Shown here: in pieces, positions 1 through 64,000 of the stretch
Numbering within the stretch: the stretch's first letter is position 1
Layout of the letters: the number at the start of each line of letters is the position of its first letter
DNA from: Escherichia coli
Lineage (GTDB): Bacteria; Pseudomonadota; Gammaproteobacteria; Enterobacterales; Enterobacteriaceae
Assembly (NCBI RefSeq): GCF_003018115.1
Contig: NZ_CP027457.1
Direction: 5' to 3' (one strand)
Length of the DNA: 64,000 bases
Translations under genes and position numbers: made by a program
The notes under the pieces: model-generated
Database searches by the model: none
Seen by the model: the letters and a program-made list of their open reading frames with translations, nothing else
What the model was told of the DNA's origin: nothing

Positions 1-933
1 AACCTGAGTCAGAAAATCAAAGTCGGCTCGCAGCGCAACTTGCTTCATTAGCGAATTGATCGCTGCCACGCTAAAAGAAACCATAATTGGGCATATCGCC
101 ATCGTGGCAATACCGAGACGTGCGGAGAACATTTCCGGAATGGAGAACGGCGAACCGACCGAGATATCAATCACCGAATTAGCCACCAGTACGATTTCCA
201 CCGCACCGGTAACAAAGGTCAACAGACATGTTACCTGCGGCGTATAGCGCACTGCACACCAGATTAATGCAGGCAGCGGGAACGCCAGACTCCCCGCTCC
301 GCCAATGACTACCGAGGCAATAACCGACACAATAAGCGCGATGGCGGGCATCATCTGTTCTGCTTTAAAGCGCGGCAGCACTCCAGGAATTGCCAACGTC
401 AGCATACAAGGCACGATCAACACGCCCGTTGAGAATTGCTCACTGAACCAGTCGGCAAGCAAGGGCCAGAAATCCAGACTATCAATACTGACCGAACCAA
501 TCGCCCCGACAATAGCGCATAATAATGCGGCAATCAGACAGTAATTAAATAGCCGTAAGGCACTTACTGGCTCATACTTATTTTTCCCCAGACGCTTATC
601 CCGCACGACCAGTAAGGCGACGGTAACAATAAACATCATATTGGAGAAATTGATAGCCAGTGAAACCAGTCCCCATTCGGTGGTTATGGCATCATAAACC
701 AGCATCGCCACATAACTGATCGCATAGTAATGCAGTCGATTAAGCCAGACATAGCGGGCAAACACCCCCGCCATTACGCCATTCAGCGGCCAGAAAAGAG
801 AAAGTTCGTGAACCAGCCGTAACTCTGCACCAATAAAATAGAACAGCGTGGTTAGCGCAAAAATAGCGATGCTATTACGTAGCAGATGACCTTCCTGGAA
901 CAAACGGAAAGTTGAAATGGGGTGTACATGCAT
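1..933 (-). CDS. yneF: N-terminal polytopic membrane part of a protein whose 3' end lies beyond the window start; position upstream of yneG fits yneF (dgcF) diguanylate cyclase
   Basis: Open minus-strand frame from ATG at 931-933 through position 1; translation MHVHPISTFRLFQEGHLL... is hydrophobic with several TM segments; synteny with yneG/glsB/sad. GGDEF domain not in window. Confidence 0.55.
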   Translation of the reverse strand, partial: MHVHPISTFRLFQEGHLLRNSIAIFALTTLFYFIGAELRLVHELSLFWPLNGVMAGVFARYVWLNRLHYYAISYVAMLVYDAITTEWGLVSLAINFSNMMFIVTVALLVVRDKRLGKNKYEPVSALRLFNYCLIAALLCAIVGAIGSVSIDSLDFWPLLADWFSEQFSTGVLIVPCMLTLAIPGVLPRFKAEQMMPAIALIVSVIASVVIGGAGSLAFPLPALIWCAVRYTPQVTCLLTFVTGAVEIVLVANSVIDISVGSPFSIPEMFSARLGIATMAICPIMVSFSVAAINSLMKQVALRADFDFLTQV

Positions 934-1071
934 TAATTATCTGTCCATACAATTGCGGGTGGCAATTATCTCAACGTAATAAGTAAATTCTCATAAAGGA
1001 TAGCATGTTCGCTGACAGCGGCGGCAAATAAAGGTACCCTGGGAATGCTATTTTATCGTTTTCCGCAATTA

Positions 1072-1431
1072 TCATGGCTGATTCATCTGTATAACCAGCC
1101 AGTGATAGATTACCGCCACGATATAACGTTGTTGTTGCTCGCTTAACGAAACACCCTGCGGAATGTTATGCCACTTAGCCAGACAACCGCGACAACAGGT
1201 TGCAGTGGCGTGCTGAGCGATAAACACCGGATGCCCGCGCATGGGGGTTTGCTTACCGTCATTAGCCGGTAATGCCGGAGCAAGACGTTTAGCGACAAAA
1301 TCCGCCGCATGTTGTTCGATGACTGGCGCACCTTTATCCAGACAATACTGACGCTCTTTCATGCCCAAACGAAAGCGAGATCGAAATTTTGAACGGGATA
1401 AACGCGCGAAGAGTGGATCGAGAGACTGCAT
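1072..1431 (-). CDS. yneG: YneG, DUF4186 family protein
   Basis: 119-aa ORF immediately downstream of glsB on the same strand; recognised sequence and synteny. Confidence 0.85.
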   Translation of the reverse strand: MQSLDPLFARLSRSKFRSRFRLGMKERQYCLDKGAPVIEQHAADFVAKRLAPALPANDGKQTPMRGHPVFIAQHATATCCRGCLAKWHNIPQGVSLSEQQQRYIVAVIYHWLVIQMNQP

Positions 1432-2357
1432 TAATAAACCGAACGCCCTAACTGTTTCGTCAATTGTTCAAGGACGGCAATGCCCGCAAGCGAGTTACCA
1501 GCATCATCCAGTTCCGGACTCCAGACTGCGATGGCCATTTCATGCGGAACAATCGCCACAATACCGCCACCAACGCCAGATTTCGCCGGTAGTCCCACCC
1601 GCCAGGCAAACTCCCCCGCGTTCTGGTACATACCACTGGTCGCCATCAGCGCGTTAATTTGCCGTGCCTGCATTGGCGTCACCACAGGTTCATCAATATG
1701 AATAGCTTTCCCCTGATTAGCCAGAAAGACAAACGTCCGGGCCAGCTCTACACAGCTCATTTTCAGAGCGCAGTAATGAAAGTAGTTTTGCAGAACGGTT
1801 GTCACGTCATGATGGAAATTGCCAAACGACTTCATCAGCCAGGCGATAGCCGCATTTCGCGCGGAATGTTCAAATTCGGAACGCGCTACCACCGTATCGT
1901 AGGAAATATCAGACACACCGCTTAAGCCGCGCACGACTTCCAGCATACGTTGCCGTGGTGCGCTTAATCGCCCTTGCAACATATCGCAAACCACCAGCGC
2001 ACCGGCATTAATGAACGGATTACGCGGTATACCCTGCTCCATTTCCAGTTGCACTAAAGAATTGAACGGTGATCCAGACGGATCTTTGCCGACGCGTTGC
2101 CAGATTTCCTCTTCGGAGTAATGACGCATGGCGACAACGAGACTCAGCACTTTGGAAATAGACTGAATGGAAAAACGTTCTTGCGCGTCTCCGGCCTGAA
2201 AAAGCTGTCCGTCAACGGTACAGATAGCAATGCCCAATCGGGAACCGTCTACTGTAGCCAGCGCCGGAATATAATCCGCGACTTTACCCTGACCAATGAG
2301 CGGCCGCACTTGCCGCAAGATGTTTTCTAAAATTGCATTATCCATGGCGACTGCCAC
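1431..2357 (-). CDS. glsB: Glutaminase 2
   Basis: 308-aa ORF with serine-dependent glutaminase family features; length and synteny match GlsB/YneH. Confidence 0.9.
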
Positions 2358-2420
2358 TTTCTACTCCTGGACCGCAGGTCTGAAAAGACCTGCGAGTATA
2401 TCAGAGCTGAATATGTCGCG

Positions 2421-3809
2421 TCAGATCCGGTCTTTCCACACCGTCTGGATATTACAGAATTCGTGTAAGCCGAAATGGGAAAGCTCACGACCAAAGCCAC
2501 TCTTTTTCACGCCACCAAAGGCCACTCGCGCGTCGCTGGCACAATAACCATTGATAAACACCCCACCGCATTCCAGACGTGCCGCCATCTGTCTGGCCTG
2601 TGTTTCGTCGGTGGTAAAAATGGTCGCTGAAAGGCCGAACTCACTATCATTAGCCAGTTCCAGCGCATGTTCTGCATCTTTCGCAATGGTGATTGCCGCA
2701 ACGGGGCCAAACATTTCTTCCCGAAACGCGGTCATTTCTGGGGTAACATTCGCCAGAACCGTTGGCGGATAGTAGTTACCTGCCCCAGCCATCTTTTCCC
2801 CGCCCAGTAACAAACGCGCACCCTGCGCCAGGGTTTTCTCCACCTGATGATGCAGCTCATCACGTAAATCAAAACGAGCCATTGGTCCGAGAGTGTTCTC
2901 TTCGTCACGGGGATCGCCCATTTTCAAGGCTGCCGCAGCTGCCACAAAACGTTCGGTAAATGCAGAAGCAATTCCCTCTTCGATAATAAAGCGTTTTGCC
3001 GCTGCACATACCTGTCCGGTATTCTGATAACGTCCGGCTACCGCCGCTTTAACCGCCAGTTCCAGATCGGCATCGTTAAGCACAATAAATGGATCCGAAC
3101 CGCCCAGTTCCAGTACGCATTTTTTCAGTGCCGCTCCAGCCTGTGCGCCAATAGCCGCTCCCGCACGAACACTTCCGGTCACCGTGACAGCAGCAATGCG
3201 CGAATCTTTAATCATTTGGCTGACACCGTCGTTGTCGGCATTCAGCCAGCCATATACGCCTTGTGGGATTCCCGCATCTTTAAACACCTGGGCAATGAGC
3301 TGAGCACAGCCCATCACATTCGGCGCATGTTTAAGTAAGTAACCGTTACCTGCAAGAATGATGGGAACAGCGCCACGCATCACCTGCCATAACGGAAAAT
3401 TCCACGGCATAATCGCCAGAATCGTCCCCAACGGTCGATACTCAATAACCGCCTGCTGATTTTCCACCAGCGTAGGTTCCGCCTTCAGCATTGCCGGACC
3501 ATGTTCTGCATACCAGTCACACAAATTCGCCGATTTCGCCACTTCAGCGCGCGCCTGGTTGATTGGTTTGCCCATTTCACGGGTGATCATTTGCGCCATT
3601 TCTTCGCTACGGGCGCGCAGAGCCTTACCGATATCACGCAGTTTTTCAGCACGATAATCTATATTTGTCTCGCGCCAGTCGCGAAAGCCTGCTGCCGCCA
3701 GCTGAAGTGCGTTTTCGATATCATCAGCACCAGCCCACGGCAGCACAGAAAGTTGTTCACCCGTGGCAGGATTTATCGAAATTGCATGAGTTGCCGGAGT
3801 AATGGTCAT
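2421..3809 (-). CDS. sad: NAD-dependent succinate-semialdehyde dehydrogenase
   Basis: 462-aa aldehyde dehydrogenase family ORF (catalytic Cys context QVCAAAKRF, ELGG motif); synteny with glsB and yneJ. Confidence 0.9.
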   Translation of the reverse strand: MTITPATHAISINPATGEQLSVLPWAGADDIENALQLAAAGFRDWRETNIDYRAEKLRDIGKALRARSEEMAQMITREMGKPINQARAEVAKSANLCDWYAEHGPAMLKAEPTLVENQQAVIEYRPLGTILAIMPWNFPLWQVMRGAVPIILAGNGYLLKHAPNVMGCAQLIAQVFKDAGIPQGVYGWLNADNDGVSQMIKDSRIAAVTVTGSVRAGAAIGAQAGAALKKCVLELGGSDPFIVLNDADLELAVKAAVAGRYQNTGQVCAAAKRFIIEEGIASAFTERFVAAAAALKMGDPRDEENTLGPMARFDLRDELHHQVEKTLAQGARLLLGGEKMAGAGNYYPPTVLANVTPEMTAFREEMFGPVAAITIAKDAEHALELANDSEFGLSATIFTTDETQARQMAARLECGGVFINGYCASDARVAFGGVKKSGFGRELSHFGLHEFCNIQTVWKDRI

Positions 3810-3909
3810 CGGGGTATCTCCTTTATGAGTTATGGTAAAAAGATACGCAGATTTACTCTTGCTTTAAAATGAATAATATTAAGCCACTTATTCACGAATC
3901 GAGAATATT

Positions 3910-4791
3910 ATGGATCTGACCCAACTGGAGATGTTCAACGCGGTTGCCGAAGCTGGCAGCATTACGCAGGCTGCAGCAATAGTGCATCGCGTGCCGTCGA
4001 ATCTCACTACCCGTCTACGCCAGCTGGAAACAGAACTGGGGGTAGATCTGTTTATTCGCGAGAATCAGCGTTTACGTCTATCTCCTGCCGGGCATAACTT
4101 TTTACGCTATAGCCAACAAATTCTCGCGTTAGTGGATGAAGCGCGGAGCGTTGTCGCTGGCGATGAGCCGCAAGGTTTATTTTCTCTGGGTTCGCTGGAA
4201 AGCACCGCAGCAGTTCGCATTCCGGCCACGCTGGCGGAATTCAACCGTCGTTATCCCAAAATTCAGTTTTCACTTTCCACCGGCCCTTCCGGCACTATGC
4301 TGGAAGGTGTGCTGGAGGGAAAACTTAATGCGGCGTTTATTGATGGACCCATTAACCATACTGCCATTGACGGGATACCGGTATACCGCGAGGAGCTGAT
4401 GATCGTCACGCCACAAGGTCATGCGCCAGTAATCCGTGCCAGTCAGGTTAATGGCAGTAACATTTATGCCTTCCGCGCCAATTGTTCGTATCGTCGCCAC
4501 TTCGAGAGCTGGTTTCATGCTGACGGTGCCGCTCCGGGAACTATCCATGAAATGGAGTCTTATCACGGAATGTTGGCCTGTGTAGTCGCAGGAGCAGGCA
4601 TTGCGCTTATTCCGCGCTCTATGCTGGAAAGTATGCCGGGGCATCACCAGGTTGAAGCGTGGCCGTTAGCTGAGCAATGGCGTTGGTTAACAACCTGGCT
4701 GGTCTGGCGTCGTGGTGCGAAAACACGTCCGCTCGAGGCATTTATTCAACTGCTGGATGTGCCTGACTCGGCAAGACAGGGATATCAATGA
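3910..4791 (+). CDS. yneJ: LysR-type transcriptional regulator
   Basis: 293-aa ORF with N-terminal LysR HTH ([23 protein letters not shown]), divergent from sad. Confidence 0.9.
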
Positions 4792-4868
4792 GCTATTTTT
4801 GATAGTTCTTGCGGCTAATATGCTCTATATAGTGATGTTCCGATGACTTATGACTATATGGGGCAAAT

Positions 4869-5984
4869 ATGGTTACGCCAGTAAGCATCAGCAATTACAT
4901 ATCTCTTCCTGATGATTTTCCCGTTCATAATATTGCACCGCAGGTAAAAGAAGTTTTAAAGGATTTTATTGATGCACTTAGTACAATAATATGTAATGAA
5001 GAGTGGCGCACATCTTTAAACATCAACTCAGCCACAAAAAAGATATTTAATAACCTTGACAACTTATCATATATTCAGAGGACTTCTTTTCGGGGTAACG
5101 ACACGCTATACAATGAAAAGGTTCAGTTTAAACTCACTTATCCCGCCAGGAATGGAAGACACAAAGAAAATATTGAATTTCAGGTAGTAATAAATTTAAG
5201 CCCTATTTATTTAGATAATTTCCGCCATGATGGAGAAATTAATATTTTTTGCGCTCCCAACCCAAAGCCTGTCACTATGGGGCGCGTATTTCAGACCGGC
5301 GTCGAGCGTGTGCTCTTTCTGTTTCTTAATGATTTTATTGAACAATTTCCAATGATCAACCCTGGCGTCCCCATCAAAAGAGCGCATACACCACATATTG
5401 AACCCCTGCCTCCGGATCACCATACCGCTGCAGATTACTTACGCCAGTTTGATTTGCTTGTCCTGAATTTTATCTCTCGCGGTAATTTTGTCATACTTCC
5501 CCGATTATGGAATAACTCTGAGGTTCACAGATGGTTCGTCAATAAAGATCCTAACTTGATCACCGCCATTTTCGACATAACGGACAGCGAATTAAAAGAG
5601 GATTTATTGCAAAGCCTGATGGATTCATTAGGTTCTAACAAACATGTACTACCCGAAGTCTGCATCTGCTTTTTATCCCTTTTAGCAGAACAAGATTTTC
5701 CACATTTTCAGGACTTGTTTTTATTTTTCGCCAATATGTTGTTACACTATCACCAATTTATGAATCCCAATGAAAGTGATTTGAATGACGTGTTGATGCC
5801 AGCATCATTAAGTGATGATAAAATTATCAAACATATGGCGCGCAAGACCCTCAAACTTTTTGTAAAAAATGAAACGCCGCCAAAAGTTACTCATGAAGAC
5901 CTGGTGAAAAACAGGCCTCGCTCCCCTGTCAGACCACCTATACCCGCAACCTCCAAAACGCCAGACCTCCCTGAACGTCATTAA
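4869..5984 (+). CDS. yneK: Uncharacterised protein YneK
   Basis: 371-aa ORF, AT-rich codon usage, position between yneJ and ydeA. Confidence 0.8.
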   Translation: MVTPVSISNYISLPDDFPVHNIAPQVKEVLKDFIDALSTIICNEEWRTSLNINSATKKIFNNLDNLSYIQRTSFRGNDTLYNEKVQFKLTYPARNGRHKENIEFQVVINLSPIYLDNFRHDGEINIFCAPNPKPVTMGRVFQTGVERVLFLFLNDFIEQFPMINPGVPIKRAHTPHIEPLPPDHHTAADYLRQFDLLVLNFISRGNFVILPRLWNNSEVHRWFVNKDPNLITAIFDITDSELKEDLLQSLMDSLGSNKHVLPEVCICFLSLLAEQDFPHFQDLFLFFANMLLHYHQFMNPNESDLNDVLMPASLSDDKIIKHMARKTLKLFVKNETPPKVTHEDLVKNRPRSPVRPPIPATSKTPDLPERH

Positions 5985-6133
5985 ACCGTGATGTTACCAA
6001 CTCTCTGACGCGGAACAGAATCAGCGTCAGAGAAACGGAAAACGCGATCCAGATCACAAATGCATTGTATTCACATCATTAACCGTTTTAAGATCATTTC
6101 ATCACTTTTTCGCAACTCACCCGATAATCTGTT

Positions 6134-7324
6134 ATGACAACAAACACTGTTTCCCGCAAAGTGGCGTGGCTACGGGTCGTTACGCTGGCAGTCGCCGCCT
6201 TCATCTTCAACACCACCGAATTTGTCCCTGTTGGCCTGCTCTCTGACATTGCGCAAAGTTTTCACATGCAAACCGCTCAGGTCGGCATCATGTTGACCAT
6301 TTACGCATGGGTAGTAGCGCTAATGTCATTGCCTTTTATGTTAATGACCAGCCAGGTTGAACGGCGCAAATTACTGATCTGCCTGTTTGTGGTGTTTATT
6401 GCCAGCCACGTACTGTCGTTTTTATCGTGGAGCTTTACCGTTCTGGTGATCAGTCGCATTGGTGTGGCTTTTGCACATGCGATTTTCTGGTCGATTACGG
6501 CGTCCCTGGCGATCCGTATGGCTCCGGCCGGGAAGCGAGCACAGGCATTGAGTTTAATTGCCACAGGTACAGCACTGGCAATGGTATTAGGATTACCTCT
6601 CGGGCGCATTGTGGGGCAGTATTTCGGTTGGCGAATGACCTTCTTCGCGATTGGTATCGGGGCGCTTATTACCCTTTTGTGCCTGATTAAGTTACTTCCC
6701 TTACTGCCCAGTGAGCATTCCGGTTCATTGAAAAGCCTCCCGCTATTGTTCCGCCGCCCGGCATTGATGAGCATTTATTTGTTAACTGTGGTGGTTGTCA
6801 CCGCCCATTACACGGCATACAGCTATATTGAGCCTTTTGTGCAAAACATTGCGGGATTCAGCGCCAACTTTGCCACGGCATTACTGTTATTACTCGGTGG
6901 TGCGGGCATTATTGGCAGCGTGATTTTCGGTAAACTGGGTAATCAATATGCGTCTGCGTTGGTAAGTACGGCGATTGCGCTGTTGCTGGTGTGTCTGGCA
7001 CTGCTGCTACCTGCGGCGAACAGTGAAATACACCTCGGGGTGCTGAGTATTTTCTGGGGGATCGCGATGATGATCATCGGGCTTGGTATGCAGGTTAAAG
7101 TGCTGGCGCTGGCACCAGATGCCACCGACGTCGCGATGGCGCTATTCTCCGGGATATTTAATATTGGAATCGGGGCGGGTGCATTGGTAGGTAATCAGGT
7201 GAGTCTGCACTGGTCAATGTCGATGATTGGTTATGTGGGCGCGGTGCCTGCTTTTGCCGCGTTAATATGGTCAATCATTATATTTCGCCGCTGGCCAGTG
7301 ACACTCGAAGAACAGACGCAATAG
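6134..7324 (+). CDS. ydeA: MFS sugar (arabinose) efflux transporter
   Basis: 396-aa 12-TM MFS protein; synteny next to marC. Confidence 0.9.
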
Positions 7325-7347
7325 TTGAAAGGCCCATCCGGGCCTTT

Positions 7348-8013
7348 TTAATGGTACGTTTTAATGATTTCCAGGATGCCGTTAATAATAAACTGCACAC
7401 CCATACATACCAGCAGGAACCCCATCAGGCGGGAGATCGCTTCAATGCCACCCTTGCCCACCAGCCGCATAATTGCGCCGGAGCTGCGTAGGCTTCCCCA
7501 CAAAATAACCGCCACCAGGAAAAAGATCAGCGGCGGCGCAACCATCAGTACCCAATCAGCGAAGGTTGAACTCTGACGCACTGTGGACGCCGAGCTAATA
7601 ATCATCGCTATGGTTCCCGGACCAGCGGTACTTGGCATTGCCAGTGGCACAAAGGCAATATTGGCACTGGGTTCATCTTCCAGCTCTTCCGACTTGCTTT
7701 TCGCCTCCGGTGAATCAATCGCTTTCTGTTGCGGAAAAAGCATCCGAAAACCGATAAACGCGACGATTAAGCCGCCTGCAATTCGCAGACCGGGAATCGA
7801 AATGCCAAATGTATCCATCACCAGTTGCCCGGCGTAATACGCCACCATCATGATGGCAAAGACGTACACCGAGGCCATCAACGACTGACGATTACGTTCG
7901 GCACTGTTCATGTTGCCTGCCAGGCCAAGAAATAACGCGACAGTTGTTAATGGGTTAGCTAACGGCAGTAACACCACCAGCCCCAGGCCAATTGCTTTAA
8001 ACAAATCTAACAT
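7348..8013 (-). CDS. marC: MarC family inner-membrane protein
   Basis: 221-aa membrane protein divergent from marRAB. Confidence 0.9.
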
Positions 8014-8124
8014 TGGTGGTTGTTATCCTGTGTATCTGGGTTATCAGCGAAAAGTATAAGGGGTAAACAAGGATAAAGTGTCACTCTTTAGCTAACCTTG
8101 CATCGCATTGACCAAAACTTGAAC

Positions 8125-8222
8125 CGATTTAGCAAAACGTGGCATCGGTCAATTCATTCATTTGACTTATACTTGCCTGGGCAATATTATCCCCTGCAAC
8201 TAATTACTTGCCAGGGCAACTA
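8125..8222 (+). promoter_or_regulatory. marO: marO: marbox plus two MarR operator palindromes flanking the marRAB promoter
   Basis: Palindromes TTGCCTGGGCAA (about 8173-8184) and TTGCCAGGGCAA (about 8208-8219) with -35 TTGACT / -10 TATACT-like hexamers; marbox-like GATTTAGCAAAACGTGGCAT at 8125-8144. Confidence 0.8.
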
Positions 8223-8224
8223 AT

Positions 8225-8659
8225 GTGAAAAGTACCAGCGATCTGTTCAATGAAATTATTCCATTGGGTCGCTTAATCCATATGGTTAATCAGAAGAAAG
8301 ATCGTCTGCTTAACGAGTATCTGTCTCCGCTGGATATTACTGCGGCACAGTTTAAGGTGCTCTGCTCTATCCGCTGCGCGGCGTGTATTACTCCGGTTGA
8401 ACTGAAAAAAGTGTTGTCGGTCGACCTGGGAGCACTGACCCGTATGCTGGATCGCCTGGTCTGTAAAGGCTGGGTTGAAAGGTTGCCGAACCCGAATGAT
8501 AAGCGCGGCGTACTGGTAAAACTTACCACCAGCGGCGCGGCAATATGTGAACAATGCCATCAATTAGTTGGCCAGGACCTGCATCAAGAATTAACAAAAA
8601 ACCTGACGGCGGACGAAGTGGCAACACTTGAGCATTTGCTTAAGAAAGTCCTGCCGTAA
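8225..8659 (+). CDS. marR: Multiple antibiotic resistance repressor MarR (GTG start)
   Basis: 144-aa winged-helix [28 protein letters not shown]...; first codon is GTG. Confidence 0.95.
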
Positions 8660-8678
8660 ACAAAAAAGAGGTATGACG

Positions 8679-9062
8679 ATGTCCAGACGCAATACTGACG
8701 CTATTACCATTCATAGCATTTTGGACTGGATCGAGGACAACCTGGAATCGCCACTGTCACTGGAGAAAGTGTCAGAGCGTTCGGGTTACTCCAAATGGCA
8801 CCTGCAACGGATGTTTAAAAAAGAAACCGGTCATTCATTAGGCCAATACATCCGCAGCCGTAAGATGACGGAAATCGCGCAAAAGCTGAAGGAAAGTAAC
8901 GAGCCGATACTCTATCTGGCAGAACGATATGGCTTCGAGTCGCAACAAACTCTGACCCGAACCTTCAAAAATTACTTTGATGTTCCGCCGCATAAATACC
9001 GGATGACCAATATGCAGGGCGAATCGCGCTTTTTACATCCATTAAATCATTACAACAGCTAG
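8679..9062 (+). CDS. marA: AraC/XylS-family activator MarA
   Basis: [23 protein letters not shown]... 127 aa from ATG 8679; an in-frame ATG at 8673 gives a 129-aa alternative. Confidence 0.95.
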
Positions 9063-9093
9063 TTGAAAACGTGACAACGTCACTGAGGCAATC

Positions 9094-9312
9094 ATGAAAC
9101 CACTTTTATCCGCAATAGCAGCTGCGCTTATTCTCTTTTCCGCGCAGGGTGTTGCGGAACAAACCACGCAGCCAGTTGTTACTTCTTGTGCCAATGTCGT
9201 GGTTGTTCCCCCATCGCAGGAACAACCACCGTTTGATTTAAATCACATGGGTACTGGCAGTGATAAGTCGGATGCGCTCGGCGTGCCCTATTATAATCAA
9301 CACGCTATGTAG
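9094..9312 (+). CDS. marB: MarB periplasmic protein
   Basis: 72-aa ORF with signal peptide MKPLLSAIAAALILFSAQGVA. Confidence 0.9.
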   Translation: MKPLLSAIAAALILFSAQGVAEQTTQPVVTSCANVVVVPPSQEQPPFDLNHMGTGSDKSDALGVPYYNQHAM

Positions 9313-9368
9313 TTATTGTCAGGCTCTGATCACAGAGCCTGACATCTCCGTAATATCTTCCTGAAGTC

Positions 9369-12515
<3,147 letters not shown>

Positions 12516-12561
12516 TTAAGAGTGTAATAGTTTCCTCCAGCTAACGCACTGGAGGAAAAAT

Positions 12562-12879
12562 TCAGGCATGGAGTTCTTTTCTTAATGAAATAATTTCCCT
12601 GGCTAAATCCTGGCATAACATCGCATTCATCAAATGATCCTGTGCATGTACCAGAATTAAATTAACTTTTATTTTGCCACAGCCTTCATCCTGACTAATT
12701 AACGCGGTCTGAATCTTATGTGCCTGAAGACAGGCAGATTCAGAACTGGCCATTAGCTGAGTTGCGCCCTGCCAGTCTTTTTTCCCGGCACAACGTATGG
12801 CTTCCATCGCATCAGAACGAGCCTGTCCCGCGTTGACCAGTAACTCCATAACAAGTTCTTCATCTGCAAACATCAACAT
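12562..12879 (-). CDS. PTS EIIA component, lactose/cellobiose family
   Basis: 105-aa ORF with conserved His context (LILVHAQDHLM) typical of ChbA-like EIIA. Confidence 0.85.
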   Translation of the reverse strand: MLMFADEELVMELLVNAGQARSDAMEAIRCAGKKDWQGATQLMASSESACLQAHKIQTALISQDEGCGKIKVNLILVHAQDHLMNAMLCQDLAREIISLRKELHA

Positions 12880-12900
12880 CTCCTTTCTGTGTGAATGGGA

Positions 12901-14223
12901 TTATCCGTTAGTTGTTAAGTTATTGACCTTGTTGGCGGCAATAACAAAAGGTAAATAGATCATTGTCGCCACACCTAAACATAAAAAACCAACCAGTAAC
13001 GCCAGCCAGTTTCCCCCGGTTCCGAGGAAAGCAATTAAAGGTCCGGGCGTAGTCCAGGGCACGGCATAAGCAACCGGTGGAATAATTTCCATCGAAACAA
13101 AGAAGTAACCAATGGCACAGTTAACAATGGGAACCAGAATAAACGGCACCATCATAATGGGGTTAAGTACAATAGGAAGGCCGAACATTATCGGTTCATT
13201 GATATTGAAAATACCGGGGATAAATGACATTTTTGCCAGATCACGGTATTCCGCACGCTTAGATGCGATAAAAATAGCCAACAATAACCCCAACGTCATA
13301 CCTGAACCGCCGCAGTTGGCGAATGCATCATTAATAGAAGTCCAGGTAATCGGATATGGCGCGCCCCAGGTAGTGCCGTGTTGAGCGGCCCAGGAGAGAT
13401 TCTCCAGATTAGCCTCAGAAAAAACGGTTTCTCGAATTGCCGACGTGGTATTAGGTCCGTGGATCCCCAGCACCCAGAGGAAATTACCCACAGCCCCCAG
13501 GATAATTACCGCAAAGATATTCGTTCCCATATGTTTGAGCGGCGTCTGGATTAATGTGTAAATGAGATCGTTTAATCCTGCCGGGGATATCAGTGTCAGG
13601 CAATAATTAAGTGTGGAAAAGAACACCATAACAAAAAATATTGGCAATAAAACTTTAAATGAACGCGCTACCGCAGGAGGTACAGCTGCCGGCATCGTTA
13701 TGGTGATTTTTGGGTTTCGAGCTAAGCGACAAAATATTTCACTGGTGATCAATGCAACGATAACAGCAACAAACAACCCCTGCGCGCCGAGATATTTGGT
13801 CGTCAGGAATGCTTGTCCTTCTATCATCTGATATGGTGTATAAACAATAAAAAATGCTCCTATTGCCGTTAATCCGCATAAAAGATCATCTTGCTCATAG
13901 CTAATCGCCATATTTCTGGCGACCAGGAAAGCAATCATAATTGACATGATATTTACAGAACCATTCATTACCGGAGTAAAAATAGCTTGTGCTTTTTCAA
14001 GGTTGGGGAAAATGCTGTTCAGATGCAGTAATCCGGCAATAAAACCGTCTGGCGATAATATGGCAAAGTTAATTAATATAATTAATGAACTTGCCATGAT
14101 AATTGGAAACGTAAAAACGAATCCATCTCTCACCGCTGCAACATGTTTTTGTGAGTTTAACTTGATAGCAACTGGAACAAGAAAACGTTCCATTCCACGT
14201 TCGAATGAGGCCATTAATCCCAT
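12901..14223 (-). CDS. PTS EIIC permease, lactose/cellobiose family
   Basis: 440-aa polytopic membrane protein at the ChbC-like position between EIIB and EIIA. Confidence 0.85.
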   Translation of the reverse strand: MGLMASFERGMERFLVPVAIKLNSQKHVAAVRDGFVFTFPIIMASSLIILINFAILSPDGFIAGLLHLNSIFPNLEKAQAIFTPVMNGSVNIMSIMIAFLVARNMAISYEQDDLLCGLTAIGAFFIVYTPYQMIEGQAFLTTKYLGAQGLFVAVIVALITSEIFCRLARNPKITITMPAAVPPAVARSFKVLLPIFFVMVFFSTLNYCLTLISPAGLNDLIYTLIQTPLKHMGTNIFAVIILGAVGNFLWVLGIHGPNTTSAIRETVFSEANLENLSWAAQHGTTWGAPYPITWTSINDAFANCGGSGMTLGLLLAIFIASKRAEYRDLAKMSFIPGIFNINEPIMFGLPIVLNPIMMVPFILVPIVNCAIGYFFVSMEIIPPVAYAVPWTTPGPLIAFLGTGGNWLALLVGFLCLGVATMIYLPFVIAANKVNNLTTNG

Positions 14224-14336
14224 TTTTTATACCTGCTGTTCTGGATATTTATACATCCCAATAAAGCATGTATGCCATATCCATTTTATGATGTGTGAAA
14301 AGTTAGTTCAGGTAATAGTTTAATAATATTAGATTC

Positions 14337-14648
14337 TTACTCTTGCAGTAGTTTCATCGCAAATTCAAGAACTGCCTGTCCGTTCATGGTGCCATAGTCT
14401 TTCATCTCGATAACGGATACAGGCATTTTCCCCTGTGCAACGGCTTCAATCTCCGGTTTCTGAAAGCGAACTTGCGGGCCAAGTAAAACAACGTCAACTT
14501 CGTTATTTTTAATTTTCCCTTTAGCCTCTGCAATCGCCAATGCGGAAATATTAACTTCAAGTGAAATAGCGTTAGCATGATCAATCATACGTTTAACCAG
14601 CATACTGGTTGACATGCCCGCAGCGCAAACTAACAATATCTTTTTCAT
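14337..14648 (-). CDS. PTS EIIB component, lactose/cellobiose family
   Basis: 103-aa ORF with active-site Cys context (LLVCAAGMSTSMLV). Confidence 0.85.
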   Translation of the reverse strand: MKKILLVCAAGMSTSMLVKRMIDHANAISLEVNISALAIAEAKGKIKNNEVDVVLLGPQVRFQKPEIEAVAQGKMPVSVIEMKDYGTMNGQAVLEFAMKLLQE

Positions 14649-14846
14649 ATTTTCCCTTACTGGTATATAACAGACTACATTGTGTAAATATCATATCCCG
14701 CAGTAGCTATACATCCTGGTACATTGATCACAGTAATACAGTAATAAAGTTGTTCAACATCAGGGTGTTAATTAAACGACTCGGCCATACGATAAACCAA
14801 TCAGGACTCAACCCCTTGTTTTCAATGGCTCTTAAAAGGTGCAAAA

Positions 14847-15545
14847 GTGATTTTTCAAAAGATTGCCCGCTTACTTAAATCCGAGATCAATGGCTATTCA
14901 TGGCATGTTGGTGATTTGTTGCCATCAGAAGCTGAACTCGCAGTTCGTTATAATGTTTCGCGTAATACCCTGCGTAAGGCATTATCCTTGCTGGAAGGCG
15001 AAGGAATTATTCACAGAAAGCATGGTTCAGGAACATACATTCAAAAAAAGAATTTTGTTGCACACATTGATCACATGAACAGTTTCAGTGAAATTGCGCA
15101 TAAAAGCGGCAAAGAGGCAGGGAGTCAGATTATGAAATTTGAAGTGCAGGATGCTTCACCTACTATTGCGACTGAGCTGAATTTAGTAACTGGTGAGCAG
15201 GTTTATTACATAAAGAGACTGCGATTCATTGAGGATAATGCAGCACAATTAGAAGAAACGTGGATGTCAGTGGCACGTTTTCCTGATTTAACCGTAGCAC
15301 ATATGCAAAAATCCAAATTTTCGTATATTGAGAACGAATGCGGGATCAAAATCATTGGCACCTTTGAAACTTTCTCCCCTACTTTTCCTACCCCAGAAAT
15401 CGCCAGTATTTTACGGATCAGCCCACGGGATCCCATACTTAAAATTCAGACCCAGGCTGTGGACAGTAACTCTGTTCCGCTGGATTATTCGTTACTTTAC
15501 AGCAATATTTTCGAGTTCCAGGTAAAGTACTTTTTCCCGCGATAA
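14847..15545 (+). CDS. GntR/HutC-family transcriptional regulator, divergent from the PTS operon (GTG start in track)
   Basis: N-terminal GntR winged HTH (SEAELAVRYNVSRNTLRKALSLLEGEGII) plus UTRA-like C-terminal domain. Confidence 0.8.
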   Translation: MIFQKIARLLKSEINGYSWHVGDLLPSEAELAVRYNVSRNTLRKALSLLEGEGIIHRKHGSGTYIQKKNFVAHIDHMNSFSEIAHKSGKEAGSQIMKFEVQDASPTIATELNLVTGEQVYYIKRLRFIEDNAAQLEETWMSVARFPDLTVAHMQKSKFSYIENECGIKIIGTFETFSPTFPTPEIASILRISPRDPILKIQTQAVDSNSVPLDYSLLYSNIFEFQVKYFFPR

Positions 15546-15588
15546 AGCAGACGCACAGAGTGCTGACATCACATTCTGTGCGTATGGT

Positions 15589-16488
15589 TTAGCCTCTAAC
15601 CTTTACCGCTTTACGCCACCGCAAGCCAAATACATTGATATACAGCCCGGTCATAATGAGCACCGCACCGAAAAATTGCAGACCCGTTAAGCGTTCATCC
15701 AACAATAGTGCCGCACTTGCCAGTCCGACTACAGGCACCAGTAACGATAACGGTGCAACCCGCCAGGTTTCATAGCGTCCAAGTAGTGTTCCCCAGATCC
15801 CATAACCAACAATTGTCGCCACAAAAGCCAGATACATCAGAGACAAGATAGTGGTCATATCGATAGTGACCAGACTGTGAATCATGGTTGCGGAACCATC
15901 GAGAATCAGCGAGGCAACAAAGAAGGGAATGATTGGGATTAATGCGCTCCAGATTACCAGCGACATCACCGCCGGACGCGTTGCGTGCGACATGATCTTT
16001 TTATTGAAGATGTTGCCACACGCCCAACTAAATGCTGCCGCCAGGGTCAACATAAAGCCGAGCATCGCCACATGCTGACCGTTCAGACTATCTTCGATTA
16101 ACACCAGTACGCCAAAAATCGCTAAGGCGATCCCCGCCAATTGTTTGCCATGCAGTCGCTCCCCGAAAGTAAACGCGCCAAGCACGATAGTAAAAAACGC
16201 CTGTGCCTGTAACACCAGCGAAGCCAGTCCAGCAGGCATACCAAAATTAATGGCGCAGAACAGAAAGGCAAACTGCGCAAAACTGATGGTTAATCCATAC
16301 CCCAGCAGCAAATTCAGTGGTACTTTCGGTCGTGCGACAAAAAAGATGGCCGGAAAAGCGACCAGCATAAAGCGCAAACCGGCCAGCATCAGCGGTGGCA
16401 TGTTATGAAGCCCCACTTTGATGACCACAAAATTTAGCCCCCATACGACCACTACCAGTATCGCCAACACCCCATCTTTTCGCGACAT
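15589..16488 (-). CDS. eamA: Cysteine/O-acetylserine exporter (DMT family)
   Basis: MSRKDGVLAILVVVVWGLNFVVIKVGL... 299 aa from internal ATG of the 306-aa ORF; two EamA repeats. Confidence 0.9.
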   Translation of the reverse strand: MSRKDGVLAILVVVVWGLNFVVIKVGLHNMPPLMLAGLRFMLVAFPAIFFVARPKVPLNLLLGYGLTISFAQFAFLFCAINFGMPAGLASLVLQAQAFFTIVLGAFTFGERLHGKQLAGIALAIFGVLVLIEDSLNGQHVAMLGFMLTLAAAFSWACGNIFNKKIMSHATRPAVMSLVIWSALIPIIPFFVASLILDGSATMIHSLVTIDMTTILSLMYLAFVATIVGYGIWGTLLGRYETWRVAPLSLLVPVVGLASAALLLDERLTGLQFFGAVLIMTGLYINVFGLRWRKAVKVRG

Positions 16489-16682
16489 TCTACCGCCTCT
16501 GAATTTCATCTTTTGTAAGCAATCAACTTAGCCGAATTTACTTTTCTTTAACAGTTGATTCGTTAGTCGCCGGTTACGACGGCATTAATGCGCAAATAAG
16601 TCGCTATACTTCGGATTTTTGCCATGCTATTTCTTTACATCTCTAAAACAATACATAACGAAACGCACTGCCGGACAGACAA

Positions 16683-17870
16683 ATGAACTTATCCCTACGA
16701 CGCTCTACCAGCGCCCTTCTTGCCTCGTCGTTGTTATTAACCATCGGACGCGGCGCTACGCTGCCATTTATGACCATTTACTTGAGTCGCCAGTACAGCC
16801 TGAGTGTCGATCTAATCGGTTATGCGATGACAATTGCGCTCACTATTGGCGTCGTTTTTAGCCTCGGTTTTGGTATCCTGGCGGATAAGTTCGACAAGAA
16901 ACGCTATATGTTACTGGCAATTACCGCCTTCGCCAGCGGTTTTATTGCCATTCCTTTAGTGAATAACGTGACGCTGGTGGTGCTCTTTTTTGCCCTCATT
17001 AACTGCGCCTATTCCGTTTTTGCTACCGTGTTGAAAGCCTGGTTTGCCGACAATCTTTCGTCCACCAGCAAAACGAAAATCTTCTCAATCAACTACACCA
17101 TGCTCAACATTGGCTGGACCATCGGTCCGCCGCTCGGCACGCTGTTGGTGATGCAGAGCATCAATCTGCCCTTTTGGCTGGCAGCTATCTGTTCCGCGTT
17201 TCCCATGCTTTTCATTCAAATTTGGGTAAAGCGCAGCGAGAAAATCATCGCCACGGAAACAGGCAGTGTCTGGTCGCCGAAAGTTTTATTACAAGATAAA
17301 GCACTGTTGTGGTTTACCTGCTCTGGCTTTCTGGCTTCTTTTGTTAGTGGCGCATTTGCTTCATGCATCTCACAATATGTGATGGTGATTGCTGATGGGG
17401 ATTTTGCCGAAAAGGTGGTCGCGGTTGTTCTTCCGGTGAATGCTGCCATGGTGGTTACGTTGCAATATTCCGTGGGCCGCCGACTTAACCCGGCTAACAT
17501 CCGCGCGCTGATGACAGCAGGCACCCTCTGTTTCGTCATCGGTCTGGTCGGTTTTATTTTTTCCGGCAACAGCCTGCTATTGTGGGGTATGTCAGCTGCG
17601 GTATTTACTGTCGGTGAAATCATTTATGCGCCGGGCGAGTATATGTTGATTGACCATATTGCGCCGCCAGGAATGAAAGCCAGCTATTTTTCCGCCCAGT
17701 CATTAGGCTGGTTGGGCGCAGCGGTAAATCCATTAGTGAGTGGTGTTGTACTTACCACTCTCCCGTCGTCTTCGCTGTTTATCATTCTGGCGTTAGTCAT
17801 CATTGCCGCGTGGGCGCTGATGTTAAAAGGTATTAACGCCAGACCCCAGAGGCAACCAGCACTCTGTTGA
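16683..17870 (+). CDS. ydeE: MFS transporter YdeE
   Basis: 395-aa 12-TM MFS protein at the expected position after eamA. Confidence 0.9.
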   Translation: MNLSLRRSTSALLASSLLLTIGRGATLPFMTIYLSRQYSLSVDLIGYAMTIALTIGVVFSLGFGILADKFDKKRYMLLAITAFASGFIAIPLVNNVTLVVLFFALINCAYSVFATVLKAWFADNLSSTSKTKIFSINYTMLNIGWTIGPPLGTLLVMQSINLPFWLAAICSAFPMLFIQIWVKRSEKIIATETGSVWSPKVLLQDKALLWFTCSGFLASFVSGAFASCISQYVMVIADGDFAEKVVAVVLPVNAAMVVTLQYSVGRRLNPANIRALMTAGTLCFVIGLVGFIFSGNSLLLWGMSAAVFTVGEIIYAPGEYMLIDHIAPPGMKASYFSAQSLGWLGAAVNPLVSGVVLTTLPSSSLFIILALVIIAAWALMLKGINARPQRQPALC

Positions 17871-17910
17871 CGTTCGTGCCGTTCCACTACTGGCACGGCT
17901 TCGCTAATCA

Positions 17911-18306
17911 TTATTCTGAGGCAAAGGCATAGCCTTCATCTTCCCAGCCGGTTATCCCGCCGAGCATGATTTTAACCGGCTTTCCGAGTCGAGCCAGTTT
18001 GAGTGCCGCACGGTCTGCACCGTTACAATGTGGCCCCGCGCAATACACCACAAATAGCGTATCGTCGGGCCATTCGGCCATTCTTTCTGCGGTCATTTGC
18101 TTATGGGGTAAATGGAGAGCGCCTGGGATATGCCGACGCGCGAAGTCCTCTTCACGTCCAACCACATGAAGTAAAACGAAATCATCGCCAATATAAGCCA
18201 GAGAGTCATGAACATCGGCGCAATCTGTTTCGACACTCAAGCGCGCGAGAAAATGCGCCTCAGCAACTTCTGGCTTCGCTGTGGTAAATTCAGTGACATA
18301 ACGCAT
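17911..18306 (-). CDS. Single-domain rhodanese-like sulfurtransferase
   Basis: 131-aa ORF with rhodanese active-site loop context (VVYCAGPHCNGADRAA). Confidence 0.75.
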   Translation of the reverse strand: MRYVTEFTTAKPEVAEAHFLARLSVETDCADVHDSLAYIGDDFVLLHVVGREEDFARRHIPGALHLPHKQMTAERMAEWPDDTLFVVYCAGPHCNGADRAALKLARLGKPVKIMLGGITGWEDEGYAFASE

Positions 18307-18379
18307 ATTGCTTTGTCCTTTTGGTTTGTTGTGTTAACAATAATGTAACTAATCTACCTTTCACTGACCGCCTCTCGAT

Positions 18380-19372
18380 ATGCCAGAAATGAGCAAAATG
18401 ATGACAACGTTACAACGTCCGCTGGTCATTGCACTGGCATATGACGGGCTATGTACTTTTGAATTTGGCGTTGCCGTTGAAATATTCGGCCTGCCACGAC
18501 CGGAACTGGGCGATAACTGGTATCGTTTTGCTGTTGCTGCGGTAGAACCTGGTGCGCTACAAGCCACCGGGGGGATCCACGTGGTTGCAGATGGTGGACT
18601 GGAGTTATTGCCCAACGCCGATATGATTATTATTCCTGGCTGGCGCGGAATAGATGCCAAAGTGCCGGAGATGCTATGCCAGTCATTGCGCGAGGCACAC
18701 CAGCGCGGTACTCGCCTGGTATCAATATGCTCTGGCGTGTTTGTCCTTGCTGCTGCGGGCCTTCTTCATCAGCGAAAAGCAACCACCCACTGGCGCTACA
18801 CTGAACAACTCCAGCACCGTTACCCTTCAATCAGCGTAAGTGATAATGTGTTATATCAGGATGAAGGACAAGTGATGACCTCCGCCGGAAGCGCCGCGGG
18901 GATCGATCTGTGTTTACATATCGTGCGCAAAGATTTTGGTCATGAGATTGCTAATAATGTCGCCCGGCGACTGGTCATTCAGCCACATCGCCAGGGGGAT
19001 CAACCACAAAATCTGACGCGCCCAATGGCCTCACCGCGTGAAAGCCAGACGTTAGGTGCCTTATTCGACTTTTTGCAGCAGAATCTGGCACAAACACATA
19101 CTGTGTCTTCCCTCGCCGAACGGGTAAATATGAGTCCGCGCACTTTTTTAAGACGTTTTGAGGCGTTAACTGGCATGACGCCCGCCCGCTGGCTGCTCAA
19201 TGAGCGCTTAATACGAGTACAGGATTATCTGCAAAATTCGGTTTTTAACATCGAGAAAATTGCCGAGCTGACGGGTTTTGGCAATTCAGCGTTATTGCGT
19301 CATCACTTTCACCAACGTTTTTTATTATCTCCTTCGCAATATCGCAAAAACAGCCGTTCCCCATCACAATAA
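18380..19372 (+). CDS. AraC-family regulator with N-terminal DJ-1/PfpI (class I glutamine amidotransferase-like) domain
   Basis: N-terminal DJ-1/PfpI fold with nucleophile-elbow Cys (RLVSICSGVFVLAAAGLL); C-terminal AraC HTH (SLAERVNMSPRTFLRRFEALTGMTPARWL...). Exact start among several N-terminal Met uncertain. Confidence 0.75.
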   Translation: MPEMSKMMTTLQRPLVIALAYDGLCTFEFGVAVEIFGLPRPELGDNWYRFAVAAVEPGALQATGGIHVVADGGLELLPNADMIIIPGWRGIDAKVPEMLCQSLREAHQRGTRLVSICSGVFVLAAAGLLHQRKATTHWRYTEQLQHRYPSISVSDNVLYQDEGQVMTSAGSAAGIDLCLHIVRKDFGHEIANNVARRLVIQPHRQGDQPQNLTRPMASPRESQTLGALFDFLQQNLAQTHTVSSLAERVNMSPRTFLRRFEALTGMTPARWLLNERLIRVQDYLQNSVFNIEKIAELTGFGNSALLRHHFHQRFLLSPSQYRKNSRSPSQ

Positions 19373-19479
19373 TCGCCTGATTCAGCCTTTGTTTAGATAA
19401 CCTCTGCTAATATCTTTCTCATTGAGATAAAAATTAAGGTAAGCGAGGAAACACACCACACCATAAACGGAGGCAAATA

Positions 19480-19575
19480 ATGCTGGGTAATATGAATGTT
19501 TTTATGGCCATACTGGGAATAATTTTATTTTCTGGTTTTCTGGCCGCGTATTTCAGCCACAAATGGGATGACTAA
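19480..19575 (+). CDS. mgtS: Small membrane protein MgtS (YneM), 31 aa
   Basis: Translation MLGNMNVFMAILGIILFSGFLAAYFSHKWDD; below the ORF-track size cutoff; GGAGG RBS upstream. Confidence 0.85.
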   Translation: MLGNMNVFMAILGIILFSGFLAAYFSHKWDD

Positions 19576-19602
19576 TGAACGGAGATAATCCCTCACCTAA
19601 CC

Positions 19603-19642
19603 GGCCCCTTGTTACAGTTGTGTACAAGGGGCCTGATTTTTA
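19603..19642 (+). terminator. Rho-independent terminator downstream of mgtS
   Basis: GC-rich hairpin GGCCCCTTGT...ACAAGGGGCC followed by TGATTTTTA. Confidence 0.6.
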
Positions 19643-19650
19643 TGACGGCG

Positions 19651-19755
19651 AAAAAAAACCGCCAGTAAACCGGCGGTGAATGCTTGCATGGATAGATTTG
19701 TGTTTTGCTTTTACGCTAACAGGCATTTTCCTGCACTGATAACGGATCGTTGACA
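19651..19755 (-). ncRNA. mgrR: Candidate PhoP-dependent sRNA MgrR; boundaries approximate
   Basis: Minus-strand PhoP-box-like direct repeat aGTTTAagctccGTTTAa at plus 19781-19800, then about 100 nt to a minus-strand terminator (CCGCC...GGCGG plus T8, plus 19651-19676). Sequence identity not verified from memory. Confidence 0.45.
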
Positions 19756-19793
19756 CAGTAGCATCAGTTTTCTCAATGAATGTTAAACGGAGC

Positions 19794-20684
19794 TTAAACT
19801 CGGTTAATCACATTTTGTTCGTCAATAAACATGCAGCGATTTCTTCCGGTTTGCTTACCCTCATACATTGCCCGGTCCGCTCTTCCAATGACCACATCCA
19901 GAGGCTCTTCAGGAAATGCGCGACTCACACCTGCTGTCACGGTAATGTTGATATGCCCTTCAGAATGTGAGATGGCATGGTTATCGACTAACTGGCAAAT
20001 TCTGACACCTGCACGACATGCTTCTTCATCATTAGCCGCTTTGACAATAATGATAAATTCTTCGCCCCCGTAGCGATAAACCGTTTCGTAATCACGCGTC
20101 CAACTGGCTAAGTAAGTTGCCAGGGTGCGTAATACTACATCGCCGATTAAATGCCCGTAGGTATCATTAACCAATTTAAATCGGTCAATATCCAACAACA
20201 TTAAATAAAGATTCAGAGGCTCAGTGTTGCGTAACTGATGATCAAAGGATTCATCAAGAACCCGACGCCCCGGCAATCCCGTCAAAACATCCATATTGCT
20301 ACGGATCGTCAGCAAATAAATTTTGTAATCGGTTAATGCCGCAGTAAAAGAAAGTAACCCTTCCTGAAAAGCGGCGAAATGCGCGTCCTGCCAGTGATTT
20401 TCAACAATAGCCAGCATTAATTCCCGACCACAGTTATGCATATGTTGATGGGCAGAATCCATTAGCCGAACGTAAGGTAATTCATCGTTATCGAGTGGCC
20501 CCAGATGATCAATCCACCGACCAAACTGGCACAGTCCATAAGAATGGTTATCCGTTATTTCTGGCTTACTGGCATCTCTCGCGACCACGCTGTGAAACAT
20601 ACTCACCAGCCACTGGTAGTGGGCATCGATAGCCTTATTGAGATTTAACAAGATGGCATCAATTTCCGTTGTCTTCTTGATCAT
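19794..20684 (-). CDS. dgcZ: Zinc-regulated diguanylate cyclase (CZB + GGDEF)
   Basis: MIKKTTEIDAILLNLNKAIDAHYQWL... with GGEEF motif (RYGGEEFIIIV); 296 aa from internal ATG. Confidence 0.9.
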   Translation of the reverse strand: MIKKTTEIDAILLNLNKAIDAHYQWLVSMFHSVVARDASKPEITDNHSYGLCQFGRWIDHLGPLDNDELPYVRLMDSAHQHMHNCGRELMLAIVENHWQDAHFAAFQEGLLSFTAALTDYKIYLLTIRSNMDVLTGLPGRRVLDESFDHQLRNTEPLNLYLMLLDIDRFKLVNDTYGHLIGDVVLRTLATYLASWTRDYETVYRYGGEEFIIIVKAANDEEACRAGVRICQLVDNHAISHSEGHINITVTAGVSRAFPEEPLDVVIGRADRAMYEGKQTGRNRCMFIDEQNVINRV

Positions 20685-20938
20685 TGCCACTCCTTTTTCA
20701 CAGTTCCTTGTGCGCGTTATTCTAACGAGAGAAAAGCAAAATTACGTCAATATTTTCATAGAAATCCGAAGTTATGAGTCATATCTGAGATAACATTGTG
20801 ATTTAAAACAAAATCAGCGGATAAAAAAGTGTTTAATTCTGTAAATTACCTCTGCATTATCGTAAATAAAAGGATGACAAAAAGCATAACCCAATACCCT
20901 AATGGCCCAGTAGTTCAGGCCATCAGGCTAATTTATTT

Positions 20939-21331
20939 TTATTTCTGCAAATGAGTGACCCGAACGACGGCCGGCGCGCTTTTCTTATCCAGACTGCCGC
21001 TAATGTTGATCATCTGGTCCGGCTGAACTTCTCGTCCATCAAAAACGGCCGCAGGAATAACAACATTAATTTCACCGCTCTTATCGCGAAAAACGTAACG
21101 GTCCTCTCCTTTGTGAGAAATCAAATTACCGCGTAGTGAAACCGAAGCGCCATCGTGCATGGTTTTTGCGAAATCAACGGTCATTTTTTTTGCATCATCG
21201 GTTCCGCGATAGCCATCTTCTATTGCATGAGGCGGCGGTGGCGCTGCATCCTGTTTTAAACCGCCCTGGTCATCTGCCAACGCATAAGGCATGACAAGAA
21301 AACTTGCTAATACAATGGCCTGAAATTTCAT
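20939..21331 (-). CDS. ydeI: BOF/OB-fold periplasmic stress protein YdeI
   Basis: 130-aa ORF with signal peptide; YgiW/YdeI family. Confidence 0.85.
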
Positions 21332-21606
21332 ACTAACTCCTTAATTGCGTTTGGTTTGACTTATTAAGTCTGGTTGCTATTTTTATAATTGCCAAATAAG
21401 AATACTGCCAATTGTTATAAGGCATTTAAAATCAGCCAACTAGCTGTCAAATATTCAGAGAATTTAACTCACTAAAGTTAAGAAGATTGAAGAGTCTTAA
21501 ACATATTTTCAGCATAATCGGATTTATATGTTTGAAAATTATTATATTGGACGAGCATACAGAAAAAGCAAATCACCTTTACATATAATAGCGTGGACAA
21601 AAAACA

Positions 21607-22125
21607 GTGAACATTAATAAAGATAAAATTGTACAACTTGCAGATACCGACACTATTGAAAACCTGACATCCGCGTTGAGTCAAAGACTTATCGCGGATC
21701 AATTACGCTTAACTACCGCCGAATCATGCACCGGCGGTAAGTTGGCTAGCGCCCTGTGTGCAGCTGAAGATACACCCAAATTTTACGGTGCAGGCTTTGT
21801 TACTTTCACCGATCAGGCAAAGATGAAAATCCTCAGCGTAAGCCAGCAATCTCTTGAACGATATTCTGCGGTGAGTGAGAAAGTGGCAGCAGAAATGGCA
21901 ACCGGTGCCATAGAGCGTGCGGATGCTGATGTCAGTATTGCCATTACCGGCTACGGCGGACCGGAGGGCGGTGAAGATGGTACGCCAGCGGGTACCGTCT
22001 GGTTCGCGTGGCATATTAAAGGCCAGAACTACACTGCGGTTATGCATTTTGCTGGCGACTGCGAAACGGTATTAGCTATAGCGGTGAGGTTTGCCCTCGC
22101 CCAGCTGCTGCAATTACTACTATAA
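21607..22125 (+). CDS. ydeJ: CinA-C-terminal-domain (PncC-like) protein YdeJ
   Basis: 172-aa ORF with CinA C-terminal motifs (TAESCTGGKLA). Confidence 0.85.
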   Translation: MNINKDKIVQLADTDTIENLTSALSQRLIADQLRLTTAESCTGGKLASALCAAEDTPKFYGAGFVTFTDQAKMKILSVSQQSLERYSAVSEKVAAEMATGAIERADADVSIAITGYGGPEGGEDGTPAGTVWFAWHIKGQNYTAVMHFAGDCETVLAIAVRFALAQLLQLLL

Positions 22126-22169
22126 CCAGGCTGGACTGGCGATATCTCCAGTCCAGCCATTGGTGGTGT

Positions 22170-24215
22170 TTATATGTTCAAGCCACGATGTTGCAGCATC
22201 GGCATAATCTGAGGTGCCTTACCGCGCCATTGTCGATACAGGCGTTCCAGATCTTCGCTGTTACCTCTGGAAAGGATCGCCTCGCGAAAACGCAGCCCAT
22301 TTTCACGCGTTAATCCGCCCTGCTCAACAAACCACTGATAACCATCATCGGCCAACATTTGCGTCCACAGATAAGCGTAATAACCTGCGGCATATCCGCC
22401 ACCAAAAATATGGGCGAAATAACTGCTGCGATAGCGTGGCGGTATAGCAGGAAGATCCATATTTTCCGCCACCAGCGCCCGCAATTCGAAATCATCGACA
22501 TCCTGCATTGCTTCGTTTTCTTCCAGGCAATGCCAGCGCATATCGAGAAGTGCGGCGCTAAGCAGTTCGCTCATCTCATACCCTTTGTTGAACAGGCTGG
22601 CATTACGCATTTTCTGTTGCAGTTCGTCAGGCATTGCTGCCCCGCTCTGATAATGCCGGGCGTAGCGAGCGAATACCTGCGGATGCGTTGCCCAGTGTTC
22701 GTTGATTTGCGAAGGAAATTCGACAAAATCACGCGGCGTGTTGGTACCGGAAAGCGTGGCATAACGCTGGCGGGCAAAAAGGCCGTGCAGTGTATGACCA
22801 AATTCATGGAATAAGGTTATGACATCATCCCAGAGTAACAACGCAGGCTCACCGGCAGCAGGTTTCTGATAATTGCAGACGTTATAAATTACCGGATGCG
22901 TTTCATTAAGCGTTGATTGCTCAACAAAATTGCCCATCCATGCACCGCCGCTTTTTGAATCACGGGCGAAGAAATCACCGTAAAATAACGCCAGCCCCAC
23001 GCCATTATGATCAAATATTTCCCACACACGAACGTCAGGATGGTAGACAGGAATATCAAAACGTTCGACAAACTTAATACCGAAGAGCTGATTCGCGGTC
23101 CAGAATACACCTTCATTCAACACCGTGTTTAATTCAAAATATGGCTTGAGCTGCGCCTCATCAAGATCAAATTTCTCCCGCCGGACCTGTTCGGCATAAA
23201 ATGCCCAGTCCCACGGCTGCGCGCTAAACCCGCCCTGCTGCTTATCGATAACCGCCTGTATGGAGGCTAATTCATCGCTCGCACGTTGACGCGCCGCTGG
23301 AACAATTTCCCGCATAAAGTTAAGTGCTGCTTCAGGTGTTTTTGCCATCTGATCGGCGATTTTCCATGCGGCATAATGAGGAAAACCGAGTAATGTAGCC
23401 TGTTGTGCACGGATCTCCACCAGACGTTGAATGATAGCGCGGGTATCATTGGCATCACTTTTTTCCGCTCGCGTCCAGCCCGCAATAAACAGTTGTTCTC
23501 GCGTCGCACGATCGCGCATTTCGGCAAGCGCCGGTTGTTGGGTGGTATTCAGCAGCGGAATCAGCCATTTGTTATCCAGACCTTTCTCGCGAGCCGCCTC
23601 TGCCGCCAGCGCAATCTCTTGCTCACTCATTCCTGCCAGCTGCGCGATATCGTTCACAACCAGACCGCCGGATTTATTTGCTGCCAGTAATCGCTGGTTA
23701 AACTGACTGGTCAGTGTCGCAGCTTCTGTATTCAGTACTTTTAATTTTGCTTTATCAGCTTGCGCAAGTTTGGCTCCGGCAAGGACAAAACGTTGATGAA
23801 TCACCTCCACCAGGCGGATGGATTCACTATCAAGCCCCAGAGATTCACGGCGTTGCCAGACAGCATCTACCCGCGCGAATAATTCACCGTTCAGATAGAT
23901 ATCATTAGCCAGTTCCGCCAGTTCAGCGGAAAACTGCTCGTCAAGACGCTGTAATTCATCATTGGTATGCGCCGCAGTCATCGCAAAAAAGACGCTGGTA
24001 ACGCGGGTAAGTAATTCTCCGCTTTGTTCCAGTGCCAGAATAGTATTGTTGAAATCAGGTGTTTGCGGGTTAAGCGCGATGGCAGCAATTTCTGCCCGCT
24101 TTTGCTGTATTCCCTCATCGAATGCCGGGCGATAGTGATGATTGGCAATTTGATCAAAATGAGGAGCCAGATACGGCAGTGTGCTTTGCACAAGGAAAGG
24201 ATTAATTGTTGTCAT
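22170..24215 (-). CDS. dcp: Dipeptidyl carboxypeptidase II (M3 family metallopeptidase)
   Basis: MTTINPFLVQSTLPYLAPHFDQI... 681 aa from internal ATG; HEFGH zinc motif present. Confidence 0.9.
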   Translation of the reverse strand: MTTINPFLVQSTLPYLAPHFDQIANHHYRPAFDEGIQQKRAEIAAIALNPQTPDFNNTILALEQSGELLTRVTSVFFAMTAAHTNDELQRLDEQFSAELAELANDIYLNGELFARVDAVWQRRESLGLDSESIRLVEVIHQRFVLAGAKLAQADKAKLKVLNTEAATLTSQFNQRLLAANKSGGLVVNDIAQLAGMSEQEIALAAEAAREKGLDNKWLIPLLNTTQQPALAEMRDRATREQLFIAGWTRAEKSDANDTRAIIQRLVEIRAQQATLLGFPHYAAWKIADQMAKTPEAALNFMREIVPAARQRASDELASIQAVIDKQQGGFSAQPWDWAFYAEQVRREKFDLDEAQLKPYFELNTVLNEGVFWTANQLFGIKFVERFDIPVYHPDVRVWEIFDHNGVGLALFYGDFFARDSKSGGAWMGNFVEQSTLNETHPVIYNVCNYQKPAAGEPALLLWDDVITLFHEFGHTLHGLFARQRYATLSGTNTPRDFVEFPSQINEHWATHPQVFARYARHYQSGAAMPDELQQKMRNASLFNKGYEMSELLSAALLDMRWHCLEENEAMQDVDDFELRALVAENMDLPAIPPRYRSSYFAHIFGGGYAAGYYAYLWTQMLADDGYQWFVEQGGLTRENGLRFREAILSRGNSEDLERLYRQWRGKAPQIMPMLQHRGLNI

Positions 24216-24351
24216 TTTCTTCTCCTGAACGCGAGGTGTTCCATAGCGTAGGCTTACTGATAACGGAGTGCAATCTTGCAAACCAGTATTACCCGCTCTT
24301 AAGCATCACGTGCTATGTTATTGACACACAAAAGCGTTGAGGAACAGTGAG

Positions 24352-25098
24352 ATGATCGTTTTAGTAACTGGAGCAACGGCAGGTTTTGGTGAATGCATTA
24401 CTCGTCGTTTTATTCAACAAGGGCATAAAGTTATCGCCACTGGCCGTCGCCAGGAACGGTTGCAGGAGTTAAAAGACGAACTGGGAGATAATCTGTATAT
24501 CGCCCAACTGGACGTTCGCAACCGCGCCGCTATTGAAGAGATGCTGGCATCGCTCCCTGCCGAGTGGAGCAATATTGATATCCTGGTAAATAATGCCGGC
24601 CTGGCGTTGGGCATGGAGCCTGCGCATAAAGCCAGCGTTGAAGACTGGGAAACGATGATTGATACCAACAATAAAGGCCTGGTATATATGACGCGCGCCG
24701 TCTTACCGGGTATGGTTGAACGTAATCATGGTCATATTATTAACATTGGCTCAACGGCAGGTAGCTGGCCATATGCCGGTGGTAACGTTTACGGTGCGAC
24801 GAAAGCGTTTGTTCGTCAGTTTAGCCTGAATCTGCGTACGGATCTGCATGGTACGGCGGTGCGCGTCACCGACATCGAACCGGGTCTGGTGGGTGGCACC
24901 GAGTTTTCCAATGTCCGCTTTAAAGGCGATGACGGTAAAGCGGAAAAAACCTATCAAAATACCGTTGCATTAACGCCAGAAGATGTCAGCGAAGCCGTCT
25001 GGTGGGTGTCAACGCTGCCTGCTCACGTCAATATCAATACCCTGGAAATGATGCCGGTTACCCAAAGCTATGCCGGGCTGAATGTCCACCGTCAGTAA
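24352..25098 (+). CDS. ydfG: NADP-dependent 3-hydroxy acid (L-allo-threonine) dehydrogenase, SDR family
   Basis: MIVLVTGATAGFGECITRRF...; SDR glycine motif and YxxxK (YGATK); 248 aa. Confidence 0.9.
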   Translation: MIVLVTGATAGFGECITRRFIQQGHKVIATGRRQERLQELKDELGDNLYIAQLDVRNRAAIEEMLASLPAEWSNIDILVNNAGLALGMEPAHKASVEDWETMIDTNNKGLVYMTRAVLPGMVERNHGHIINIGSTAGSWPYAGGNVYGATKAFVRQFSLNLRTDLHGTAVRVTDIEPGLVGGTEFSNVRFKGDDGKAEKTYQNTVALTPEDVSEAVWWVSTLPAHVNINTLEMMPVTQSYAGLNVHRQ

Positions 25099-25186
25099 TT
25101 TTTATACCCGGCGTAACTGCCGGGTTATTGCTTGTCATAAAAAAGTGGTAGACTCATGCAGTTAACTCACTCACAAGCAAGAACGA

Positions 25187-25873
25187 ATGACCGTCGAAAC
25201 GCAACTTAATCCCACACAGCCTGTCAATCAGCAGATTTATCGTATCCTTCGTCGCGACATTGTCCACTGCCTGATTGCCCCAGGCACACCGTTGTCGGAA
25301 AAAGAAGTTTCTGTTCGTTTCAATGTGTCACGCCAGCCGGTTCGTGAAGCCTTTATTAAACTGGCGGAAAACGGCCTGATTCAAATTCGTCCGCAGCGTG
25401 GCAGCTACGTCAACAAAATTTCCATGGCCCAGGTGCGCAATGGCAGTTTTATCCGTCAGGCCATTGAGTGCGCGGTGGCGCGTCGGGCGGCGAGCATGAT
25501 TACCGAAAGCCAGTGCTACCAACTGGAACAAAATCTTCACCAGCAACGCATTGCCATTGAGCGCAAGCAACTGGATGATTTTTTTGAACTTGATGACAAC
25601 TTCCATCAACTCCTGACGCAGATTGCCGACTGTCAACTGGCGTGGGATACCATTGAGAACCTGAAAGCGACCGTTGATCGCGTGCGCTATATGAGTTTCG
25701 ACCACGTTTCTCCACCAGAAATGCTGTTACGCCAGCATCTTGATATTTTCTCTGCCCTGCAAAAACGTGATGGCGATGCGGTAGAACGTGCAATGACGCA
25801 ACATTTGCAGGAAATCAGCGAATCCGTGCGCCAGATCCGCCAGGAAAATAGCGACTGGTTTAGCGAAGAGTAA
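25187..25873 (+). CDS. rspR: GntR/FadR-family transcriptional regulator RspR (YdfH)
   Basis: 228-aa ORF with N-terminal GntR HTH and FCD-like C-terminal domain. Confidence 0.85.
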
Positions 25874-26049
25874 TTCATTTCCTCTCATCCCATCCGGGGT
25901 GAGAGTCTTTTCCCCCGCCTTATGGCTCATGCATGCATCAAAAAAGATGTGAGCTTGATCAAAAACAAAAAATATTTCACTCGACAGGAGTATTTATATT
26001 GCGCCCGTTACGTGGGCTTCGACTGTAAATCAGAAAGGAGAAAACACCT

Positions 26050-26253
26050 ATGACGACCTACGATCGTAACCGTAACGCAATCACCACTGGCAGCCGTGTT
26101 ATGGTTAGCGGCACCGGTCACACTGGCAAGATCCTGTCGATTGATACTGAAGGTCTGACCGCTGAGCAAATCCGCCGCGGAAAAACCGTAGTTGTTGAAG
26201 GTTGTGAAGAGAAACTGGCACCTCTGGACCTGATTCGTCTCGGCATGAACTAA
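26050..26253 (+). CDS. ydfZ: Small protein YdfZ
   Basis: 67-aa [32 protein letters not shown]...; GGAG RBS. Confidence 0.85.
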
Positions 26254-26288
26254 GCGTGTGAATGCCGCCGATGGCGGCATTGCTTTTT

Positions 26289-27749
26289 TTACTTCACGGA
26301 ATATTTCGCCACGGTCGCTTTCGCGCCATGCGCTAATAAAGACAAGTACGCTTCCGTCACTTTTGCAGTAAACAAACTATTGTCTGGCAAATCATCACCA
26401 AAGATCGCCTTAATCGCCAGCAATGACTGGACGCGCGCTTTCCCTTCAGCACTACTTTGTACAGCCTTCTGAATAACAGGTAACAGTGGGTCACTGATTT
26501 CAATCGGATTTCCCTGTTCATCAACACCACCGACATAACGCATCCAACCCGCGACGCCCAGCGCCAGCAGATCGAACTTGCTGTCATGCGCCAGATGCCA
26601 GCGAACAGAATCCAACATCCGCTGTGGCAATTTCTGGCTGCCATCCATCGCAATCTGCCAGGTTCGATGACGTAACGCCGGGTTGCTATAGCGTGCAATT
26701 AATCGGTTAGCGTAATCTTGCAAATCAACGCCCTGCACTTTCAGCGTCGGCGCTTGTTCCTGCAACATCAAGCCATACGCCGCATGACGATAATGTTCAT
26801 CTTCCATACAGTCATTAATGTGCTGATATCCGGCAAGATAACCCAGATACGCCAGGAATGAATGACTGCCGTTGAGCATGCGCAACTTCATCTCTTCATA
26901 AGGCAGTACATCGCTAACCAGTTCTGCTCCCGCTTTTTCCCATTCCGGACGTCCGGCTACAAAGTTATCTTCGATAACCCACTGGCGGAAAGGTTCACAG
27001 GCAACGCCAGCAGGATCGCGCACACCGGTAAGTTGTTCGATTTTCGCCAGCGTATCCTCTGTCACTGCGGGCACAATACGGTCCACCATTGTTGATGGGA
27101 AAGTCACGTTATCTTCGATCCATTGTGCCAGTTTTACATCAACGGCTTGCGCGTAGGAAGTGACAACGTCACGCATAACATGACCGTTTTCTGGCATGTT
27201 GTCACATGACATGACGGTAAATGCGGGAAGTCCTGCCGCTTTACGGCGAGCCAGCGCCTCAACAATCACCCCTGTTGCTGTTTTCGGCTGGTGGGGATTT
27301 TGCACGTCGGTAACGACCATCGGGTGATCGAGCATTAACTGTCCGGTCGCCGGAGAGTGTAAATACCCTTTTTCGGTGATTGTCAGAGAGACAATCGCGA
27401 TTTGCGGTTCACACATCGCAGCCAACACGGTTTCTAAGCCATCTATCTGTACGTGCAAGGCTTTTTTAACGACGCCAACGACGCGAGCCGTCCACGCATC
27501 GGCCGACATTTCCGCAACGGTATAAAGATTATCTTGCTGTTGTAAATCGGCAATTTGCTGTTCGCCGCCGATTAAGTTGACCTCATAATATCCCCAGTCA
27601 CTGAAATGTTCTGTAGCAAGAATATCGGCATACACGCCCTGATGCGCACGGTGAAATGCACCAAAGCCTAAATGAACAATTCTTGGGGCCAGGTTATTAC
27701 GATCATAAACAGGGAGTGTCGCTTTTGCTGATAACAAATTATTTCCCAT
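26289..27749 (-). CDS. ydfI: Mannitol dehydrogenase-family oxidoreductase YdfI
   Basis: 486-aa ORF with long-chain mannitol dehydrogenase family features (N-terminal Rossmann GFGAFHRAH). Confidence 0.85.
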
Positions 27750-27838
27750 AACTATTCCTTAAATATAAATATGGCAAGCTACATGTTTTGTTATATGAAT
27801 AAAAAATCCCCTCTCCGGTAAGAGAAGGGATTGAGGAT

Positions 27839-29122
27839 TTACAGACTTCTGGAAGGTTGCGCAGCTCTTACAACACGCGGTTGATCTTCCGCAGCGTCTT
27901 CCAGCGCACTTAAATCACGGTCTTTCACTTCTGGCATTTTCAGTGCAGAGATTAAACCAATCACTGAATATGCCATGATCATAATGGCGATTGGATACCA
28001 GGATTCCGTCATGGTGCAGAAAATACCTGCCAGGATAGGACCAAAACCGGAAGCGATAAGACCACCAATTTCTTTTGAAATAGCCATCCGGGTAAAGCGG
28101 TTTTTACAGCCGAACATTTCTGCCATGGTAATGTTTTCCAGAGCAAATAATCCCAGCACCGCACAGTTATGAATCACAATCAGTGCAACCATAATGGTGC
28201 TCGGGGCATAGCTTTTATCTACGATGATAGAAAGCATTGGCCACGCCAGCACAATCGCGGAGGTATTCATAATAATATACGGGATCCGGCGACCAATTTT
28301 ATCGGATAACCAACCAAGCAACGGAATGGTCATAAAGCCGAGAATCGAACTGATCATCAATGCATCTGTTGGAATTGCTTTGTTAAACAATAACGTCTGT
28401 ACTAAATAGCCTGCAAGGAAAGTCTGAATTAAACCGGAGTTACCCGCCTGACCAAAACGCAGCCCTGTTGCCAGCCAGAAGGATTTGCTCTGGAACATGC
28501 TACCAGCAGGTGCAGGTTTTGCTGTCGGTTGGTTGCTGTCATTAACCTTCTCAAAGACCGGGCTTTCTTTCAGATTCATACGCAACCAGATAGCAAAGAC
28601 CATCACGACAACGCTCGCCAGGAACGGTATACGCCATCCCCACGCCAGCAGTTCCTCTTTACTGAGAATGAAGAACATAAAGGCCCAGATTGCCGTTGCG
28701 CTTAAGGTTCCGCAGTTAGTTCCCATAGCCACAAATGAGGAGATAATTCCGCGCTTACCTTTTGGCGCATATTCCGCCAGCATCGTACCGGCACCGGAAA
28801 TTTCCGCACCTGCACCCAACCCCTGAATAATACGCAGCGTCACCAGCAAGATGGGGGCAAAAACACCAATCTGTGCATAGGTCGGTAACACACCAATTAA
28901 GGTGGTACAGATCCCCATCATGGTGATGGTAATAAAGAGCACTTTTTTACGCCCTATTCTGTCGCCCATTTTGCCGAAAATAAATGCTCCGACAATACGC
29001 GCCACATAACCTGCACCGTAGGTTCCCATTGCCAAAATTAACGCCATTGCCGTTGATGATTCAGGAAAAAATATTTCATGAAACACTAACGCTGCGCCGA
29101 GCGAATATAACTGGAAATCCAT
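27839..29122 (-). pseudogene. ydfJ: ydfJ MFS (metabolite:H+ symporter family) gene, 5'-truncated at the prophage junction
   Basis: Translation starts already inside the conserved TM1 region (DFQLYSLGAALVFHEIFFP... aligns to about residue 35 of ProP/ShiA-type transporters); sequence right of 29122 is AT-rich and unrelated. Confidence 0.8.
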
Positions 29123-29726
29123 AATTCACAGGTGTTTTTTCCCATCCTGTGGTTTCCTTGGCGTTTTCTAGGTTTTTTCAGATAGTTGCATTTTTTTAAA
29201 AAGCATCCTAAGTTCGATCTCAGTGTCTATCTGGGGCCTATTTCTGTCCCATATATGCCCCAAAAAAACTCCCCAACAGATAAGTAGTTTTTTCATGGAT
29301 TTATGCGTAAAATCAAGAACGGCTGGAAATCATTCAATACTCACACTATCGAAAAATTTACCAGCCAATCGCAGCACGTTCTTGCATAAGGCGTGTCTGC
29401 GGTTTTTCAACTATTCAGATACATCACTCCCATCACATTCATTCCTCCGCATCAAAGGCATATAGGCTATATCACCTTGATATTTTTCTTTTTCAGATAA
29501 AAACTGTTATCTATGTATACTTTTAAACCCAATCCGTGTAGAGTCTCTGCATAAGATAGTTTGCAGTTGCCGCTTCAGCTTGCGCCATAAACCGCCTGAT
29601 TTTTGCTGCCACCTGTTAGCATTCCTGTATACCTGAAACGACAATGTTTATCTACGAACTTTAAGAACACCCAAGATAAAAATTGTCAACTATATCATAT
29701 ATAACACATTACTAATTCGAGGCTAT

Positions 29727-29840
29727 ATGAACAGCATACTGATAATCACATCTCTCCTTATCATATTCAGCATTTTTAGTCATGCCCTAATAAAATTAGG
29801 GATTGGCATATCCAATAACCCAGACAAAACCGATGTATAA
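29727..29840 (+). CDS. Candidate 37-aa small hydrophobic protein upstream of ydfK
   Basis: ATG with GAGG RBS; translation [37 protein letters not shown] has one predicted TM helix. No homology evidence. Confidence 0.3.
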
Positions 29841-29908
29841 GTCAACATATCCTGAATCAGACATACAATATCGCAATGAAAATCAATAATATTTTAAGGA
29901 ATATCTTC

Positions 29909-30142
29909 ATGAAATCAAAAGACACCCTAAAGTGGTTCCCTGCGCAGCTTCCTGAAGTAAGAATTATCCTAGGGGATGCTGTAGTGGAAGTAGCAAAACA
30001 GGGAAGACCTATCAATACCAGAACATTGCTTGATTACATTGAAGGAAACATAAAGAAAAAATCATGGCTGGATAACAAAGAATTATTACAAACAGCGATA
30101 TCAGTTCTTAAAGACAACCAAAATTTAAATGGTAAAATGTAA
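29909..30142 (+). CDS. ydfK: Qin prophage small protein YdfK (YnaE paralogue)
   Basis: MKSKDTLKWFPAQLPEVRIILGDAVVEVAKQGRP...; 77 aa from internal ATG of the 88-aa ORF. Confidence 0.8.
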   Translation: MKSKDTLKWFPAQLPEVRIILGDAVVEVAKQGRPINTRTLLDYIEGNIKKKSWLDNKELLQTAISVLKDNQNLNGKM

Positions 30143-30458
30143 TATAATAAACTTACTTTTTTATCATTTTTCCACTTTAACAACATTTTGCTCCACTTTT
30201 CCACGACCAAACAACTTGAAATCTGGTTAAAATAACACGCAACACTATTCTTCTTCCTTGAGTCCGCCCGGAACTCGAAAAACAAACCGAGTTAAAGCCA
30301 TTTTTCACAAAATCGATTTTGGGTCTCACCAAAATTACGGGGTTGCATACGCATTCGTTTATTTTCGAACGTGTACATACAAATATGCACAAAAATAATC
30401 ATAATTATTTTCTGAGATGCATTATGATATGAACACCAATTTCGTATAGAGTCTCACT

Positions 30459-31049
30459 ATGTCTCAAATTTTTGCTTACTGTCGGATATCAACGCTGGAT
30501 CAGACCACCGAAAATCAACGCCGGGAAATCGAAAGTGCAGGTTTTAAAATCAAACCTCAGCAAATAATCGAAGAACACATTAGCGGCTCAGCAGCAACCA
30601 GTGAGCGTCCTGGTTTTAACCGGTTGCTTGCTCGCCTGAAATGTGGTGATCAATTGATTGTGACAAAACTGGATCGCCTTGGTTGTAATGCAATGGATAT
30701 CAGGAAAACAGTGGAACAACTGACCGAAACAGGTATCAGAGTGCATTGCTTAGCATTGGGGGGCATTGACCTGACCAGTCCAACAGGAAAAATGATGATG
30801 CAAGTAATTTCAGCAGTCGCTGAATTTGAACGAGACCTTTTACTTGAACGCACTCATTCCGGGATAGTAAGAGCCCGCGGCGCAGGGAAACGTTTTGGTC
30901 GACCACCTGTGTTAAATGAAGAACAGAAACAGGCGGTATTCGAACGAATTAAGTCAGGTGTAAGTATAAGTGCCATTGCCCGGGAATTCAAAACCTCGCG
31001 GCAAACCATTTTAAGAGCCAAAGCAAAACTTCAGACACCTGACATATAA
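30459..31049 (+). CDS. pinQ: Serine-recombinase DNA invertase (Pin/Gin/Hin family)
   Basis: 196-aa ORF with N-terminal resolvase catalytic domain (YCRISTLDQ, active-site Ser) and C-terminal HTH. Confidence 0.9.
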
Positions 31050-31146
31050 AAAATAATCTCGGTGTGAGATGCTTTACGTCTTCCAAGCCCCCTTCCTTGC
31101 CGTAAATGGAAAGATACATCTAATTATAGAATTTATATGTTTTACC

Positions 31147-31722
31147 CTACGGCAGTGCTGGCCATTCAATATCCTGTGCAGTTGACGTATCAACACGGTT
31201 CAGCAATACCCGATACTTTTTCCATGCTTCCAGCAACGAGATTTCTTCCTCCGTTGCAATTTCCAGATCTGCAGCATCCTGAAGCGGCGCAATATGCTCA
31301 CTGGCTACCTGCATCAGGTTGTTTTTTGTTTCTTCCGCCTCCCGGATCCGGAACAGTTTTTCTGCTTCCGTATCCTTCACCCAGGCTGTGCCGTTCCACT
31401 TCTGAAACTCCCCTTCCGGCGATAACCAGGTAACATTTTCCGGTAACGGACCGAGTTCAGAAATAAATAACGCGTCGCCGGAAGCCACGTCATAAACCGT
31501 TTTACCCCGATGATCTTCAACGAGATGCCACGATGACTCATCACTGTTGAAAACAGCCACGAAGCCAGCCGGAATATCTGGCGGTGCAATATCGGTACTG
31601 TTTGCTGGCAGACCTGTATGAGGCGGAATATATGCATCACCTTCACCAATAAATTCATTAGTTCCGGCCAGCAGATTATAAATTTTTATGGTCCGTGGTT
31701 GTTCACTCATTCTGAATGCCAT
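31147..31722 (-). CDS. tfaQ: Tail fibre assembly protein
   Basis: 191-aa [37 protein letters not shown]...; start overlaps stf stop. Confidence 0.9.
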
Positions 31723-34700
31723 TATGCAAGCCTCACAATATAGTTAAATGCGATGTTTTTGACGGTGTTTTCCGCGTTACCAGCAGCGTTAACGGTGATG
31801 GTGTGTCCATGTGAACCAATCGCAACGGAGTGCGTATGAGCACCAATACCGACAGTATGTGCATGTGCGCCTGCGCTTGCAGCAGTGCCGGACAGCGAGT
31901 GGGTATGAGCACCATCTGATGATGTCTTCCCTGCATTACGAGTCTGGCCACTACCGCTTGTTGTGCTCATAATCCCCGCGCTTAGATTTGAAATCGCGGT
32001 ATAACCATTAGGGAAAATGCTCGTGTTCGTGCCACCAAATGCACCGGAACTCTTGTGTTGGTGCGCACCGGCACTATTTGCGGTCCCGCTAATACTATGG
32101 GTATGCGCCCCGGTGTTATTCGTGGATTTGGTTCCGTAATCAAACGACGATGTGGTTTTCGTCCCCAAATCCGTACTGGATGCGCTGGCGCTGTGGGTGT
32201 GCGATTTAATGCCGTCCTGTTCCTGAGATAATACGGCCCGACCACTGGCGGGCTTGCCCTTAATCGTCCAGCCACGCATATCAGGGATCACGCCTGACGG
32301 ATAAGCAACTGCAAGTTTCGGGTATGCAGATTTGTCAAAAGTCTGCCCCTGCATCAGGGCATAACCAGACGGAACGGTATCTGATGGCCACGGGATTGGT
32401 GCACCGACTGGATAAAACTCTGCAGGAGGATGAGCCGAGGTGTAAAGCTGCGCCCACGGCGACCAGTTTGCGTCGGTCGTATCCCGTCGTGAACGAATAA
32501 ATGCCGGAGCATGAGCACCGCTTGTACCACTCCAGCCGATGAGTAACTCACCTTCGCCAACGGCTGTCATCCCTTTCAGGTGAATGATATTTCCATACGC
32601 TGTTGGATATCCGTTGTTATACACCTCGTATAACTCAAGACCTGCTGCCCCCTGCGTATTGTCTGTCAGCGCGGTTACCCGACCTTTTGAAGCCAGATTA
32701 ACTGATGATACTGCTGTTCCACCTGACGGTAACGCCCCGATCTCTGATGCCGTTGGCTTATTTCTGGAGTTATAGTCCCTTCGCCAGCCAGGTGAATAAT
32801 CTGTTCCGTGATTAATATAGGTAAACTGGGCGTTAGTTGTTCCACCACCAGTGGAGGTGGTCGGTGTGGTAATGCGGATCGTCATCGCTGACTTTATCCC
32901 CATTACTTCAATGACAGCTCCGGCGAGATGAATATTACCGCAGTCAGTATCAGTAATGATTTTATTATTGCCATAAGACCAGGAACCCTTGCACATCCAG
33001 TATGGATGGTTAAATGCTCCCTGAGAATCCAGCCACTCGATAAACTGTGCAGTCGTCCAGTTTCCTGTTGTTGTGCTTACTGACCCACCGAAGGCACGGC
33101 AGGCACCAATATTTTTCGTAAAGGTATCTTTGCCAGGGATATCCGCACCGTTCTGATCTTTCTGCAGACGTTTCTCAGCATTGTCATTGGCTGCTTTTAC
33201 TGCCTTTGGTGTCGCGGCAAGCGTTTCAGACGTGCTGTTGGTCGCGCTGCTTAGCTGGATTATCCCTTTCTGTGCTGTCGTTGCATCCTGTGCGGTGTAT
33301 TTCCCGTTAGCCAGGTCATACGCGGCCTTAACGGCTTTTGGTGTTGCCGCCAGTGACTCGGAAGTGCTGTTAGTCGCACTACTGAGCTGTACTATCCCCT
33401 TTTTCGTCGTGCTCGCATCCTCAAGCGCCACGGCGGATGCAATATCCTCTGCCCGTTTTGCTGCTGTCTCGGCGCGCGTTGCTGCGGATTCTGCCGTACT
33501 TTTGCTCTGAGCTGCCGCCGTCGCACTGCCAGCAGCCTCTGTCGCCTTCGTGGATGCCGTCGTGGCGCTGCTCTTCGCTGCTGACGCTTGTCTGGTCGCC
33601 TCATCTTTTGAAGCAGACGCCGATGATGCCGATGACGCCGCCGAACTGGCTGACGATGCGGCAGCCGTTTTTGAGGATTCTGCGCTGGTTTCCGACGCTT
33701 TCGCGTTCGTTTCGGATGTCTTCGCTGCGGAAGCAGACCTCGCTGCTGCGCTGGCCTGTTCAGTGGCTTCGCCAGCCTTCGTTGTGGCTGTTGAAGCAGA
33801 CGATGCGGCGCTTTCTGCCGATTTTCCGGCGGCGGTGGCACTGGCTGAGGCCTGCCCGGCACTTGTTGACGCTGCACTGGCAGACGACGCAGCCGCTGTT
33901 TTTGAGCCTGCCGCAGCCGAGGCGCTCTGTCCCGCTGCCGTTTCAGAAGACCTGGCGTTCGTCTCTGACGTTTTTGCCGCCTTCGCGGAATTTCCTGCCG
34001 CTGTTGCCGAGGAAGCTGCGCTACTGGCGCTCGAGGATGCGTTCGTTTCTGATGATTTTGCCGCCTCTTTTGAAGCCGACGCATCCCGGGCTGAGGTGGC
34101 AGCTTCTGACGCTTTCGTGGTCGCGGTGGATGCAGAAGTGGCTGCTGATTGTTGTGACGCTGCAGCATTCGTTTCTGACGTTTTCGCGGCACTGGCACTG
34201 GTAGCTGCCGCGCTTTTTGAGGACTCTGCAGCGGCAGCACTTTTTGATGCTTCAGTGGCCTTTGTTGATGCCGTTCCTGCGCTGGAAGACGCTGACTGAG
34301 CCGACGAAGCGGCCTGTCCGGCTGACGTGCTGGCTGCGCGTGCTGAGCCTGCAGCATCAGTCGCATGGGTTGCCGCCTCACGGGCAGATGTGCCGGCATC
34401 GCCGGCTGACTTCTTCGCGGCTGCCGTGTTCTGTGCCACCGCGGACGCGTTACGCGCCACCTCTTCCACCATCAGTTCAAAACGGCGCAGAGCCTCCGGA
34501 CGGGCATCATCCTCCGTCATGGCACCGAGAAAATCATTCAGCGTACCGGGTCGGGAATCTTCATACACGGTGATGGTCCCGGCATGTGACGGCGGGAATC
34601 CTTCCACCAACAGAATAACGCTGTACTGACCGTACTCAACGTCCATGCTGTAACGCCCGGCTTCATCCGGATTTTCTGAGGCCAGCGTGTTCACCACCAC

Positions 34701-34796
34701 CGCGGTGCTGTTACGTTTTGCTTTCAGCTGGATTGTGCAGTTCTGTACCGGTTTTCCTGTGCCGTCTTTCAGTACACCTGAAATCTTTACTGCCAT
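31722..34796 (-). CDS. stf: Side tail fibre protein, lambda Stf-like, full length (about 1024 aa)
   Basis: N-terminus [26 protein letters not shown]... and C-terminus ...[24 protein letters not shown] match my recollection of lambda Stf; track start is a GTG two codons upstream of the ATG. Long Ala/Ser/Thr-rich central repeats; His-x-His motifs near C-terminus. Confidence 0.9.
33180..34330. repeat. Low-complexity Ala/Ser/Thr-rich coding repeats inside stf (GC-rich, open in several frames)
   Basis: Reiterated ...SAA(S/T)SA.../KTSETNA units and duplicated [15 protein letters not shown](S/T)[11 protein letters not shown] block; generates spurious ORFs on both strands. Confidence 0.8.
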
Positions 34797-34805
34797 ATTC
34801 ACCCC

Positions 34806-34833
34806 ACAAAAAAGCCCGCCTGAACAGGCGGGC
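34806..34833 (-). terminator. Rho-independent terminator downstream of lom
   Basis: Hairpin GCCCGCC-TGTTCA-GGCGGGC followed by a T-run on the minus strand. Confidence 0.6.
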
Positions 34834-34860
34834 TGTCATAACACTGTGTTACCTGGCTAA

Positions 34861-35460
34861 TCAGAACTTATAACCGACACCCACGATGAAACCGTCAGTG
34901 CGCCAGTCGCCACTGCCGGAGCCTTCATAAGCAATATCAATGGCCACGGATTCGGTCGGGTTAAACTGCACGCCAGCTCCCCACGCCAGAGACGTGTTGC
35001 TGTGGCGACCGTCATCACTTCCGGTCAGCACGTCGTGCGTTTTCCCCTTGTTGTCAGTTACGCGGAGATAATCCCCGGAGAAAGTCGACACACGGCTGTA
35101 AGCCATACCCGCCATCGCATACGCGCTGAACCATTCATTCACGCGCACAGACGGCCCCACCATCACGCTGAACCAGCGGTTACGCACGGAATCTTCATGC
35201 CAGCGGGTATCGCTGTAACGGGTAAGCTGGCGATTCTTGTCTCCTGCATAGCTGAATGACGTCACCAGCCCCAGTGTGTCCGTAAACTCATAACGGTATT
35301 TCACGTTAATCCCGTTAAGATCATCGCTGCCGGGAACGTTCGTCGAGGCATGAAGATACCCCGCGCTCAGCGTGGACTGATGTTCAGATGCCCATGCAGG
35401 CGCACCGGATACGGCCAGACAAATGGCTGCGGACAAAATGGCGGCATAAAGTTTACGCAT
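34861..35460 (-). CDS. lom: Lom/Ail-family outer-membrane beta-barrel protein
   Basis: 199-aa ORF with signal peptide and C-terminal ...[15 protein letters not shown] as in lambda Lom. Confidence 0.9.
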
Positions 35461-35484
35461 AATTACCTCTCGCTTTTCTGCAAT

Positions 35485-35508
35485 AAAAAAGGCACCATTT
35501 CTGGTGCC
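35485..35508 (-). terminator. Rho-independent terminator downstream of J
   Basis: Hairpin GGCACCA-GAAA-TGGTGCC followed by a T-run on the minus strand. Confidence 0.55.
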
Positions 35509-35529
35509 CTTATATGGGTTATAACAATT

Positions 35530-38500
35530 TCAACGAATACTGATGCCGGAAGCGGCTTTTTTGGTCACAATCACCGTACAGTCGGTGATATTGCCTGCCC
35601 CCTGATTGCCTTTCTGGAAAATCTTAAACTCCAGAGTGACGCTACCACCACCACTAGGCATATCAATAACTGCACTGTAACTACCGGGAATGGCCCCTTT
35701 AGTTTCTCTGGATGCGATTAATACGCCGTTTTTGCGAACTTCAAAACCATAACCCGTGTATCGCGTGCCTCCTGGGTTATTTCCGCTCCCCGGATCGTCA
35801 TACGCTATACCGTTAAAAATAATGGGCGGAATAATAATCTGGCGGTCAAAGTTATGATCATCGCTGATGGTGACTGTAACCGTACCGTTTGGTGTTTCCG
35901 TGTTACCCCACGTACCGACTTTTTTCGGGAAGGCTTTTGATACAGCTTTAACGAAATCCCCTCTGACCTGGGTCGCCTCCAGCATGCCCTTAATCGTACA
36001 GTTCTGGTTAATCGTGACATTGTTGAGCGTTCCTGAGTTCGCATTCACACTACCACTGATATCCGCATTTTTAGCGGTCAGCTTTCCGTCTGATGTCAGG
36101 GAAAATACCGGAGGACTGCCACCGCTGGTAATGGTGGGGGCCGTCAGGCGTTTCAGGAACACTTCATTCATGAATATCTGATCGCCCTGACCAACAAACA
36201 TCGGCTTTGTGTTGCCATTCGCAGGATTAATCATCGCAATCCTGTCTGCTGCCAGCAGCACCTGACTCTGCATGCCGTCAGGGGTGTTCTCAATACCGGC
36301 ACCGATACCCGCAATATAAAGGCGTCCGTCCTGCATCTGCTGCAGCTTCACTGCCCACATGCTGTTCAGGTTATTATTTGTATCAACCTGAACCTTCTGT
36401 ATCTGCTGGATTGCCGCACTCTGGTCTTCCAGTTTCTTATTGACGGTCTGTGTTATTTCATTGCTGACATCCGTTATGGACGTCCTGATTTCAGTCAGGT
36501 CAGGCGCAAGCTGACCGTTATCAATCTGCGTCCACAGCTCCTGAGCCAGATGGGTTTTCCCTATCTCGCCTTTGAAAAAATCCAGATAGCCTGATGCATC
36601 ATCACTCGGCTGACCGACAGCCTCCACGAATGCCGATTTGCCAACGGTGTTCACACTGCGAACGTAAAAATAATAATCATGGCCCGGTTTGATATTGATA
36701 CTGGCGGCTATCCAGTACAGTGCCGTACCAAGATAACGCGCGCTGGTTTCAACCTGCCTGATATCCGCAATCCGTTTTTCCGAGAACCAGAACTCAAACT
36801 GTACCGTCGGGTCATAAACCGCAAGATGCGGCGTGGCGGTTATCTGAAAATAGCCCGGCGTCAGCTCAATCCGCGACGGCGCTGCCGGTGCGGCAATCCG
36901 GAACGATACCGACGCCGGATCGCCCTGCTGCCCCCACGCATTTACTGCCCGGACTGTCAGCCTGTAGTTCCCCAGAGCCAGTTGTGTGAAGCGGTAAGTG
37001 GTTTCCGTCGTCCGGGCCGTGCTGACCAGCCGCTCACGGCCGTCATCCGCTGCCACGGTCAGGCGAAGCAGGAAGCTCACGCCCTTCACCACCTTCGGCG
37101 TGTCCCAGCGCGCCAGCACCTGGTATTCCCCGCTGTCTGCGGTGACTTCTGCGGTCAGGTGCTGCACCGCTGGCGGCGTGACACCATTTACCGTGCCGCT
37201 CTGGTCGCCGTCAAAGTGCGCCCCGTTATCCACGATGGCCTCTTTTTCCGGTACATGCTGCACGGCGGTGATGGCATACGTGCCGTCGTCGTTCTCACGG
37301 ATACTCACGCAGCGGAACAGGCGCTGGCGCAACGTCGACAGCTTCAGCCCCCATACGCTGTATTCAGCAACGCCGTCAGGAACACGGCTCACTTTCACCT
37401 TCACGCCGTCGGTGACGGACTGAACCTCCACGCTGACCGGACTCCCCTGCCCGTCAACCAGGCTTATCAGCGTGGTGCCGGAAGATGGCAGCGTGATTTC
37501 ACGGTCGAGCGTCAGCGTCCGGGTCTGGCTGTTTACCGCCAGCACGCGCCCGCCGGTGCGGATACCGGCATAGTCATCATCGCAGATTTCAATGACATCG
37601 CCCGGTACATGGCGAAGCCCTTCGGCACCCACGCTGAAGTCCACGGTCTGCGTTTCCAGCAGTTCTGTTTTAATCAGCCACAGCCCGGCGCGGTGTGCCT
37701 GCCCCCGGCTGGTACAGCCAAAAGCATCCATCTTCGTGACGTTACGACCGTAACGGGCAATGGCCTGCGTGTCCTCCACAAGCTCTGTCGCCGTCTCCCA
37801 GCCGTTATTCGGGTCAATCCAGTTCACCTCAACGGCATTATGGCGGTCCTTCAGGGCGCTGAAGCTGTAGCGGAACGGCGCACCATCATCCGGCATCACC
37901 ACATTACTGCGGTTATAGGTCCACACCTTATCCGACGGTCGGTCCTGCACGAACGTCAGCGTCTGCCCGTTCCATACCGGCATACAGCGCATCGCAGAGC
38001 AGAAATCACTGAGCACATCCCACGCCTTGCGCTGTGTGGTCAGGTACGCATTACAGGTGATGCGCGGCTCTGTGCCGCCAAAACCGTCCGGCACCGACTG
38101 ATCGCAATGCTGGCCGATGACATACAGCGCCCATTTGTCCACATCCGCCGCACCAAGACGTTTCCCCATGCCGTAGCGCGGATGGGTCAGCATATCCCAC
38201 AGACACCAGGCCATGTTGTTGCTGTATGCTGGCTTAAACGTTCCGTCCCAGATACCGCTGTATTGCCGCGTCTGCGGGTTATAGTTCGACGGCACCTGCA
38301 GAATGCGCCCGCGCAGATGATAATTACGGCTCACCTGCTGGCTGCCGAACTGCTCCGAATCCACCTGCACGCCGACCAGTGCCGTGTTCGGGTAGCACTG
38401 TTTCACATCGATGATTTCGGTGTATGACGACCAGAGCGTTTTGTTCTGCAGCTGGTCTGTGGTGCTGTCCGGCGTCATCCTGCGCATCCGTATATTGAAC

Positions 38501-39027
38501 GGGCGCGGCGGCAGGTTACCCACCACCACCGAGGCCAGATACTGCGAGGTGGTTTTGCCCTTAATGGTGATGTCTTTTTCCGTCACCCAGCCACCATTAC
38601 GCTGGATCTGAACCAGCAGGCGGACTTCCGACGGATTCCGGTCCCCCTTTGAGGTGGTTTCCACCAGTGCCTGCACGCCGAAGGTAAAGCGCAGACGGTC
38701 GATGTTTGCAGACGTAATGGTGCGGGTGATCGGCGTGTCATATTTCACTTCCGTACCCAGCACCGTCTCGGAGCCGGAGGATTCAAACCCCTCCGGCGGT
38801 GTCTGCTCCTGCTCACCGGCACGGAACACCACCGTGACACCGGAGATGTTGGTATTCCCCTCAGTGTCCAGCACCGGCGTACTGTTCAGCAGCACGCTTT
38901 TTAATCCATCCACCGGACCTTCAACCGGCCCTTCGCTGATGGCATCGATCACACTCAGCAGCTGCGTGGACTTCAGGTTGTCCTTCGCTTCGCGCGGGGT
39001 ATGCCCCTTACTGCTGCCTTTACCCAT
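35530..39027 (-). CDS. J: Tail tip host-specificity protein J (1165 aa), lambda J-like with divergent C-terminal region
   Basis: N-terminal about 790 aa match my recollection of lambda J ([34 protein letters not shown]...); central fibre and last roughly 250 aa differ. Confidence 0.9.
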
Positions 39028-39087
39028 TCCTCACGCTCCATAAATGACAAAACCGCCCGCAGGCGGTTTCACATAAAACATTTTGCA

Positions 39088-39759
39088 TCAGCGACCAATC
39101 ACCACAACCTGACCACCGTCCCCTTCGTCTGCCGTGCTGATCTCCTGAGAAACCACGCGAGACCCCACGCGCATTTCCCCGTACAGAACAGGCAGAACAT
39201 TGCCCTGGGCAACCATGTTATCCAGTGAGGAGAAATAGGTGTTCTGCTTACCGTTATCCGTTGTCTGTGTACGGGGAGTTCTGGCTTTCGGTGCCAGCAT
39301 CTGCGCCACACCACCGAGCACCATACTGGCACCGAGAGAAAACAGGATGCCGGTCATACCACCGGTCCCAATGGCTGCCCCCCATGCTGCAAGGGTGGCT
39401 CCGGCGGTAAAGAATGATCCGGCAATGGCGGCAGCCCCCAGGACAATCTGGAATACGCCACCTGACTTGGCCCCGGCGACTCTGGGAACAATATGAATCA
39501 CAGCGCCATCAGGCAGAGTCTCATGTAACTGCGCCGTTAACCCGGACGTGCTGACGTCCCGCCCGGCAATCCGTACCTGATACCAGCCGTCGCTCAGTTT
39601 CTGACGAAACGCCGGGAGCTGTGTGGCCAGTGCCCGGATGGCTTCAGCCCCCGTTTTCACACGAAGGTCGATGCGGCGACCAAATCGTTGTAAATCCCCG
39701 TAAAGGCAGATGCGCGCCATGCCCGGTGACGCCAGAGGGAGTGTGTGCGTCGCTGCCAT
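39088..39759 (-). CDS. I: Tail assembly protein I
   Basis: 223-aa ORF, lambda I length; overlaps K 3' end. Confidence 0.9.
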   Translation of the reverse strand: MAATHTLPLASPGMARICLYGDLQRFGRRIDLRVKTGAEAIRALATQLPAFRQKLSDGWYQVRIAGRDVSTSGLTAQLHETLPDGAVIHIVPRVAGAKSGGVFQIVLGAAAIAGSFFTAGATLAAWGAAIGTGGMTGILFSLGASMVLGGVAQMLAPKARTPRTQTTDNGKQNTYFSSLDNMVAQGNVLPVLYGEMRVGSRVVSQEISTADEGDGGQVVVIGR

Positions 39760-40400
39760 TTGTCGGTGTACCTCTCTCGTTTGCTCAGTTGTTCAGGAAT
39801 ATGGTGCAGCAGCTCGCCGTCGCCGCAGTAAATTGCGGCGTGATTCGGCACTGATGAACCAAAACAGCACAGCAGCACATCGCCCGGCTGTGCCGCTGAC
39901 AACGGCACCTGATACAGCCCCGTCGCCTCCAGATTATCCAGATAGAGATTCTGGCCGTTACGCCACCAGTCATCCTCACGATAAAAGTCCGGCATCTCAA
40001 TCCCCGCCAGATGATAAGCATCCCGGAACAGTGTGTAACAGTCCGTCACACCGTGCTCAAAGCGCCGCCCGGTGAGATGCGGCACACAGCGGAACTTATG
40101 AATCGTCCCCCGGCAGACCAGCCACCACGGCAAATCACTCTGCACCTGCAGCCGCCGGTCGGCCTCACTCAGCCAGGGCAGACCACCGGGGTGGCTGTGG
40201 ACCAGCGCCACAATCTCACCCTGCATTTCTGCCTGCAGCCAGTCTTCCGGCGACATACGGAAATACGCCTCCGGCTCACCGGAGATATTCACGCAGGGAA
40301 AATATCTTTCCCCCTCCGGCGTGCTTACCACGAAGCCGCACGACTCCGCTGGCGCACATCGCCGGGCGTGCGCCAGAATCGCTGATTCTGTCTGTGTCAT
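39657..40400 (-). CDS. K: Tail assembly protein K (JAB/MPN plus NlpC/P60 domains)
   Basis: 247-aa ORF MTQTESAILAHARRCAPAESCGFVV...; HSHP metalloprotease motif and Cys-His peptidase motifs. Confidence 0.9.
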   Translation of the reverse strand: MTQTESAILAHARRCAPAESCGFVVSTPEGERYFPCVNISGEPEAYFRMSPEDWLQAEMQGEIVALVHSHPGGLPWLSEADRRLQVQSDLPWWLVCRGTIHKFRCVPHLTGRRFEHGVTDCYTLFRDAYHLAGIEMPDFYREDDWWRNGQNLYLDNLEATGLYQVPLSAAQPGDVLLCCFGSSVPNHAAIYCGDGELLHHIPEQLSKRERYTDKWQRRTHSLWRHRAWRASAFTGIYNDLVAASTFV

Positions 40401-40405
40401 GGGAT

Positions 40406-41104
40406 TTACTGCGAAAGTTTGTTAATGGAAAGGAAGCTGCCAAAGTTGCCGACATTATTGCGAAACTTACAGCCACTCAGGCATTTGCTGCATTTATCCT
40501 TCGTGATATCGGACGTCGGCTGGTCATATTCATCCGCGACCGCCGGACCGCTATAACCGCACTCATCGCCGCGATAGGTCCAGGTGCAGGTGTTGGCCAG
40601 CATGATACGTCCCGGAAAAACAGCGCCATCCGTTTCCGTCGGCGTGGACAGTACAAAGGAGGCACTCACCGCGCTCAGTTCGCTGCACTGCTCAATGCGC
40701 CAGCGGCTGATCACCTCCTGCTCCGGATCGGCGTAACTGTTTCCGTTGACGAAGTTCACCGCATCCAGAAAACGGGCGTAAACCTTACGCCGGACCACCG
40801 TTCCGCCGACCAGACTCTGCATATCTTCCGCCATCCCGGTGACCATACCGTACAGGTTAGAAACCGTCAGCGTGGGGCGCGTACTGGTGCCTTTGCCATT
40901 CAGTTCAAAACCGCTCCCCTGAATGGGATACGGCTGATACTGTCGCCCCTGCCAGGTGACCGGCTCACCTTTTTCGTTCTGCTCATTACAGAAAAAATAA
41001 CGTTCTCCACCGACCTCTGTCAGGTCGATTTCCCAGAGCACCACGCTGGCCGACTGCTCCGCACGGGTGCATTCATTCAGTGTTTCCTGCCGGATATCCT
41101 GCAT
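40406..41104 (-). CDS. L: Tail tip protein L
   Basis: 232-aa ORF at the lambda L position, with C-terminal Cys cluster. Confidence 0.9.
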   Translation of the reverse strand: MQDIRQETLNECTRAEQSASVVLWEIDLTEVGGERYFFCNEQNEKGEPVTWQGRQYQPYPIQGSGFELNGKGTSTRPTLTVSNLYGMVTGMAEDMQSLVGGTVVRRKVYARFLDAVNFVNGNSYADPEQEVISRWRIEQCSELSAVSASFVLSTPTETDGAVFPGRIMLANTCTWTYRGDECGYSGPAVADEYDQPTSDITKDKCSKCLSGCKFRNNVGNFGSFLSINKLSQ

Positions 41105-41433
41105 CAGTTCACCACCTGTTCAAACTCTGCGCTGAACTCAACACGCAACATACTGACCCGCGACGACCATTTTGCGCAGGTCACCTTTATCTGCCGCCAC
41201 TCATAAGGCGGCGTCCACAGAAAGGATTTCCAGCCCCCGTGCTCTTCCAGAAACGACTCCAGTACCGTGGCCTCCTCACGGGGGACAGAAAGCGTCACGC
41301 TGTACGTTTTCAGGTTGGCATTCAGCCCGGCAGGCGCTCGCTGAGAATAGCCATCACCAAAGCGCACCTTTCTTACAGAAGGGACCGAAGCCACATCCAT
41401 ACCGGGTTTCACTTTCCAGCGGAAGGTCTTCAT
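41104..41433 (-). CDS. M: Tail tip protein M
   Basis: 109-aa ORF at the lambda M position. Confidence 0.9.
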   Translation of the reverse strand: MKTFRWKVKPGMDVASVPSVRKVRFGDGYSQRAPAGLNANLKTYSVTLSVPREEATVLESFLEEHGGWKSFLWTPPYEWRQIKVTCAKWSSRVSMLRVEFSAEFEQVVN

Positions 41434-43991
41434 CGTCCACCTCCGGAGAACAGGCCACCATCACGCATCTGTGTCTGAATTTCATCACGGGCACCCTTGC
41501 GGGCCATGTCATACACCGCCTTCAGAGCAGCCGGACCTATCTGCCCGTTCGTGCCGTCGTTGTTAATCACCACATGGTTATTCTGCTCAAACGTCCCGGA
41601 CGCCTGCGACCGGCTGTCTGCCATGCTGCCCGGTGTACCGACATAACCGCCGGTGGCATAGCCGCGCATCAGCCGGTAAAGATTCCCCACGCCAATCCGG
41701 CTGGTTGCCTCCTTCGTGAAGACAAATTCACCACGGTGAACAATCCCCGCTGGCTCATATTTGCCGCCGGTTCCCGTAAATCCTCCGGTTGCAAAATGGA
41801 ATTTCGCCGCAGCGGCCTGAATGGCTGTACCGCCTGACGCGGATGCGCCGCCACCAACAGCCCCGCCAATGGCGCTGCCGATACTCCCGACAATCCCCAC
41901 CATTGCCTGCTTAAGCAGAATTTCTGTCATCATGGACAGCACGGAACGGGTGAAGCTGCGCCAGTTCTGCTCACTGCCGGTCAGCATCGCCGCCATATTC
42001 TGTGCAATACCATCAAAGGTCTGCGTGGCTGCACTTTTTACCTGCGACATACTGTCCGTGGCGCTCTCTTCCCACTCACTCCAGCCGGACTTCAGGCCTG
42101 CCATCCAGCTCCCGCGAAGCTGGTCTTCAGCCGCCCAGGTCTTTTTCTGCTCTGACATGACGTTATTCAGCGCCAGCGGATTATCGCCATACTGTTCCTT
42201 CAGGCGCTGTTCCGTGGCTTCCCGTTCTGCCTGCCGGTCAGTCAGCCCCCGGCTTTTCGCATCAATGGCGGCCCGTTTTGCCCGTTGCTGCTGTGCGAAT
42301 TTATCCGCCTGCTGCGCCAGCGCGTTCAGGCGCTCCTGATACGTAACCTTGTCGCCAAGTGCAGCCAGCTGGCGTTTGTACTCCAGCGTCTCATCTTTAT
42401 GCGCCAGCAGGGATTTCTCCTGTGCAGACAGCTGGCGACGTTGCGCCGCCTCCTCCAGTACCGCGAACTGACTCTCCGCCTTCCACAAATCCCGGCGCTG
42501 CTGGCTGATTTTCTCATTTGCTCCGGCATGCTTCTCCAGCGTCCGGAGTTCTGCCTGAAGCGTCAGCAGGGCAGCATGAGCACTGTCTTCCTGACGATCG
42601 CCCGCAGACACCTTCACGCCGGACTGTTTCGGCTTTTTCAGCGTCGCTTCATAATCCTTTTTCGCCGCCGCCATCAGCGTGTTGTAATCCGCCTGCAGGA
42701 TTTTCCCGTCTTTCAGTGCCTTGTTCAGTTCTTCCTGACGGGCGGTATATTTCTCCAGCGGCGTCTGCAGGCGTTCATAAGCCTTCTGCGCCTCTTCGGT
42801 ATATTTCAGCCGTGACGCTTCGGTATCGCTCTGCTGCTGCGCATTTTTGTCCTGTTGACTCTGCTGCTCAGCCTTCTTTCGGGCGGCTTCAAGCGCAAGA
42901 CGGGCCTTTTCACGATCATCCCAGTAACGCGCCCGCGCTTCATCGTTAACAAAATAATCATCCTTGCGCAGATTCCAGATATCGTCCGCTTTCTTAAACG
43001 CGGCCTCTGCCTTAATCAGCATCTCCTGCGCGGTATCAGGACGACCAATATCCAGCACCGCATCCCACATGGATTTGAATGCCCGTGCTGTCCTGTCTGC
43101 CCAGGTTTCCAGCGTGCCCATGTTCTCTTTCAGGCGGCGGGTCTGGTCATCAAACCCTTTCGTTGCGGCCTCGTTCGCCGCCTGCAATGCCCCGGCTTCA
43201 TCGCCGGAACGCTGCAACTGAGCAACATACGCAATCTGCTCCGCCGTCACGTTATGGAACTGGCGTGCCATCGCCGTCAGCCCCGACGTCGGGTCTGTGG
43301 TCAGCTTCCCGAAGGCTTCAGCGACCTTGTCCACCTCCACGCCGGATGCAGAGGAGAAACGCGCCACACTCTGGCTGATGGACGCAATCTGAGCCTCACC
43401 GCTTACCCCCGCCTTAACCAGTGCGCTGAGTGACTCGCTGGTCTGGTTAAACGTCAGCCCTGCCGCCTGCCCGGCTCTGGACAGGACCAGCATACGATCT
43501 GCCGTCAGTCCCGCCTGATTGCCGGAAAGGACCAGCGTTTTGTTGAAATCGGACAGGGTTGAGTTGCCCTGATACCAGGCATACGCCAGCGCTCCGGTCG
43601 CCACCGCCAGCGAGGTAGCCCCCACCATCGGCAGGGTGATCGCACCGGCAAGCCCCCGGAACATGGGGATCATCCCGCCGAAGGAGTCCTTCACCTGACC
43701 CCCCTGTTGCAGCAGGATCAGCCACGGACTTTGCCCGCCTGCAAGCTGCGTGGCCACGTCGGTGAACTGTGCAGGCAGCATACGCATGGCGGCTTTATAC
43801 TGCCCGACGGAAATCCCCGCTTTCTGTGCAGCCAGCGCCTGTCGGCTCAGCGACTGTTCAACGACTGCCGCTGTTTTTTTCGCATCAGTTTCCGTACCGG
43901 AAAAATGACGCCTGACTCTGGCCATCTGCTCGTCAAATCTGGCCGCATCCAGACTTAAATCAACGACCAGATCGCCTACCGGTTCAGCCAT
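41430..43991 (-). CDS. H: Tail tape measure protein H
   Basis: 853-aa ORF, same length as lambda H, coiled-coil rich with Gly-rich C-terminal region. Confidence 0.9.
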   Translation of the reverse strand: MAEPVGDLVVDLSLDAARFDEQMARVRRHFSGTETDAKKTAAVVEQSLSRQALAAQKAGISVGQYKAAMRMLPAQFTDVATQLAGGQSPWLILLQQGGQVKDSFGGMIPMFRGLAGAITLPMVGATSLAVATGALAYAWYQGNSTLSDFNKTLVLSGNQAGLTADRMLVLSRAGQAAGLTFNQTSESLSALVKAGVSGEAQIASISQSVARFSSASGVEVDKVAEAFGKLTTDPTSGLTAMARQFHNVTAEQIAYVAQLQRSGDEAGALQAANEAATKGFDDQTRRLKENMGTLETWADRTARAFKSMWDAVLDIGRPDTAQEMLIKAEAAFKKADDIWNLRKDDYFVNDEARARYWDDREKARLALEAARKKAEQQSQQDKNAQQQSDTEASRLKYTEEAQKAYERLQTPLEKYTARQEELNKALKDGKILQADYNTLMAAAKKDYEATLKKPKQSGVKVSAGDRQEDSAHAALLTLQAELRTLEKHAGANEKISQQRRDLWKAESQFAVLEEAAQRRQLSAQEKSLLAHKDETLEYKRQLAALGDKVTYQERLNALAQQADKFAQQQRAKRAAIDAKSRGLTDRQAEREATEQRLKEQYGDNPLALNNVMSEQKKTWAAEDQLRGSWMAGLKSGWSEWEESATDSMSQVKSAATQTFDGIAQNMAAMLTGSEQNWRSFTRSVLSMMTEILLKQAMVGIVGSIGSAIGGAVGGGASASGGTAIQAAAAKFHFATGGFTGTGGKYEPAGIVHRGEFVFTKEATSRIGVGNLYRLMRGYATGGYVGTPGSMADSRSQASGTFEQNNHVVINNDGTNGQIGPAALKAVYDMARKGARDEIQTQMRDGGLFSGGGR

Positions 43992-44822
43992 ACCGGACTC
44001 CTCCTGCGATCCCTTCTGATACTGTCATCAGCATTACGTCATCCTCCGTCATGTCCGCCACATCCGGGGAAGCGGGGATAACTTCATTCCCTTCCGGGCC
44101 AAAGCGGACGCCTCCGGCAAGCCCTGCCGCTTTCTGCATCAGCACATCATCTTCAGGCTCTTCGTCAGCCTCACGCCGGTTCAGCAGACTGAAATCCAGC
44201 GGATGCATATCCGGATCGCTGAAAAACAGGCTGAGCACGGTGTACGTCAGCCCGGAAAAGTGCATATCCAGCAGAACATCATGAAAATAATGGGTACTGT
44301 AAAAGCGGTGCCAGTCGGCATACTCCGTGGATGACATCCCGGCAAGCATGGCACGCCAGTCGGGTCGCCCCATCTCTCGCGCCAGTTTCAGGGCAAAACT
44401 CAGCTCACCATCGAACACTTTCCCGCAGAAACAGGCTCTGCAGGCCCGGCGTCCTCTGTCTGTTCAGGAGCATCATTCACCACAAACTCATACATACCGG
44501 ACAGCCGGTACACCACGTTTTCAGCATGAGAAATTGCCTCCGTGGGCCAGGTGGTAAGCACTTCCTGCTCAATCTGTTTAACGGCTTCATTCATGGAAGG
44601 CAGCTTTGTCTTCTTCGGATGGTTATGCCACAGGGACATCGCCACCAGAAACGCGCCGGTTCTGATGGCGTCTTCCACAGTAAACTTCCGGTTGCTGTCT
44701 GACTCCGCCTGTTCTGCCTGCCGTTTCATCAGGGCGAGATGCTCAATACGCTGCAGGGCTGACAGTTCAGAAAGCGTGACGGTCACACCGTTATGTTCAA
44801 ATGATTCGGTTTTCAGGAACAT
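43984..44822 (-). CDS. GT: G-T fusion tail assembly chaperone made by -1 programmed ribosomal frameshift
   Basis: -1 frame ORF (43984-44418) opens exactly at the GGGAAAG slip site (plus 44418-44424) near the end of G. Confidence 0.8.
44400..44822 (-). CDS. G: Tail assembly chaperone G
   Basis: 140-aa ORF MFLKTESFEHNGVTVTLSELSALQRIEHLALM...; slippery heptamer G GGA AAG six codons before stop. Confidence 0.9.
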   Translation of the reverse strand: MFLKTESFEHNGVTVTLSELSALQRIEHLALMKRQAEQAESDSNRKFTVEDAIRTGAFLVAMSLWHNHPKKTKLPSMNEAVKQIEQEVLTTWPTEAISHAENVVYRLSGMYEFVVNDAPEQTEDAGPAEPVSAGKCSMVS

Positions 44823-44837
44823 CTCTGACTCCCCGGA

Positions 44838-45578
44838 TTAACTGGCGGTGACGGTGATTTCTGCAACCGCAGCAAACTCACCATTACCGGATACAACCGG
44901 AATGTTGACCTTGCCTGCAGCAACGCCGTTCACGGTGATGGTCATACCACTGACCGACACGGTGGCTTTTGTTTTATCCGCAGACACCGCACGAAAGCTC
45001 TTGTCGGTTACGCCCTCCGGCTGGAAGGCCACGGTCAGCGTGGTGCTCTGCCCTTTCACCACCGAGGTGCTGGCAGGCGTCACGGTCATGCCGGTTGCCG
45101 CTGTTACCGTGCTGCGATCTTCTGCCATCGACGGACGTCCCACATTGGTGACTTTCACCGTGCGGGTGATCACTTCCTTCGCCGTCACCGCCTTACCGAT
45201 ACTGCTGACCCAGCCACGGAACACATCGACCGTGCCGTTCGGGAAGCGGATTTTATAGGCACGGGTATCGCCTTCATTAAACCACGCCAGCAGCGCCTGC
45301 TGCCCCTGCTCTCCGGGCATCCACGCCAGCGTGAAGCTGGTATCTCCGGCAGATTTCTGCCCCTGCCCGGTCGCAGTCCAGTCTGCATCTTCATCATCGA
45401 GATAGCTGTCGTCATAGGACTCAGCGGTCAGTTCGCCGGGCGTCAGGTCTTTAACTTTTGCCAGACGCGACCAGTCAACGTCTGAAAGCGGATTCGCATA
45501 AGGGTCACCGCTCCCCTTATAAACCCACAGGGTGGTCCCGGCACCTTTCACCGGCATTGTAGGATTTGGTACAGGCAT
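44838..45578 (-). CDS. V: Major tail tube protein V with C-terminal Ig-like domain
   Basis: [24 protein letters not shown]... 246 aa from internal ATG of the 256-aa ORF. Confidence 0.9.
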
Positions 45579-45585
45579 AGCGTCC

Positions 45586-45981
45586 TCACATTTCATAGGT
45601 AATGACATAAGTCAGATCGGCTGAACTCCACAGGCCCGCATCATCGTCGCGCCGGTAGTCATAGCCGCTGGCCACCATACTGGTGATCAAATCTGACAGT
45701 GCCGGGATATCGCTCATCACCGGATAAATCCGGGACTCCATCCACGCATCCAGCTCTGAATCCGGCACCTGAGCAGGCAGGAAAACTTCGATATGCAGCT
45801 CCGCCTGCCAGGTATCGCTGTCCAGCTCTTCGCCCGTGTATTCAGCGCCGGTGAGATAAACGGCAACTGCCGGAAAATCCGCCTCATCAAAAACAGCGGG
45901 GCGACCATCAAAAAACGTCGCCCCGGTGTCATGCTTCTCCAGTGCATCCAGTACGGCTGCACGGAGTTCAGTATGTTTCAT
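45586..45981 (-). CDS. U: Tail terminator protein U
   Basis: 131-aa ORF at the lambda U position. Confidence 0.9.
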
Positions 45982-46556
45982 CGCTTTATTACCATCCTCA
46001 GTTGATGCTGCAGCGCATAGCCCAGCTCTTTCGGAAGACGTTCACGCCGTATCCGCTCAATATTCTGTTTAAACGCCGTGGTCAGCGGCACCGCCATCGG
46101 GATTTTCACCACATCAATGGGGTAACGGTTTTTCCCGGCCACACGCTGCATGACATGCCACCGGCCATTTTTCAGTTGCTGAATAAACGCGCCGGGAATA
46201 CGACGGTTACCCACCACAAGCACGCTGCCGCCACCTTTCAGGGATGAACGCTGCCCCTTTTTACGACGCCTGCGGCGCGAAAGGACAACCCGCGCATTAC
46301 CCAGCTTGATTACGGGCAAATCCCCCCGGTTAACTTTGATTCTGGCCTGCGGATTTTTGACCGTGGCCCTTTTCAGCCTGGCCCTTTCCTTTACCAGTTT
46401 CCGGCGTACCTTTGTCTCACGGGCAACTTGTGACGCCGACTGCGATATCGCGGATGAAGCAACGCGGTTAATGGCCATTGCGGCGGCACCAGGCACCGCC
46501 GTTTTGCTGATACGGCTGAGGTTTTCAACGGCCTGCTCAAGACCTTTTATGGCCAT
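45978..46556 (-). CDS. Z: Tail completion protein Z
   Basis: 192-aa ORF at the lambda Z position. Confidence 0.9.
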   Translation of the reverse strand: MAIKGLEQAVENLSRISKTAVPGAAAMAINRVASSAISQSASQVARETKVRRKLVKERARLKRATVKNPQARIKVNRGDLPVIKLGNARVVLSRRRRRKKGQRSSLKGGGSVLVVGNRRIPGAFIQQLKNGRWHVMQRVAGKNRYPIDVVKIPMAVPLTTAFKQNIERIRRERLPKELGYALQHQLRMVIKR

Positions 46557-46567
46557 ACATCCCCCTT

Positions 46568-46921
46568 TCAGCGGCGACGGTTAACGGCAGGCGGTACGCC
46601 CCGTCCAAGCCAGAGATGACAACTTCCGCCATCATCCGGCGAAACCCGATCTACCCAGAAATTTTCCTCACCGATGGTCAGCGTGTCTCCACGCCGCAGC
46701 TGCCGCACCTCATCAGTCCGGACAAACAGGGACGGGCTGGAGCCTTCAACGCGCACGCCCTGTCCGGCATAGCTGATATTTTCAGGGTCATCAAAAACAC
46801 CACGTATCACCGCACCTGACTGCTCACCGGATGTCATGGTGGCTGACGTTCCCATGTACCCGCGTATCGTTTCATCGGCGCGGGCAATGGCAGCATCGAA
46901 CAGGTTATCGAAATCAGCCAC
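46568..46921 (-). CDS. FII: Head-tail connector protein FII
   Basis: 117-aa ORF at the lambda FII position. Confidence 0.9.
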   Translation of the reverse strand: MADFDNLFDAAIARADETIRGYMGTSATMTSGEQSGAVIRGVFDDPENISYAGQGVRVEGSSPSLFVRTDEVRQLRRGDTLTIGEENFWVDRVSPDDGGSCHLWLGRGVPPAVNRRR

Positions 46922-46932
46922 AGCGCCTCCCG

Positions 46933-47331
46933 TTATTGCATTCTGGCCAGGCCGCGCTCTGTCATTTCGGCTGCCACACCGGCAGAGACACGAAACGCCG
47001 TTCCCGGCAGCACAAATGCCACAGGTTCATCCCGCGTGGCGTGAAGTGCATCAGTATGCAGCTTCACCAGTGCCACGACCGTGACCAGTTCAGACGTATC
47101 CAGAATCACGGTATCCGGCTGCGCTGATCCCACCTCATTTTCATGTCCGGTCAGCACATTTTCCCGGCTGAGAGGGGTGTCCTGACCGGCAGTTTCATCC
47201 GTGTCATCAAGCTCCTCTTCCAGCTCTGCCACACGGAGCGCCAGTTCTTCTTTCGTCCCCGTCAGGCTGACATCACGGTTCAGTTGTTCACCCAGCGAGC
47301 GGAGACGGGCAATCAGTTCATCTTTCGTCAT
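46933..47331 (-). CDS. FI: DNA-packaging protein FI
   Basis: MTKDELIARLRSLGEQLNRDVSLTG...; 132 aa from internal ATG of the 145-aa ORF. Confidence 0.85.
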   Translation of the reverse strand: MTKDELIARLRSLGEQLNRDVSLTGTKEELALRVAELEEELDDTDETAGQDTPLSRENVLTGHENEVGSAQPDTVILDTSELVTVVALVKLHTDALHATRDEPVAFVLPGTAFRVSAGVAAEMTERGLARMQ

Positions 47332-47372
47332 GGACTCCTCCACAGAGAAACAATGGCCCCGAAGGGCCATGA

Positions 47373-48398
47373 TTACGCCAGTTGTACGGACACGAACTCA
47401 TCAGGGTCAGCCAGCAGCATCAGCGGTGCTGACTGAATCATGGTGAACTCACGCGCCGGATCGCCGGTGGTCACCCAGTTTTTCGGGTAACGGGCAGAGG
47501 CGTTAATGCCTTCGCGCTGTGCGTCCGCATCCTGAATGCAGCCATAGGTGCGCAGACCGCGTGCCTGAGTGTTCCCCAGCACCATCGTGTTGTCCGGCAG
47601 GAAGTTCTTTTTGACGCCGTTTTCCACGTACTGTCCGGAATACACGACGATGGCCACATCGCCATACATCCCCTTATAGGACACCGCTTTGCCCAGGTCT
47701 TTCACCGCTGTCTCCAGCTCGGAATGAGAGCCACGACGGGTATCCAGCTTCTCCTTGACGGCTTTGAAGGAACGGAACAGCGCCCAGCCTTTCGGATCGA
47801 ACACGATGATATTCACCACACCGCTGGCGTTCAGCGCGTAGGCTTCGATATCGTCGGTCGGGTCATACGTGGACTTGTCACGCTTGCTCCACTCCGTGCC
47901 GCCGGACTGCGTGATGTTATTCTCCTCACTGCGGCCCATATCCACCTCAACCGGATCGAAGGCTTCACCGGTCATGGTGTATTTGCCCTTAAGCACGGCA
48001 GAAACTGCCTGCATCTCTTCGACCTGAGCAATGGCCAGCTCTTCGTCACGCATGTTCTGCATGATGATGCGACGGCGGCGGTAAGCCGGGTCCGCCAGAT
48101 TCTGCGGATCTTCATCCGGCAGGCGACGCAGGGTCATCTGCGGATTCACTTCATGCTTCGGCTTGACATATCCCGGCGTAAATTCAGAGGTGGAGCCGCC
48201 ACGGGAACGGATAACCTCACCGGAAACAATCGGCGAAACGTACAGCGCCATGTTTACCAGTCCCGGAATTTGTGAGAGATAGACTTTCTCCGTGGTGAAG
48301 GGATAGCTCTCACGGAAAAAGAGACGCAGAAACAGCGGATCAAACTTAAATTTCTGCTCATTTGCCGCCAGCAGTTGGGCGGTTGTGTACATCGACAT
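47373..48398 (-). CDS. E: Major capsid protein E (HK97 fold)
   Basis: 341-aa ORF MSMYTTAQLLAANEQKFKFDPLFLRLFFRESYPF... Confidence 0.95.
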   Translation of the reverse strand: MSMYTTAQLLAANEQKFKFDPLFLRLFFRESYPFTTEKVYLSQIPGLVNMALYVSPIVSGEVIRSRGGSTSEFTPGYVKPKHEVNPQMTLRRLPDEDPQNLADPAYRRRRIIMQNMRDEELAIAQVEEMQAVSAVLKGKYTMTGEAFDPVEVDMGRSEENNITQSGGTEWSKRDKSTYDPTDDIEAYALNASGVVNIIVFDPKGWALFRSFKAVKEKLDTRRGSHSELETAVKDLGKAVSYKGMYGDVAIVVYSGQYVENGVKKNFLPDNTMVLGNTQARGLRTYGCIQDADAQREGINASARYPKNWVTTGDPAREFTMIQSAPLMLLADPDEFVSVQLA

Positions 48399-48454
48399 AA
48401 AAAAATCCCGTAAAAAAAAGCCGCACAGGCGGCCTTTAGTGATGAAGGGTAAAG

Positions 48455-48787
48455 TTAAACGATGCTGATTGCCGTTCCGGCAAACGCGGTCCGTTTTTTC
48501 GTCTCGTCGCTGGCAGCCTCCGGCCAGAGCACATCCTCATAACGGAACGTGCCGGACTTGTAGAACGTCAGCGTGGTGCTGGTCTGGTCAGCAGCAACCG
48601 CAAGAATGCCAACGGCAGCACCGTCGGTGGTGCCATCCCACGCAACCAGCTTACGGCTGGAGGTGTCCAGCATCAGCGGGGTCATTGCAGGCGCTTTCGC
48701 ACTCAATCCGCCGGGCGCGGTTGCGGTATGAGCCGGGTCACTGTTGCCCAGCGGCTGGTAATGGGTAAAGGTTTCTTTGCTCGTCAT
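48455..48787 (-). CDS. D: Capsid decoration protein D
   Basis: [12 protein letters not shown]...; 110 aa from internal ATG. Confidence 0.9.
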
Positions 48788-48796
48788 AAACATCCC

Positions 48797-50096
48797 TTAC
48801 ACTGGTGTGTTCAGCAAATCGTTAACGGCATCAGATGCCGGGTTACCTGCAGCCAGCGGTGCCGGTGCCCCCTGCATCAGACGATCCAGCGCAGTGTCAC
48901 TGCGCGCCTGTGCACTCTGTGGTGCTGCGGCCAGAATGCGGCGGGCCGTTTCCACGGTCATACCGGGGGTTTCTGCCAGCACGCGTGCCTGTTCTTCGCG
49001 TCCGTGAGCCTCCTCACAGTTGAGGATCCCCATAATGCGGCTGTTTTCTGCCGCAACCGCTGCGGTGATCTGCGCGTTCACGTCCGGCTGCGCCGCGCTG
49101 GCGTTTTCGCCCTCCGTCGCTGGCACCACGTCAGTAACGTCAGCCTGCGAAGCAGTGGCTGAAACAGTTGTTGATTGAGTCTCTTTGGTCATTCGCCCTC
49201 CTGAGAGACGGGATTTACGTGCATCCAGTGCATCACGCATGACGGTGATCGCATCGGTGCTGTTAACAAGTTCATCAGCCAGTCCGGCATCAATGGCCTC
49301 CTGACCGCTGTACACTGCAGCCTCGGTATCCAGCACAGCCTGCACGGACAGGCCGGTATATGCCGACACCTTCTGCGCAAACATCTGGCGGGTTGCGTCC
49401 ATCCGGGACTGCAGTGTCTCCCGGACGTCATCCGGAAGATGGCTGTAGGGGTTGCCATCCACCTTATGGCTGCCGCTGTAAATCAGAGTGATTTCCACAC
49501 CCTGTTTCTCCAGCGCAGCACCGTAATTACTGTGAGCCATCATGACGCCGATGGAGCCTGTCCGGGCGGTCTGCGTGACCAGACGCCGGGAGGCGGCACT
49601 GGCAAGCAGCTGACCTGCACTGCAGTTCATGTCGTTGGCCAGCGCCCATACCGGTTTTATGTCACGCACACGGGCGATGATGTCAGCGCAGTCAAATGCC
49701 CCCGCCACCATCCCGCCGGGCGTGTCCATATCGAGCAGAATGCCGTCCACCATCGGATCGCTGGCAGCCTGTTGCAGACGGGCGATAATGCCGTTGTAAC
49801 CGGTCATCCCCGAGTACGGCTGCAGCGCCCGCGTCCGGCTGACCAGCGTGCCGGACACCGGCAGCACGGCGATGCCGTTCATGACCTGATAACTGCGGGC
49901 CTGTCGTGGTCCGTCATCATCACCGGATAATGCCAGCGTCGCGAGTGCCTCCTGGGCAGTCAGGCTGTCGCCGGACACCGCATCCATCAGGCGGCTGATC
50001 CCAAGCTGGCCTGCAAGCGCACAAAAGAAAACCCGCGCATAGGCGGGTTCAAGCATCAGCGGCTCATTAAAAGCCATGCTGGCAATATGCGGGAGA

Positions 50097-50116
<20 letters not shown>
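48797..50116 (-). CDS. C: Head maturation protease/scaffold C (GTG start) with nested in-frame Nu3 scaffold reading frame
   Basis: VTAELRNLPHIASMAFNEPLMLEPAYARVFF... 439 aa from GTG at 50114-50116; S49-type protease fold; 20-nt overlap with B as in lambda. Confidence 0.85.
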
Positions 50117-53797
<3,681 letters not shown>

Positions 53798-53823
<26 letters not shown>

Positions 53824-54343
53824 TCAGCAACCCCGGTATCAGTTCATCCAGCGCGGCTGCTTTGTTCATGGCTTTGATGATATCCCGTTTCAGGAAATCA
53901 ACATGTCGGTTTTCCAGTTCCGGAAAACGCCGCTGCACCGACAGGGGGATCCCGTCGAGAATACTGGCAATTTCACCTGCGATCCGCGACAGCACGAAAG
54001 TACAGAATGCGGTTTCCACCACTTCAGCGGAGTCTCTGGCATTTTTCAGCTCCTGTGCGTCGGCCTGCGCACGCGTAAGTCGATGGCGTTCGTACTCAAT
54101 AGTCCCTGGCTGGAGATCTGTCTCGCTGGCCTGCCGCAGTTCTTCAACTTCCCGGCGCAGCTTTTCGTTCTCAATTTCAGCATCCCTTTCGGCATACCAT
54201 CTTATAACGGCGGCAGAGTCATAAAGCACCTCATTACCCTTGCCACCGCCTCGCAGAACGGGCATTCCCTGTTCCTGCCAGTTCTGAATGGTACGGATAC
54301 TCGCACCGAAAATGTCAGCCAGCTGCTTTTTGTTGACTTCCAT
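53798..54343 (-). CDS. nu1: Terminase small subunit Nu1
   Basis: 181-aa ORF MEVNKKQLADIFGASIRTIQNWQEQGMPVLRGGGKG... with winged HTH. Confidence 0.95.
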
Positions 54344-54359
54344 TGTTCATTCCACGGCC

Positions 54360-54560
54360 AAAAACAGAGAAAGGAAACGACAGAGGCCCAAAAGCTCGTT
54401 TTCAGCACCTGTCGTTTCCTTTCTTTTCAGGGGGTATTTTAAATAAAAACATTAAGTTACGACGAAGAAGAACGGAAATGCCTTAAACCGGAAAATTTTC
54501 ATAAATAGCGAAAACCCGCGAGGTCGCCGCCCCGTAACCTGTCGGATCGCCGGAAAGGAC
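54360..54560 (-). other. cos: cos packaging site (cosB, cosN, cosQ); cosN 12-nt cohesive-end sequence at 54521-54532
   Basis: Plus strand reads ...CGCGAGGTCGCCGCCCCGTAACCTGTCGGATC...; reverse complement GGGCGGCGACCT is the lambda cohesive end, flanked by lambda-like left- and right-end sequence and CGTTTCC-type Nu1 sites. Confidence 0.85.
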
Positions 54561-54731
54561 CCGCAAAATGATAATAATTATCATCTGCATGTCACAACGT
54601 GCATCTACGCCATCAAACCACGTCAAATAATCAATTATGACGCAGGTATCATATTAATTGATCTGCATCAACTTAACGTAAAAACAACTTCAGACAATAC
54701 AAATCAGCGACACTGAATACGGGGCAACCTC

Positions 54732-54965
54732 ATGTCAACGAAGAACAGAACCCGCAGAACAACAACCCGCAACATCCGCTTTCCTAACCAAATGATTGAA
54801 CAAATTAACATCGCTCTTGAGCAAAAAGGGTCCGGGAATTTCTCAGCCTGGGTCATTGAAGCCTGCCGCCGGAGACTGTGCTCAGAAAAAAGAGTTTCTT
54901 CTGAAGCAAACAAAGAAAAGAGTGACATTACTGAATTGCTCAGAAAACAGGTCAGACCAGATTGA
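54732..54965 (+). CDS. ynfO: Small basic prophage protein YnfO (YlcI-like)
   Basis: 77-aa ORF MSTKNRTRRTTTRNIRFPNQMIEQINIALEQKG...; position between cos and ydfO. Confidence 0.7.
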   Translation: MSTKNRTRRTTTRNIRFPNQMIEQINIALEQKGSGNFSAWVIEACRRRLCSEKRVSSEANKEKSDITELLRKQVRPD

Positions 54966-55022
54966 AGCAATTTAGATAATCGTGCAGACTACGCCCCCTC
55001 ATATCACATGGAAGGTTTATCT

Positions 55023-55433
55023 ATGGATCAGGTAGTCATTTTTAAACAAATATTTGATAAAGTTCGAAACGATTTAAACTATCAATGGTTTTATTCTGAG
55101 CTAAAACGTCACAATGTCTCACATTACATTTACTATTTAGCCACAGAGAATGTTCATATTGTATTAAAAAATGATAATACAGTGTTATTAAAGGGCCTAA
55201 AAAACATTGTGTCTGTCAAATTTTCAAAGGATAGGCATCTTATAGAAACGACCTCTAATAAGCTGAAATCCAGAGAGATCACATTTCAGGAATACAGAAG
55301 AAACCTTGCTAAAGCAGGAGTTTTTCGGTGGGTTACAAATATCCACGAACAAAAAAGATATTACTATACCTTTGATAATTCATTACTATTTACTGAAAGC
55401 ATCCAGAAAACTACACAGATCTTACCACGCTAA
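55023..55433 (+). CDS. ydfO: DUF1398-family prophage protein YdfO (YbcV-like)
   Basis: 136 aa from ATG at 55023 (GAAGG RBS); an upstream in-frame ATG at 55008 has a poor RBS. Confidence 0.7.
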
Positions 55434-55584
55434 ACCATAACGTCCGGCTTCTCTCACTCCTGAGCCGGACTGCATTGGTTTAATAAAAACCATCAACAAT
55501 TGTGATTTAGATATTCGGAACCATTCAAATATAACAAAACCCCGTAAAAACGAGGTTTATGGATAAATTTTATTATTGAATACA

Positions 55585-55758
55585 TCAGATTAAATTAATC
55601 TTGACATCATAGCTTTCAAGACCCGTCATTTTTTCCCGTGCGGTAAACTGAATACTGGTAACTTCTTTCCCGGTCTTTTTCTTAAGTTCAATAATTTTTT
55701 TTGTTATATATTCAGAAATATCTGCTTCTGCTTTTGTTTTTAAGTTTTCAATATTCAT
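55585..55758 (-). CDS. gnsB: GnsB (GnsA/GnsB family), 57 aa
   Basis: Minus-strand translation MNIENLKTKAEADISEYITKKIIELKKKTGKEVTSIQFTAREKMTGLESYDVKINLI; below ORF-track cutoff. Confidence 0.8.
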   Translation of the reverse strand: MNIENLKTKAEADISEYITKKIIELKKKTGKEVTSIQFTAREKMTGLESYDVKINLI

Positions 55759-55929
55759 CATTTCCTCTTTTAGTCTGTTATGACTTTCCAGTTACACAGT
55801 AAGTCGATTATATGGTGCAAACGTGTAAAAGATAAGATGAAACATCGCAATAATCAACATACGATAGTCTAAATTTTACACAAACAGACAAAGAGAATTT
55901 TCCTGAATTATCAATGCAATAGCATCAAA

Positions 55930-56160
55930 TCAACTCAAGAGCCTTATTGCTGCTTCCAGAATTTCTTCTGAAGTAACATGTCGATCCGCGGCTACATAAA
56001 TGACTTTATGATCTCCGGTCAGAGATGGAAACCCTGCGGCCATTACAGTAAGGTGTGTTTTTTCGCCATTTGGATATTCACGCATGATGGTGTTAACTCC
56101 AGTCATCGCTGGCACTACCACTGCTGGTTCAGAGTTAAAAAAAACTATGATTTTTTTCAT
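55930..56160 (-). CDS. Small prophage protein (possibly ynfN-like); start uncertain
   Basis: ORF MKKIIVFFNSEPAVVVPAMTGVNTIMREYPNGEKTHLTVMAAGFPSLTGDHKVIYVAADRHVTSEEILEAAIRLLS; a 51-aa version would start at MREYP (56085). Confidence 0.45.
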   Translation of the reverse strand: MKKIIVFFNSEPAVVVPAMTGVNTIMREYPNGEKTHLTVMAAGFPSLTGDHKVIYVAADRHVTSEEILEAAIRLLS

Positions 56161-56431
56161 GATGTTACCGTAGTATGTGAGTATCCATCGAATAGACACC
56201 AAGCAAAAAAGCTCCCGAAGGAGCCTTCATTTTCACTTTTTTAAATCCAACGACAGACGGCTGGCATTTAAGTATTGTGAAATATTATCAAATGTAATCA
56301 TCATTGATTTACAAAAGATACATTTTGCCCCGAAAGGATTCATGTCAGAAACATCAAAAGATGATGTTCTATACTGGGAACCATGACAACACGGGCATCT
56401 AAAGTGAATATGGTTTGTAATATTGTCTACC

Positions 56432-56644
56432 TCAAAGCGCCACTACATGAACAGCGGCAGGACCTTTAGGTCCGTTCTCAATACCAAATTCAACTTCCTG
56501 ATTCTCAGTTAATGTTTTGAAATCGTTGCTCTGAATTGCTGAGAAATGGACAAACACATCTTTGCTGCCATCTTTCGGCGTGATGAAACCAAAACCTTTT
56601 TCAGGGTTAAACCATTTCACTAAACCAGTCATTTTGTTAGACAT
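56432..56644 (-). CDS. cspI: Cold-shock protein (CspA family)
   Basis: 70-aa [41 protein letters not shown]... with RNP1/RNP2 motifs. Confidence 0.85.
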
Positions 56645-57006
56645 AATTATTACCTTTTGAAGAAATTAGCCCTTGGGCAGAATGGTCCGAAAAAAAATAT
56701 CAGAGAGAAAAACCAACAAGGAAATCTCAAGAGGTACAAATAATAAAATTATAACAATGACTGCTTCAGATAAATTTGTAACAAACCAGAACACCATTAA
56801 CGCATGATTAACCACCCATAGCAAGGATTACTTTTGTAAAGAAAAACACAGCAATGAAAGAATAGCTTTATTTATTAATAAAACGTGTCATTCTGATTAA
56901 GACCTTTTATCTTACCCTTAAGATTTCAGGAATTTTGGCTCATGGAAGAGTCCTTTTTATTTAAATTTTACATTCCGCGATGTAAATGTTCCGATTTAAT
57001 ATTACC

Positions 57007-58030
<1,024 letters not shown>

Positions 58031-58034
<4 letters not shown>

Positions 58035-58342
58035 AGATATTTATGATGAGGACGCTCGTGCTTATTGGCAGGATTTTCAATCTTAAAGGAGTACTGATGC
58101 TGCAGATAAGACTCAACTTTTTCTGACAATTTTTCTGCTACTTCCAGGAAGACTTGCCGGACGCTCCTTCTGGCTGCTGCCTCATAAAACTCCAGCGCAG
58201 CTCCTTCAACACGGTCCATGGCGACATCCAGGTCAAAAATTTCACCGTCAAAGCGTTCTTTGTCCTGTAAGGCTACAGTTACCGTAACTTTATTCTCAAA
58301 ATTACGGACTCCTTTCACAACCAGTTCATAGTCTTGAGTCAT
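58031..58342 (-). CDS. ydfR: DUF1327 protein YdfR, between holin and endolysin
   Basis: 103-aa ORF MTQDYELVVKGVRNFENKVTVTVALQDKERFDGEIFDLDV... Confidence 0.8.
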
Positions 58343-58346
58343 TGGA

Positions 58347-58562
58347 TTACTCTCCTCTCGCAGCCTTACGCCTGTCTTCTTTAATCTTGAAATAAAGATT
58401 TGTCAGATACGTCAGCAGGCCAAAAACCAGGCTACCCAGCACACCGATTGCAGCCCACTGTGACGGAGTTACTTTATCGAGTAACTGCAATGCCCAGAAA
58501 CCAGCATTACCCGCCGATGTGCCATAGGCAACACCTGTTGTTAACTTATCCATTGATTTCAT
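58347..58562 (-). CDS. essQ: Class II holin (phage 21 S-like pinholin) with dual-start motif
   Basis: [26 protein letters not shown]... 71 aa; two TM domains; Met-Lys-Ser-Met dual start. Confidence 0.85.
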
Positions 58563-58781
58563 ATCCTCACCCCGATGTACACGGATGGTGCAATATGTTT
58601 GAAAAGATCGGAGTCTACGGGGTAGTTTTGACAGCACACGTTGTTCTCAACGGCGCTAAAAAAACATACACATTAAAAATGTGGGTAATTATTTTGAAAG
58701 AAAGTCATATATAAAATAATAATACGAGAAATGTTTTCATATTTAGTGTACTGTATACGGCCATTTATACAGGAAAAGCCT

Positions 58782-58952
58782 ATGTCAGAACGTAAAAACT
58801 CAAAATCACGCCGTAATTATCTCGTTAAATGTTCCTGCCCAAACTGCACCCAAGAGTCAGAACACAGTTTTTCAAGAGTACAAAAAGGTGCCCTTTTGAT
58901 CTGCCCTCATTGCAACAAAGTATTCCAGACAAATCTTAAAGCTGTAGCCTGA
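58782..58952 (+). CDS. ynfU: 56-aa zinc-ribbon small protein (YnfU-like)
   Basis: MSERKNSKSRRNYLVKCSCPNCTQESEHSFSRVQKGALLICPHCNKVFQTNLKAVA; CxCPxC...CPxC four-Cys motif. Confidence 0.6.
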   Translation: MSERKNSKSRRNYLVKCSCPNCTQESEHSFSRVQKGALLICPHCNKVFQTNLKAVA

Positions 58953-59315
58953 TTGATTTTATTAGTAACAAGTATTTTTTATATTTTAATAATATATTTA
59001 AAGCAGATAATAAAAAACCCGCCTGAGCGGGTTTGAGATTGTGGTGCTTTTTGTGGGAGTCATCCACTTACGCACTTTGTTTTGCCATGCCAGCAGTTAG
59101 CTTCTGCTGTAAAACTATTCATGCAGCAAACCTGCACTTCACCACAATGGTTAGCATACTTTTCCTGATTAAGATTTTGCCAAATATGCTAGCCATTGTT
59201 TCATGTATTGGACCTCCTTACTTTTTATTAAAGAGATCCAATATTCACTACTCTGTCCGTATCTCTACTCAGGCATCAGCCTTCTTCGTTATCGTATACA
59301 GACGAGCGATGAATT

Positions 59316-59531
59316 TTAATCAGTAATGATGACATTTGCTGCTGCAGGACCTTTAGCACCACTCTCTATAGAGAAGGTAACCTTTTGACCTTCAAATAAG
59401 GTTCGATAATTATCATTCTGAATCGCAGAAAAATGCACAAACACATCTTTACTACCATCAACAGGAGAAATAAAGCCGAAACCTTTATCAGCGTTAAACC
59501 ATTTTACTAAACCAGTCATTTTATTTGACAT
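59316..59531 (-). CDS. cspB: Cold-shock protein (CspA family)
   Basis: 71-aa [41 protein letters not shown]... Confidence 0.85.
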
Positions 59532-59831
59532 TCTACATTCCTTAACTTGAGCCTTTCGGCATAAATGGTTTGCATAACAGAAACGACTTCGTACTTAATT
59601 GGAGAGACTCAAAGAAGGAATAAGTGAATAACACCTGAAATGAGAACTGCTTTAGTAAACTACTTCGTATATCGTCTGTTCTTCAAACCGACGCAATCAT
59701 TAACGCATAGTTGAACATATGAAGCAATGTTTATTTTAGACATCCAGCCATCTTCAACCCCATCAAAAAACTATAGCTTTCTTCAGGAACGTGTGTATAG
59801 TGCGCCAAGTTATCAGTATTAAGGAATTTTT

Positions 59832-60044
59832 TTGTCCCGTAAAATGACAGGAATTGTCAAAACCTTTGACGGCAAAAGCGGCAAGGGTCTTATCACCCCA
59901 TCCGATGGTCGTATCGATGTCCAGCTTCATGTTTCAGCGCTCAATCTCCGCGATGCAGAAGAAATTACCACCGGATTACGCGTGGAATTTTGCCGGATAA
60001 ATGGTCTGCGTGGCCCTTCAGCTGCCAATGTTTACCTTTCATGA
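59832..60044 (+). CDS. cspF: Cold-shock-like protein (CspA family, divergent)
   Basis: 70-aa [40 protein letters not shown]...[19 protein letters not shown]. Confidence 0.85.
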
Positions 60045-60098
60045 GCTATATTAAAGCTTTAATTTCAGGCCCCATCGGATCACACATGGAGAGTTTTT

Positions 60099-60188
60099 AT
60101 GAATAACCCCGTCTGTCTTGATGACTGGTTGATTGGCTTTAAAAGCTTATGCTGTACTTTGGCCGTAATAGCTCTGCTAATAATATAA
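60099..60188 (+). CDS. Candidate 29-aa small membrane protein downstream of cspF
   Basis: ATG with GGAGAG RBS 5 nt upstream; [29 protein letters not shown] has a hydrophobic C-terminal helix. No homology evidence. Confidence 0.35.
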
Positions 60189-60465
60189 TAAGCAGACTCA
60201 TTGTGTTTAGGGACATTGTACTGGAAGAAAACATTTTAAACATCAGGCAAATAACCAAGTCACCAGCTAAATAATAAGTTAACAGACATGAGTCCCGGGA
60301 TGAGATTCAACATTACCATTGCCCCATTTAAAGCACAAAACCCGCTCATCAGCGGGTTTTCTACTTTTTCTTAACGTCGGGTATACAAAGCCCATCGTTG
60401 AAAAAATTTTATCCATATTTTTTGAAAAATGCAAACATCATGTCGCCATCTTCAGCAAAAATCAT

Positions 60466-61218
60466 TTATCTCGTCACCTTCCTCAATTGCGCTTCCGCGT
60501 ATGCTTCTTCCTGCCAGCACTTTGTTACCAGTTTACCAATGACGTCCGCATACCCCTTATACCACTGATAATCGGTCAGGTCTGGTACCAGCTTCTGGAC
60601 ATGACGTCGTGCCAGCGTGGTCGGTAAACGACTAAACCGGTTTCCATTACAACGCCCACAAATCTTATATACCGGTACGCCATGAAACCGGGTTCTTTTT
60701 TCATCCAGAACAATCCCTTTACCCTTACACCCTCTGCACGCTGTGCTGGCTTCGCCCTTACCATGGCAATGCTGACATAGTTCCTTCACCCATTCTTCCT
60801 TGATTACAGATTCCCCGCGTCTGTAGTGTTTCACCACTTCGCGCAATACATTATAAAATCCCGTACCTGAACAATGCTCACAGCGAGCCTTACTTGCCGC
60901 AGACCTGGAGTAATCAGCAAAGGCAAAACTCACGAGGTAAGGAATAATCTGTAACCGGATTTCTTCACTCAATTTGTTCAATGTCGGGTTATCCAGTGCC
61001 ATCGCGTAATTTAGCAGGCCTTCAATCGCAAACTGAGGGTCCTGAACACCAACTTTTGCCAGAAATAAGGCCAACCCAAGTGGTGCTTTCGACTGCACCA
61101 TCCCCTGCGCTGCCATTACATCCGTAATTGTTAAACAACCGGTGCCTGTCGCTGGAGCGTCATCGCTCAATTTTGGAGATTTTGGGGAGTAATATTTTGG
61201 TAAGGCTTCAAGGTTCAT
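60466..61218 (-). CDS. quuQ: Late-gene antiterminator Q-like protein
   Basis: MNLEALPKYYSPKSPKLSDD... 250 aa from internal ATG; Cys-rich zinc-binding motifs (CEHCSGTG, CQHCHGKG, CRGCKGKG, CGRCNGN). Confidence 0.85.
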   Translation of the reverse strand: MNLEALPKYYSPKSPKLSDDAPATGTGCLTITDVMAAQGMVQSKAPLGLALFLAKVGVQDPQFAIEGLLNYAMALDNPTLNKLSEEIRLQIIPYLVSFAFADYSRSAASKARCEHCSGTGFYNVLREVVKHYRRGESVIKEEWVKELCQHCHGKGEASTACRGCKGKGIVLDEKRTRFHGVPVYKICGRCNGNRFSRLPTTLARRHVQKLVPDLTDYQWYKGYADVIGKLVTKCWQEEAYAEAQLRKVTR

Positions 61219-61231
61219 GCTCGTTCTCCAC

Positions 61232-62320
61232 TTACGCCAGTACGCCAATTGTCAGCGCGCGATCGATAAAACGAAATATCAGCTCCAGTTGGGAGCCATA
61301 CTTATCTTCAAATGCCACTGTATCCGTATGCAGCTCGTTGTGATGCTTTCTGCACAAAGGCAACACAAAGAGATCATGTGCTTTTGTTCCCATTCCGCCC
61401 TGCCCGTGACCAATCAGATGATGCGGATCGTCGGCTGGCATACCGCAGCAAGCACACGGCTGTGTCTTAACCCAACGTGTGTATTTCTCCTTAACCCAGC
61501 GGCGACGTTTAGGCAGCTTCATGAAAGATTCCGGAGACTCTGGATCAACGGTGATGCTTACCACCGTCTTTTCCTGTGGTGATTTTTGTTGCTGGTGGGC
61601 GTAAGGCAACGGTGCAAGATTTTTTGTGCGTTGTTTCAATATGCTGGTGGCGGTCTGCTCTCCCGGTACGATGTCGCTTTCGCGGTACACCGAGCAGATT
61701 TTTTCCGCTGGTAATCCCAGCGAACGACGCGATACAGCCTCAGGTAGTGCATCCACCACCTGATTGCAGACCGCCCACCAGGATAATTCAGCCAAAGATA
61801 ATTCCCGCTCCTGCGTACCGCTTATTGCGTGACGGATGACGTCAATCACCCATGCTGTCAGATTTTGTTGAGCAAGCAGCTCCAGTGATTCCGATGTCTG
61901 GTCACGCAGTTGGTTGTCGCAGTGCCAGCACAACACCATTGCGCCGGTACCATAACGGTGAATGACTGTTTCAGTGTGATGGTAATCGCCATTAGGCCAC
62001 TGGCAGGATGTAACATGACGTAATAGCCAGTCGGACAATGCGCCAACGCCGCCAGCAGCACGAATCACCCGTTCGTTACTAAAAAACGGCAGCAATGTTT
62101 TGTCTTCCGCCAGCGGCTGGCGAACGGCAGGAACGACTCCGGATGGCAGATTACGCATGCTTTTTGGTTCCGGTTCCACCAGCACTCGAGGATTATGAAA
62201 TATCTGTATGGATTCACGGCCCGGCTTAAGGACCACCAGCCCAAGCTCAGGCACCAGAACAGGTCTAAGTAATACCCGCACGTTACCTCCAGATCCGTTG
62301 CTGGAAAGTGCGGGACGCAC
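61232..62320 (-). CDS. ydfU: DUF968-family prophage protein YdfU; start uncertain (track start may be extended)
   Basis: 362-aa ORF with C-terminal Cys/His cluster (CACCGMPADDPHHLIGHGQGG...CRKHHNELH). Confidence 0.8.
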   Translation of the reverse strand: MRPALSSNGSGGNVRVLLRPVLVPELGLVVLKPGRESIQIFHNPRVLVEPEPKSMRNLPSGVVPAVRQPLAEDKTLLPFFSNERVIRAAGGVGALSDWLLRHVTSCQWPNGDYHHTETVIHRYGTGAMVLCWHCDNQLRDQTSESLELLAQQNLTAWVIDVIRHAISGTQERELSLAELSWWAVCNQVVDALPEAVSRRSLGLPAEKICSVYRESDIVPGEQTATSILKQRTKNLAPLPYAHQQQKSPQEKTVVSITVDPESPESFMKLPKRRRWVKEKYTRWVKTQPCACCGMPADDPHHLIGHGQGGMGTKAHDLFVLPLCRKHHNELHTDTVAFEDKYGSQLELIFRFIDRALTIGVLA

Positions 62321-62561
62321 GTGGTGGGCGTTCGGAATAAGGCAGCCTGACAGAGATTATCCAGTGCCGATAGTCGAGACTGAGAGCTTTCTTAACCTCG
62401 AACCCGCGCCTGCGGTAAGAATGAATCAGCCATTCGGCCTGTTCTGCAGTGCATGGAGGGTGCTGGAACCATTCAGACTTGAATGCGTGAGAATACCGCC
62501 CGTGCGTGCAGGCAAGAACGGGCGAATTATCAGAATTGTAATATTTTGCGTTGCGTGCCAT
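62283..62561 (-). CDS. Hypothetical 92-aa protein immediately upstream of ydfU
   Basis: ORF MARNAKYYNSDNSPVLACTHGRYSHAFKSEWFQHPPCTAEQAEWLIHSYRRRGFEVKK...; non-random composition; ends where the shorter ydfU start would lie. Confidence 0.4.
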   Translation of the reverse strand: MARNAKYYNSDNSPVLACTHGRYSHAFKSEWFQHPPCTAEQAEWLIHSYRRRGFEVKKALSLDYRHWIISVRLPYSERPPRASRTFQQRIWR

Positions 62562-62627
62562 CGGTTTTCTCCGGTGGCACGGTGTTACTCAGCGGGAGTT
62601 CAGCCCCGCGCAAGATTGTAGATGAGT

Positions 62628-62879
62628 TTATTCTCCTGAAAAAGCAGAAAAGCCAGCTTTTATTCCGATCTCTTTCAATGCCTGTAATGAAGTGACAAAC
62701 TCACCTTCGCGCAAGATAAATCCGTCCGTGACCCGAGCATCCACAAAATTAATTAACGCAGCCCCATTCTTTCGCAAACACATAATGCGGTAATGACTAA
62801 CAAGATTTCCATTTTCAACGCACACAGCATAGAGGCCATCTTCACAAAAAATTTTACGCAGTTCTTCGATGTTCATCAT
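62628..62879 (-). CDS. rem: Qin prophage protein Rem
   Basis: 83-aa ORF MMNIEELRKIFCEDGLYAVCVENGNLVSHYRIMCLRKNG... Confidence 0.8.
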   Translation of the reverse strand: MMNIEELRKIFCEDGLYAVCVENGNLVSHYRIMCLRKNGAALINFVDARVTDGFILREGEFVTSLQALKEIGIKAGFSAFSGE

Positions 62880-62997
62880 CAGAATCCTTCCGGATAATTA
62901 GCTCTCCCCTTTAAGGGACCATCCCTCTTATCCCTGCGCGCTACTTAAGTATTTTTGATTCTATTCCGGCACCGTCCAGAACTTCAAACGCGTTGAA

Positions 62998-63027
62998 AAT
63001 AAAAACAAAAACCCGCCGAAGCGGGTT
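62998..63027 (-). terminator. Rho-independent terminator downstream of hokD (end of relB-relE-hokD operon)
   Basis: Hairpin AACCCGC-TTCG-GCGGGTT followed by T-run on the minus strand. Confidence 0.55.
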
Positions 63028-63095
63028 AAGTGCGGGTGCGTTGAGGATGCCTGCCACATCAGAGGTGGCGAGGGATTTCTCCCCCGCCGGGTCTC

Positions 63096-63251
63096 TTACT
63101 CCTCAGGTTCGTAAGCTGTGAAGACAGCGACCTCCGTCTGGCCGGTTCGGATTCGTACCTCGCAGAGGTCTTTCCTCGTTACCAGTGCCGTCACTATGAC
63201 GGTTAAACAGATGACGATCAGGGCGATTAACATCGCCTTTTGCTGCTTCAT
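63096..63251 (-). CDS. hokD: Hok-family membrane toxin HokD (RelF), 51 aa
   Basis: Minus-strand translation MKQQKAMLIALIVICLTVIVTALVTRKDLCEVRIRTGQTEVAVFTAYEPEE; below ORF-track cutoff. Confidence 0.85.
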   Translation of the reverse strand: MKQQKAMLIALIVICLTVIVTALVTRKDLCEVRIRTGQTEVAVFTAYEPEE

Positions 63252-63322
63252 AGCCTGCTTCTCCTGTCAACGCAAAGCAGAAGTGTCACCTTCGGTGCGA
63301 AACAGAGATGTCATGCTTTGGT

Positions 63323-63610
63323 TCAGAGAATGCGTTTGACCGCCTCGCTATATACTTCCGAGCGTTCTCTTTTCCCAACAGAAATCACGAAAACGACAAC
63401 TTTCTCGTCTATAACCTGGTATACAAGGCGATAGCCTGAAGACCGGAGCTTAATCTTGTAACAATCAGGCATACCACGGAGCTTGTTTGCTTCAATCCGG
63501 GGTGACTCAAGTACTTCAACCAGCTTCTTTTTCAACTGTTCACGTACCGTCGAGCCCAGCTTTCGCCATTCCTTTAGTGCCCGCTCGTCAAAATCCAGAA
63601 AATACGCCAT
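63323..63610 (-). CDS. relE: RelE mRNA interferase toxin
   Basis: 95-aa ORF MAYFLDFDERALKEWRKLGSTVREQLKKKL... Confidence 0.95.
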   Translation of the reverse strand: MAYFLDFDERALKEWRKLGSTVREQLKKKLVEVLESPRIEANKLRGMPDCYKIKLRSSGYRLVYQVIDEKVVVFVISVGKRERSEVYSEAVKRIL

Positions 63611-63849
63611 CAGAGTTCATCCAGCGTCACACGTACTGGCTTAGGATTACGAAGCCGTTCTTTCACTATCTCCACAAGTTCAGCATCTTCATCACTCAGG
63701 AGTGTCTGTTTGAACGGCAAGCGTTCATTGTCAGCGATATACTCGAGCATGAGACGAAGCGCTTCAGAAGGAGTTACACCCATTTTTTCAAGCGCGGCGT
63801 AAGAACGCGCTTTAAGTTCATCGTCAATACGCAGGTTAATGCTACCCAT
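63610..63849 (-). CDS. relB: RelB antitoxin (RHH DNA-binding)
   Basis: 79-aa ORF MGSINLRIDDELKARSYAALEKMGVTPSEALRLMLEYIADNERLPF...; 1-nt overlap with relE. Confidence 0.95.
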   Translation of the reverse strand: MGSINLRIDDELKARSYAALEKMGVTPSEALRLMLEYIADNERLPFKQTLLSDEDAELVEIVKERLRNPKPVRVTLDEL

Positions 63850-63860
63850 GTCTTACACCT

Positions 63861-63887
63861 CTTGTAATTACAAATGTCATTACAAGT
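63861..63887 (-). promoter_or_regulatory. relO: relBE operator: palindromic repeats overlapping the relB promoter
   Basis: CTTGTAATTACAAATGTCATTACAAG directly upstream of relB start; 12-bp palindrome TTGTAATTACAA plus repeated ATTACAA. Confidence 0.7.
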
Positions 63888-64000
63888 ATCGCACTACAAC
63901 ATGCTTAGGGCAAGTCACGAAGGAAGTCAGAAAGTAGTCGTAAGAACGGTGATCACTGTCCGCTTTGTGCCAGGAGCAGCCATTGCTAAGTCCATCCTGT

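Follow-up and report, generated by a model that had tools for sequence, protein, structure and literature searches.

The window, a 64,000-nucleotide stretch of Escherichia coli contig NZ_CP027457.1, carries a J gene that follows that of phage lambda closely for most of its length and then departs from it, which raises the questions of whether this gene is a mosaic, how such a mosaic came about, and which receptor its product would recognize. Our results indicate that J is very likely a three-module mosaic generated by recombination, with a phage 434-type receptor-binding domain (RBD) predicted to dock OmpC. The J reading frame runs uninterrupted over 1165 codons, with 0 internal stops, and is a 100% nucleotide match to a RefSeq gene annotated as gpJ (WP_000515714.1). 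Six gpJ-specific or tail Pfam families scored above their curated cut-offs and in the expected order (Table 1), which identifies the product as a lambda-type gpJ; residues 819-871 were covered by no model in this Pfam search of J. The lambda gpJ chains in PDB entries 8iyk and 9e7m match residues 1-836 (E = 0), and PDB matches to the C-terminal part of J had E values of 1e-85 to 1e-94. According to the ORF list and the RefSeq annotation of an identical locus, a lambda-like tail operon surrounds the gene in the order H, M, L, K, I, J, lom, stf and tfa, placing J between an I-like assembly gene and lom/stf as expected of a lambda-type J. The lom gene also comes after J in lambda, and phage 434 has an annotated terminator at the site equivalent to the hairpin that follows J in the window. 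A repeat scan of window positions 31000-39100 returned no tandem repeat relevant to J. Beside pinQ, a candidate invertible tail-fibre segment was considered and rejected as not convincing, with one weak 20-nt inverted repeat that is 80% complementary.

Table 1. Features of J and of the adjoining genes, with positions in J (aa or nt as stated) and in the window.
Feature	Position in J	Window position	Strand	Description
J, tail tip attachment / central tail fibre protein		35530..39027	minus	Complete ORF, 3498 nt, 1165 aa
Pfam FNIII-A_GpJ	aa 86-207
Pfam Phage-tail_3	aa 330-498
Pfam Ig_J	aa 610-714
Pfam Ig_J_second	aa 716-818
Pfam Phage_Tail_Tip	aa 872-1000
Pfam Ig_GpJ_C	aa 1029-1164			"C-terminal receptor binding domain"
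Module 1, lambda-type body	aa 1-805	36613..39027	minus	Hub domains and two FNIII/Ig domains; lambda 98.0% aa, 95.8% nt; 434 97.9% aa
Junction A (into module 2)	nt ~2400-2460	~36630-36570
Module 2, long alpha-helical shaft and upper central-fibre cassette	aa 806-945	36193..36612	minus	Unlike both lambda and 434
28 extra residues relative to lambda and 434	within aa 836-866	36430..36522	minus	Alignment gaps of 21 + 7 aa
Junction B (into 434-like tract)	nt ~2850-2910	~36180-36120
Conserved linker (lower beta-prism fibre), 57 aa	aa 946-1002	36022..36192	minus	Lambda 88% aa, 91% nt; 434 95% aa
Module 3, 434-type RBD and stop codon	aa 1003-1165	35530..36021	minus	Lambda 37% aa, 48% nt; 434 97.5% aa, 98.8% nt
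Terminator-like hairpin		35488..35511	minus	Consensus scan only: 10-pair stem then T run, directly 3' of J stop codon
lom (Ail/Lom outer-membrane protein)		34861..35460	minus	Pfam Ail_Lom E 1e-119; annotated so in 100%-identical RefSeq locus
Side tail fibre gene		31722-34802		1026 aa
Tail fibre assembly gene		31147-31722
Pin-type invertase		30459-31049

We compared J with lambda J (NC_001416 15505-18903, 1132 aa, NP_040600) and with 434 J (OL657226 CPT_434_21, 1137 aa) by formal protein and DNA alignment. Counted per 30 nt, matches to lambda number 26-30 up to J nt 2430 and 25 at nt 2431-2460, and then fall to 20, 6 and 0 over 90 nt (window ~36567-36478), with 0/30 reached by nt 2521-2550. Identity to lambda is back to 27-30/30 at nt 2851-3000, except for one 30-nt interval at 25, and drops again from nt ~3001 (window ~36027). 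A tract identical to 434 at 29-30/30 nt runs continuously from nt ~2881 to the stop codon, and the 98.8% nucleotide identity of the RBD to 434 was measured over nt 3011-3498. Module 2 resembles neither reference, with 41% aa and 52% nt identity to lambda, and 41-42% aa and 52-53% nt for lambda and 434 together; a single cassette of about 450 nt (nt ~2430-2850), carrying the long shaft, is what separates J of the window from 434 J.

The initial annotation had described J as tracking lambda for about 790 residues and then diverging in the central fibre segment and the last roughly 250 residues, with one recombination breakpoint inside the gene. The close tracking is borne out, but it extends over ~805 residues (98.0% aa), and the divergence comes in two blocks split by the conserved 57 aa, the terminal one comprising ~163 residues; the interval singled out at the time, 35530-36600, falls in the 3' third of the gene and encloses both. 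The figure of ~250 may derive from the 249-aa lambda J fragment of the classical LamB-binding experiment (PMC3509688). Instead of one breakpoint, we found abrupt changes at no fewer than two junctions, three when lambda is the reference, delimiting blocks that other phages share at an identity of at least 98%. High identity to lambda across the entire C-terminus, which would have spoken against a mosaic, was not observed on formal alignment, and the donor type for the C-terminus, sought in phage and E. coli nucleotide collections, was that of phage 434.

The modules of J assort independently among related phages (Table 2). All four combinations of a short or long shaft with a 434-type or other RBD were found on one lambda-type body, and the 434-type RBD occurs also on bodies just 73-82% identical to that of the window. 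The long shaft cassette is 97-100% identical at the amino acid level in 1H12, ev017, cdtI and Stx2_EH1846, has comparable long counterparts in more distantly related J proteins (BP-4795, 2851 and PhiR12_2), and was matched by 168 of the 252 records with any J match in the phage collection; the short version, found in lambda, 434 and mEp460, thus seems to be the less frequent one. Three discrete families of RBD can be told apart, namely the lambda type, the 434 type and the A8/1H12/BP-4795 type, with identities of 95-100% inside families versus 36-46% across them. The RBD of the window belongs to the second of these, being near-identical to that of 434 J and distinct from the lambda and A8 types.

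Table 2. Amino acid identity (%) of J modules in other phages to those of the window.
Phage	Body	Shaft cassette	Linker	RBD
Lambda	98	41	88	37
434	98	42	95	97.5
mEp460	98	40	91	95
1H12	98	98.6	86	43
ev017	98	97	88	43
cdtI	98	98	91	95
Stx2_EH1846	82	100	89.5	100
2851	73	59	79	98.8
BP-4795	73	59	70	45

With its sharp transitions and with cassettes that assort independently among relatives, J is an intragenic mosaic. Given that the transitions are abrupt (30-60 nt) and lie inside conserved stretches, homologous recombination accounts for this structure, and drift does not. We infer that an intact lambdoid tail-tip J was assembled from three separately exchangeable modules (body, long shaft/upper fibre, and 434-type RBD), which would have been joined when lambdoid (pro)phages that resided together in a cell or co-infected it underwent homologous recombination, with crossovers in the conserved stretches flanking each variable cassette, with the conserved beta-prism linker (aa 946-1002) connecting modules 2 and 3. 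Partial matches to the divergent region in 5426 complete E. coli genomes end at query nt 423 (J nt ~2820) and at query nt 633-644 (J nt ~3035), and these break points are both edges of the linker. Module assortment and breaks at the linker edges fit homologous recombination in conserved flanks, and thereby exclude divergence in situ.

That the C-terminal differences instead reflect accelerated point mutation in situ under host-range selection, as in the evolution of lambda toward OmpF, with no exchange of segments, has a precedent in that lambda J is known to shift its receptor via C-terminal point mutations (PMC11101478; generalist lambda, PMC13190303). We regard this as extremely improbable for J of the window, where identity to lambda goes from 26-30/30 to 0/30 within about 120 nt, multi-codon indels are present, G+C content changes from 0.59 to 0.49 (0.594 in the first 2400 nt of J versus 0.494 in the remainder), and phages that differ in other blocks carry each divergent block at 98-100% identity. 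The sharp drop, the indels, the G+C shift and the sharing of blocks together go beyond what point mutation can produce.

J of the window belongs to the more frequent J alleles in nature. The full-length allele, at 95.0-99.4% nucleotide identity over 100% of its length, was present in 54 phage records at an identity of at least 95%, including those of phiSTEC1575-Stx2k, vB_EcoS-569R4, PhiR42_1, ev243, Kati, PhiR34_1, PhiR68_2, mEp332, ev099, Ayreon, phi458 and cdtI; in the isolated phages PhiR42_1, vB_EcoS-569R4 and phiSTEC1575-Stx2k, identity was 98.5-99.4%. When we counted complete E. coli genomes in which the C-terminal combination was covered at 80% or more, the long shaft, linker and 434-type RBD were found in 1163 of 5426. 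The C-terminal combination of lambda itself was covered in 95 of 5426, in all cases at an identity of at least 99%. These 95 genomes may come from lysogens of lambda or from laboratory strains of the DE3 type, and the one fully listed genome among them is a laboratory K-12 strain. Given that the allele of the window is about 12 times commoner than that of lambda, lambda is the unusual one: the C-terminus does differ from that of lambda, as the initial annotation had it, but calling it "replaced" reflects the choice of lambda as reference, whose own J C-terminus is the one seldom seen in lambdoid prophages of E. coli.

The divergence of module 3 bears directly on receptor choice. Over the last 157 aa, the RBD is 97% identical to 434, 37% to lambda and 42% to A8, for which the sequence was taken from PDB 9wca. 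Relative to lambda, it has four indels (+2, +6, +1 and -6 residues), each of which falls in a predicted loop, and these four loops presumably contact the receptor; the sequence identity expected of the LamB-binding RBD of lambda, receptor-contact loops included, was absent. The receptor of phage 434 is given as OmpC, in the form of a secondary citation, in three papers (PMC11101478, PMC3509688, PMC12502783), two of which add that lambda with the 434 J gene switches from LamB to OmpC. Given this literature and an RBD 97.5% identical in amino acids to that of 434, as compared with 37% for lambda, the receptor of J is likely OmpC and not LamB, a sequence-based prediction that agrees with the different receptor specificity proposed at the outset. 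Lambda particles have been redirected to OmpC by fusing C-termini from natural gpJ proteins at lambda aa 964 (Brodel et al., PMC11338833), and this graft point, equivalent to about aa 992 of J in the window, falls inside the conserved linker of J. In an AlphaFold2 (AF2) model, the RBD had pLDDT values of 65-94, and its best Foldseek matches were 8xck, 9wca, 8xcj and 9wcb, which are lambda and A8 gpJ central fibres and include the A8-OmpC complex (9wcb); together with the Pfam match to Ig_GpJ_C, this indicates a shared fold.

The mosaic could be real and the RBD nevertheless recognize a receptor other than OmpC, or only certain OmpC alleles, whether through its four substitutions relative to 434 (N1047D, I1136V, Q1138H and G1143R) or through an altered triggering by the longer shaft. 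Two of these substitutions lie in predicted loops, the OmpC-binding gpJ chimeras A8 and 1A2 differ in the OmpC variants they accept (PMC11338833), and Gifsy-1 J binds OmpC, OmpX and BtuB. We nonetheless consider such a deviation quite unlikely, given the 97.5% amino acid identity to 434, the spread of this RBD at 95-100% identity over many phages propagated on K-12 or ECOR13, and our finding no link between the 434-type RBD family and another receptor. Our literature search found no receptor data for phages with a J of this type, including mEp332 and the PhiR phages, and J is not discussed in PMC9836094. A receptor-prediction preprint treats the gpJ of Drexlerviridae, not lambdoid J.

Window positions 31000-39100 are 100% identical to a region in E. 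coli CFS3246 and in many other strains, where the identical locus is a prophage at the Qin locus, flanked by ydfJ, ydfK, pinQ and tfaQ on one side and by nohA, ynfO, ydfO, gnsB, cspI, rzpQ and rrrQ on the other; the regulatory half of the prophage lies beyond the end of the window. Qin is a defective prophage in K-12. J could be a non-functional relic of a decaying cryptic prophage, and the mosaic without present biological consequence, a reading in line with the position of the element at this locus and with the IS3 insertion that several other genomes have in this tail region. It is unlikely in our view, given that the copy in the window matched genomes in single-piece hits and has no IS element, that the 1165-codon reading frame is uninterrupted, that the annotation of the 100%-identical locus has all head and tail genes intact, from nohA and terminase through to tfa, and that plaque-forming phages carry near-identical J genes.

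For a functional J of this type, the course of events at the cell surface can be sketched by analogy with lambda. The alpha-helical shaft (AHS) of lambda comprises residues 809-861, and its helix bundle holds the FNIII domains in a clamp and, upon receptor binding, flips over to the fibre top. The trimeric tip of the window phage would dock on the porin OmpC instead of LamB. Binding would move the bases of the RBDs apart, the prism would twist and the shaft flip over, and the tip would open once the FNIII clamp lets go. The first divergent block of J (aa 806-945) corresponds to the AHS and the upper prism. Our AF2 monomer of aa 806-1165, computed from a 9-sequence alignment, had a mean pLDDT of 51.5, with the shaft and beta-prism below 50, and placed helices at aa 812-888 with low confidence, about 77 residues as compared with 53 in lambda. 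Low confidence in these parts is expected for an intertwined trimer, and only the RBD part of the model was used; the Foldseek rmsd over the full-length model is meaningless. No single register fits the heptads of the shaft, for which the best hydrophobic fraction at a/d positions was 0.41 versus 0.31 elsewhere.

The shaft of J would be half as long again as that of lambda, and this version is always co-transferred with the upper fibre that it would wrap. It is doubtful, though conceivable, that this long shaft/upper fibre cassette (+28 residues) is an independently exchanged functional module and not a neutral spacer. If it were functional, the longer shaft might shift the threshold for triggering or change how far the tip reaches (through O-antigen, for example), whichever receptor the RBD recognizes. 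A limited literature search returned no description of a natural dimorphism of two shaft lengths or of the upper prism being transferred along with it.

That a single tail fibre gene can be a mosaic is textbook knowledge, and the mosaic J itself is already known, the h434 host-range swap being classical and the allele being present many times in GenBank and RefSeq. Our analysis adds no new biology, and its practical bearing is on annotation: the host range of this prophage should be recorded with OmpC, not LamB, as the predicted receptor. The graft site with which lambda-derived delivery particles have already been given new targets lies in the linker between the two cassettes. The one point beyond this established picture is a possible role of the two natural shaft lengths in relaying receptor binding to tail opening.

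Among the closest known systems, phage 434 shares with the window the body (97.9%), the linker (95%), the RBD (97.5% aa, 98.8% nt) and the gene order J-terminator-lom-stf, and differs in the shaft/upper fibre cassette, where identity is 42% and the window has 28 additional residues, and in the four RBD substitutions. Lambda gpJ (PDB 8iyk, 8xck, 8xcj) has a body 98% identical to that of the window and the same domain order of hub, two FNIII domains, helical shaft, beta-prism fibre and Ig-like RBD, but its shaft cassette lacks 28 aa and shows 41% identity, its RBD is 37% identical, and it binds LamB. The J proteins of cdtI, Ayreon, mEp332, ev243, ev099, Kati, PhiR42_1, vB_EcoS-569R4 and phiSTEC1575-Stx2k consist of the same three modules as that of the window, with scattered substitutions only. 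The A8 gpJ chimera (PDB 9wca, and 9wcb with OmpC) likewise presents an Ig-like C-terminal domain on the same fibre and binds OmpC, although the RBD of A8, 1H12, ev017 and BP-4795 forms a separate family, 41-44% identical to that of the window, and two of these phages, 1H12 and ev017, share with the window its long shaft cassette.

The prophage in the window (~29000-64000) is located at the Qin locus and carries a full lambda-like head and tail gene set, extending from nohA/terminase to stf, the side tail fibre gene. Qin of K-12 is not known to have these structural genes; given their presence here, the window prophage appears to be related to Qin but without the deletion. In the compared locus of E. 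coli strain CFS3246, ~6.3 kb of the chromosomal flank (window 9314-15599) had no counterpart, and a ~57-nt junction in the head-gene region near gpFI (47257-47314) was also discontinuous in the alignment, while the two were collinear elsewhere.

Features of the prophage region (window coordinates)
Feature	Position	Strand	Remarks
Qin-locus genes	~29000-64000		ydfJ, ydfK, pinQ, tfaQ ... nohA, ynfO, ydfO, gnsB, cspI, rzpQ, rrrQ, essD
Pin-type serine invertase gene	30459-31049	+	adjoins tfa (tail fibre assembly gene) and stf
Side tail fibre protein	31722-34802	-	1026 aa
ORF antisense to J	36679-38427	+	582 aa; within the 60% G+C part of J

Of 5426 complete E. coli genomes, only 95 covered the lambda J C-terminus, comprising the shaft and LamB-binding part (4903-5904 of lambda sequence L001), at ≥80%, with identity of at least 99% in all 95. 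Among these genomes, natural prophages whose tip is of the LamB type thus seem to be rare. The ORF antisense to J is most likely a stop-codon-poor compositional artefact rather than a gene.

In at least eight complete genomes, including those of strains 6409, XJW9B263, and BN01, the 8.1-kb tail region equivalent to window 31000-39100 was present in two pieces with an annotated IS3-family transposase between them. No IS3-type insertion was present in the window copy of this region. Inverted repeats were also sought near the invertase gene, where no invertible tail-fibre segment was evident: the sole pair (29929-29948 and 30877-30896) was weak, being 20 nt long and 80% complementary, and does not flank the fibre genes on both sides.

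The side tail fibre protein contained an Ala/Ser/Thr-rich low-complexity stretch of ~400 aa, matched by a G+C content of ~0.6 and an AT skew reaching -0.43 at 33250-34250, as well as repeated His-rich motifs (GAHTHS/GAHAHT) in its C-terminal part. It is far longer than the side fibre of the lambdoid phage 434 (OL657226), whose gene spans 1314 nt.

What the first reader, a model, noticed from the sequence alone, without database searches (positions are those of the whole stretch)
44400..44430. Conserved G-T -1 frameshift signal
The heptamer G GGA AAG sits six codons before the G stop, and the -1 frame opens exactly there and runs to the H start, reproducing the lambda G/G-T arrangement.
Basis: partly seen in the sequence, partly recalled or inferred. 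Interest (0 to 1): 0.25.

Follow-up and report, generated by a model that had tools for sequence, protein, structure and literature searches.

The report
Lambda G/G-T tail-chaperone frameshift site

Summary
GGGAAAG lies at 44424..44418, in phase as G GGA AAG in a 140-codon G gene (44822..44400). Five sense codons separate AAG from the G stop. The -1 frame runs 144 codons past the slip to a TGA at 43986..43984, overlapping the H start (43991) by 8 nt. One detail is loose: the -1 frame opens 13 codons upstream of the heptamer, not exactly at it.

The region is 98% identical to lambda J02459 9633-10633, with an identical slip site, and 100% identical to many E. coli chromosomes. The proteins hit the curated G and T families. 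The flanking genes are the tail tube gene V and the tape-measure gene H.

In all 88 related loci where the site could be located, a slip-prone heptamer occupies the same column (GGGAAAG, AAAAAAG or GGAAAAG). Many relatives have no start codon in the -1 frame before the conserved T peptide, so T can only be reached by frameshifting.

A 71-nt helix starting 7 nt downstream is conserved, but I could not separate it from protein-coding constraint.

Verdict: already known, correctly identified, low interest. RefSeq still annotates G and T as two separate genes.

The parts
44418..44424 (-). Slippery heptamer G GGA AAG (Gly-Lys in both frames), the site of the -1 shift
   Evidence: Identical to lambda. 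The same column holds GGGAAAG, AAAAAAG or GGAAAAG in all 88 relatives where the site could be located.
44400..44822 (-). Gene G, tail assembly chaperone, 140 aa; stop TGA at 44402..44400
   Evidence: PF06894 E=1e-59 and TIGR01674 E=3e-63. Annotated gpG in the identical E. coli copy.
43984..44418 (-). T segment in the -1 frame. It is translated only as the C-terminal 144 residues of the 279-aa G-T fusion, join(44822..44418, 44418..43984).
   Evidence: PF06223 and TIGR01715 E=4e-55. All 5 substitutions against lambda fall on third positions of the -1 frame.
44400..44463 (-). Stretch in which the G frame and the -1 frame are both open; it contains the heptamer
   Evidence: Stop map
41430..43991 (-). 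Gene H, tape measure protein, 853 aa. Its ATG overlaps the T stop by 8 nt and is preceded by GGAGGAG.
   Evidence: PF06791 and PF09718.
44838..45578 (-). Gene V, major tail tube protein, immediately upstream of G
   Evidence: PF16461 and Big_2. Start placed from the annotation of the 99.996% identical copy.
44340..44410 (-). Candidate 71-nt RNA helix starting 7 nt 3' of the heptamer. Its role as a frameshift stimulator is not established.

Best explanation
This is the programmed -1 ribosomal frameshift signal of the tail assembly chaperone genes G and T of a lambda-type prophage, a Qin-type element in an E. coli chromosome.

Ribosomes translating G mostly terminate at the TGA five sense codons after the heptamer and make gpG (140 aa). 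A few per cent slip back one base. This happens when tRNA-Gly on GGA and tRNA-Lys (anticodon mnm5s2UUU) on AAG re-pair with GGG and AAA. Those ribosomes then read GTG TTC GAT ... in the -1 frame for 144 more codons and make the 279-aa fusion gpG-T.

The G part of both proteins binds the tape measure protein H. The T part of the rare fusion recruits the tail tube protein V. The fixed slippage rate therefore sets the roughly 30:1 G:G-T ratio that tail assembly needs.

Shown here: the sequence anatomy, orthology to lambda, conservation of the slip motif and its position, and the fact that T has no usable start of its own in relatives. Inferred from published lambda experiments: that slippage occurs, its rate, and the protein functions.
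For: (1) Anatomy. The heptamer is in phase, the G stop follows five sense codons after AAG, the -1 frame stays open for 144 codons, and T overlaps the H start.

(2) Orthology. The DNA is 98.1-98.2% identical to lambda and the slip region is identical. Identical copies exist in E. coli chromosomes, and at least one copy of the region is found in 3704 of 5426 complete genomes.

(3) Families. PF06894 + PF06223 and TIGR01674 + TIGR01715. The pair lies between the tail tube gene V and the tape measure gene H.

(4) Conservation. Among the 88 related loci where the site could be located (51 distinct sequences, protein identity down to about 50%), the same column holds GGGAAAG in 43 distinct sequences, AAAAAAG in 4 and GGAAAAG in 4. 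In 50 of the 51, the G stop comes 5 sense codons later. N15's record annotates this position as the slippery sequence.

(5) T cannot start on its own. In relatives the GTG is replaced by GTC, GCA or GCC. Phi80, mEp043 and Kp4865-4 have no ATG/GTG/TTG in the -1 frame for 24 codons. Yet the peptide xFxGELxFxLKLARE is conserved from the slip onward.

(6) The -1 frame is coding. All 5 substitutions in T against lambda are at third positions of that frame. The one change in the overlap is Thr->Met in G but synonymous in T.

(7) Literature. Lambda uses GGGAAAG with about 4% slippage and a 30:1 ratio. G binds H and T binds V. Slippage depends on thiolation of tRNA-Lys (PMC3296357, PMC5009743, PMC7618472). 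G GGA AAG is highly shift-prone in E. coli (PMC5009743, PMC6924986).
Against: No expression data exist for this copy. The window ends inside the prophage, so the immunity and integration regions are unseen and inducibility is unknown. A GTG in the T frame does exist here (44418..44416), which is why PGAP and the original lambda record list T as a separate CDS. The only Shine-Dalgarno-like bases before that GTG are GGGA, just 2 nt upstream. No clear stimulatory element was established.
Confidence: 0.96

Rival explanations
1. G and T are two independently translated genes. T would initiate at the GTG at 44418..44416, as drawn in the original lambda record and in RefSeq, and the heptamer would be incidental.
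For: The ORF finder and PGAP both start T at this GTG. J02459 lists T as a separate 144-aa CDS.
Against: The GTG is absent in every relative outside the close lambda group (GTC, GCA, GCC). Several have no start codon in the -1 frame for 24 codons. The T peptide is nonetheless conserved from the slip site onward. The only SD-like bases are 2 nt from the GTG. Published work detects G and G-T in lambda (PMC3296357, PMC5009743).
Confidence: 0.02
2. The frame change is made at the RNA level, by transcriptional slippage of RNA polymerase on the A run, rather than by the ribosome.
For: Some relatives carry six A's (AAAAAAG) at the site. Transcriptional slippage is known in other bacterial genes (PMC4256274).
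Against: This copy and lambda have only three A's, far shorter than the homopolymer runs that support transcriptional slippage (my knowledge of that literature). The strict phase (X XXY YYZ) and the invariant A AAG are signatures of tRNA re-pairing. Lambda's slippage rate responds to tRNA-Lys U34 thiolation (PMC3296357).
Confidence: 0.01
3. The signal is an unused remnant. The prophage is defective, so the late operon, and with it the frameshift, is never expressed in this host.
For: The element sits at the Qin locus, which I recall as a defective prophage in K-12. In the near-identical strain 6409 copy the antiterminator gene is cut by IS1 and the tail fibre gene by IS3.
Against: In the window the antiterminator region is uninterrupted and matches genomes with an intact ydfT. 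The 26-kb late region is 99.996% identical to a copy with no pseudogene flags from nohA to J. This rival concerns use, not identity. The signal would still be the G-T frameshift site.
Confidence: 0.25

Closest known systems
Phage lambda G / G-T programmed -1 frameshift (Levin, Hendrix & Casjens 1993; J02459 9711..10133 and 10115..10549)
   Same: Same heptamer and same phase. The G stop follows five sense codons after AAG. The T stop overlaps the H start by the same 8 nt. G is 140 aa, T adds 144 aa and H is 853 aa in both. Overall there are 16 differences in 851 aligned bases, none in the heptamer or the 12 bases either side.
   Different: Five amino-acid changes in G: Q70K, Q73K, M74L, N116D and T138M. 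One in T: D->E, at residue 232 of the G-T fusion. One substitution (C->T at 44410) turns the first C-G pair of the candidate downstream helix into U-G. The host context is a Qin-type prophage rather than lambda itself.
Conserved tail assembly chaperone frameshift of long-tailed dsDNA phages (Xu, Hendrix & Duda 2004)
   Same: Two overlapping ORFs lie between the major tail gene and the tape measure gene. The second is reached by a -1 shift at a slippery heptamer near the end of the first. This is the founding member of that class (PMC5009743).
   Different: Nothing; it belongs to the lambda subgroup. Relatives sampled here vary the heptamer (A AAA AAG in the Stx1/VT1-Sakai type, G GAA AAG in the N15/phi80 type) but keep the position.
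E. coli dnaX and IS-element -1 frameshift signals (A AAA AAG plus stimulators)
   Same: Tandem slippage relies on the single E. coli tRNA-Lys reading A AAG (PMC5009743, PMC6924986).
   Different: Those signals reach much higher efficiency using an upstream SD-like element and a downstream stem-loop. Here no SD-like element is seen in the 20 nt upstream. The downstream helix is unproven. That fits the low (about 4%) rate reported for lambda.

Membership tests
Lambda-type tail assembly chaperone G/G-T programmed -1 frameshift | Two overlapping ORFs located between the major tail tube gene and the tape measure gene | tested here: met
   V (PF16461) 44838..45578, G 44400..44822, T 43984..44418, H (PF06791, PF09718) 41430..43991, all on the minus strand
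Lambda-type tail assembly chaperone G/G-T programmed -1 frameshift | The upstream ORF product belongs to the gpG family | tested here: met
   PF06894 E=1e-59 over the full profile. TIGR01674 equivalog at 211.8 bits against a cutoff of 74.45.
Lambda-type tail assembly chaperone G/G-T programmed -1 frameshift | The downstream ORF is in the -1 frame and belongs to the T family | tested here: met
   Frame map. PF06223 E=6.5e-14. TIGR01715 equivalog at 184.9 bits against a cutoff of 77.35.
Lambda-type tail assembly chaperone G/G-T programmed -1 frameshift | [quoted passage not shown] | tested here: met
   G GGA AAG at 44424..44418, phase confirmed, 5 sense codons before the stop. Conserved in position in all 88 loci where the site could be located.
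Lambda-type tail assembly chaperone G/G-T programmed -1 frameshift | The downstream ORF has no independent translation start | tested here: inconclusive
   This copy has a GTG at the last base of the heptamer, preceded only by a poorly spaced GGGA. Relatives lack any start codon there yet conserve the peptide. That argues the GTG is incidental. Initiation was not measured.
Lambda-type tail assembly chaperone G/G-T programmed -1 frameshift | A fusion protein is actually produced at a few per cent of the short product | not testable with these tools
   Reported for lambda's identical signal: about 4%, a 30:1 ratio (PMC3296357, PMC5009743). No data for this copy.
Lambda-type tail assembly chaperone G/G-T programmed -1 frameshift | Both products, in the right ratio, are required for tail assembly | not testable with these tools
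   Xu et al. 2013 and 2014, as summarised in PMC5009743 and PMC4256274
-1 frameshift signals with a stimulator (dnaX / IS type) | A stable stem-loop or pseudoknot lies 5-9 nt 3' of the heptamer and is needed for efficiency | tested here: inconclusive
   A 71-nt helix starts 7 nt downstream with z = -2.9 to -4.8 in six lineages. It shows 97% pairing and one clade-level compensatory switch. But it ranks only 37th of 1381 windows on the same mRNA. The 95-nt fold has z = -0.59. The synonymous-rate dip extends over the whole T core.
-1 frameshift signals with a stimulator (dnaX / IS type) | An SD-like element lies about 10-14 nt upstream of the heptamer | tested here: not met
   The upstream 20 nt, cctgcagagcctgtttctgc, contain no GGAGG-like run and are not conserved in relatives

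The most novel reading that the evidence does not exclude
The 71-nt helix at 44410..44340 (-), beginning 7 nt after the heptamer and maintained across lambda-, Stx- and N15/phi80-type relatives, may be a real but weak stimulator. It would tune the G:G-T ratio. In that case this copy's C->U change at its first base pair would slightly lower slippage relative to lambda.
Probability: 0.15. Interest if true: 0.3.

Novelty: already known. Interest (0 to 1): 0.06.

Why it matters
It matters little as a discovery. The lambda G-T frameshift has been a textbook case since 1993, and this copy is 98% identical to lambda with the signal unchanged.

There is some practical value. RefSeq/PGAP still annotates G and T as two separate CDSs in the E. 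coli genomes inspected here, and the region occurs in 3704 of 5426 complete genomes. In those annotations the 279-aa G-T fusion protein is missing, and a probably non-existent free 'protein T' is listed instead.

The survey also gives a clean comparative argument that T is reachable only by frameshifting. Relatives lack any start codon there but keep the peptide.

Tried and rejected
(1) Heptamer enrichment. GGGAAAG is not over-represented in the window, at 9 copies against 7.6 expected. The signal lies in phase and position, not in count.

(2) Rfam scan of 43800..45000. The only match was a chance hit to an archaeal snoRNA at E=0.62, and no frameshift element was found.

(3) Solved structures. 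No PDB chain matches the G-T fusion by sequence.

(4) Downstream RNA stimulator.
- The 95-nt fold is not better than shuffles, z = -0.59.
- RNAalifold and pair counting on 8 and then 35 distinct sequences show a well-kept helix. It has only one clade-level compensatory change, and one pair is broken in three of the four N15/phi80-type sequences.
- Folding the exact 71 nt gives z = -3.1 to -4.8, but I chose those boundaries after the fact.
- An unbiased scan of 1381 windows on the same mRNA ranks it 37th, and 2.3% of windows have z <= -3.
- A synplot-style analysis of 73 distinct G-T coding sequences shows synonymous variation falling from about 1.5 to about 0.4-0.5 at the slip site. It then stays at 0.5-0.8 to about codon 210, so the dip is not specific to the helix.
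- Conclusion: inconclusive, and not claimed.

(5) Independent T initiation: rejected.

(6) Other long -1 extensions in the window (53076, 62086, 45051). These were not checked. By position, at least two probably lie in an alternative frame over a real gene (inference); two sit in the terminase and ydfU regions.

(7) Primary papers. I tried to read Xu et al. 2013 (PMC3762263), which is not held. Levin et al. 1993 is not in the library. What it reports about downstream sequences could therefore not be checked.

Full report
**What is in the sequence.** The finding's coordinates (44400-44430) cover a feature on the minus strand. Read 5'->3' on that strand, the sequence is ...CCT GTT TCT GCG GGA AAG TGT TCG ATG GTG AGC TGA. 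The heptamer GGGAAAG occupies 44424..44418. It is in phase as G GGA AAG within a 140-codon ORF, 44822..44400. The stop TGA at 44402..44400 is the sixth codon after AAG, so five sense codons intervene.

In the -1 frame the last upstream stop is at 44466..44464, and the next stop is the TGA at 43986..43984. That frame is therefore already open 13 codons before the heptamer and continues for 144 codons after the slip. It ends inside ATGGCTGA. The downstream 853-codon ORF starts at 43991 and overlaps it by 8 nt.

**Is it more than chance?** The heptamer alone is not: there are 9 copies in the window against 7.6 expected. The arrangement is. In-phase X XXA AAG motifs occur at 2.6e-4 per codon in long open frames of this window. 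About 0.005 would therefore be expected in the roughly 20-codon stretch where both frames are open. Among the 74 in-phase X XXY YYZ heptamers in open frames of at least 100 codons, the median -1 extension is 8 codons, against 144 here.

**Identity.** The 1-kb region is 98.1% identical to phage lambda J02459 9633-10633. It is 99.6% identical to phage phiSTEC1575-Stx2k and 100% identical to many E. coli chromosomes. A copy of the region is present in 3704 of 5426 complete E. coli genomes.

Aligned with lambda, there are 16 differences in 851 bases, none in or next to the heptamer. Lambda's record has G at 9711..10133, T at 10115..10549 and H from 10542, the same geometry.

The G part matches PF06894 (E=1e-59) and TIGR01674. 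The T part matches PF06223 and TIGR01715, both above their curated cutoffs. The neighbours are the tail tube protein V and the tape measure protein H.

The window itself is E. coli core chromosome from 1 to about 25 kb. From about 25 kb to the window's end it is a Qin-type lambdoid prophage with a complete lambda-like late operon.

**Conservation and the test of the two-gene rival.** I collected 12 loci from annotated phages and 80 from viral contigs. In all 88 loci where the site could be located (51 distinct sequences), the same column carries a slip-prone heptamer. It is GGGAAAG in 43 distinct sequences, AAAAAAG in 4 and GGAAAAG in 4. In 50 of the 51, the G stop follows five sense codons later. 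The N15 record annotates this very position as the slippery sequence. The junction lysine is invariant in the protein alignment, while the linker before it is variable.

The GTG that PGAP and the original lambda record use as the T start is the last base of the heptamer plus two more. In relatives it is GTC, GCA or GCC. Phi80, mEp043 and Kp4865-4 have no ATG, GTG or TTG in the -1 frame for 24 codons. Yet the peptide xFxGELxFxLKLARE is conserved from the slip onward. T can therefore be reached only from G.

Substitutions support this. All five differences from lambda in T fall on third positions of the -1 frame. The single change in the overlap alters G (Thr138Met) but is silent in T.

**Mechanism.** By orthology with lambda, most ribosomes terminate and make gpG. 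About 4% slip back one base on G GGA AAG and make the 279-aa gpG-T, giving a ratio of about 30:1. The G moiety binds the tape measure protein and the T moiety binds the tail tube protein. Neither is found in the virion (PMC5009743, PMC3296357).

The slip depends on the single E. coli tRNA-Lys (mnm5s2UUU). Loss of its thiolation raises slippage and lowers phage yield (PMC3296357, PMC7618472). G GGA AAG is among the most shift-prone heptamers in E. coli, and G GAA AAG is less so (PMC5009743, PMC6924986). None of this was measured for the present copy.

**A possible stimulator.** No SD-like element lies upstream and Rfam finds nothing. RNAalifold proposes a 71-nt helix (44410..44340) beginning 7 nt after the heptamer.

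It is 97% paired across 35 distinct sequences. Most variation is wobble-compatible, and one G-C to A-U switch separates two clades. Folded alone it gives z = -3.1 to -4.8 in six lineages. Three controls weaken it:
- The 95-nt context gives z = -0.59.
- In an unbiased scan of 1381 windows of the same mRNA it ranks 37th.
- The drop in synonymous variation that starts at the slip site continues across the whole conserved T core.

I leave it as an unproven possibility.

**Verdict.** The feature is the founding example of the tail-chaperone frameshift class, present here in essentially lambda's own sequence. It is already known and of low interest. The one useful by-product is that RefSeq annotation of this locus still lists G and T as separate genes.

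Noticed in passing
window 43984-44822 (-); L004 20079-20917: RefSeq/PGAP annotates G and T as two separate CDSs, with T starting at the GTG inside the heptamer. There is no 'programmed frameshift' note, although the IS1 and IS3 transposases in the same record carry one. The 279-aa G-T fusion is therefore absent from the annotation.
   Followed up: partly
L009 1021-1027 (N15); L010, L011, L012: N15, phi80, mEp043 and Klebsiella phage Kp4865-4 carry G GAA AAG at the homologous column. This is not a canonical X XXY YYZ heptamer and is described as less slippery (PMC6924986). Kp4865-4 also has its G stop one codon after AAG instead of five.
   Followed up: partly
window 44340-44410 (-): A 71-nt helix starts 7 nt 3' of the slip site and is kept in all lineages sampled. 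The window has U-G where lambda has C-G at its first pair. Evidence for function is inconclusive.
   Followed up: yes
window 44855-44935 (-), 43910-43990 (-), 43140-43215 (-): These are the strongest local RNA folds on the late mRNA strand in the 7-kb scan, with z about -4.1 to -4.7. One is at the 3' end of V just before G. One covers the T/H junction, including the H start codon and its Shine-Dalgarno. One is inside H. N15 annotates a stem-loop between its V and G equivalents.
   Followed up: no
window ~25000-64000: This is a Qin-type prophage with a complete lambda-like head and tail operon. It is 99.996% identical over 26 kb to E. coli strain 6409, but lacks that strain's IS1 in the antiterminator gene and its IS3 in the tail fibre gene. 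It also carries cspB, cspF and cspI, relBE and hokD. Window 1-25000 is core chromosome (dcp, sad).
   Followed up: partly
window 26438-26444 (-) and 16339-16345 (+): Two further in-phase slippery heptamers, GGGAAAG and AAAAAAG, lie in open frames of more than 100 codons. Their -1 extensions are 49 and 30 codons. They are probably chance or in a non-coding frame.
   Followed up: no

Follow-up and report, generated by a model that had tools for sequence, protein, structure and literature searches.

The 64,000-nucleotide stretch of Escherichia coli DNA analysed here (the window) contains a genuine, ordinary lambda-type cos site; in Qin-family prophages this is the cos/nohA region, and it was known before. 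The feature is very probably the cos of a Qin-family lambdoid prophage that runs from about 29,114 to beyond 64,000 and is inverted relative to the lambda map. The whole site spans approximately 54368–54562, with its elements in the order cosQ, cosN, I2, R3, I1, R2 and R1; nu1 and A come next (Table 1). The right edge of 54560 given in a preliminary description of this DNA stops 2 bp inside cosQ (54556–54562).

For comparison with lambda, the joined ends of NC_001416 were taken as the reference and aligned to the reverse complement of the window. In this map lambda bp p corresponds to window 54533 − p, which is valid to bp 137, and a lambda coordinate q to the left of the nick corresponds to window 103035 − q. 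The 12-nt cohesive end of lambda, GGGCGGCGACCT, which the preliminary description had reported, has a single exact match in the 64-kb window, at 54521–54532 of the minus strand. A chance resemblance has to be considered here, since a lone 12-mer is weak evidence; with up to one mismatch, 0.24 matches to GGGCGGCGACCT are expected by chance in the window. The longer pattern, which spans cosQ to the left half of cosN, likewise has one match in the window, against an expectation of 0. What also argues against chance is the identity around cos, some 96% to lambda over about 600 bp and 100% to the deposited phage PhiR42_1 over 601 bp. The R core CRTTTCCKTTCT points the same way. It has three matches in the entire window, all of them at cos, namely in R3 (minus strand, 54469–54480), R2 (plus strand, 54413–54424) and R1 (minus strand, 54368–54379), where 0.03 would be expected.

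Table 1. Elements of the cos site and the adjoining terminase genes (window coordinates; identities are relative to lambda)
Element	Position	Strand	Remarks
cosQ, GGGTCCT, packaging-termination signal	54556..54562	-	Same as lambda 48473-48479
cosN, 16-bp nicking site	54519..54534	-	Exact single match; CG flanks the cohesive end GGGCGGCGACCT (54521-54532) on both sides
I2 (lambda bp 18-50, critical bp 30-35 included)	54483..54515	-	100% lambda-identical
R3 (lambda bp 50-65), primary Nu1/TerS site by homology	54468..54483	-	Natural variant G54A at 54479
I1 region (lambda bp 66-108), R3-R2 spacer, IHF-bent by homology	54425..54467	-	Two substitutions, A73G and T102C
R2 (lambda bp 109-124), Nu1 site by homology, inverted relative to R3 and R1	54409..54424	+	Same as lambda
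R1 (lambda bp 151-166), accessory Nu1 site by homology	54368..54383	-	Same as lambda
nu1 (nohA homologue), small subunit of terminase (181 aa)	53798..54343	-	178/181 residues as in lambda Nu1
A, large subunit of terminase (641 aa), intact	51898..53823	-	637/641 identical to lambda gpA (99%)

From lambda 48487 through the nick to bp 53 the alignment has no mismatch. To the right of the cohesive end all 41 bp of lambda 13–53 are the same in the window, and to the left of the nick 16 bp are the same before the substitution T48486C. The preliminary claim that about 40 bp on each side match lambda is therefore correct on the right (41/41) and not on the left, where 37 of the 40 bp match and the differences lie at 48467, 48471 and 48486. 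The interval 54344–54560 had also been called lambda-identical. This is exact for cosN and I2; elsewhere the identity is about 96%, and the interval carries eight differences (T48486C, G54A, A73G, T102C, G134A, loss of G138, T145G and T176G), four of which (134, 138, 145 and 176) are located between R2 and nu1. For the most part the differences are alleles that natural relatives of lambda commonly carry. The alignment to the lambda termini that had been proposed as a check reveals no mismatch in cosN and no missing R repeat.

Lambda's cosN adds two flanking base pairs at either end of the 12 bp, and 10 of the resulting 16 bp are symmetric; the left half of the 12-nt 5′ cohesive end is a conserved feature of this type of site (PMC9026076). 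The window cosN agrees with this description in having 10 of 16 bp in two-fold symmetry, and cosN is constant across all 12 of the relatives aligned. By homology, the nicks would fall at 54533|54532 on the minus strand and at 54521|54520 on the plus strand.

We take the 7 bp of cosQ to lie at lambda 48473–48479, and the 7-bp definition is said to come from Wieczorek and Feiss (2001). The block CGGGTCCTTTCCGG, which contains cosQ, is constant across N15 and 12 lambdoid cos sites, and in the IMG/VR loci conservation starts exactly at the left edge of CGGGTCCTTTCCGG/cosQ. This agrees with cosQ being 7 bp long and highly conserved (PMC4669245). I2 is an essential element of bp 18–50 with a critical segment at bp 30–35 (PMC4856287). 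No indel occurs over bp 13–53, and the spacing from cosN to R3 (cosB) is exactly that of lambda. The order and orientation R3-I1-R2(inverted)-R1 are likewise common to lambda and the window, with R3, R2 and R1 on the minus, plus and minus strands at the lambda positions, which is the arrangement of a complex cosB. The Nu1-binding repeats that had been noted between cosN and nu1 thus comprise all three R sites. The I1 region is a putative one, assigned by homology only; a scan for the IHF consensus WATCAANNNNTTR with up to two mismatches returned 600 matches in the window versus 598 expected, and has no discriminating power.

The substitutions in R3 and I1 raise the question whether G54A, with A73G and T102C, lowers the binding of Nu1 or IHF, such that the site is weakened or IHF-dependent and packaging is inefficient compared with lambda. 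G54 is conserved across the R3, R2 and R1 cores of lambda (CGTTTCC) and sits directly beside the contact segment at bp 55–63, and the nearby change of R3 bp 58 from C to T renders lambda IHF-dependent (PMC4669245). However, bp 54 itself is outside that segment and is not one of bp 56, 58 and 59 (PMC9026076). The segment was defined as the TerS contact by NMR, and the three positions are the functional ones (PMC9026076, PMC4669245); bp 55–63, including bp 56, 58 and 59, are the same as in lambda, bp 54 being the sole difference in R3. A54 is also found in PhiR42_1, in the Qin prophages of K-12 and W5-6, and in 19 of 120 IMG/VR loci, that is, in about 16% of the lambda-type cos sites sampled. 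As for the other changes, G73 and C102, as well as C at 48486, are the majority alleles among the relatives, with lambda as the outlier. A weakened cos is thus quite improbable.

The two genes adjoining the site are those of a lambda-type terminase. Nu1 differs from its lambda counterpart by three changes, K48R, A75T and L132I, and its residues 1–47 are lambda-identical, including the recognition helix (17–24) and the wing (31–39). Nu1 and gpA of PhiR42_1 are each 100% identical to the window proteins. The nu1 gene starts at bp 190 in the window versus 191 in lambda. A small-subunit gene with a winged helix-turn-helix therefore adjoins cos and the large subunit is intact, as in lambda, and packaging specificity is predicted to be of the lambda type. 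Phage 21 specificity depends on 21-type R sequences and on residues 20 and 24 of the TerS recognition helix (PMC4669245). The Nu1 helix being the same as lambda's, it implies a probable specificity of lambda rather than phage 21.

Several known cos arrangements were compared with that of the window. Across the lambda site (NC_001416, bp 48473–48502 joined to 1–166), a complex cosB, the window has the same cosQ, cosN, I2, R2 and R1. The eight point differences from cosQ to nu1 and the three Nu1 residues distinguish the two. The same architecture is seen in DLP12 (ylcI-nohD), PhiR49_1, Kati, 2H10, PhiR26_1, PhiR29_1 and mEp332, in all of which cosQ, cosN, I2, R2 and R1 are invariant. These lambda relatives carry C53T or G54 in R3, not the A54 of the window, and a few private substitutions. 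N15 shares the cosQ GGGTCCT and has a simple cosB with one R site and a TerS start at bp 89, against three R sites and a nu1 start at bp 190 in the window; a simple cosB of the N15 type was rejected on these two grounds. In a phage-inducible chromosomal island (PICI), which has no morphogenesis genes, rpp adjoins cos (PMC9026076). In the window, Nu1, then gpA and a full head-tail module adjoin it, and no rpp is found. Both a chance match and a PICI cos are refuted by the alignments, the R-core count and the presence of the terminase and head-tail genes.

The prophage that carries this cos belongs to the same family as PhiR42_1 (PV340562.1) and the Qin prophage of K-12 (ynfO-nohA, b4533–b1548). 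Window 29359–64000 aligns with PhiR42_1 at about 98.5% identity, and 32090–64000 is collinear with it. The 42 genes compared run from relB, relE and Q by way of the lysis, head, tail and tail fibre genes to pin, and all are full-length and without stops. The visible part of the prophage, 35 kb, contains no IS element and no broken gene. The early region (int, repressor and replication) falls beyond position 64000, and statements on the prophage cover the part within the window. RefSeq annotation of E. coli genomes gives this locus the names ynfO/nohA; it is the Qin prophage, beside ydfJ, and the ydfJ side, pinQ, tfaQ, cspI, gnsB, ydfO and ynfO form a neighbourhood common to Qin and the window. 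The window prophage is related to the cryptic Qin of K-12 (nohA/ynfO locus) and is undeleted.

The right junction between prophage and host lies at about 29114–29359. Similarity to PhiR42_1 stops at about 29114, and beyond the junction, toward lower coordinates, are host genes of the ydfJ-ydfI-dcp region. Parts of window 1–19380 are not collinear with strain W5-6. Just left of cos and on the opposite (plus) strand are ynfO (DUF3950, YlcI/YnfO family) at 54732–54965 and then ydfO (DUF1398) at 55008–55433; an unannotated stretch of lambda, about 48150–48303, has the same nucleotides as the 5′ two-thirds of the ynfO ORF. Qin-typical cargo occupies 56435–63849 in the late region of the prophage, comprising the cold-shock paralogues cspI, cspB and cspF, gnsB, and the toxin-antitoxin modules relBE and hokD. 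The cargo proteins are 100% identical to their PhiR42_1 counterparts.

From its GenBank record (host ECOR13, "complete genome") we infer that PhiR42_1 is a plaque-forming isolate. The paper describing it is probably that of Brenes and Laub in 2025. The record has a direct terminal repeat of 781 bp (3–783 and 47888–48668, 99.6% identity). Its annotation also lists, at 23405–23548, a 47-residue "hypothetical protein" across cosN, which is probably a spurious ORF call.

A block of about 21 kb that is intact in the window, starting within the nu1/A junction and reaching to stf, is missing from the K-12 Qin. The deletion junction of the K-12 Qin corresponds to window 32677|53815, and that of the Qin of W5-6 to window 32485|52774. 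The two prophages thus have differing internal deletions, and both keep cos and nohA. To the right of cosN the K-12 Qin is the same as the window, and to the left it has lambda alleles at 11 positions.

The retention of cos and nohA in these cryptic, deleted prophages means that the site could be a sequence-intact relic, that is, a cos unused by its own phage in a prophage made defective by lesions outside the window, a remnant like K-12 Qin. Strain F41, 99.9% identical over the 24-kb morphogenesis block, has IS66, IS3 and ISNCY elements and a truncated gene in the early region, and it is the early region that falls outside the window. On the other hand, the 35 kb visible here are collinear with PhiR42_1 and have neither an IS element nor a broken gene, and relE, which is interrupted in F41, is intact in the window. 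We regard a relic as unlikely; moreover, even the cos of a defective prophage would stay a competent substrate for the terminase of a helper. The cos of the window marks a relative of the cryptic K-12 Qin that is undeleted and can probably still be packaged.

The sequence anatomy of the site and its intact terminase genes are direct observations, and by homology with lambda we infer cleavage at cos. In the lambda scheme, gpA positioned at cosN would make staggered nicks 12 nt apart. The Nu1-proximal end would then be threaded into proheads, from 54,520 toward lower coordinates, via the head and tail genes. The terminal cut would be made at the next cos on the concatemer, set off by cosQ and cosN (PMC4669245). 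The preliminary description took the site to imply a functional terminase substrate. At the sequence level this is upheld by the presence of all the defined subsites, the exact cosN-to-R3 spacing and the unchanged R3 contact base pairs, which support a site that would be competent as a lambda-type terminase substrate.

It was further proposed that a superinfecting lambda-type phage could use this packaging region. The subsites are complete, the R3 contacts and the Nu1 helix and wing are those of lambda, and PhiR42_1 has the same site; a superinfecting phage of lambda specificity should therefore be able to recognise it, and its terminase should nick it. Recognition, however, is the part of the proposal that holds, and packaged particles from the single integrated cos are not expected. 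Terminases of the cos type depend on a second cos to make the terminal cut (PMC6687093, PMC4669245), and pattern searches of the window for a further cosN or cosQ-cosN found none over the 54.5 kb that lie downstream as packaging proceeds. Since termination needs a second cos and none is within 54.5 kb, no finished particles can come from one integrated cos. For productive packaging, excision and concatemers, or tandem prophages, would thus be needed. In situ cos-to-cos packaging of downstream host DNA was rejected because of the absence of a second cosN or cosQ-cosN from those 54.5 kb. The prophage DNA, either excised or in tandem, could be packaged by a co-resident or superinfecting phage of lambda specificity, and the reverse could also occur.

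The cos of the K-12 Qin (NC_000913.3, about 1,636,370–1,636,760) is a mosaic. It is lambda-identical from 48167 to the nick, while to the right of cosN, over bp 1–560, it is identical to the Qin type of the window. Over window 54344–54900 the two Qin sequences have only 11 differences, all 16–118 bp left of the nick. The breakpoint of the mosaic at cosN (lambda 48486 to bp 54) suggests that lambda and Qin exchanged sequence at cos in the K-12 lineage.

Homologues of the cos region are found in 4632 of 5426 complete E. coli genomes, at a median of two places per genome, and 1220 genomes contain at least 80% of the 24-kb morphogenesis block next to it. The site brings no new insight into cos sites, and its practical value is small. 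It may be of use in annotation, as cos is unannotated in RefSeq E. coli genomes, and R3 bp 54 may serve as a data point of natural variation.

The allele at R3 bp 54 (54479) was compared with Nu1 codon 48 (54200) in the 120 IMG/VR loci. CA occurs with Arg48 in 15 loci and with Lys48 in four, and CG or TG occurs with Arg48 in 13 and with Lys48 in 88. A54 and Arg48 are thus strongly associated (odds ratio about 25). It is nevertheless highly improbable that this Qin-lineage pair of alleles goes beyond linkage and is a micro-variant of lambda packaging recognition whose parts have co-adapted. Each of the four combinations is found, and only about 280 bp separate the two sites, which makes hitch-hiking far likelier than co-adaptation; with recombinant haplotypes present, covariation of R3 A54 and Nu1 Arg48 was rejected.

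Three IMG/VR viral contigs have a lambda-type cosN, I2 and R3, with unrelated sequence immediately to the left of the nick and no GGGTCCT cosQ. In other IMG/VR loci, variation is confined to bp 7–12 of the cohesive end, matching the literature.

Follow-up and report, generated by a model that had tools for sequence, protein, structure and literature searches.

Two small genes beside cos

The locus analysed here raises the question of whether two adjacent prophage genes, ynfO and ydfO, form an interdependent two-component system, or whether they are accessory genes that have come to lie side by side. A first-pass annotation, made from the sequence without database searches, had taken their conserved pairing as a pattern suggestive of a toxin–antitoxin or exclusion module. 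Both genes are on the + strand of a 64 000 nt stretch of Escherichia coli DNA (hereafter the window), with ynfO at 54732–54965, ydfO at 55023–55433 and 57 bp between them. ynfO is predicted to encode a protein of 77 amino acids with a pI of 10.6 that belongs to the YlcI/YnfO family (DUF3950) by HMM and RefSeq assignment; ydfO encodes a DUF1398 protein of 136 amino acids with a pI of 9.75, assigned by HMM and by the structure 2HH8. The initial description of a small basic protein encoded together with a co-oriented DUF1398 protein is therefore accurate.

The pair was also said to abut the packaging site, and this was borne out. cosN, the 12-nt cohesive end, is at 54521–54532, where the sequence AGGTCGCCGCCC is the reverse complement of the lambda 12-nt cohesive end GGGCGGCGACCT; it is flanked by cosQ, cosB and Nu1, as matched to lambda. 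Position 48502, the last base of the lambda right end, aligns with window position 54533, and window 54533–54894 aligns with lambda 48502–48141 at 95%. The distance from the ynfO ATG to cosN is 199 bp. Nu1 (53798–54343) and terminase A (51898–53823) are encoded on the minus strand, so that ynfO and ydfO run antisense to the late operon; the pair lies between the lysis genes and cos, in a slot filled in lambda by bor. This slot carries variable cargo and ydfO is of low GC content, in agreement with the original view of the locus as moron-type: the two genes are a variable insert between conserved modules, with a distinct base composition and signals of their own, and as such are morons.

The prophage in the window is lambda-type, lies on the minus strand and represents the more complete version of the Qin-site element; a 20-kb stretch is 100% identical in several E. 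coli chromosomes with full head, tail and terminase genes. A 1.2-kb region at the locus was matched in 4839 of 5426 complete E. coli genomes, with at least 80% coverage in 2631, and is thus not a chance feature. In genomes with identical DNA the RefSeq labels for the region are ynfO, ydfO and gnsB; these are already catalogued, ordinary prophage accessory genes. Their function had been described as uncharacterised and this still applies, as the 2024 y-ome survey lists both ynfO and ydfO as uncharacterised and no function for DUF1398 or DUF3950 was found in the literature searched.

Related loci in Qin, lambda and DLP12

The K-12 Qin genes ynfO (b4533) and ydfO (b1549; 2HH8) are essentially the same genes, and the order nohA-cos-ynfO-ydfO-gnsB is the same; however, K-12 Qin is truncated after nohA whereas the window prophage has full-length terminase A together with head and tail genes. 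In lambda, a 64-codon ylcI-like ORF (48109–48303, complement), which lacks annotation in the reference record, lies 200 bp from the right end and its first 49 residues are those of YnfO. The lambda DUF1398 gene is lambdap78, and p79 (= ybcW) is encoded on the other strand between the ylcI-like ORF and p78. p78 is non-essential by CRISPRi and in earlier work (PMC10695390).

The K-12 DLP12 order is nohD, ylcI, ybcW, ybcV, borD. A similar ylcI–ybcV pair in another cryptic lambdoid prophage had been named as a counterpart of the window genes; the homologous arrangement in DLP12 is real, but the two genes do not adjoin, since ybcW intervenes on the opposite strand and the gap is 656 bp (~650–690 bp across lambda and DLP12). 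The lambda and DLP12 cassettes resemble that of the window in their cos-side position, antisense orientation, 79% identity to YdfO and possession of FNR- and PdhR-type boxes (see below), but differ in an extra 613-bp segment with the opposite-strand ybcW/p79, in having bor downstream and in a shorter, different YlcI tail. Homology blocks against lambda define a Qin-type junction of 54 bp in the window (54895–54948) that stands in for the 613-bp ybcW-containing segment; it is bracketed by 14-nt direct repeats, TGCTCAGAAAA(A/C)AG. Lambda homology resumes at the start of the block upstream of ydfO and runs through a hairpin 3' of this gene.

Pairing is one-directional

When phage records were searched by tblastn, DUF1398 was found in 43 and YnfO-like ORFs in 152, and at least 109 of these 152 records have DUF3950 but no DUF1398. 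For co-occurrence counts, loci were taken from IMG/VR, one genome per species and metagenome representatives, and scanned by tblastn and with HMMs built from our own alignments; the samples are the best 80 matches per query and so are not unbiased, although the direction of the result is unambiguous. Every phage-type DUF1398 gene with enough upstream sequence in this best-80-per-query sample (72/72) has a co-oriented YnfO-like ORF upstream, at a gap of ~57 bp in 56 cases and ~690 bp in 16, and the same was true of 5/5 phage-type DUF1398 genes in the species genomes. Likewise, YnfO with the Qin-type tail has DUF1398 downstream in all of the best 80 matches (80/80).

The reverse does not hold. 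YlcI loci with the lambda-type tail, sampled in the same manner, are followed by ybcW and DUF1398 in 40/72, by bor directly in 28/72 and by other arrangements in four, leaving 32/72 (44%) without DUF1398. Stx-type YnfO-like loci (best 80 per query) have DUF1398 in 0/74, and here the YnfO-like gene adjoins an HNH-TerS-TerL packaging module, not Nu1/A. Among distant DUF1398 genes (25–49% identity; Citrobacter, Kluyvera, Pseudocitrobacter, Salmonella [diarizonae] and Escherichia ycgX-type, with varying neighbours) there was no YnfO-like ORF within 3 kb in 24/24. Pairing is therefore one-directional and confined to lambda/Qin-type prophages. The co-occurrence analysis called for by the first-pass annotation thus finds the genes apart in both directions, in 74/74 Stx-type and 32/72 lambda-type loci on one side and 24/24 distant DUF1398 genes on the other. 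The counts indicate that the YnfO-like gene is what stays constant where the lysis and packaging modules meet, in lambda, DLP12, Qin and Stx phages, with DUF1398 as one optional cargo among several; the gene is followed by nothing, by bor, by ybcW with DUF1398 and bor, or by DUF1398 directly.

In several natural E. coli assemblies the 5' part of ynfO is missing: the gene is truncated at codon 17 and fused to a gpK-like gene, with deletion of the promoter, FNR box, cos and terminase; the DUF1398 gene downstream of this truncated, promoterless ynfO is an intact 136-amino-acid reading frame.

ydfO is a self-contained cassette with an orphan fold

YdfO matches Pfam DUF1398 (PF07166) with E = 1.7e-46 and is identical at 135 of 136 residues to the K-12 YdfO of structure 2HH8, the fold of which it shares. 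This fold contains an internal (alpha-alpha-beta-beta-beta) x2 duplication and is an orphan, represented by its own PDB entry; it resembles no known toxin fold of the RelE/ParE, MazF/CcdB, PIN, HEPN, Doc/Fic, GNAT or similar kind. Y35, T41, N43, G99 and Y114 are conserved positions of the protein. The ydfO start at 55023 has a GGAAGG Shine–Dalgarno sequence 7 nt upstream and agrees with the RefSeq call; an alternative in-frame ATG at 55008 is probably unused. No signal peptide or membrane segment was seen in the sequence of either YdfO or YnfO. The labels 'head protein' (PHROG) and 'putative envelope protein' (GenBank) given to DUF1398 proteins were both rejected, as the gene is outside the head module on the opposite strand and its product is without a signal peptide.

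ydfO has a GC content of 31.6%, compared with 49% for the N-terminal domain of ynfO, or 49–53% when Nu1 is included. Its distinctness extends upstream of the coding sequence, where a conserved block of ~75 nt (54949–55022, + strand) has 60–66% identity to the DNA upstream of solitary ycgX-type genes; the coding sequences are 61–62% identical and the flanks, at 43–51%, are at background. ycgX has been reported to be homologous to ydfO and ybcV (PMC3509220). Solitary DUF1398 genes of the ycgX type, from Escherichia and Citrobacter, are of the same family (43–49% identity) and have the same ~75-nt block, but are chromosomal, away from cos and without a YnfO-like neighbour.

The upstream block opens with GGTCAGACC (54950–54958, + strand), the position of which is conserved across DUF1398 genes and which is the palindromic core of a PdhR-type box, AAACAGGTCAGACCAGAT (54946–54962, + strand), that overlaps the final codons of ynfO. 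Further elements of the block are TTGAAG-N17-CAGACT with GATAAT, followed by the Shine–Dalgarno sequence. The PdhR-type box has the same sequence as the site that PdhR SELEX-chip assigns to ynfO>ydfO, and ybcV, which carries a homologous site, showed a 10-fold reduction in mRNA in a pdhR mutant (PMC7660256). RNAalifold gave neither structure nor covariation for the conserved ydfO leader, and its conservation is accordingly best read as that of promoter/operator DNA, not of an RNA element; an Rfam scan of 54300–56000 returned only spurious miRNA matches below threshold. Directly after the ydfO stop there is a stable nested hairpin (55431–55482, + strand) with a minimum free energy of -21.9 kcal/mol and z = -7.1 against shuffles; it is without a canonical T-run and is probably a 3' end or stabiliser.

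In K-12, ydfO mRNA is strongly increased with imidazolium ionic liquid and altered on DicC over-expression (PMC4077768 among the sources). A statement in PMC4077768 that YdfO over-expression raises oxidative-stress resistance was not accepted, because the work cited for it (Wang 2010) names YfdK, YfdO and YfdS and never ydf genes; the protein appears to have been confused with YfdO of CPS-53, and the claim should not be propagated.

YnfO is under purifying selection and has a predicted ribbon-helix-helix-like core

YnfO matches DUF3950 (PF13132) with 75.6 bits against a cut-off of 25 (E = 2.7e-21) and NCBIfam YlcI_YnfO_N (NF041551) with 36.6 bits against a cut-off of 30. Its first 50 residues are almost invariant, and the tails that follow are unrelated to one another. 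Comparison of codons 1–50 between the window and the Stx-type homologue of phage JLK-2012 gave 22 nucleotide differences in synonymous and 8 in non-synonymous codons, which attributes the near-invariance of the N-terminus to selection on the protein and not to a DNA site; purifying selection acts on ynfO.

The tails have a different character. Lambda-type tails are of ~15 residues and are present with or without DUF1398. The Qin-type tail is mostly encoded by the 54-bp junction and its last five codons and stop lie in the ydfO upstream block, so that it seems to be a by-product of fusion and not a dedicated domain.

YnfO was modelled with AlphaFold2 as a monomer (pLDDT 66), giving an extended basic N-terminus, helices at residues 19–32 and 34–54, and a low-confidence tail helix. 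A basic arm (codons 1–11) precedes a predicted ribbon-helix-helix (RHH)-like core at codons 12–50 (54765–54881, + strand), which comprises the strand TRNIRFP, helix A, a G-x-x turn and helix B. N-I-R-F-P is in the strand position; 15 residues lead from its proline to the turn glycine, and helix B opens with a serine. The corresponding strand signatures of the P22 repressors Arc and Mnt are N-L-R-W-P and N-F-R-M-P. YnfO resembles Arc and Mnt in being a small phage-encoded protein with an N-[LI/F]-R-[WFM]-P strand, the 15-residue spacing from proline to glycine, the helix-B serine and a predicted beta-alpha-alpha order, although its basic N-terminal arm is longer, its tail varies and the homology is statistically insecure. 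hhalign placed YnfO against Arc and Mnt in the right register but weakly (E = 0.13, or 0.0049 with a broader profile; probability at most 7%).

Other comparisons gave no statistically significant similarity to a known RHH family, whether by Pfam (DUF3950 only), hhalign or PDB profile searches. Searches of the PDB with the single sequence and two profiles gave no RHH match, the one similarity, local and non-significant, being to sigma-70 region 2.4/3.0, and the top Foldseek matches of the model in the PDB were ribbon-plus-helix-loop-helix TCP domains, again non-significant. Plasmid homologues from Klebsiella and Citrobacter with 40–45% identity retain IRFP...FSAWV, and in one of these the domain is fused to a larger C-terminal region. 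A further match of 41% identity in phage vB_KppS-Ant was discarded as it is antisense inside a larger annotated gene. The topology of the model, the Arc/Mnt register and the motif kept in the plasmid homologues speak for an RHH-type DNA-binding domain at the YnfO N-terminus, which we favour with somewhat better than even confidence; DUF3950 is probably a ribbon-helix-helix DNA-binding domain.

Candidate control signals of ynfO

Upstream of ynfO there is a perfect FNR-type box, TTGAT-N4-ATCAA (TTGATCTGCATCAA; 54658–54671, + strand), which starts 74 nt before the ATG and is a candidate control site of the ynfO promoter. No other match is present in the 64-kb window, where 0.15 would be expected, and the box is kept in 141 of 143 lambda/Qin-type loci, with substitutions confined to the N4 spacer. 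FNR ChIP-chip in K-12 gave peaks at nohB and nohA/ydfO that carry this very sequence, reported before ylcI and ynfO were annotated (PMC1802558), and by K-12 RNA-seq ylcI transcripts overlap the convergent ybcW (PMC12288877). The FNR and PdhR data thus come from ChIP and SELEX in K-12 and, for ynfO and ydfO themselves, describe binding and not regulation. A scan for consensus sigma-70 promoters returned nothing on the + strand.

No convincing operator motif or palindrome common to the lambda-type and Stx-type ynfO flanks was found. The window has a palindrome, ATGATAAT-A-ATTATCAT, at 54568–54584; it is a candidate YnfO operator, as are the FNR-box region and the GGTCAGACC box.

Interdependent module or juxtaposed morons

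A type II toxin–antitoxin system would have YnfO as an RHH antitoxin with a neutralising C-terminal tail and YdfO as the toxin. We regard this as very unlikely indeed, since the genes frequently occur apart in both directions and obligate co-inheritance is absent: DUF3950 is found without DUF1398 throughout the Stx-type loci and in many lambda-type loci, and distant DUF1398 genes are found without DUF3950. Nor are the genes consistently a tight bicistronic operon, the 57 bp of the window being replaced in DLP12 and lambda by 656–690 bp and an opposing gene, and ydfO has its own conserved upstream block that is also present in partner-less paralogues. The putative neutralising tail is hypervariable; it amounts to only ~15 residues in lambda-type YnfO, with or without DUF1398, and in Qin-type YnfO derives in part from junction and promoter DNA. 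YnfO differs accordingly from the RHH type II antitoxins ParD, mycobacterial MazE and TacA in having no obligate partner, a tail that is too short and variable, and a downstream protein that is not toxin-like. The YdfO fold is unlike that of any known toxin, and in natural genomes ydfO stays intact where the ynfO upstream of it has lost its promoter and is truncated at codon 17. YdfO was also produced alone for the 2HH8 NMR structure, which suggests that it is tolerated on its own, and p78 is dispensable to lambda.

The second suggestion, a superinfection-exclusion or anti-phage defence cassette of the prophage, draws on the moron position antisense to the late genes, an orientation that makes expression of the pair in the lysogen likely, on the occupation of the same slot in relatives by the lysogenic-conversion gene bor, and on the wide distribution of ynfO and ydfO in prophages. 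However, no family in PADLOC-DB 2.0 matched YnfO or YdfO at E<=1, in several genera the DUF1398 relatives are unremarkable chromosomal genes preceded by the same control block, metabolic regulators (FNR and PdhR) and not infection cues are predicted to control the pair, and no defence phenotype was found in the literature searched; we consider a defence role very improbable. Neither form of the module originally proposed from conserved pairing is therefore upheld. More plausible, while still unlikely, is a non-toxic module in which the main task of YnfO would be to regulate its DUF1398 neighbour, with the GGTCAGACC box or the ynfO promoter as possible sites of action. Each phage-type DUF1398 gene examined does have a co-oriented YnfO-like gene upstream, the predicted YnfO fold is RHH-like and the end of the ynfO reading frame falls within the ydfO control block; this perfect one-way linkage within lambda/Qin-type prophages is the reason for keeping a minor share of probability on such a regulator–target pair. 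On the other hand, a nearly identical YnfO domain is present where DUF1398 is absent, both in Stx phages and at 44% of lambda-type loci, ycgX-type genes retain the upstream block without YnfO, and the lambda-type and Stx-type flanks gave no shared operator-like motif.

On balance we think it probable that ynfO and ydfO are juxtaposed, separately controlled morons and not an interdependent two-component system. As such they are comparable with lambda bor and lom, which are likewise accessory genes between modules, of low GC content, with their own control signals, dispensable for lytic growth and in an orientation compatible with expression in the lysogen; Bor and Lom, however, are outer-membrane proteins with known phenotypes, whereas YnfO and YdfO have no visible signal peptide or membrane segment. 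On this reading YnfO would most likely be a DNA-binding regulator that is small, dimeric and produced in the lysogen, and the perfect FNR box at its promoter would tie ynfO to anaerobic conditions. ydfO would be a self-contained cassette of low GC content, consisting of ~75 nt of control DNA with the PdhR-type box, the coding sequence and the 3' hairpin, and held in common with the solitary chromosomal ycgX-type genes. Its product, which appears cytoplasmic, basic and non-enzymatic, with a pseudo-dimeric alpha/beta orphan fold, would most likely act by binding or as an adaptor, adjusting host physiology to signals from central metabolism.

Implications for DUF3950 and DUF1398

A plausible-looking toxin–antitoxin or exclusion candidate that is present in about half of E. 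coli genomes can thus be set aside. In its place, two y-ome genes and their lambda copies appear to be wired to host regulators, ynfO/ylcI to FNR and ydfO/ybcV to PdhR, which suggests anaerobiosis and pyruvate availability as conditions under which to seek a phenotype. Reading DUF3950 as an RHH domain gives this uncharacterised family a testable activity, and the boundaries of the DUF1398 cassette indicate that morons travel together with their control regions. These points, along with the unannotated lambda ORF beside cos, are the leads that the locus offers.

A bolder and doubtful extension is that YlcI/YnfO is an FNR-induced RHH regulator with a real role for the phage at the lysis/packaging boundary. 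Such a regulator might tune terminase/cos activity or packaging read-through, or switch on DUF1398 or bor in the anaerobic gut; if true, this would explain why the gene keeps exactly the same place whether the packaging module is lambda-type (Nu1/A) or HK97-type (HNH-TerS-TerL).

Organization of the ynfO–ydfO junction and related loci

The 54-bp junction specific to Qin, which stands in place of the 613-bp ybcW segment of lambda, is flanked by two 14-nt direct repeats, TGCTCAGAAAAAAG (54879–54892) and TGCTCAGAAAACAG (54937–54950), and these repeats suggest that a microhomology-mediated rearrangement was the source of the tight spacing between ynfO and ydfO. A 64-codon ORF of the YlcI/YnfO family is also present in lambda itself, on the complementary strand at 48109–48303 (minus strand of locus L002, 3610–3804) and 200 bp from the right cohesive end; it is without annotation in the lambda reference genome (NC_001416/J02459), and the same ORF is annotated in DLP12, as ylcI, and in some lambda-like phage records.

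Deletion derivatives were found in four E. coli genomes (GCA_002207685.1, GCA_001911925.1, GCA_002207745.1 and GCA_002207445.1; loci L350–L353). Here a gpK-like NlpC/P60 tail gene is joined to ynfO at codon 17; cos and the terminase, head and tail genes are gone, and the DUF1398, bor and lysis genes are kept.

Of 78 ylcI-like genes of the Stx type, 77 are preceded by a TTGAT half-site, located 76 nt before the ATG. This is nearly the same position as that of the full FNR box (TTGAT-N4-ATCAA) of lambda-type loci, despite the surrounding sequence being unrelated. A divergent HNH endonuclease gene is located 41 bp from the Stx-type ylcI-like genes (L003 and L005, at about 2925; L188–L267).

Accessory genes between ydfO and Rz

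On the minus strand, the interval between ydfO and the Rz gene (55585–56644) contains a ynfN-like ORF, cspI, which encodes a cold-shock domain protein, and gnsB, which belongs to the Pfam family 'GnsA/GnsB toxin'. These are further morons, so that several small accessory genes related to stress are stacked in this slot. Elsewhere, in Kluyvera and relatives (L172, L175, L176, L181 and L182), a conserved divergent ORF of 74 amino acids (MLEGYFDLD...SGIRSQMDLRNVSQEVA), unrelated to YnfO, is found about 170–500 nt upstream of distant DUF1398 genes.

Database labels, contaminating sequences and published claims

DUF1398 proteins are called 'head protein' in PHROGs (PHROG 413) and in RefSeq phage records, and 'putative envelope protein' in GenBank lambda records. 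The gene is outside the head module and on the opposite strand, a position that fits neither label; neither a signal peptide nor a membrane segment can be seen in the protein sequence. Lambda-type genes for YlcI and DUF1398 (p78), nearly identical in sequence, were also present on hundreds of contigs of approximately 3.5 kb and on small 'plasmids' whose stated hosts are S. aureus, Xanthomonas, Acinetobacter, Stenotrophomonas, Bacillus and even a spider. These sequences, of about 3.35–3.6 kb, most likely derive from the control amplicon of lambda DNA used in nanopore sequencing and would then reflect contamination rather than real hosts. Over-expressed YdfO has been said to raise oxidative-stress resistance (PMC4077768, citing Wang 2010); the proteins named in the cited source are YfdK, YfdO and YfdS, all from prophage CPS-53, with no mention of a ydf gene (PMC3105296), and the claim is probably a mix-up of gene names.

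Further sequence features of ynfO and the cos boundary

Region 2.4/3.0 of sigma-70 reads the extended −10 element. Residues 12–27 of YnfO (54765–54812; TRNIRFPNQMIEQINI) have a local likeness to this region (ARTIRIPVHMIETINK), which may be coincidence given that the E-values (approximately 0.5–1.2) are not significant.

A sigma-70-like site (GTGACA-16-TATCAT, 10/12) is present on the minus strand at 54568–54595 and is directed towards Nu1 and cos. A perfect palindrome, ATGATAAT-A-ATTATCAT, placed just past a cosQ-like GGGTCCT, overlaps the −10 element of this site, which could serve as a promoter or operator where the packaging region begins.

Follow-up and report, generated by a model that had tools for sequence, protein, structure and literature searches.

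The DNA analysed in this study is a stretch of 64,000 nucleotides from Escherichia coli, hereafter called the window, whose positions are used throughout. The window differs from MG1655: identity to NC_000913.3 is 97-99% in the core regions, it reaches 99.96% with K-12 over 55976-63977, and about 21 kb of DNA lying between stfQ and nohA (32677-53815) are absent from K-12 Qin. Therefore, the Qin-like prophage of the window is much more complete than the cryptic Qin of K-12. Further blocks absent from NC_000913.3 map to positions 500-999, 9314-15599 and 17834-19380. The local gene order reads essQ and the lysis genes (- strand), ynfU (+), cspB (-), cspF (+), ynfS (+), ydfT/quuQ (-) and ydfU (-), and the cspF/ynfS/Q arrangement recurs in phages HannyBb and 2H10 as well as in other E. 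coli strains.

The subject of this analysis is the frame at 60099-60188 on the + strand, which, according to the open reading frame list of the window and its translation, is opened by an ATG, runs for 29 codons and is closed by a TAA stop at 60186-60188. A second TAA follows directly, giving a tandem TAA TAA at 60186-60191. Upstream of the start codon, a GGAGAG Shine–Dalgarno sequence can be read at 60088-60093, 5 nt from the ATG, its GGAG core being 7 nt away; this element is unpaired in the centroid fold. An earlier note on this DNA had described precisely such a frame and ribosome binding site, and both were confirmed in the sequence at their exact positions; its wording of a near-ideal site is, in our judgement, generous for what is a good Shine–Dalgarno sequence. 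The GGAGAG motif was invariant among the copies of the locus that we examined, a result to be read with the caveat that the motif belonged to the search anchor used to collect those copies; it was also seen in copies found with patterns internal to the open reading frame.

Both the 29-aa sequence and the 90-nt DNA are identical to ynfS of K-12 (b4750, YP_009518791.1; UniProt entry YNFS_ECOLI). The NC_000913.3 record carries these 90 nt as ynfS at 1642122..1642211, with cspF and ydfT on either side, within the 'cryptic prophage Qin'. In addition, the protein matches the Pfam family PF23697 'YnfS', of 29 positions, with a score of 80.9 bits, the cutoff being 27, and the alignment pairs residues 1-29 with model positions 1-29. 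In other genomes PGAP labels the same open reading frame 'hypothetical protein' WP_120795389.1, and a 701-nt query around ynfS finds 100% identity in hundreds of E. coli chromosomes. Profile searches of NCBIfam and PADLOC with YnfS returned no match, and two marginal matches, to phrog_31207 in PHROG (E = 0.12) and to a Pectobacterium phage by tblastn (E = 8), were dismissed as noise. The earlier note had left two possibilities, a catalogued 'ynf-series' small protein of Qin or an unannotated one. Comparison with the K-12 small-protein catalogue decides for the former, with an identical sequence and the same flanking genes, and against the latter, the frame being already named in both the reference annotation and Pfam.

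Translation of ynfS is likewise on record. VanOrsdel et al. 2018 (PMC6001520) list ynfS with this exact sequence, coordinates and flanking genes (Table 1), place it among 36 sORFs for which a chromosomal SPA fusion gave a product visible by immunoblot in LB cultures, and mention it as an unidentified positive of a tetracycline ribosome-profiling screen. Weaver et al. (bioRxiv 10.1101/511675) report strong start-codon peaks on ynfS in ribosome profiling with retapamulin and with Onc112, and YnfS was found in stationary phase at a level comparable to that of most new small proteins. These data bear out the claim of a translated micro-protein; the SPA immunoblot answers in print the chromosomal tagging that had been proposed as a check, and the strong initiation peaks are the opposite of the silent Ribo-seq profile that had been named as grounds for rejection. 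A 2024 y-ome survey still places ynfS among the uncharacterised Qin genes, and our literature search turned up no work on the function, localisation or toxicity of YnfS.

In conclusion, we hold with high confidence that the frame at 60099-60188 is ynfS, an already known gene of Qin-type lambdoid phages and prophages that is genuinely translated. It is not a new finding, since both its translation and the tagging of its product have been published, and its name, reference annotation and Pfam family were also known beforehand. What is new here is solely the population-genetic and distributional picture of ynfS.

Architecture of the cspF–ynfS region

The gene preceding ynfS is cspF (59832..60044, + strand), which by open reading frame and annotation encodes a cold-shock-domain protein of 70 aa. 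The two genes are separated by a spacer of 54 nt (60045..60098), in which a scan of the + strand detected neither a terminator-like nor a promoter-like site; by eye, TTTACC and TATATT can be recognised in the spacer, only 9 nt apart, and an internal promoter was accordingly discarded as a candidate. Because the 54-nt spacer carries no terminator- or promoter-like site, we infer that cspF and ynfS are co-transcribed. Downstream of ynfS, the putative cspF–ynfS transcript would continue into an AT-rich and variable 3' untranslated region (60189..60336, GC 0.378), up to a hairpin at 60337-60360.

This hairpin has a 10-bp stem; it is terminator-like on the + strand in the terminator scan and folds strongly on the - strand (z = -4.98), and we read it as a bidirectional intrinsic terminator. 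The segment in which it lies, 60337-60470, is 80-85% conserved beside Q in SfV, mEp460, Ayreon and Stx2c phages, and the SfV annotation places a rho-independent terminator directly downstream of Q, at the homologous hairpin. In the window, Q corresponds to ydfT/quuQ, the late antiterminator gene (60466..61218, - strand; annotated 753-nt CDS mapped to the window), which is convergent with ynfS. Just downstream of Q, a consensus match, TTTGCA-18-TAAAAT, marks a candidate pR' late promoter at 60406..60435 (- strand). Altogether, the segment 60337-60470 looks like a pR' promoter, a short leader of about 65 nt and a tR' terminator arranged as a unit downstream of Q, and the hairpin would thus be common to both strands, closing the cspF–ynfS transcript on the + strand and acting as tR' of the short pR' transcript on the - strand.

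From this arrangement a tentative picture of the expression of ynfS can be drawn. Specifically, ynfS would be the distal cistron of a cspF–ynfS accessory unit (a 'moron') placed between Q and the lysis genes; the unit would be transcribed in the lysogen from the divergent region between cspB and cspF, against the direction of the Q-dependent late operon, and its transcript would end at the hairpin that may serve as tR' on the - strand. If the hairpin does act as tR' for late transcription, antitermination there would carry the late transcript across ynfS in the antisense direction.

Rfam places the cspA thermoregulator at the 5' ends of cspB (59300-59692, - strand) and cspI (56405-56790, - strand), and detects it neither upstream of cspF nor on ynfS. 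The presence of this element on cspB and cspI, with nothing comparable upstream of cspF, is consistent with a regulation of cspF–ynfS different from that of its cold-inducible neighbours.

Other elements considered in the region were set aside. The RNA structure of the + strand around ynfS is not significant (z = -1.49) and no Rfam family matches in the region, and on these grounds a structured RNA element on this strand was rejected. Two open reading frames overlap ynfS, at 60139..60258 (- strand) and 60149..60274 (+ strand); neither survives in the class of copies represented by phage 2H10, where a 7-nt indel (60250-60256) disrupts both. Further away, between ydfU and rem, PGAP calls a 92-aa hypothetical protein, WP_012304870.1, which by approximate mapping lies at about 61460-61738 (- strand); the curated NC_000913.3 record has no entry for it.

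Distribution and population variation of ynfS

The segment containing ynfS (60045-60336) is present, at a coverage of at least 80%, in 1405 of 5426 complete E. coli genomes, that is about a quarter. Most of these copies are at least 99% identical, and a minority class is about 90% identical. Among sequenced phages, ynfS is carried by PhiR42_1, HannyBb, PhiR63_1 and 2H10 and is missing from Tritos; the other phages searched contained no relative of it. The variable presence of ynfS among active lambdoid phages and E. coli genomes is the basis for regarding it as an accessory, moron-type gene.

Outside E. coli, our searches found a single diverged homologue of YnfS. Degenerate protein-level patterns applied to one genome per species, over 100,044 species, found no copy of ynfS, and the same patterns applied to IMG/VR viral contigs and to metagenomes recovered E. 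coli-type copies only. An index-free HMMER search of 1.84 billion representative proteins, for which the YnfS query was padded by one residue, gave six matches. Five of them, listed under E. coli or without an organism name, are truncated, shifted in frame or altered by indels, and the sixth is the diverged homologue, WP_435301382.1 of Citrobacter amalonaticus, which has 29 aa and shares 66% identity with YnfS. This protein keeps the N-terminal motif VCLDDWLxGFK and carries T24 and R26 in the hydrophobic half; the hydropathy of its C-terminal half, computed by hand, is about 1.2, below the usual threshold for a transmembrane segment. A pattern specific to the Citrobacter variant matched nothing in viral or metagenome contigs. 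A paralogue of ynfS downstream of cspH was also considered and rejected, the similarity between the two loci stopping at the csp stop codon.

To describe variation at the locus we compared 54 full-length segments from cspF to Q, representing 23 haplotypes. The mean pairwise diversity is 0.026 in cspF, 0.054 in the cspF–ynfS spacer, 0.026 in ynfS, 0.070, with indels, in the 3' untranslated region, 0.004 in the near-invariant terminator hairpin and 0.071 in the pR' region. With 9 of 82 sites in ynfS versus 36 of 189 in the flanks, the lower diversity of the gene does not reach significance (p = 0.11). The nature of the changes separates the two genes clearly: ynfS has one synonymous and eight non-synonymous segregating sites, one of the latter being nonsense, with a pN/pS of about 2.2 that is not different from neutral, whereas cspF has 19 synonymous and nine non-synonymous sites and a pN/pS of 0.16 (Fisher p = 0.005 for the site classes of ynfS versus cspF). 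Purifying selection on the YnfS peptide is therefore not detectable, unlike on its neighbour cspF, in a test that is of low power with nine segregating sites in ynfS. The base composition of ynfS (GC 0.378) is also that of the non-coding DNA on its two sides (0.389 and 0.378), versus 0.484 for cspF.

Several alleles in circulation abolish or shorten the product. A K15* nonsense allele is found in two viral contigs and a start-loss allele (ATG to ATA) in one. In four genomes, including NZ_CP092452.1, an IS1 element is inserted after nt 79 of ynfS (position 60177, codon 27), with a 9-bp target duplication, TAGCTCTGC; a product of 27 aa is left, and PGAP still calls this open reading frame a hypothetical protein. 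In a metagenome copy, the end of an IS1 lies at the Shine–Dalgarno sequence and the frame is shifted as well. Finally, a deletion of 257 bp (60036-60292) takes out the final codons of cspF, the entire ynfS gene and the greater part of the 3' untranslated region. It is found in phage Tritos and would account for about 216 complete genomes that match the segment only in part, the six that were sampled being all alike. In the two deletion copies followed in detail, those of Tritos and of E. coli ECCHD184, cspF is frameshifted too, which indicates that the whole cspF–ynfS unit has decayed there.

A 28-codon frame, MSPGMRFNITIAPFKAQNPLISGFSTFS, lies at 60288-60374 (+ strand) and overlaps the terminator hairpin; as judged by eye, the junction of the 257-bp deletion would join the normal frame of cspF to it. 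No fusion of the two is predicted, because cspF is frameshifted upstream in both deletion copies examined, and the alignment of the two frames is probably coincidental.

These data bear directly on the reading in which ynfS is translated but selectively neutral, a young or decaying open reading frame (a 'proto-gene') in the AT-rich region 3' of cspF that happens to be preceded by a good Shine–Dalgarno sequence. The neutral-looking pN/pS next to the constrained cspF, the circulating nonsense, start-loss, IS1, frameshift and deletion alleles, the non-coding-like base composition and the orphan status of the gene (no counterpart downstream of cspH or in the 100,044 species representatives, and six matches in 1.84 billion proteins) all favour it. 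Nevertheless, the length of 29 codons and the Shine–Dalgarno sequence are kept in almost all copies: all 14 intact members read from the 90% cluster have exactly 29 aa, and the class that is about 90% identical shows two changes in the ynfS frame versus about 10% substitutions plus indels in the 3' flank. In the same direction, the Citrobacter homologue has retained both its length and the VCLDDWLxGFK motif, and the changes that natural variants carry in residues 17-29 are for the most part conservative (A22T/G/V/S, V23L, I29M). It must also be considered that nine segregating sites give the selection test little power, and that the deletion allele, in which cspF is frameshifted as well, reflects the decay of the whole cspF–ynfS unit. 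On balance, we regard neutrality of a translated ynfS as a substantial possibility that falls somewhat short of an even chance.

The earlier note had also named a lack of conservation of the frame as an argument against the gene, and on this point conservation is only weakly borne out: the length of 29 codons is conserved in nearly all copies, but the substitutions are indistinguishable from neutral and loss-of-function alleles exist. Taken together, the data suggest that ynfS is a young, orphan prophage open reading frame under weak constraint or none, whose function is possibly marginal. Since the population data show no purifying selection, any contribution of YnfS to fitness would be small, conditional or recent.

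Predicted membrane anchor and possible activities of YnfS

The earlier note had called the product a membrane protein with a hydrophobic C-terminal helix. The hydrophobic character stands: residues 11-29 (19 aa) have a mean Kyte–Doolittle hydropathy of 2.46, and the core residues 17-29 reach 3.14, the usual threshold for a transmembrane segment being about 1.6 on this scale. The membrane location, on the other hand, is a prediction only. K15 and S16 fall within the 19-residue hydrophobic window, and the uninterrupted core is just 13 residues long.

This hydrophobicity is beyond what chance would give. The window contains 25 open reading frames of 20-50 aa with a Shine–Dalgarno sequence and an ATG, two of which reach a hydropathy of at least 2.4, versus none in 20 block-shuffled windows. 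The three most hydrophobic micro-ORFs of the window are those of the YnfT/YnaM type, of YnfS and of MgtS, all of them established small proteins. The frame of the YnfT/YnaM type starts at 29727 (+ strand, 37 aa) and mgtS at 19480 (+ strand, 31 aa), and both are hydrophobic and preceded by a Shine–Dalgarno sequence. Adjoining MgtS, a match to Rfam STnc560 at 19569-19782 (- strand) corresponds to the MgrR sRNA locus of K-12.

On the basis of hydropathy, residues 11-29 or thereabouts would probably form a single C-terminal helix that anchors the protein in the membrane, with K15 at the cytoplasmic interface, and the short acidic, cysteine-containing N-terminal segment (MNNPVCLDD) would remain in the cytoplasm. 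A lipoprotein was considered in place of such an anchor and rejected: YnfS has no lipobox of the form L-[AS]-[GA]-C, its cysteines being preceded by NPV (C6), KSL (C18) and SLC (C19), and none of them follows a positively charged n-region or an h-region.

If YnfS acts at all, it might do so by binding and modulating a larger inner-membrane protein in the lysogen, a mode of action that we put forward tentatively, by analogy with other E. coli membrane proteins of fewer than 50 aa. In its fullest form this would make YnfS a functional phage accessory peptide, in which the VCLDDWLxGFK segment, tethered by the C-terminal helix, binds a host membrane protein in the lysogen, selection on it having acted for too short a time, or in too few conditions, to be visible in a small population sample; we consider this proposal rather unlikely. 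Were it true, the VCLDDWLxGFK peptide could block the entry of DNA from superinfecting phages or adjust the envelope.

A further reading assigns importance to the act of translating ynfS and not to its product: ribosomes on ynfS would shield the region 3' of cspF from Rho, from RNases or from pairing with late antisense transcripts, and would thereby tune the stability of the cspF mRNA. A strong Shine–Dalgarno and start signal combined with neutral-looking evolution of the peptide would fit a constraint on initiation, and ynfS does sit between cspF and a long 3' untranslated region. However, the gap of 54 nt leaves no overlap or coupling with cspF, the + strand lacks significant structure in this region, natural YnfS variants retain their hydrophobic character, and the paralogous cspH locus does without any such open reading frame. 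We judge this reading, for which nothing specific speaks, highly improbable.

That YnfS is a type I toxin-like peptide, damaging the inner membrane and restrained by an antisense sRNA or by the Q-dependent late transcript, is scarcely credible, in spite of its shortness and hydrophobicity, of hokD lying 3 kb away in the same prophage, of a weak promoter-like site on the - strand (60209..60180) that overlaps the 3' end of ynfS, and of the antisense transcript that read-through from pR' would produce: Pfam at E<=10 returns YnfS only, NCBIfam and PADLOC return nothing and no toxin family is matched; the antisense site agrees with the consensus at 9 of 12 positions and has both hexamers mutated in the 2H10 class, in a region where promoter-like sites are not more numerous than expected by chance (six found versus 3.9 +/- 2.1 in shuffles); and no Rfam match points to an antisense sRNA there. 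Translation of type I toxins is normally tightly silenced. YnfS, by contrast, has an accessible, unpaired Shine–Dalgarno sequence and is readily translated from its native locus in ordinary growth (PMC6001520, 10.1101/511675), an argument to be weighed with the consideration that a C-terminal SPA tag could mask the toxicity of the peptide.

YnfS among other small proteins

What the present analysis adds for ynfS is its description as an orphan, strain-variable phage accessory gene, with no detectable purifying selection and with loss-of-function alleles in circulation. It offers a cautionary example, in that robust translation and detection of a tagged product are, on their own, no proof that a function is maintained, and ynfS may suit work on prophage genes that are young or arose de novo. 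The gene is one among many validated E. coli small proteins that are still uncharacterised, and its residual value is modest.

MgtS/YneM, AcrZ, KdpF and CydX are single-helix inner-membrane proteins of fewer than 50 aa that modulate larger membrane proteins in E. coli. YnfS resembles them in size and in having one strongly hydrophobic segment, and shares with them a stand-alone frame, a Shine–Dalgarno sequence of its own and discovery through tagging and ribosome profiling. It has no sequence relationship to any of them, its predicted helix lies at the extreme C-terminus with no residues beyond, and, unlike these proteins, it is prophage-borne and strain-variable, is no core gene and shows no detected purifying selection.

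The likeness to type I toxins such as Hok, Ldr, Ibs, ShoB and TisB, which are also short hydrophobic peptides common in prophages, goes no further than this, YnfS having no family match and no conserved antisense promoter and being freely translated in normal growth.

The small proteins YnfT/YnaM, YnfQ, YnfR and YnfU of Qin and Rac are encoded, like YnfS, by short open reading frames in or beside csp-type accessory regions of the prophages and were detected, as YnfS was, by SPA tagging or Ribo-seq; their sequences are unrelated to that of YnfS. YnfR is reportedly induced by cold shock and YnfU has a zinc-knuckle motif, whereas for YnfS we found no report of condition-specific regulation or of a motif.

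The closest comparison is with K-12 Qin itself, where YnfS is the same protein, encoded by the same DNA, with the same Shine–Dalgarno sequence and the same flanking genes, cspF upstream and ydfT/quuQ convergent downstream. The host prophage differs: in the window it still has structural genes, about 21 kb of them, that are gone from K-12.

Follow-up and report, generated by a model that had tools for sequence, protein, structure and literature searches.

We find that the 92-codon open reading frame between rem and ydfU is very probably a genuine gene of the Qin prophage. It would encode a small basic protein of the phage family PHROG 1212, made up of an ancestral 66-aa form plus an N-terminal extension, and it would be read together with ydfU. 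By the window we mean the whole stretch of Escherichia coli DNA that was analysed, 64,000 nucleotides in length, whose end corresponds to the left part of the Qin prophage of E. coli K-12. On the minus strand the genes follow one another in the order relB, relE, hokD, rem, the 92-codon ORF, ydfU and ydfT, which encodes a Q-type antiterminator. The features of the locus, in window coordinates, are as follows.

62628-62879, minus strand: rem, the upstream neighbour of the 92-codon ORF in K-12
62569-62572, minus strand: GGAG, Shine-Dalgarno sequence of the 92-codon ORF, 7 nt 5' of the ATG
62283-62561, minus strand: coding sequence of the 92-aa ORF, stop included (ATG start, 92 codons, TAA stop)
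62561, minus strand: ATG start of the 92-codon ORF
62484-62561, minus strand: codons 1-26, the N-terminal extension particular to the Escherichia form
62286-62483, minus strand: codons 27-92, the conserved 66-aa core matching PHROG 1212
62286-62290, minus strand: GGAGG, Shine-Dalgarno sequence of ydfU, in the last two ORF codons (TGG AGG) and 4 nt before the ydfU GTG
62285-62283, minus strand: TAA stop of the 92-codon ORF
61232-62281, minus strand: ydfU, 349 aa, with a DUF968 domain of the His-Me finger (HNH-like) nuclease superfamily

A preliminary description of this DNA had placed a 92-codon ORF at 62283-62561 with a 38-nt overlap of an extended ydfU frame, and both points were confirmed. 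The longest mechanical ydfU frame opens at a GTG at 62320 and shares the 38 nt from 62283 to 62320 with the 92-codon ORF. The ORF was also said to end close to a shorter ydfU start, as indeed it does: RefSeq starts ydfU at the GTG at 62281-62279, and a single C separates this codon from the preceding TAA. At the other end of the ORF, GGAG or AGAG occupies the same spot 5' of the ATG in related loci, so that the ribosome-binding site is conserved. On the sense strand of the ORF, C is moderately more frequent than G (83 versus 65).

The sequence of the ORF is identical to positions 1644306-1644584 of MG1655. In NC_000913.3, ydfU occupies 1643255-1644304 and rem 1644651-1644902, and the 346-nt gap between them contains no feature. 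The earlier remark that no K-12 gene is known at this place is thus correct for MG1655, but it does not extend to K-12 BW2952, where PGAP calls the same frame as the hypothetical protein WP_012304870.1. O157:H7 has a similar PGAP-annotated protein. Of 5426 complete E. coli genomes, 4407 were matched by a 601-nt query spanning the ORF, and each of the 30 genome records that were sampled has a hypothetical protein annotated beneath the match. UniRef holds the exact 92-aa sequence as 'Prophage protein' A0A094VVT9, found on at least 1000 contigs. A literature search by accession, coordinate and gene names returned no published mention of the ORF. The gene is already known as a hypothetical protein in RefSeq, UniProt and PHROGs and is not novel. 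The MG1655 annotation is the most heavily curated in bacteria, yet it omits this real and conserved small prophage gene; the omission is a minor gap and does not conceal a new kind of element. With the gene added, the 346 nt between rem and ydfU would no longer be read as "intergenic", for instance in work on the Rho-dependent silencing of Qin, and attention would be drawn to a small protein, widespread and uncharacterised, whose usual place is next to the junction-processing nucleases of lambdoid phages. Apart from this annotation fix, the gene is an ordinary hypothetical prophage gene.

The length of the ORF alone is not beyond chance, because mononucleotide-shuffled windows still yield 31-41 ORFs of at least 92 aa, compared with 132 in the window itself. 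The comparative evidence comes from 223 long-form loci, taken from IMG/VR and RefSeq, which represent 101 distinct DNA variants. The 92-codon frame is open in all 101 variants, and the remaining five frames are open in 0, 0, 22, 0 and 0 of them. The count of 22 belongs to the antisense 137-aa ORF of K-12 (62208-62621, plus strand), which we considered as a gene and rejected for its lack of conservation. The preliminary description had called the 92-codon frame non-random, a statement that is borne out by its conservation and not by its length.

The pattern of substitution within the frame is that of a coding sequence. Only three lengths occur among the long-form loci (92, 90 and 89 codons); indels come in multiples of three only, and those in the N-terminal extension are of 2 or 3 codons. 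The entropy at codon positions 1, 2 and 3 is 0.25, 0.28 and 0.61, respectively, with the third position being the most variable. The pooled dN/dS is 0.21 for the whole ORF; it is 0.61 in codons 1-26, about 0.10 in codons 27-75 and lowest, at 0.075, in codons 76-92. Conservation restricted to this frame, together with purifying selection, shows, at the level of sequence comparison, that the 92-codon frame is a protein-coding gene. Non-conservation of the frame in related prophages, or a non-coding pattern at synonymous sites, had been named beforehand as observations that would speak against a gene; what we found was a frame open in 101 of 101 variants with a core dN/dS of 0.10.

These results bear directly on the possibility that the ORF is open by chance, lying in a ydfU leader that is untranslated and terminated by Rho, and that PGAP over-predicted it. 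ORFs of this length are common in shuffled windows (31-41 per window), the MG1655 curators list no gene, and a study of Rho-dependent termination took the region to be untranslated (PMC9160355), all of which would suit such an origin. However, a chance frame would have to account for conservation confined to one frame, a dN/dS of 0.1, the variability of the third codon position, indels in triplets and homologous proteins in distant phages, and we regard it as extremely improbable.

The preliminary description had offered a second reading, in which the ORF is the detached N-terminus of a longer ancestral YdfU that was split by a frameshift. The two frames do abut, and the longest ydfU ORF overlaps the 92-codon ORF by 38 nt. 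The expected traces of a split gene were not found, however. The TAA stop is kept in 223 of the 223 long-form loci, and no full-length fusion to a YdfU-like protein is present among the 129 and 75 hits of the two protein searches described below; a small number of hits exceed the usual length, and these are short chimeras confined to one or a few contigs. Stand-alone 66-aa homologues exist in phages without DUF968 and lie beside other genes. Conversely, DUF968 proteins from phages without the segment (cdtI and mEp390) begin at the same N-terminus, and the match of YdfU to the PHROG 96 profile begins at residue 1 of the 349-aa form. The probability that we would give to this reading is close to negligible, and, on the sequence comparisons, both the chance ORF and the frameshifted ydfU are already refuted. 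The other proposal of the preliminary description, a separate small gene, is the one that agrees with the data, namely purifying selection, a ribosome-binding site of its own, stand-alone phage homologues and a confident fold prediction.

The family of the protein was recognised by profile comparison. The PHROG 1212 profile matches residues 27-92 over its entire length (positions 1-66 of 66) with E = 1.7e-35, which shows that the 92-aa protein belongs to this uncharacterised phage family. Scans of the protein against Pfam, NCBIfam and PADLOC gave no match (in Pfam, none at E <= 1), and the PADLOC defence models matched neither YdfU nor Rem. A word-indexed protein search returned 129 relatives, nearly all of 89-92 aa and from Escherichia or Shigella. 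An exhaustive profile search among 1.8 billion cluster representatives returned 75 clusters (at 50% identity), most of which consist of 66-aa proteins that start with MKxxWF and align to positions 28-92. The preliminary description had suggested tblastn against lambdoid prophages to see whether homologues are fused to YdfU-like proteins; our tblastn search yielded short forms with 35-48% identity, and the temperate phages that carry them come from six or more genera. They are carried by the Salmonella phages Gifsy-1, Gifsy-2, SPN3UB and SEN34, by Cronobacter phiES15, by Yersinia PY54, by E. coli mEp237 and N15, and by phages of Klebsiella, Citrobacter, Hafnia, Edwardsiella, Erwinia and Pantoea. 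Named members of the family are STM2620.1n of Gifsy-1, the Gifsy-2 protein, mEp237_051, phiES15 gp17, PY54 ORF47 and N15 'Orf QD1' (UniProt O21966).

The consensus of the family is [M/F]KxxWFxH..T.E[EQ]A..L[IV]..Y[RK].[RQ]G...K.LS.D...W.VS[AV].LP.S...PR.[SD]R.[YWF]QQ[RK][MIL]W[RG], and its tail carries the conserved motif LPxSxxxPRxxRx[YWF]QQ[RK][IM]W. The 92-aa protein is small and basic, with a pI of about 10. Among the 52 aligned members, six have a pI below 9 and most have one of about 9-10.7. In its predicted fold, its C-terminal motif and its location in the nin or early-right region, the 92-aa protein agrees with the other members. It differs from the short forms in its 26-aa N-terminal extension, and also in its partner, which is always a YdfU-type DUF968 gene in the Qin-type form, whereas the short forms have RusA, YbcO or NinG next to them.

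The position of the ancestral methionine is occupied by an invariant Phe in the Escherichia form. In-frame start codons are essentially absent from codons 2-44, with a rare TTG in 7 of the 101 variants (3 + 3 + 1). Because of these two facts, the Escherichia protein must start at the upstream ATG, and the N-terminal extension therefore keeps its frame yet evolves almost neutrally. We also considered whether K-12 could make a 66-aa product from a start further downstream and rejected this, since none of the codons ATG, GTG and TTG occurs in frame near codon 27. We propose that the ancestral form was a 66-aa protein with a compact beta-alpha-beta-beta domain and a C-terminal tail ending in QQ[RK][IM]W. 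The original start codon would have been lost in the Qin-type prophages of Escherichia, so that translation would now begin 26 codons upstream and would add a weakly constrained, probably disordered N-terminus.

The AlphaFold2 model, which was built from the 52-sequence alignment, has block-mean pLDDT values of 91-95 over residues 31-70. The pLDDT is low for residues 1-20 (block mean of about 50) and intermediate for the tail. The predicted elements are a strand at 28-33, a helix at 39-52 and strands at 56-60 and 67-75, in a beta-alpha-beta-beta arrangement. A sequence-profile search of the PDB gave nothing below E = 0.17, and the best Foldseek match in the PDB had E = 0.18, with weak R3H- and SPOR-like resemblances that are not significant. 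Against BFVD, the sole Foldseek match was the family's own N15 Orf QD1.

To place the family in its genomic context, we compared gene orders around its members. Downstream of the long form, a YdfU-type DUF968 gene is present in 186 of the 223 loci; most of the other loci reach the end of the contig, or the ORF picker, which takes the nearest start, chose a spurious short frame inside ydfU. The upstream neighbour varies among related prophages and may be rem, a rem-like gene, hokD or others, and the conserved unit therefore consists of the 92-codon gene and ydfU, with rem excluded. Around the short forms, the gene orders are as follows.

75 Enterobacter-type loci: DUF1367, PHROG 1212 gene, RusA
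13 further loci: PHROG 1212 gene, then a RusA-like protein (assigned by reading its sequence)
mEp237: DUF1367, PHROG 1212 gene, YbcO, RusA, Q
phiES15: YbcN/NinB-like, PHROG 1212 gene, YbcO, RusA, Q
Gifsy-1: STM2620 (DUF1367-type by position only), STM2620.1n (PHROG 1212), NinG, YlcG, Q
PY54: RdgC-like, PHROG 1212 gene, ORF48
N15: Q-like gp40, then an unannotated 67-aa PHROG 1212 ORF that overlaps the start of gp41

YbcO is the downstream gene in mEp237, phiES15 and 4-5 more loci, and gp41 of N15 is an RNase T-like exonuclease with a Lar-like domain. The position in the early-right or nin region near Q is common to Qin, mEp237, phiES15, Gifsy-1, PY54 and N15. YdfU-like proteins occur in 186 phage records, 20 of which reach 60% identity to YdfU; the 92-aa form is also present in 20 phage records, an agreement in total number only. 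Most YdfU-like genes of phages appear to have no PHROG 1212 gene upstream, as is the case for the DUF968 genes of cdtI and mEp390. Because the downstream genes vary and DUF968 genes occur without it (cdtI, mEp390), the PHROG 1212 family is a module in its own right, whose usual place is directly before a nuclease gene and which is not tied to YdfU as a dedicated partner.

In lambda and DLP12, the corresponding place on the map is taken by another small gene, ninE (PF05322); in DLP12 the order is ybcN-ninE-ybcO-rusA. We rejected homology with NinE, as the 92-aa protein has no Pfam match at E <= 1 and hhalign gave a probability of 0.1%. NinE has no sequence relation to the 92-aa protein and is a positional analogue only.

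The adjacency to nuclease genes raises the question of whether the 92-aa protein serves to neutralise YdfU, the HNH-like nuclease of the downstream gene, as an antitoxin or an immunity protein. A small gene that lies directly upstream of a nuclease gene and is coupled to it has the usual layout of type II toxin-antitoxin systems and of nuclease immunity proteins, and some phage records carry the label 'toxin to Rem', although these records contain no evidence in support of the label. The comparison fails in other respects. There is no obligate co-occurrence with one nuclease: the family also precedes RusA, YbcO, NinG or an exonuclease, only 20 of the 186 YdfU-like phage records reach 60% identity to YdfU, and cdtI and mEp390, the two with a more distant YdfU-like protein that we inspected, are without the upstream gene. 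PADLOC, Pfam and NCBIfam gave no antitoxin or defence match. Most nuclease immunity proteins are acidic, whereas the 92-aa protein is basic. We consider this role very unlikely.

At the junction with ydfU, the stop and start codons are 1 nt apart and the ribosome-binding site of ydfU is embedded in the last two codons of the 92-codon ORF. The junction AGG-TAA-C-GTG is identical in 207 of the 223 loci, and synonymous divergence falls there, with pS values of 0.16-0.27 compared with 0.40-0.56 in the core. With only one nucleotide between the TAA and the ydfU GTG, translational coupling of the two genes is probable.

Such a junction is also what one would expect if the ORF were purely regulatory, its translation only delivering ribosomes to ydfU or shielding the RNA from Rho and its peptide being without function. 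The spacing of the stop and start codons, the embedded ribosome-binding site and the drop in synonymous divergence all agree with a regulatory ORF, as does the strong Rho-dependent terminator that has been reported upstream of ydfU (PMC9160355). There is, moreover, an experimental precedent in orf45-anrP at the isrK locus of Gifsy-1 (PMC4825925), where coupling has been shown, the stop of a short upstream ORF likewise abuts the next start and the operon is silent in the lysogen. In orf45, however, the nucleotides are conserved and the amino acids are not, whereas in the 92-codon ORF it is the peptide that is strongly conserved, with a core dN/dS of 0.10 and 35-48% identity across genera in which the downstream genes differ, and with a core that is predicted with high confidence to fold. 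A purely regulatory ORF is for these reasons improbable, and coupling probably exists alongside a functional protein and not in its place. In addition, the tail of the N15 protein reads TFQQRIWE and that of the 92-aa protein TFQQRIWR; the retention of these residues where the downstream gene differs points to a function at the level of the peptide, beyond the embedded ribosome-binding site.

We noted a sub-threshold isrK-like Rfam match at 63006-63087, near hokD. Its score is well below the threshold, and we rejected a relation of this match to the 92-codon gene; in Gifsy-1 the isrK locus lies across Q and its products are unrelated. The 92-codon ORF is not known to be under sRNA control, in contrast to the isrK locus.

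Regarding its expression, the 92-codon gene would lie in the delayed-early nin segment, on a transcript that runs toward the Q antiterminator gene. In the antQ operon of Gifsy-1, the transcription start has been mapped 1.6 kb upstream of antQ (PMC4825925), and because of this distance the antQ transcript should span the PHROG 1212 homologue of Gifsy-1. In K-12, the Rho-dependent terminators that precede prophage genes, that of ydfU included, were the strongest among the 72 that were measured; in rho mutants ydfU rises and rem does not (PMC9160355). Since the Qin transcript is silenced by Rho-dependent termination, the K-12 copy of the 92-codon gene is probably rarely translated in the laboratory.

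Returning to the reading that we prefer, a functional PHROG 1212 protein, we can offer a role only tentatively. Because the family usually adjoins a downstream DNA nuclease gene and is usually basic, the role that we would favour, with low confidence, is that of an accessory factor of the phage recombination or DNA-processing module. Such a factor would bind nucleic acid or a protein partner via its conserved tail, and coupled translation would tie the synthesis of the 92-aa protein to that of the nuclease. A more specific version, which we regard as rather unlikely, is that PHROG 1212 represents an unrecognised accessory subunit of the lambdoid nin recombination and repair module, whose small domain and invariant QQ[RK][IM]W tail would dock on branched DNA or on a factor of the host, such as the beta sliding clamp, and thereby steer the adjacent nuclease. 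If this were the case, the protein would direct or restrain the neighbouring structure-specific nuclease, be it Rap/NinG, RusA, YbcO or YdfU. Known beta-clamp-binding motifs take the forms QL[SD]LF and QxxL/MxF, to which the C-terminal QQ[RK][IM]W bears a loose resemblance only.

The site described as "upstream of ydfU" is reported to be among the strongest Rho-dependent terminators in K-12, and sequences of this kind, upstream of genes, have been analyzed as untranslated (PMC9160355). The stretch upstream of ydfU, MG1655 1644305-1644650 (window 62282-62627), includes the conserved 92-aa ORF, and the presence of this ORF may bear on how the Rho-dependent terminator works. The sequence of the ORF in the window shows no difference from that of MG1655. 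The 4-kb tail in which it lies (window 60000-64000) was not found as a single exact string in the compared NC_000913.3 segment. This tail may differ from MG1655 at one or more positions, or the DNA may come from a different K-12-like isolate. The features considered around the ORF are as follows.

Window 62208-62621, plus strand: 137-aa ORF antisense to the 92-aa gene
Window 62279-62320, minus strand: upstream stretch of the ydfU frame, open back to a GTG at 62320
Window 62592-62609, minus strand: GC-rich hairpin GCGGGG-CTGAAC-TCCCGC in the spacer between rem and the 92-aa ORF, without a U-run after the stem
Window 62615-62642, minus strand: weak (9/12) sigma-70-like match TTTTCA-16 nt-TACAAT, overlapping the rem stop
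Window 62628-62879, minus strand: rem
Window 63006-63087, minus strand: isrK sRNA-like Rfam match, sub-threshold (score 25 bits, gathering score 50 bits; E = 0.012)

Read from the GTG at 62320, ydfU would encode 362 aa. The GTG at 62281, with GGAGG in front, is kept as the ydfU start across the 223 loci, and the PHROG 96 profile starts at residue 1 of the 349-aa YdfU form. On the other side of the ORF, the spacer to rem is 66 nt long. The hairpin in it and the sigma-70-like match are consensus-level matches only, and either could be relevant to independent expression or Rho loading. The antisense ORF was rejected as a gene and attributed to the codon usage of the sense gene, because it is intact in only 22 of the 101 related sequence variants. 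The isrK match spans the intrinsic terminator directly downstream of hokD (stem at 63010-63027); since the genuine Gifsy-1 isrK locus lies downstream of Q, this match is probably mere terminator-hairpin similarity.

Three loci outside the window illustrate how homologues of the 92-aa protein are annotated.

L007 (phage N15, AF064539), 3016-3219: homologue between gene 40 and gene 41
L332 (Gifsy-1), 2501-2701: homologue STM2620.1n, within the antQ operon span
L234 (ON470583.1), 2501-2779: 92-aa protein labeled "toxin to Rem"

The GenBank record of N15 leaves the homologue without annotation, and the UniProt entry "Orf QD1", at 142 aa, looks over-extended relative to the 67-aa conserved form. 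STM2620.1n lies inside the antQ span, yet just four genes, SL2582-SL2579, are listed for that operon (PMC4825925), so that it may also be unannotated in SL1344.

The label "toxin to Rem" also occurs in phage records ON470619 and ON470612. No backing for it was found in the phage records or in our searches, and it looks like an annotation artifact. Rem itself has no Pfam family; its only matches are PHROG 340, of unknown function, and the NCBIfam model of the SocB toxin, far below threshold (score 14.9 bits, cut-off 210). Related prophages lack rem or have an 86-aa rem-like gene in its place. The label could spread to further records.

Follow-up and report, generated by a model that had tools for sequence, protein, structure and literature searches.

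An ISEsa1-type insertion sequence end joined to a targeted hok gene as the probable origin of the relB-relE-hokD operon in a Qin-type prophage

Related systems and the relB-relE pair

The closest described system is the relBEF operon of Escherichia coli K-12, known since the 1980s, in which RelB and RelB-RelE complexes bound to relO autorepress the relB promoter. This promoter is active in K-12, and in northern blots the relB, relE and relF probes reveal one common full-length transcript (PMC3598666). The second group for comparison is formed by the hok/sok loci, represented by hok of plasmid R1, whose translation needs mok to be translated up to the hok start (PMC9841398). The third is the IS1202 family, with large DDE transposases and imperfect repeats of 24-26 bp ending TGT...ACA. 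Its subgroups have characteristic duplications of 5-6, 15-17 and 27-28 bp, and one of them inserts in an oriented manner at a fixed distance from dif sites (PMC10132070; bioRxiv 10.1101/2022.12.17.520857). ISEsa1, a member of this family, is listed in ISfinder as an element of 1609 bp with 15/22 repeats and a target duplication that is not detectable (PMC10132070). Finally, transporter insertion sequences (tIS), such as ISKpn21, carry one transposase and unrelated passengers between their repeats (bioRxiv 10.1101/2022.12.17.520857).

The window described here is the whole stretch of E. coli DNA that was analysed, 64 kb in length. An alignment to K-12 had been proposed as a check by an earlier sequence-only reading, and it bore that reading out: positions 62900-63899 are 100% identical to E. 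coli K-12 MG1655, where the annotation is relB, relE and hokD in the cryptic prophage Qin, and a wider part of the window has 2 mismatches in 3024 nt. Gene order, operator, spacer and terminator are the same, with no sequence difference over 1000 nt. The neighbours rem, ydfU and the Q antiterminator point to the late-regulatory region of a lambdoid prophage. Since the stretch is identical to the Qin relBEF of K-12, the operon is already known; what is added here is the reading of the spacer as an insertion sequence terminal repeat and of relBE as insertion sequence cargo. Judged by comparison with related loci, relB-relE-hokD is very probably the junction of the relBE-bearing end of an IS1202-family (ISEsa1-type) element with a specifically targeted hok gene in a Qin-type lambdoid prophage. 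Such an origin of relBEF appears to be undescribed: the library searched contained no paper tying ISEsa1 to relBE or hok.

The relBE part of the locus comprises the following features.

63610..63849, minus strand: relB, antitoxin and autorepressor of 79 aa (Pfam RelB PF04221, E=1e-32, full length)
63323..63610, minus strand: relE, mRNA interferase toxin of 95 aa (Pfam ParE_toxin PF05016, E=2.2e-13)
63861..63886, no strand: relO operator, perfect palindrome TTGTAATTACAA at 63862-63873 with an imperfect copy at 63874-63885
63885..63913, minus strand: putative relB promoter, -35 TTGCCC at 63913-63908, 17-nt spacer and -10 GATACT at 63890-63885, read from the sequence
63874..64000, plus strand: 5' part of ydfV, a cargo gene of the element, from the RefSeq annotation of identical DNA

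The antitoxin gene relB is upstream and the toxin gene relE downstream, with a 1-nt ATGA overlap. The relB TGA (63612-63610) and the relE ATG (63610-63608) have one base in common within TGATG at 63612-63608, as the sequence-only reading had described. That reading was silent on the minus strand of all its features and on why the genes adjoin. From the 100% identity to K-12 relBE, the relE product is predicted to cleave mRNA in a ribosome-dependent manner and to be neutralised by RelB.

The operator is flanked by the putative -10 box on one side and the relB Shine-Dalgarno sequence on the other. The palindrome claimed earlier for the relB promoter region was identified as TTGTAATTACAA, which occurs once in the 64-kb window; the chance expectation with at most one mismatch is 0.13. 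Inverted arms of 12 nt are formed from both copies, at about 63861-63872 and about 63875-63886 (window coordinates converted from locus L005). The relO palindromes, whose sequence is the same as in K-12, are presumably the RelB/RelE binding site established for K-12 relBE. The promoter was missed by a consensus promoter scan and its placement is taken as putative, since TTGCCC/GATACT scores 8/12 against a threshold of 9/12. Divergent from relB, ydfV starts within relO and continues past the end of the window; its visible 42 aa gave no Pfam match.

hokD and the lost hok leader

The third gene and its surroundings comprise four features.

63096..63251, minus strand: hokD (relF), 51 aa, intact and without frameshift (Pfam HOK_GEF PF01848, E=1.2e-23), identical to K-12 b1562
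63010..63027, minus strand: intrinsic terminator, AACCCGC-TTCG-GCGGGTT followed by TTTTGTTTTTA, ending the hok mRNA and hence the relBE-hokD transcript
63035..63047, minus strand: fbi-type 3' element of the hok mRNA, CCUCAACGCACCC, compared with the 5' end of the BL21 leader
63103..63270, minus strand: mok remnant frame overlapping hokD and opening only within the terminal repeat described below, from the list of open reading frames and their translation

The hokD frame is on the same strand as relBE and has 51 uninterrupted codons, so the frameshift that the sequence-only reading had named as a possible misreading is not there. The Tyr47 codon TAC plus a G is found at 63113-63110. Between relE and hokD there are 71 nt (63252..63322), which corrects the 85 nt given earlier. 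The single terminator claimed after hokD holds: the stem at 63027..63010 with its T run is the sole terminator-like site in 62600-64000 on both strands, and it is conserved in the hokD loci of BL21 and O157. The 3' UTR is structured, with predicted hairpins and the terminator, and is conserved with intact loci. Sub-threshold Rfam matches on this UTR (isrK with 25 bits, rsmX and others) were rejected as generic hairpin-plus-terminator similarity.

The intact loci of BL21 and O157:H7 have in common with the window a Hok-family peptide, the Shine-Dalgarno/start region, an fbi-like 3' UTR and the terminator. From 13-14 nt upstream of the hokD ATG onward, hokD and its 3' UTR are 97-99.5% identical to these loci, and at that point homology ends. 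The upstream DNA of hokD in BL21 and O157 is a full-length match to Rfam RF01794 (hok leader/Sok region), scoring 115 and 104 bits where the threshold is 59. In contrast, the window gave no RF01794 match at E<=10 in 63000-63400 nor at E<=1 in 60000-64000, and its hokD is without the hok promoter, tac, ucb, the mok start, the Sok target and the sok gene, which places it beyond Sok control. A leader of the RF01794 type lies beside hokD-type genes in 4279 of 5426 genomes, so the intact hokD locus is the common state. In intact loci the fbi box CCUCAACGCACCC is complementary to the 5' tac element GGGUGCUUGAGG; the native tac partner is missing in the window, and naming 63035..63047 an fbi element rests on the R1 paradigm (PMC9841398).

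Where hok/sok has a mok frame coupled to hok, the window holds a stop-closed remnant only. Neither the natural start codon nor the Shine-Dalgarno sequence of this remnant survives, and a stop eight codons upstream of its TTG lies in the spacer. No reading frame crosses the hokD start, and the relE stop is 71 nt upstream. A tac-like UGCGUUGA in the spacer was considered as a relic of the hok leader and rejected, since it is part of the terminal repeat.

The sequence-only reading had placed the type II pair and the Hok-type toxin in one operon and had named a separate promoter and antisense RNA for hokD as what would undo this. Regulation of hokD as an independent type I toxin with both of these is scarcely credible. 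What does persist is the remnant of the mok frame and the structures of the hok 3' UTR; beyond them no support was found. Against this reading, the RF01794 search gave nothing even at E<=10, the consensus scan detected no promoter-like site between relE and hokD, and the 71-nt spacer is an insertion sequence end. The single operon agrees with the common transcript of the published northern blots, and the relF-containing transcript is no longer induced once the relB promoter has been deleted (PMC3598666). A hokD without Sok, mok or its own promoter would thus depend on read-through from relBE.

The element, its target site and its distribution

Two further features lie in the spacer and at the start of hokD.

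63265..63290, plus strand: right terminal inverted repeat (IRR) of an ISEsa1-type element, TGTCAACGCAAAGCAGAAGTGTCACC, exactly at the homology breakpoint
63250..63264, minus strand: one copy of the target-site duplication, GGAGAAGCAGGCTAT, from the hokD Shine-Dalgarno sequence to the first two bases of the ATG

The window holds this right end only, that is, the IRR and one duplication copy, the transposase and the left repeat (IRL) being outside it and deleted in K-12. The IRR TGTCAACGCAAAGCAGAAGTGTCACC and the IRL TGTTAACACCAAGCTGTAATGTCCCC are imperfect inverted repeats with TGT termini that match at 19 of 26 positions, and the IRR at 63265-63290 is the best match to the IRL in the whole 64-kb window on both strands. 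Along the direction of relBE transcription the complete element comprises IRL, transposase, variable cargo, relB, relE and IRR, about 3.3 kb in all. In plasmid pRHBSTW-00975_2 it is a 3301-bp unit flanked by a perfect direct repeat. The transposase of complete copies, outside the window, matches NF033594 (ISNCY family transposase) with 464.7 bits for a cut-off of 250.

In the plasmid copies found by a relBE search, ydfV, flxA and a transposase of the 'IS1202-like ISEsa1 family' come after relB in every case, and in the Enterobacter IncFII copy (L005) an annotated short mok fragment follows as well. The cargo varies between flxA with ydfV and a cation-efflux and cytochrome b pair. The latter was identified in the IncHI2 copy of K. 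aerogenes together with an inserted ISEsa2, and there too relBE adjoins the right repeat. In this search relBE, about 99.5% identical, was found ahead of different hok alleles in Enterobacter, Klebsiella, Citrobacter and Salmonella, and relBE with the spacer covers at least 80% of its length in 680 plasmids. The full relBE-hokD stretch is present in 1161 of 5426 complete E. coli genomes, hokD-like DNA in 4730 and a near-complete element in 756. K-12 retains 2071 bp of the element, and its YdfW corresponds to the last 49 residues of the transposase, with 48/49 positions matching.

Perfect 15-bp duplications were identified at four hok loci (the prophage hokD and the hok genes of IncF, IncI and IncHI2 plasmids), with three sequences, and every one of them ends at the 'AT' of the hok ATG. 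The first, GGAGAAGCAGGCTAT, lies on both sides of the complete element in L001, L007 and L014; this duplication is carried by the chromosome of E. coli E2865, by phage PhiR42_1 and by one metagenome-assembled contig. The second, GGAGAAGAAGGCCAT, was found in the Enterobacter IncFII plasmid and again in the K. aerogenes IncHI2 plasmid, where the hok gene and the cargo differ. The third, TGGAGGGGCTATGAT, was found in a Salmonella IncI plasmid.

When the element is taken out in silico together with one repeat, the uninterrupted BL21 locus results (98.98% over 391 nt, no gaps). The same removal from the IncI copy restores uninterrupted IncI loci such as ColIb-P9 (100% over 400 nt), and 1799 plasmids contain at least 80% of this 400-nt empty site, with variable identity. 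For the IncF allele the product is co-linear with an uninterrupted hok/sok of an Enterobacter ludwigii plasmid (82.9% over 386 nt). The displaced leader adjoins the IRL as a full-length RF01794 match of 102-128 bits.

The older literature has hokD inactivated by a major rearrangement. A known three-gene operon of K-12 that arose by such an unspecified rearrangement, or by deletion of the hok leader, with no mobile element involved, would agree with that, with the identity of the locus to K-12 and with the lack of a transposase or left end beside K-12 relBEF. It is nonetheless very improbable. The breakpoint coincides with a 26-bp terminal repeat, the DNA runs on into the transposase and IRL in the 756 E. 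coli genomes mentioned and in many plasmids, the duplications are perfect and the empty sites restorable, and ydfW of K-12 is the C-terminal end of the transposase.

A single ancestral insertion in one hok locus, whose junction then spread by homologous recombination of the flanks with no target specificity, would fit element copies that are 98.5-99.7% identical to one another. Conserved hok sequence around the Shine-Dalgarno sequence and ATG could support such recombination, and the IncF and IncHI2 loci have the same 15-bp repeat. On the other hand there are three duplication sequences, with both copies identical at each locus and matching the local allele, and at the IncI locus the flanks agree fully (100%) with uninterrupted IncI loci as far as the ends of the element. 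This course of events is judged improbable because exchange of flanks would not rewrite both repeat copies.

The fixed position could also be the product of selection for insertions that disarm hok, the element being one of many insertion sequences found there and its transposase having no specificity. In K-12, hokA, hokC and hokE are interrupted by IS150 and IS186, and ISKpn28, IS150 and ISKpn26 adjoin plasmid hok leaders. However, any position in the leader of about 170 nt would serve such selection, whereas the duplication ends at the same two ATG bases in four differing loci, and IS1202-family relatives insert at fixed distances from dif sites (PMC10132070). Selection as the whole explanation is therefore unlikely; it may be a contributor, but the identical position is left unexplained by it.

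The preferred reading, insertion of an ISEsa1-type element at a specific site in hok, has to accommodate some exceptions. A scan of the genome collection for the IRR gave 6 loci, three informative for hok targeting and three rearranged or with other flanks: non-hok DNA follows the IRR in L012 and L015, and an inverted leader in L017. Rearrangements or other targets thus exist.

The element has in common with the IS1202 family (ISEsa1, and ISAjo2/ISAba32, which target dif) the NF033594 DDE transposase, the TGT...ACA repeats, a 15-bp duplication, which falls in the 15-17-bp class of one subgroup, and oriented insertion at a fixed position beside a conserved site. It differs in its length, 3.3 kb instead of 1.6 kb, with relBE and other cargo, and in its target, which is the hok translation-initiation region and not dif as in the ISAjo2/ISAba32 group. 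Like a tIS such as ISKpn21 it has passengers, but the one on the IRR side is always a type II toxin-antitoxin operon reading outward across the repeat into the target. It also differs from the published ISEsa1 entry in its detectable 15-bp duplication. In more divergent copies, ISEsa2 (IS110 family) is inserted exactly 1609-1610 bp away from the left repeat's outer end. No cargo-free ISEsa1 of 1.6 kb with its own IRR was found, the candidates ending at the ISEsa2 insertion or being truncated. Because the listed length equals that distance and the short copies are without an IRR, we infer that the catalogued ISEsa1 would be the left part of a longer transporter insertion sequence.

Proposed course of events and significance

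In the course of events proposed here, a transporter insertion sequence of the ISEsa1 type, about 3.3 kb long, would carry relBE as a passenger at its right end. This element would enter hok loci at one fixed position, duplicating the 15 bp from the Shine-Dalgarno sequence to the 'AT' of the ATG. Insertion would bring hok directly behind relE and leave the hok promoter, tac, mok start, Sok target and sok on the far side of the IRL, cut off from the hok frame. K-12 would later have lost the displaced leader and the element's left part, and ydfW would be what is left of the transposase, its last 49 codons. Depletion of RelB would then increase transcription from the relB promoter, with read-through of relE, the 71-nt spacer with its IRR, and hokD up to the hok terminator. 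The relE-hokD junction being very probably an insertion product, hokD is not regulable by Sok, and the insertion would in effect disarm a hok/sok module while installing relBE.

HokD is probably poorly translated from the relBEF mRNA, because hok translation normally needs mok and no frame crosses the hokD start. Low synthesis of HokD would explain why strong induction of relBEF is tolerated. A strong AGGAG Shine-Dalgarno sequence is still present before hokD, which makes some translation possible. In folding predictions the hokD start region is partly paired in native and fused mRNAs alike, with a mean unpaired probability of 0.28-0.46 in all contexts, which does not discriminate the fused from the native mRNA. 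The case for translational silence of hokD is therefore drawn from the mok-coupling paradigm only. One predicted fold pairs IRR bases 63274-63267 with the fbi box at 63044-63037 over 8 bp, a pairing without comparative support.

A more extended proposal, an 'addiction swap', is put forward tentatively and is doubtful as a whole. The hok start region would be a dedicated landing site on plasmids and prophages, where a Sok-controlled hok would be disarmed and kept as a silent third cistron behind relBE. The transposase would lie downstream of the displaced hok promoter and leader and be possibly under hok/Sok-type control. The IRR end UGCGUUGA would mimic tac, pair with fbi and keep hokD untranslated.

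The insertion reading would answer an old oddity, namely that the archetypal type II system relBE shares its transcript with a type I toxin gene that has no leader. Many studies of persistence and stress have made use of the K-12 relBE locus, often by deleting relBEF; that locus would be carried as cargo by a mobile element widespread in prophages and among IncF, IncI and IncHI2 plasmids. As no target duplication has been published for ISEsa1, the present comparison suggests that its database entry is truncated. The hok loci would join dif sites as specific targets of the IS1202 family, and the locus would serve as a model of competition between mobile elements, where one neutralises the addiction module of another and installs its own.

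Length and fragments of the ISEsa1-type element

In three comparison loci (L008, L010 and L011), which are Klebsiella aerogenes and Citrobacter freundii plasmids, the ISEsa1-type element is interrupted by ISEsa2, an insertion sequence of the IS110 family located at one identical point, 1609-1610 bp from the left end. This distance equals the length listed for ISEsa1 in ISfinder, which suggests that ISEsa1 as catalogued there is truncated. A remnant of the same family was identified outside the window, in the K-12 locus (L004):

L004 4175-4324: ydfW of K-12, annotated as 'protein YdfW'

YdfW corresponds to the C-terminal end of the ISEsa1-family transposase, 49 residues long with 48 identical, so that ydfW is a gene fragment and not a gene.

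Carriers and contexts of the element

The deposited genome of Escherichia phage PhiR42_1 (L007, ECOR13) contains the element in full within its hokD locus, and both 15-bp repeats are present; carriage of the element is therefore not confined to cryptic prophages but extends to a deposited phage genome. In three loci the right repeat has atypical surroundings:

L017 8739-8929 (Citrobacter portucalensis): right repeat adjoining an inverted hok leader
L012 2760-2800 (Enterobacter sp. Ag1): right repeat followed by chromosomal DNA near apt
L015 884-960 (Kluyvera): right repeat followed by an IS5-family transposase

The cargo of the element includes ydfV, which is divergent from relB and whose reading frame begins inside the relO operator. 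The relBE-ydfV arrangement has been described as an 'excludon' with inverse expression in a 2025 paper (PMC12288877).

63874-64000, plus strand: ydfV reading frame, starting within relO and continuing past the window end

The hokD transcript

The final bases of the right repeat are UGCGUUGA (63267-63274, minus strand) and the fbi box of hok is UCAACGCA (63037-63044, minus strand); in the predicted minimum-energy fold the two are perfectly paired. This predicted pairing resembles the lost tac-fbi interaction of hok mRNA, and may be due to chance. The 3' UTR of hokD (63006-63087, minus strand) matches isrK, a Salmonella prophage sRNA family, at 25 bits, below the threshold of 50 bits, and the same sub-threshold match is given by the hokD loci of BL21 and O157. 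The similarity may reflect just the hairpin-plus-terminator architecture. The reading frame itself contains a short motif:

63110-63113, minus strand: TACG, formed by the hokD Tyr47 codon TAC and the following G

A-to-I editing of hokD mRNA at this tyrosine, yielding cysteine as in hokB, is described in a preprint (10.1101/2025.08.07.668861).

Insertion sequences at hok leaders

Insertion sequences other than the ISEsa1-type element, namely ISKpn28, IS150 and ISKpn26, were observed directly beside many plasmid hok leaders among the plasmid search matches, and the leaders with adjoining insertion sequences are annotated as DUF5431, equivalent to mok. The leaders of hok may be general hot spots for insertion sequences, or selected sites.
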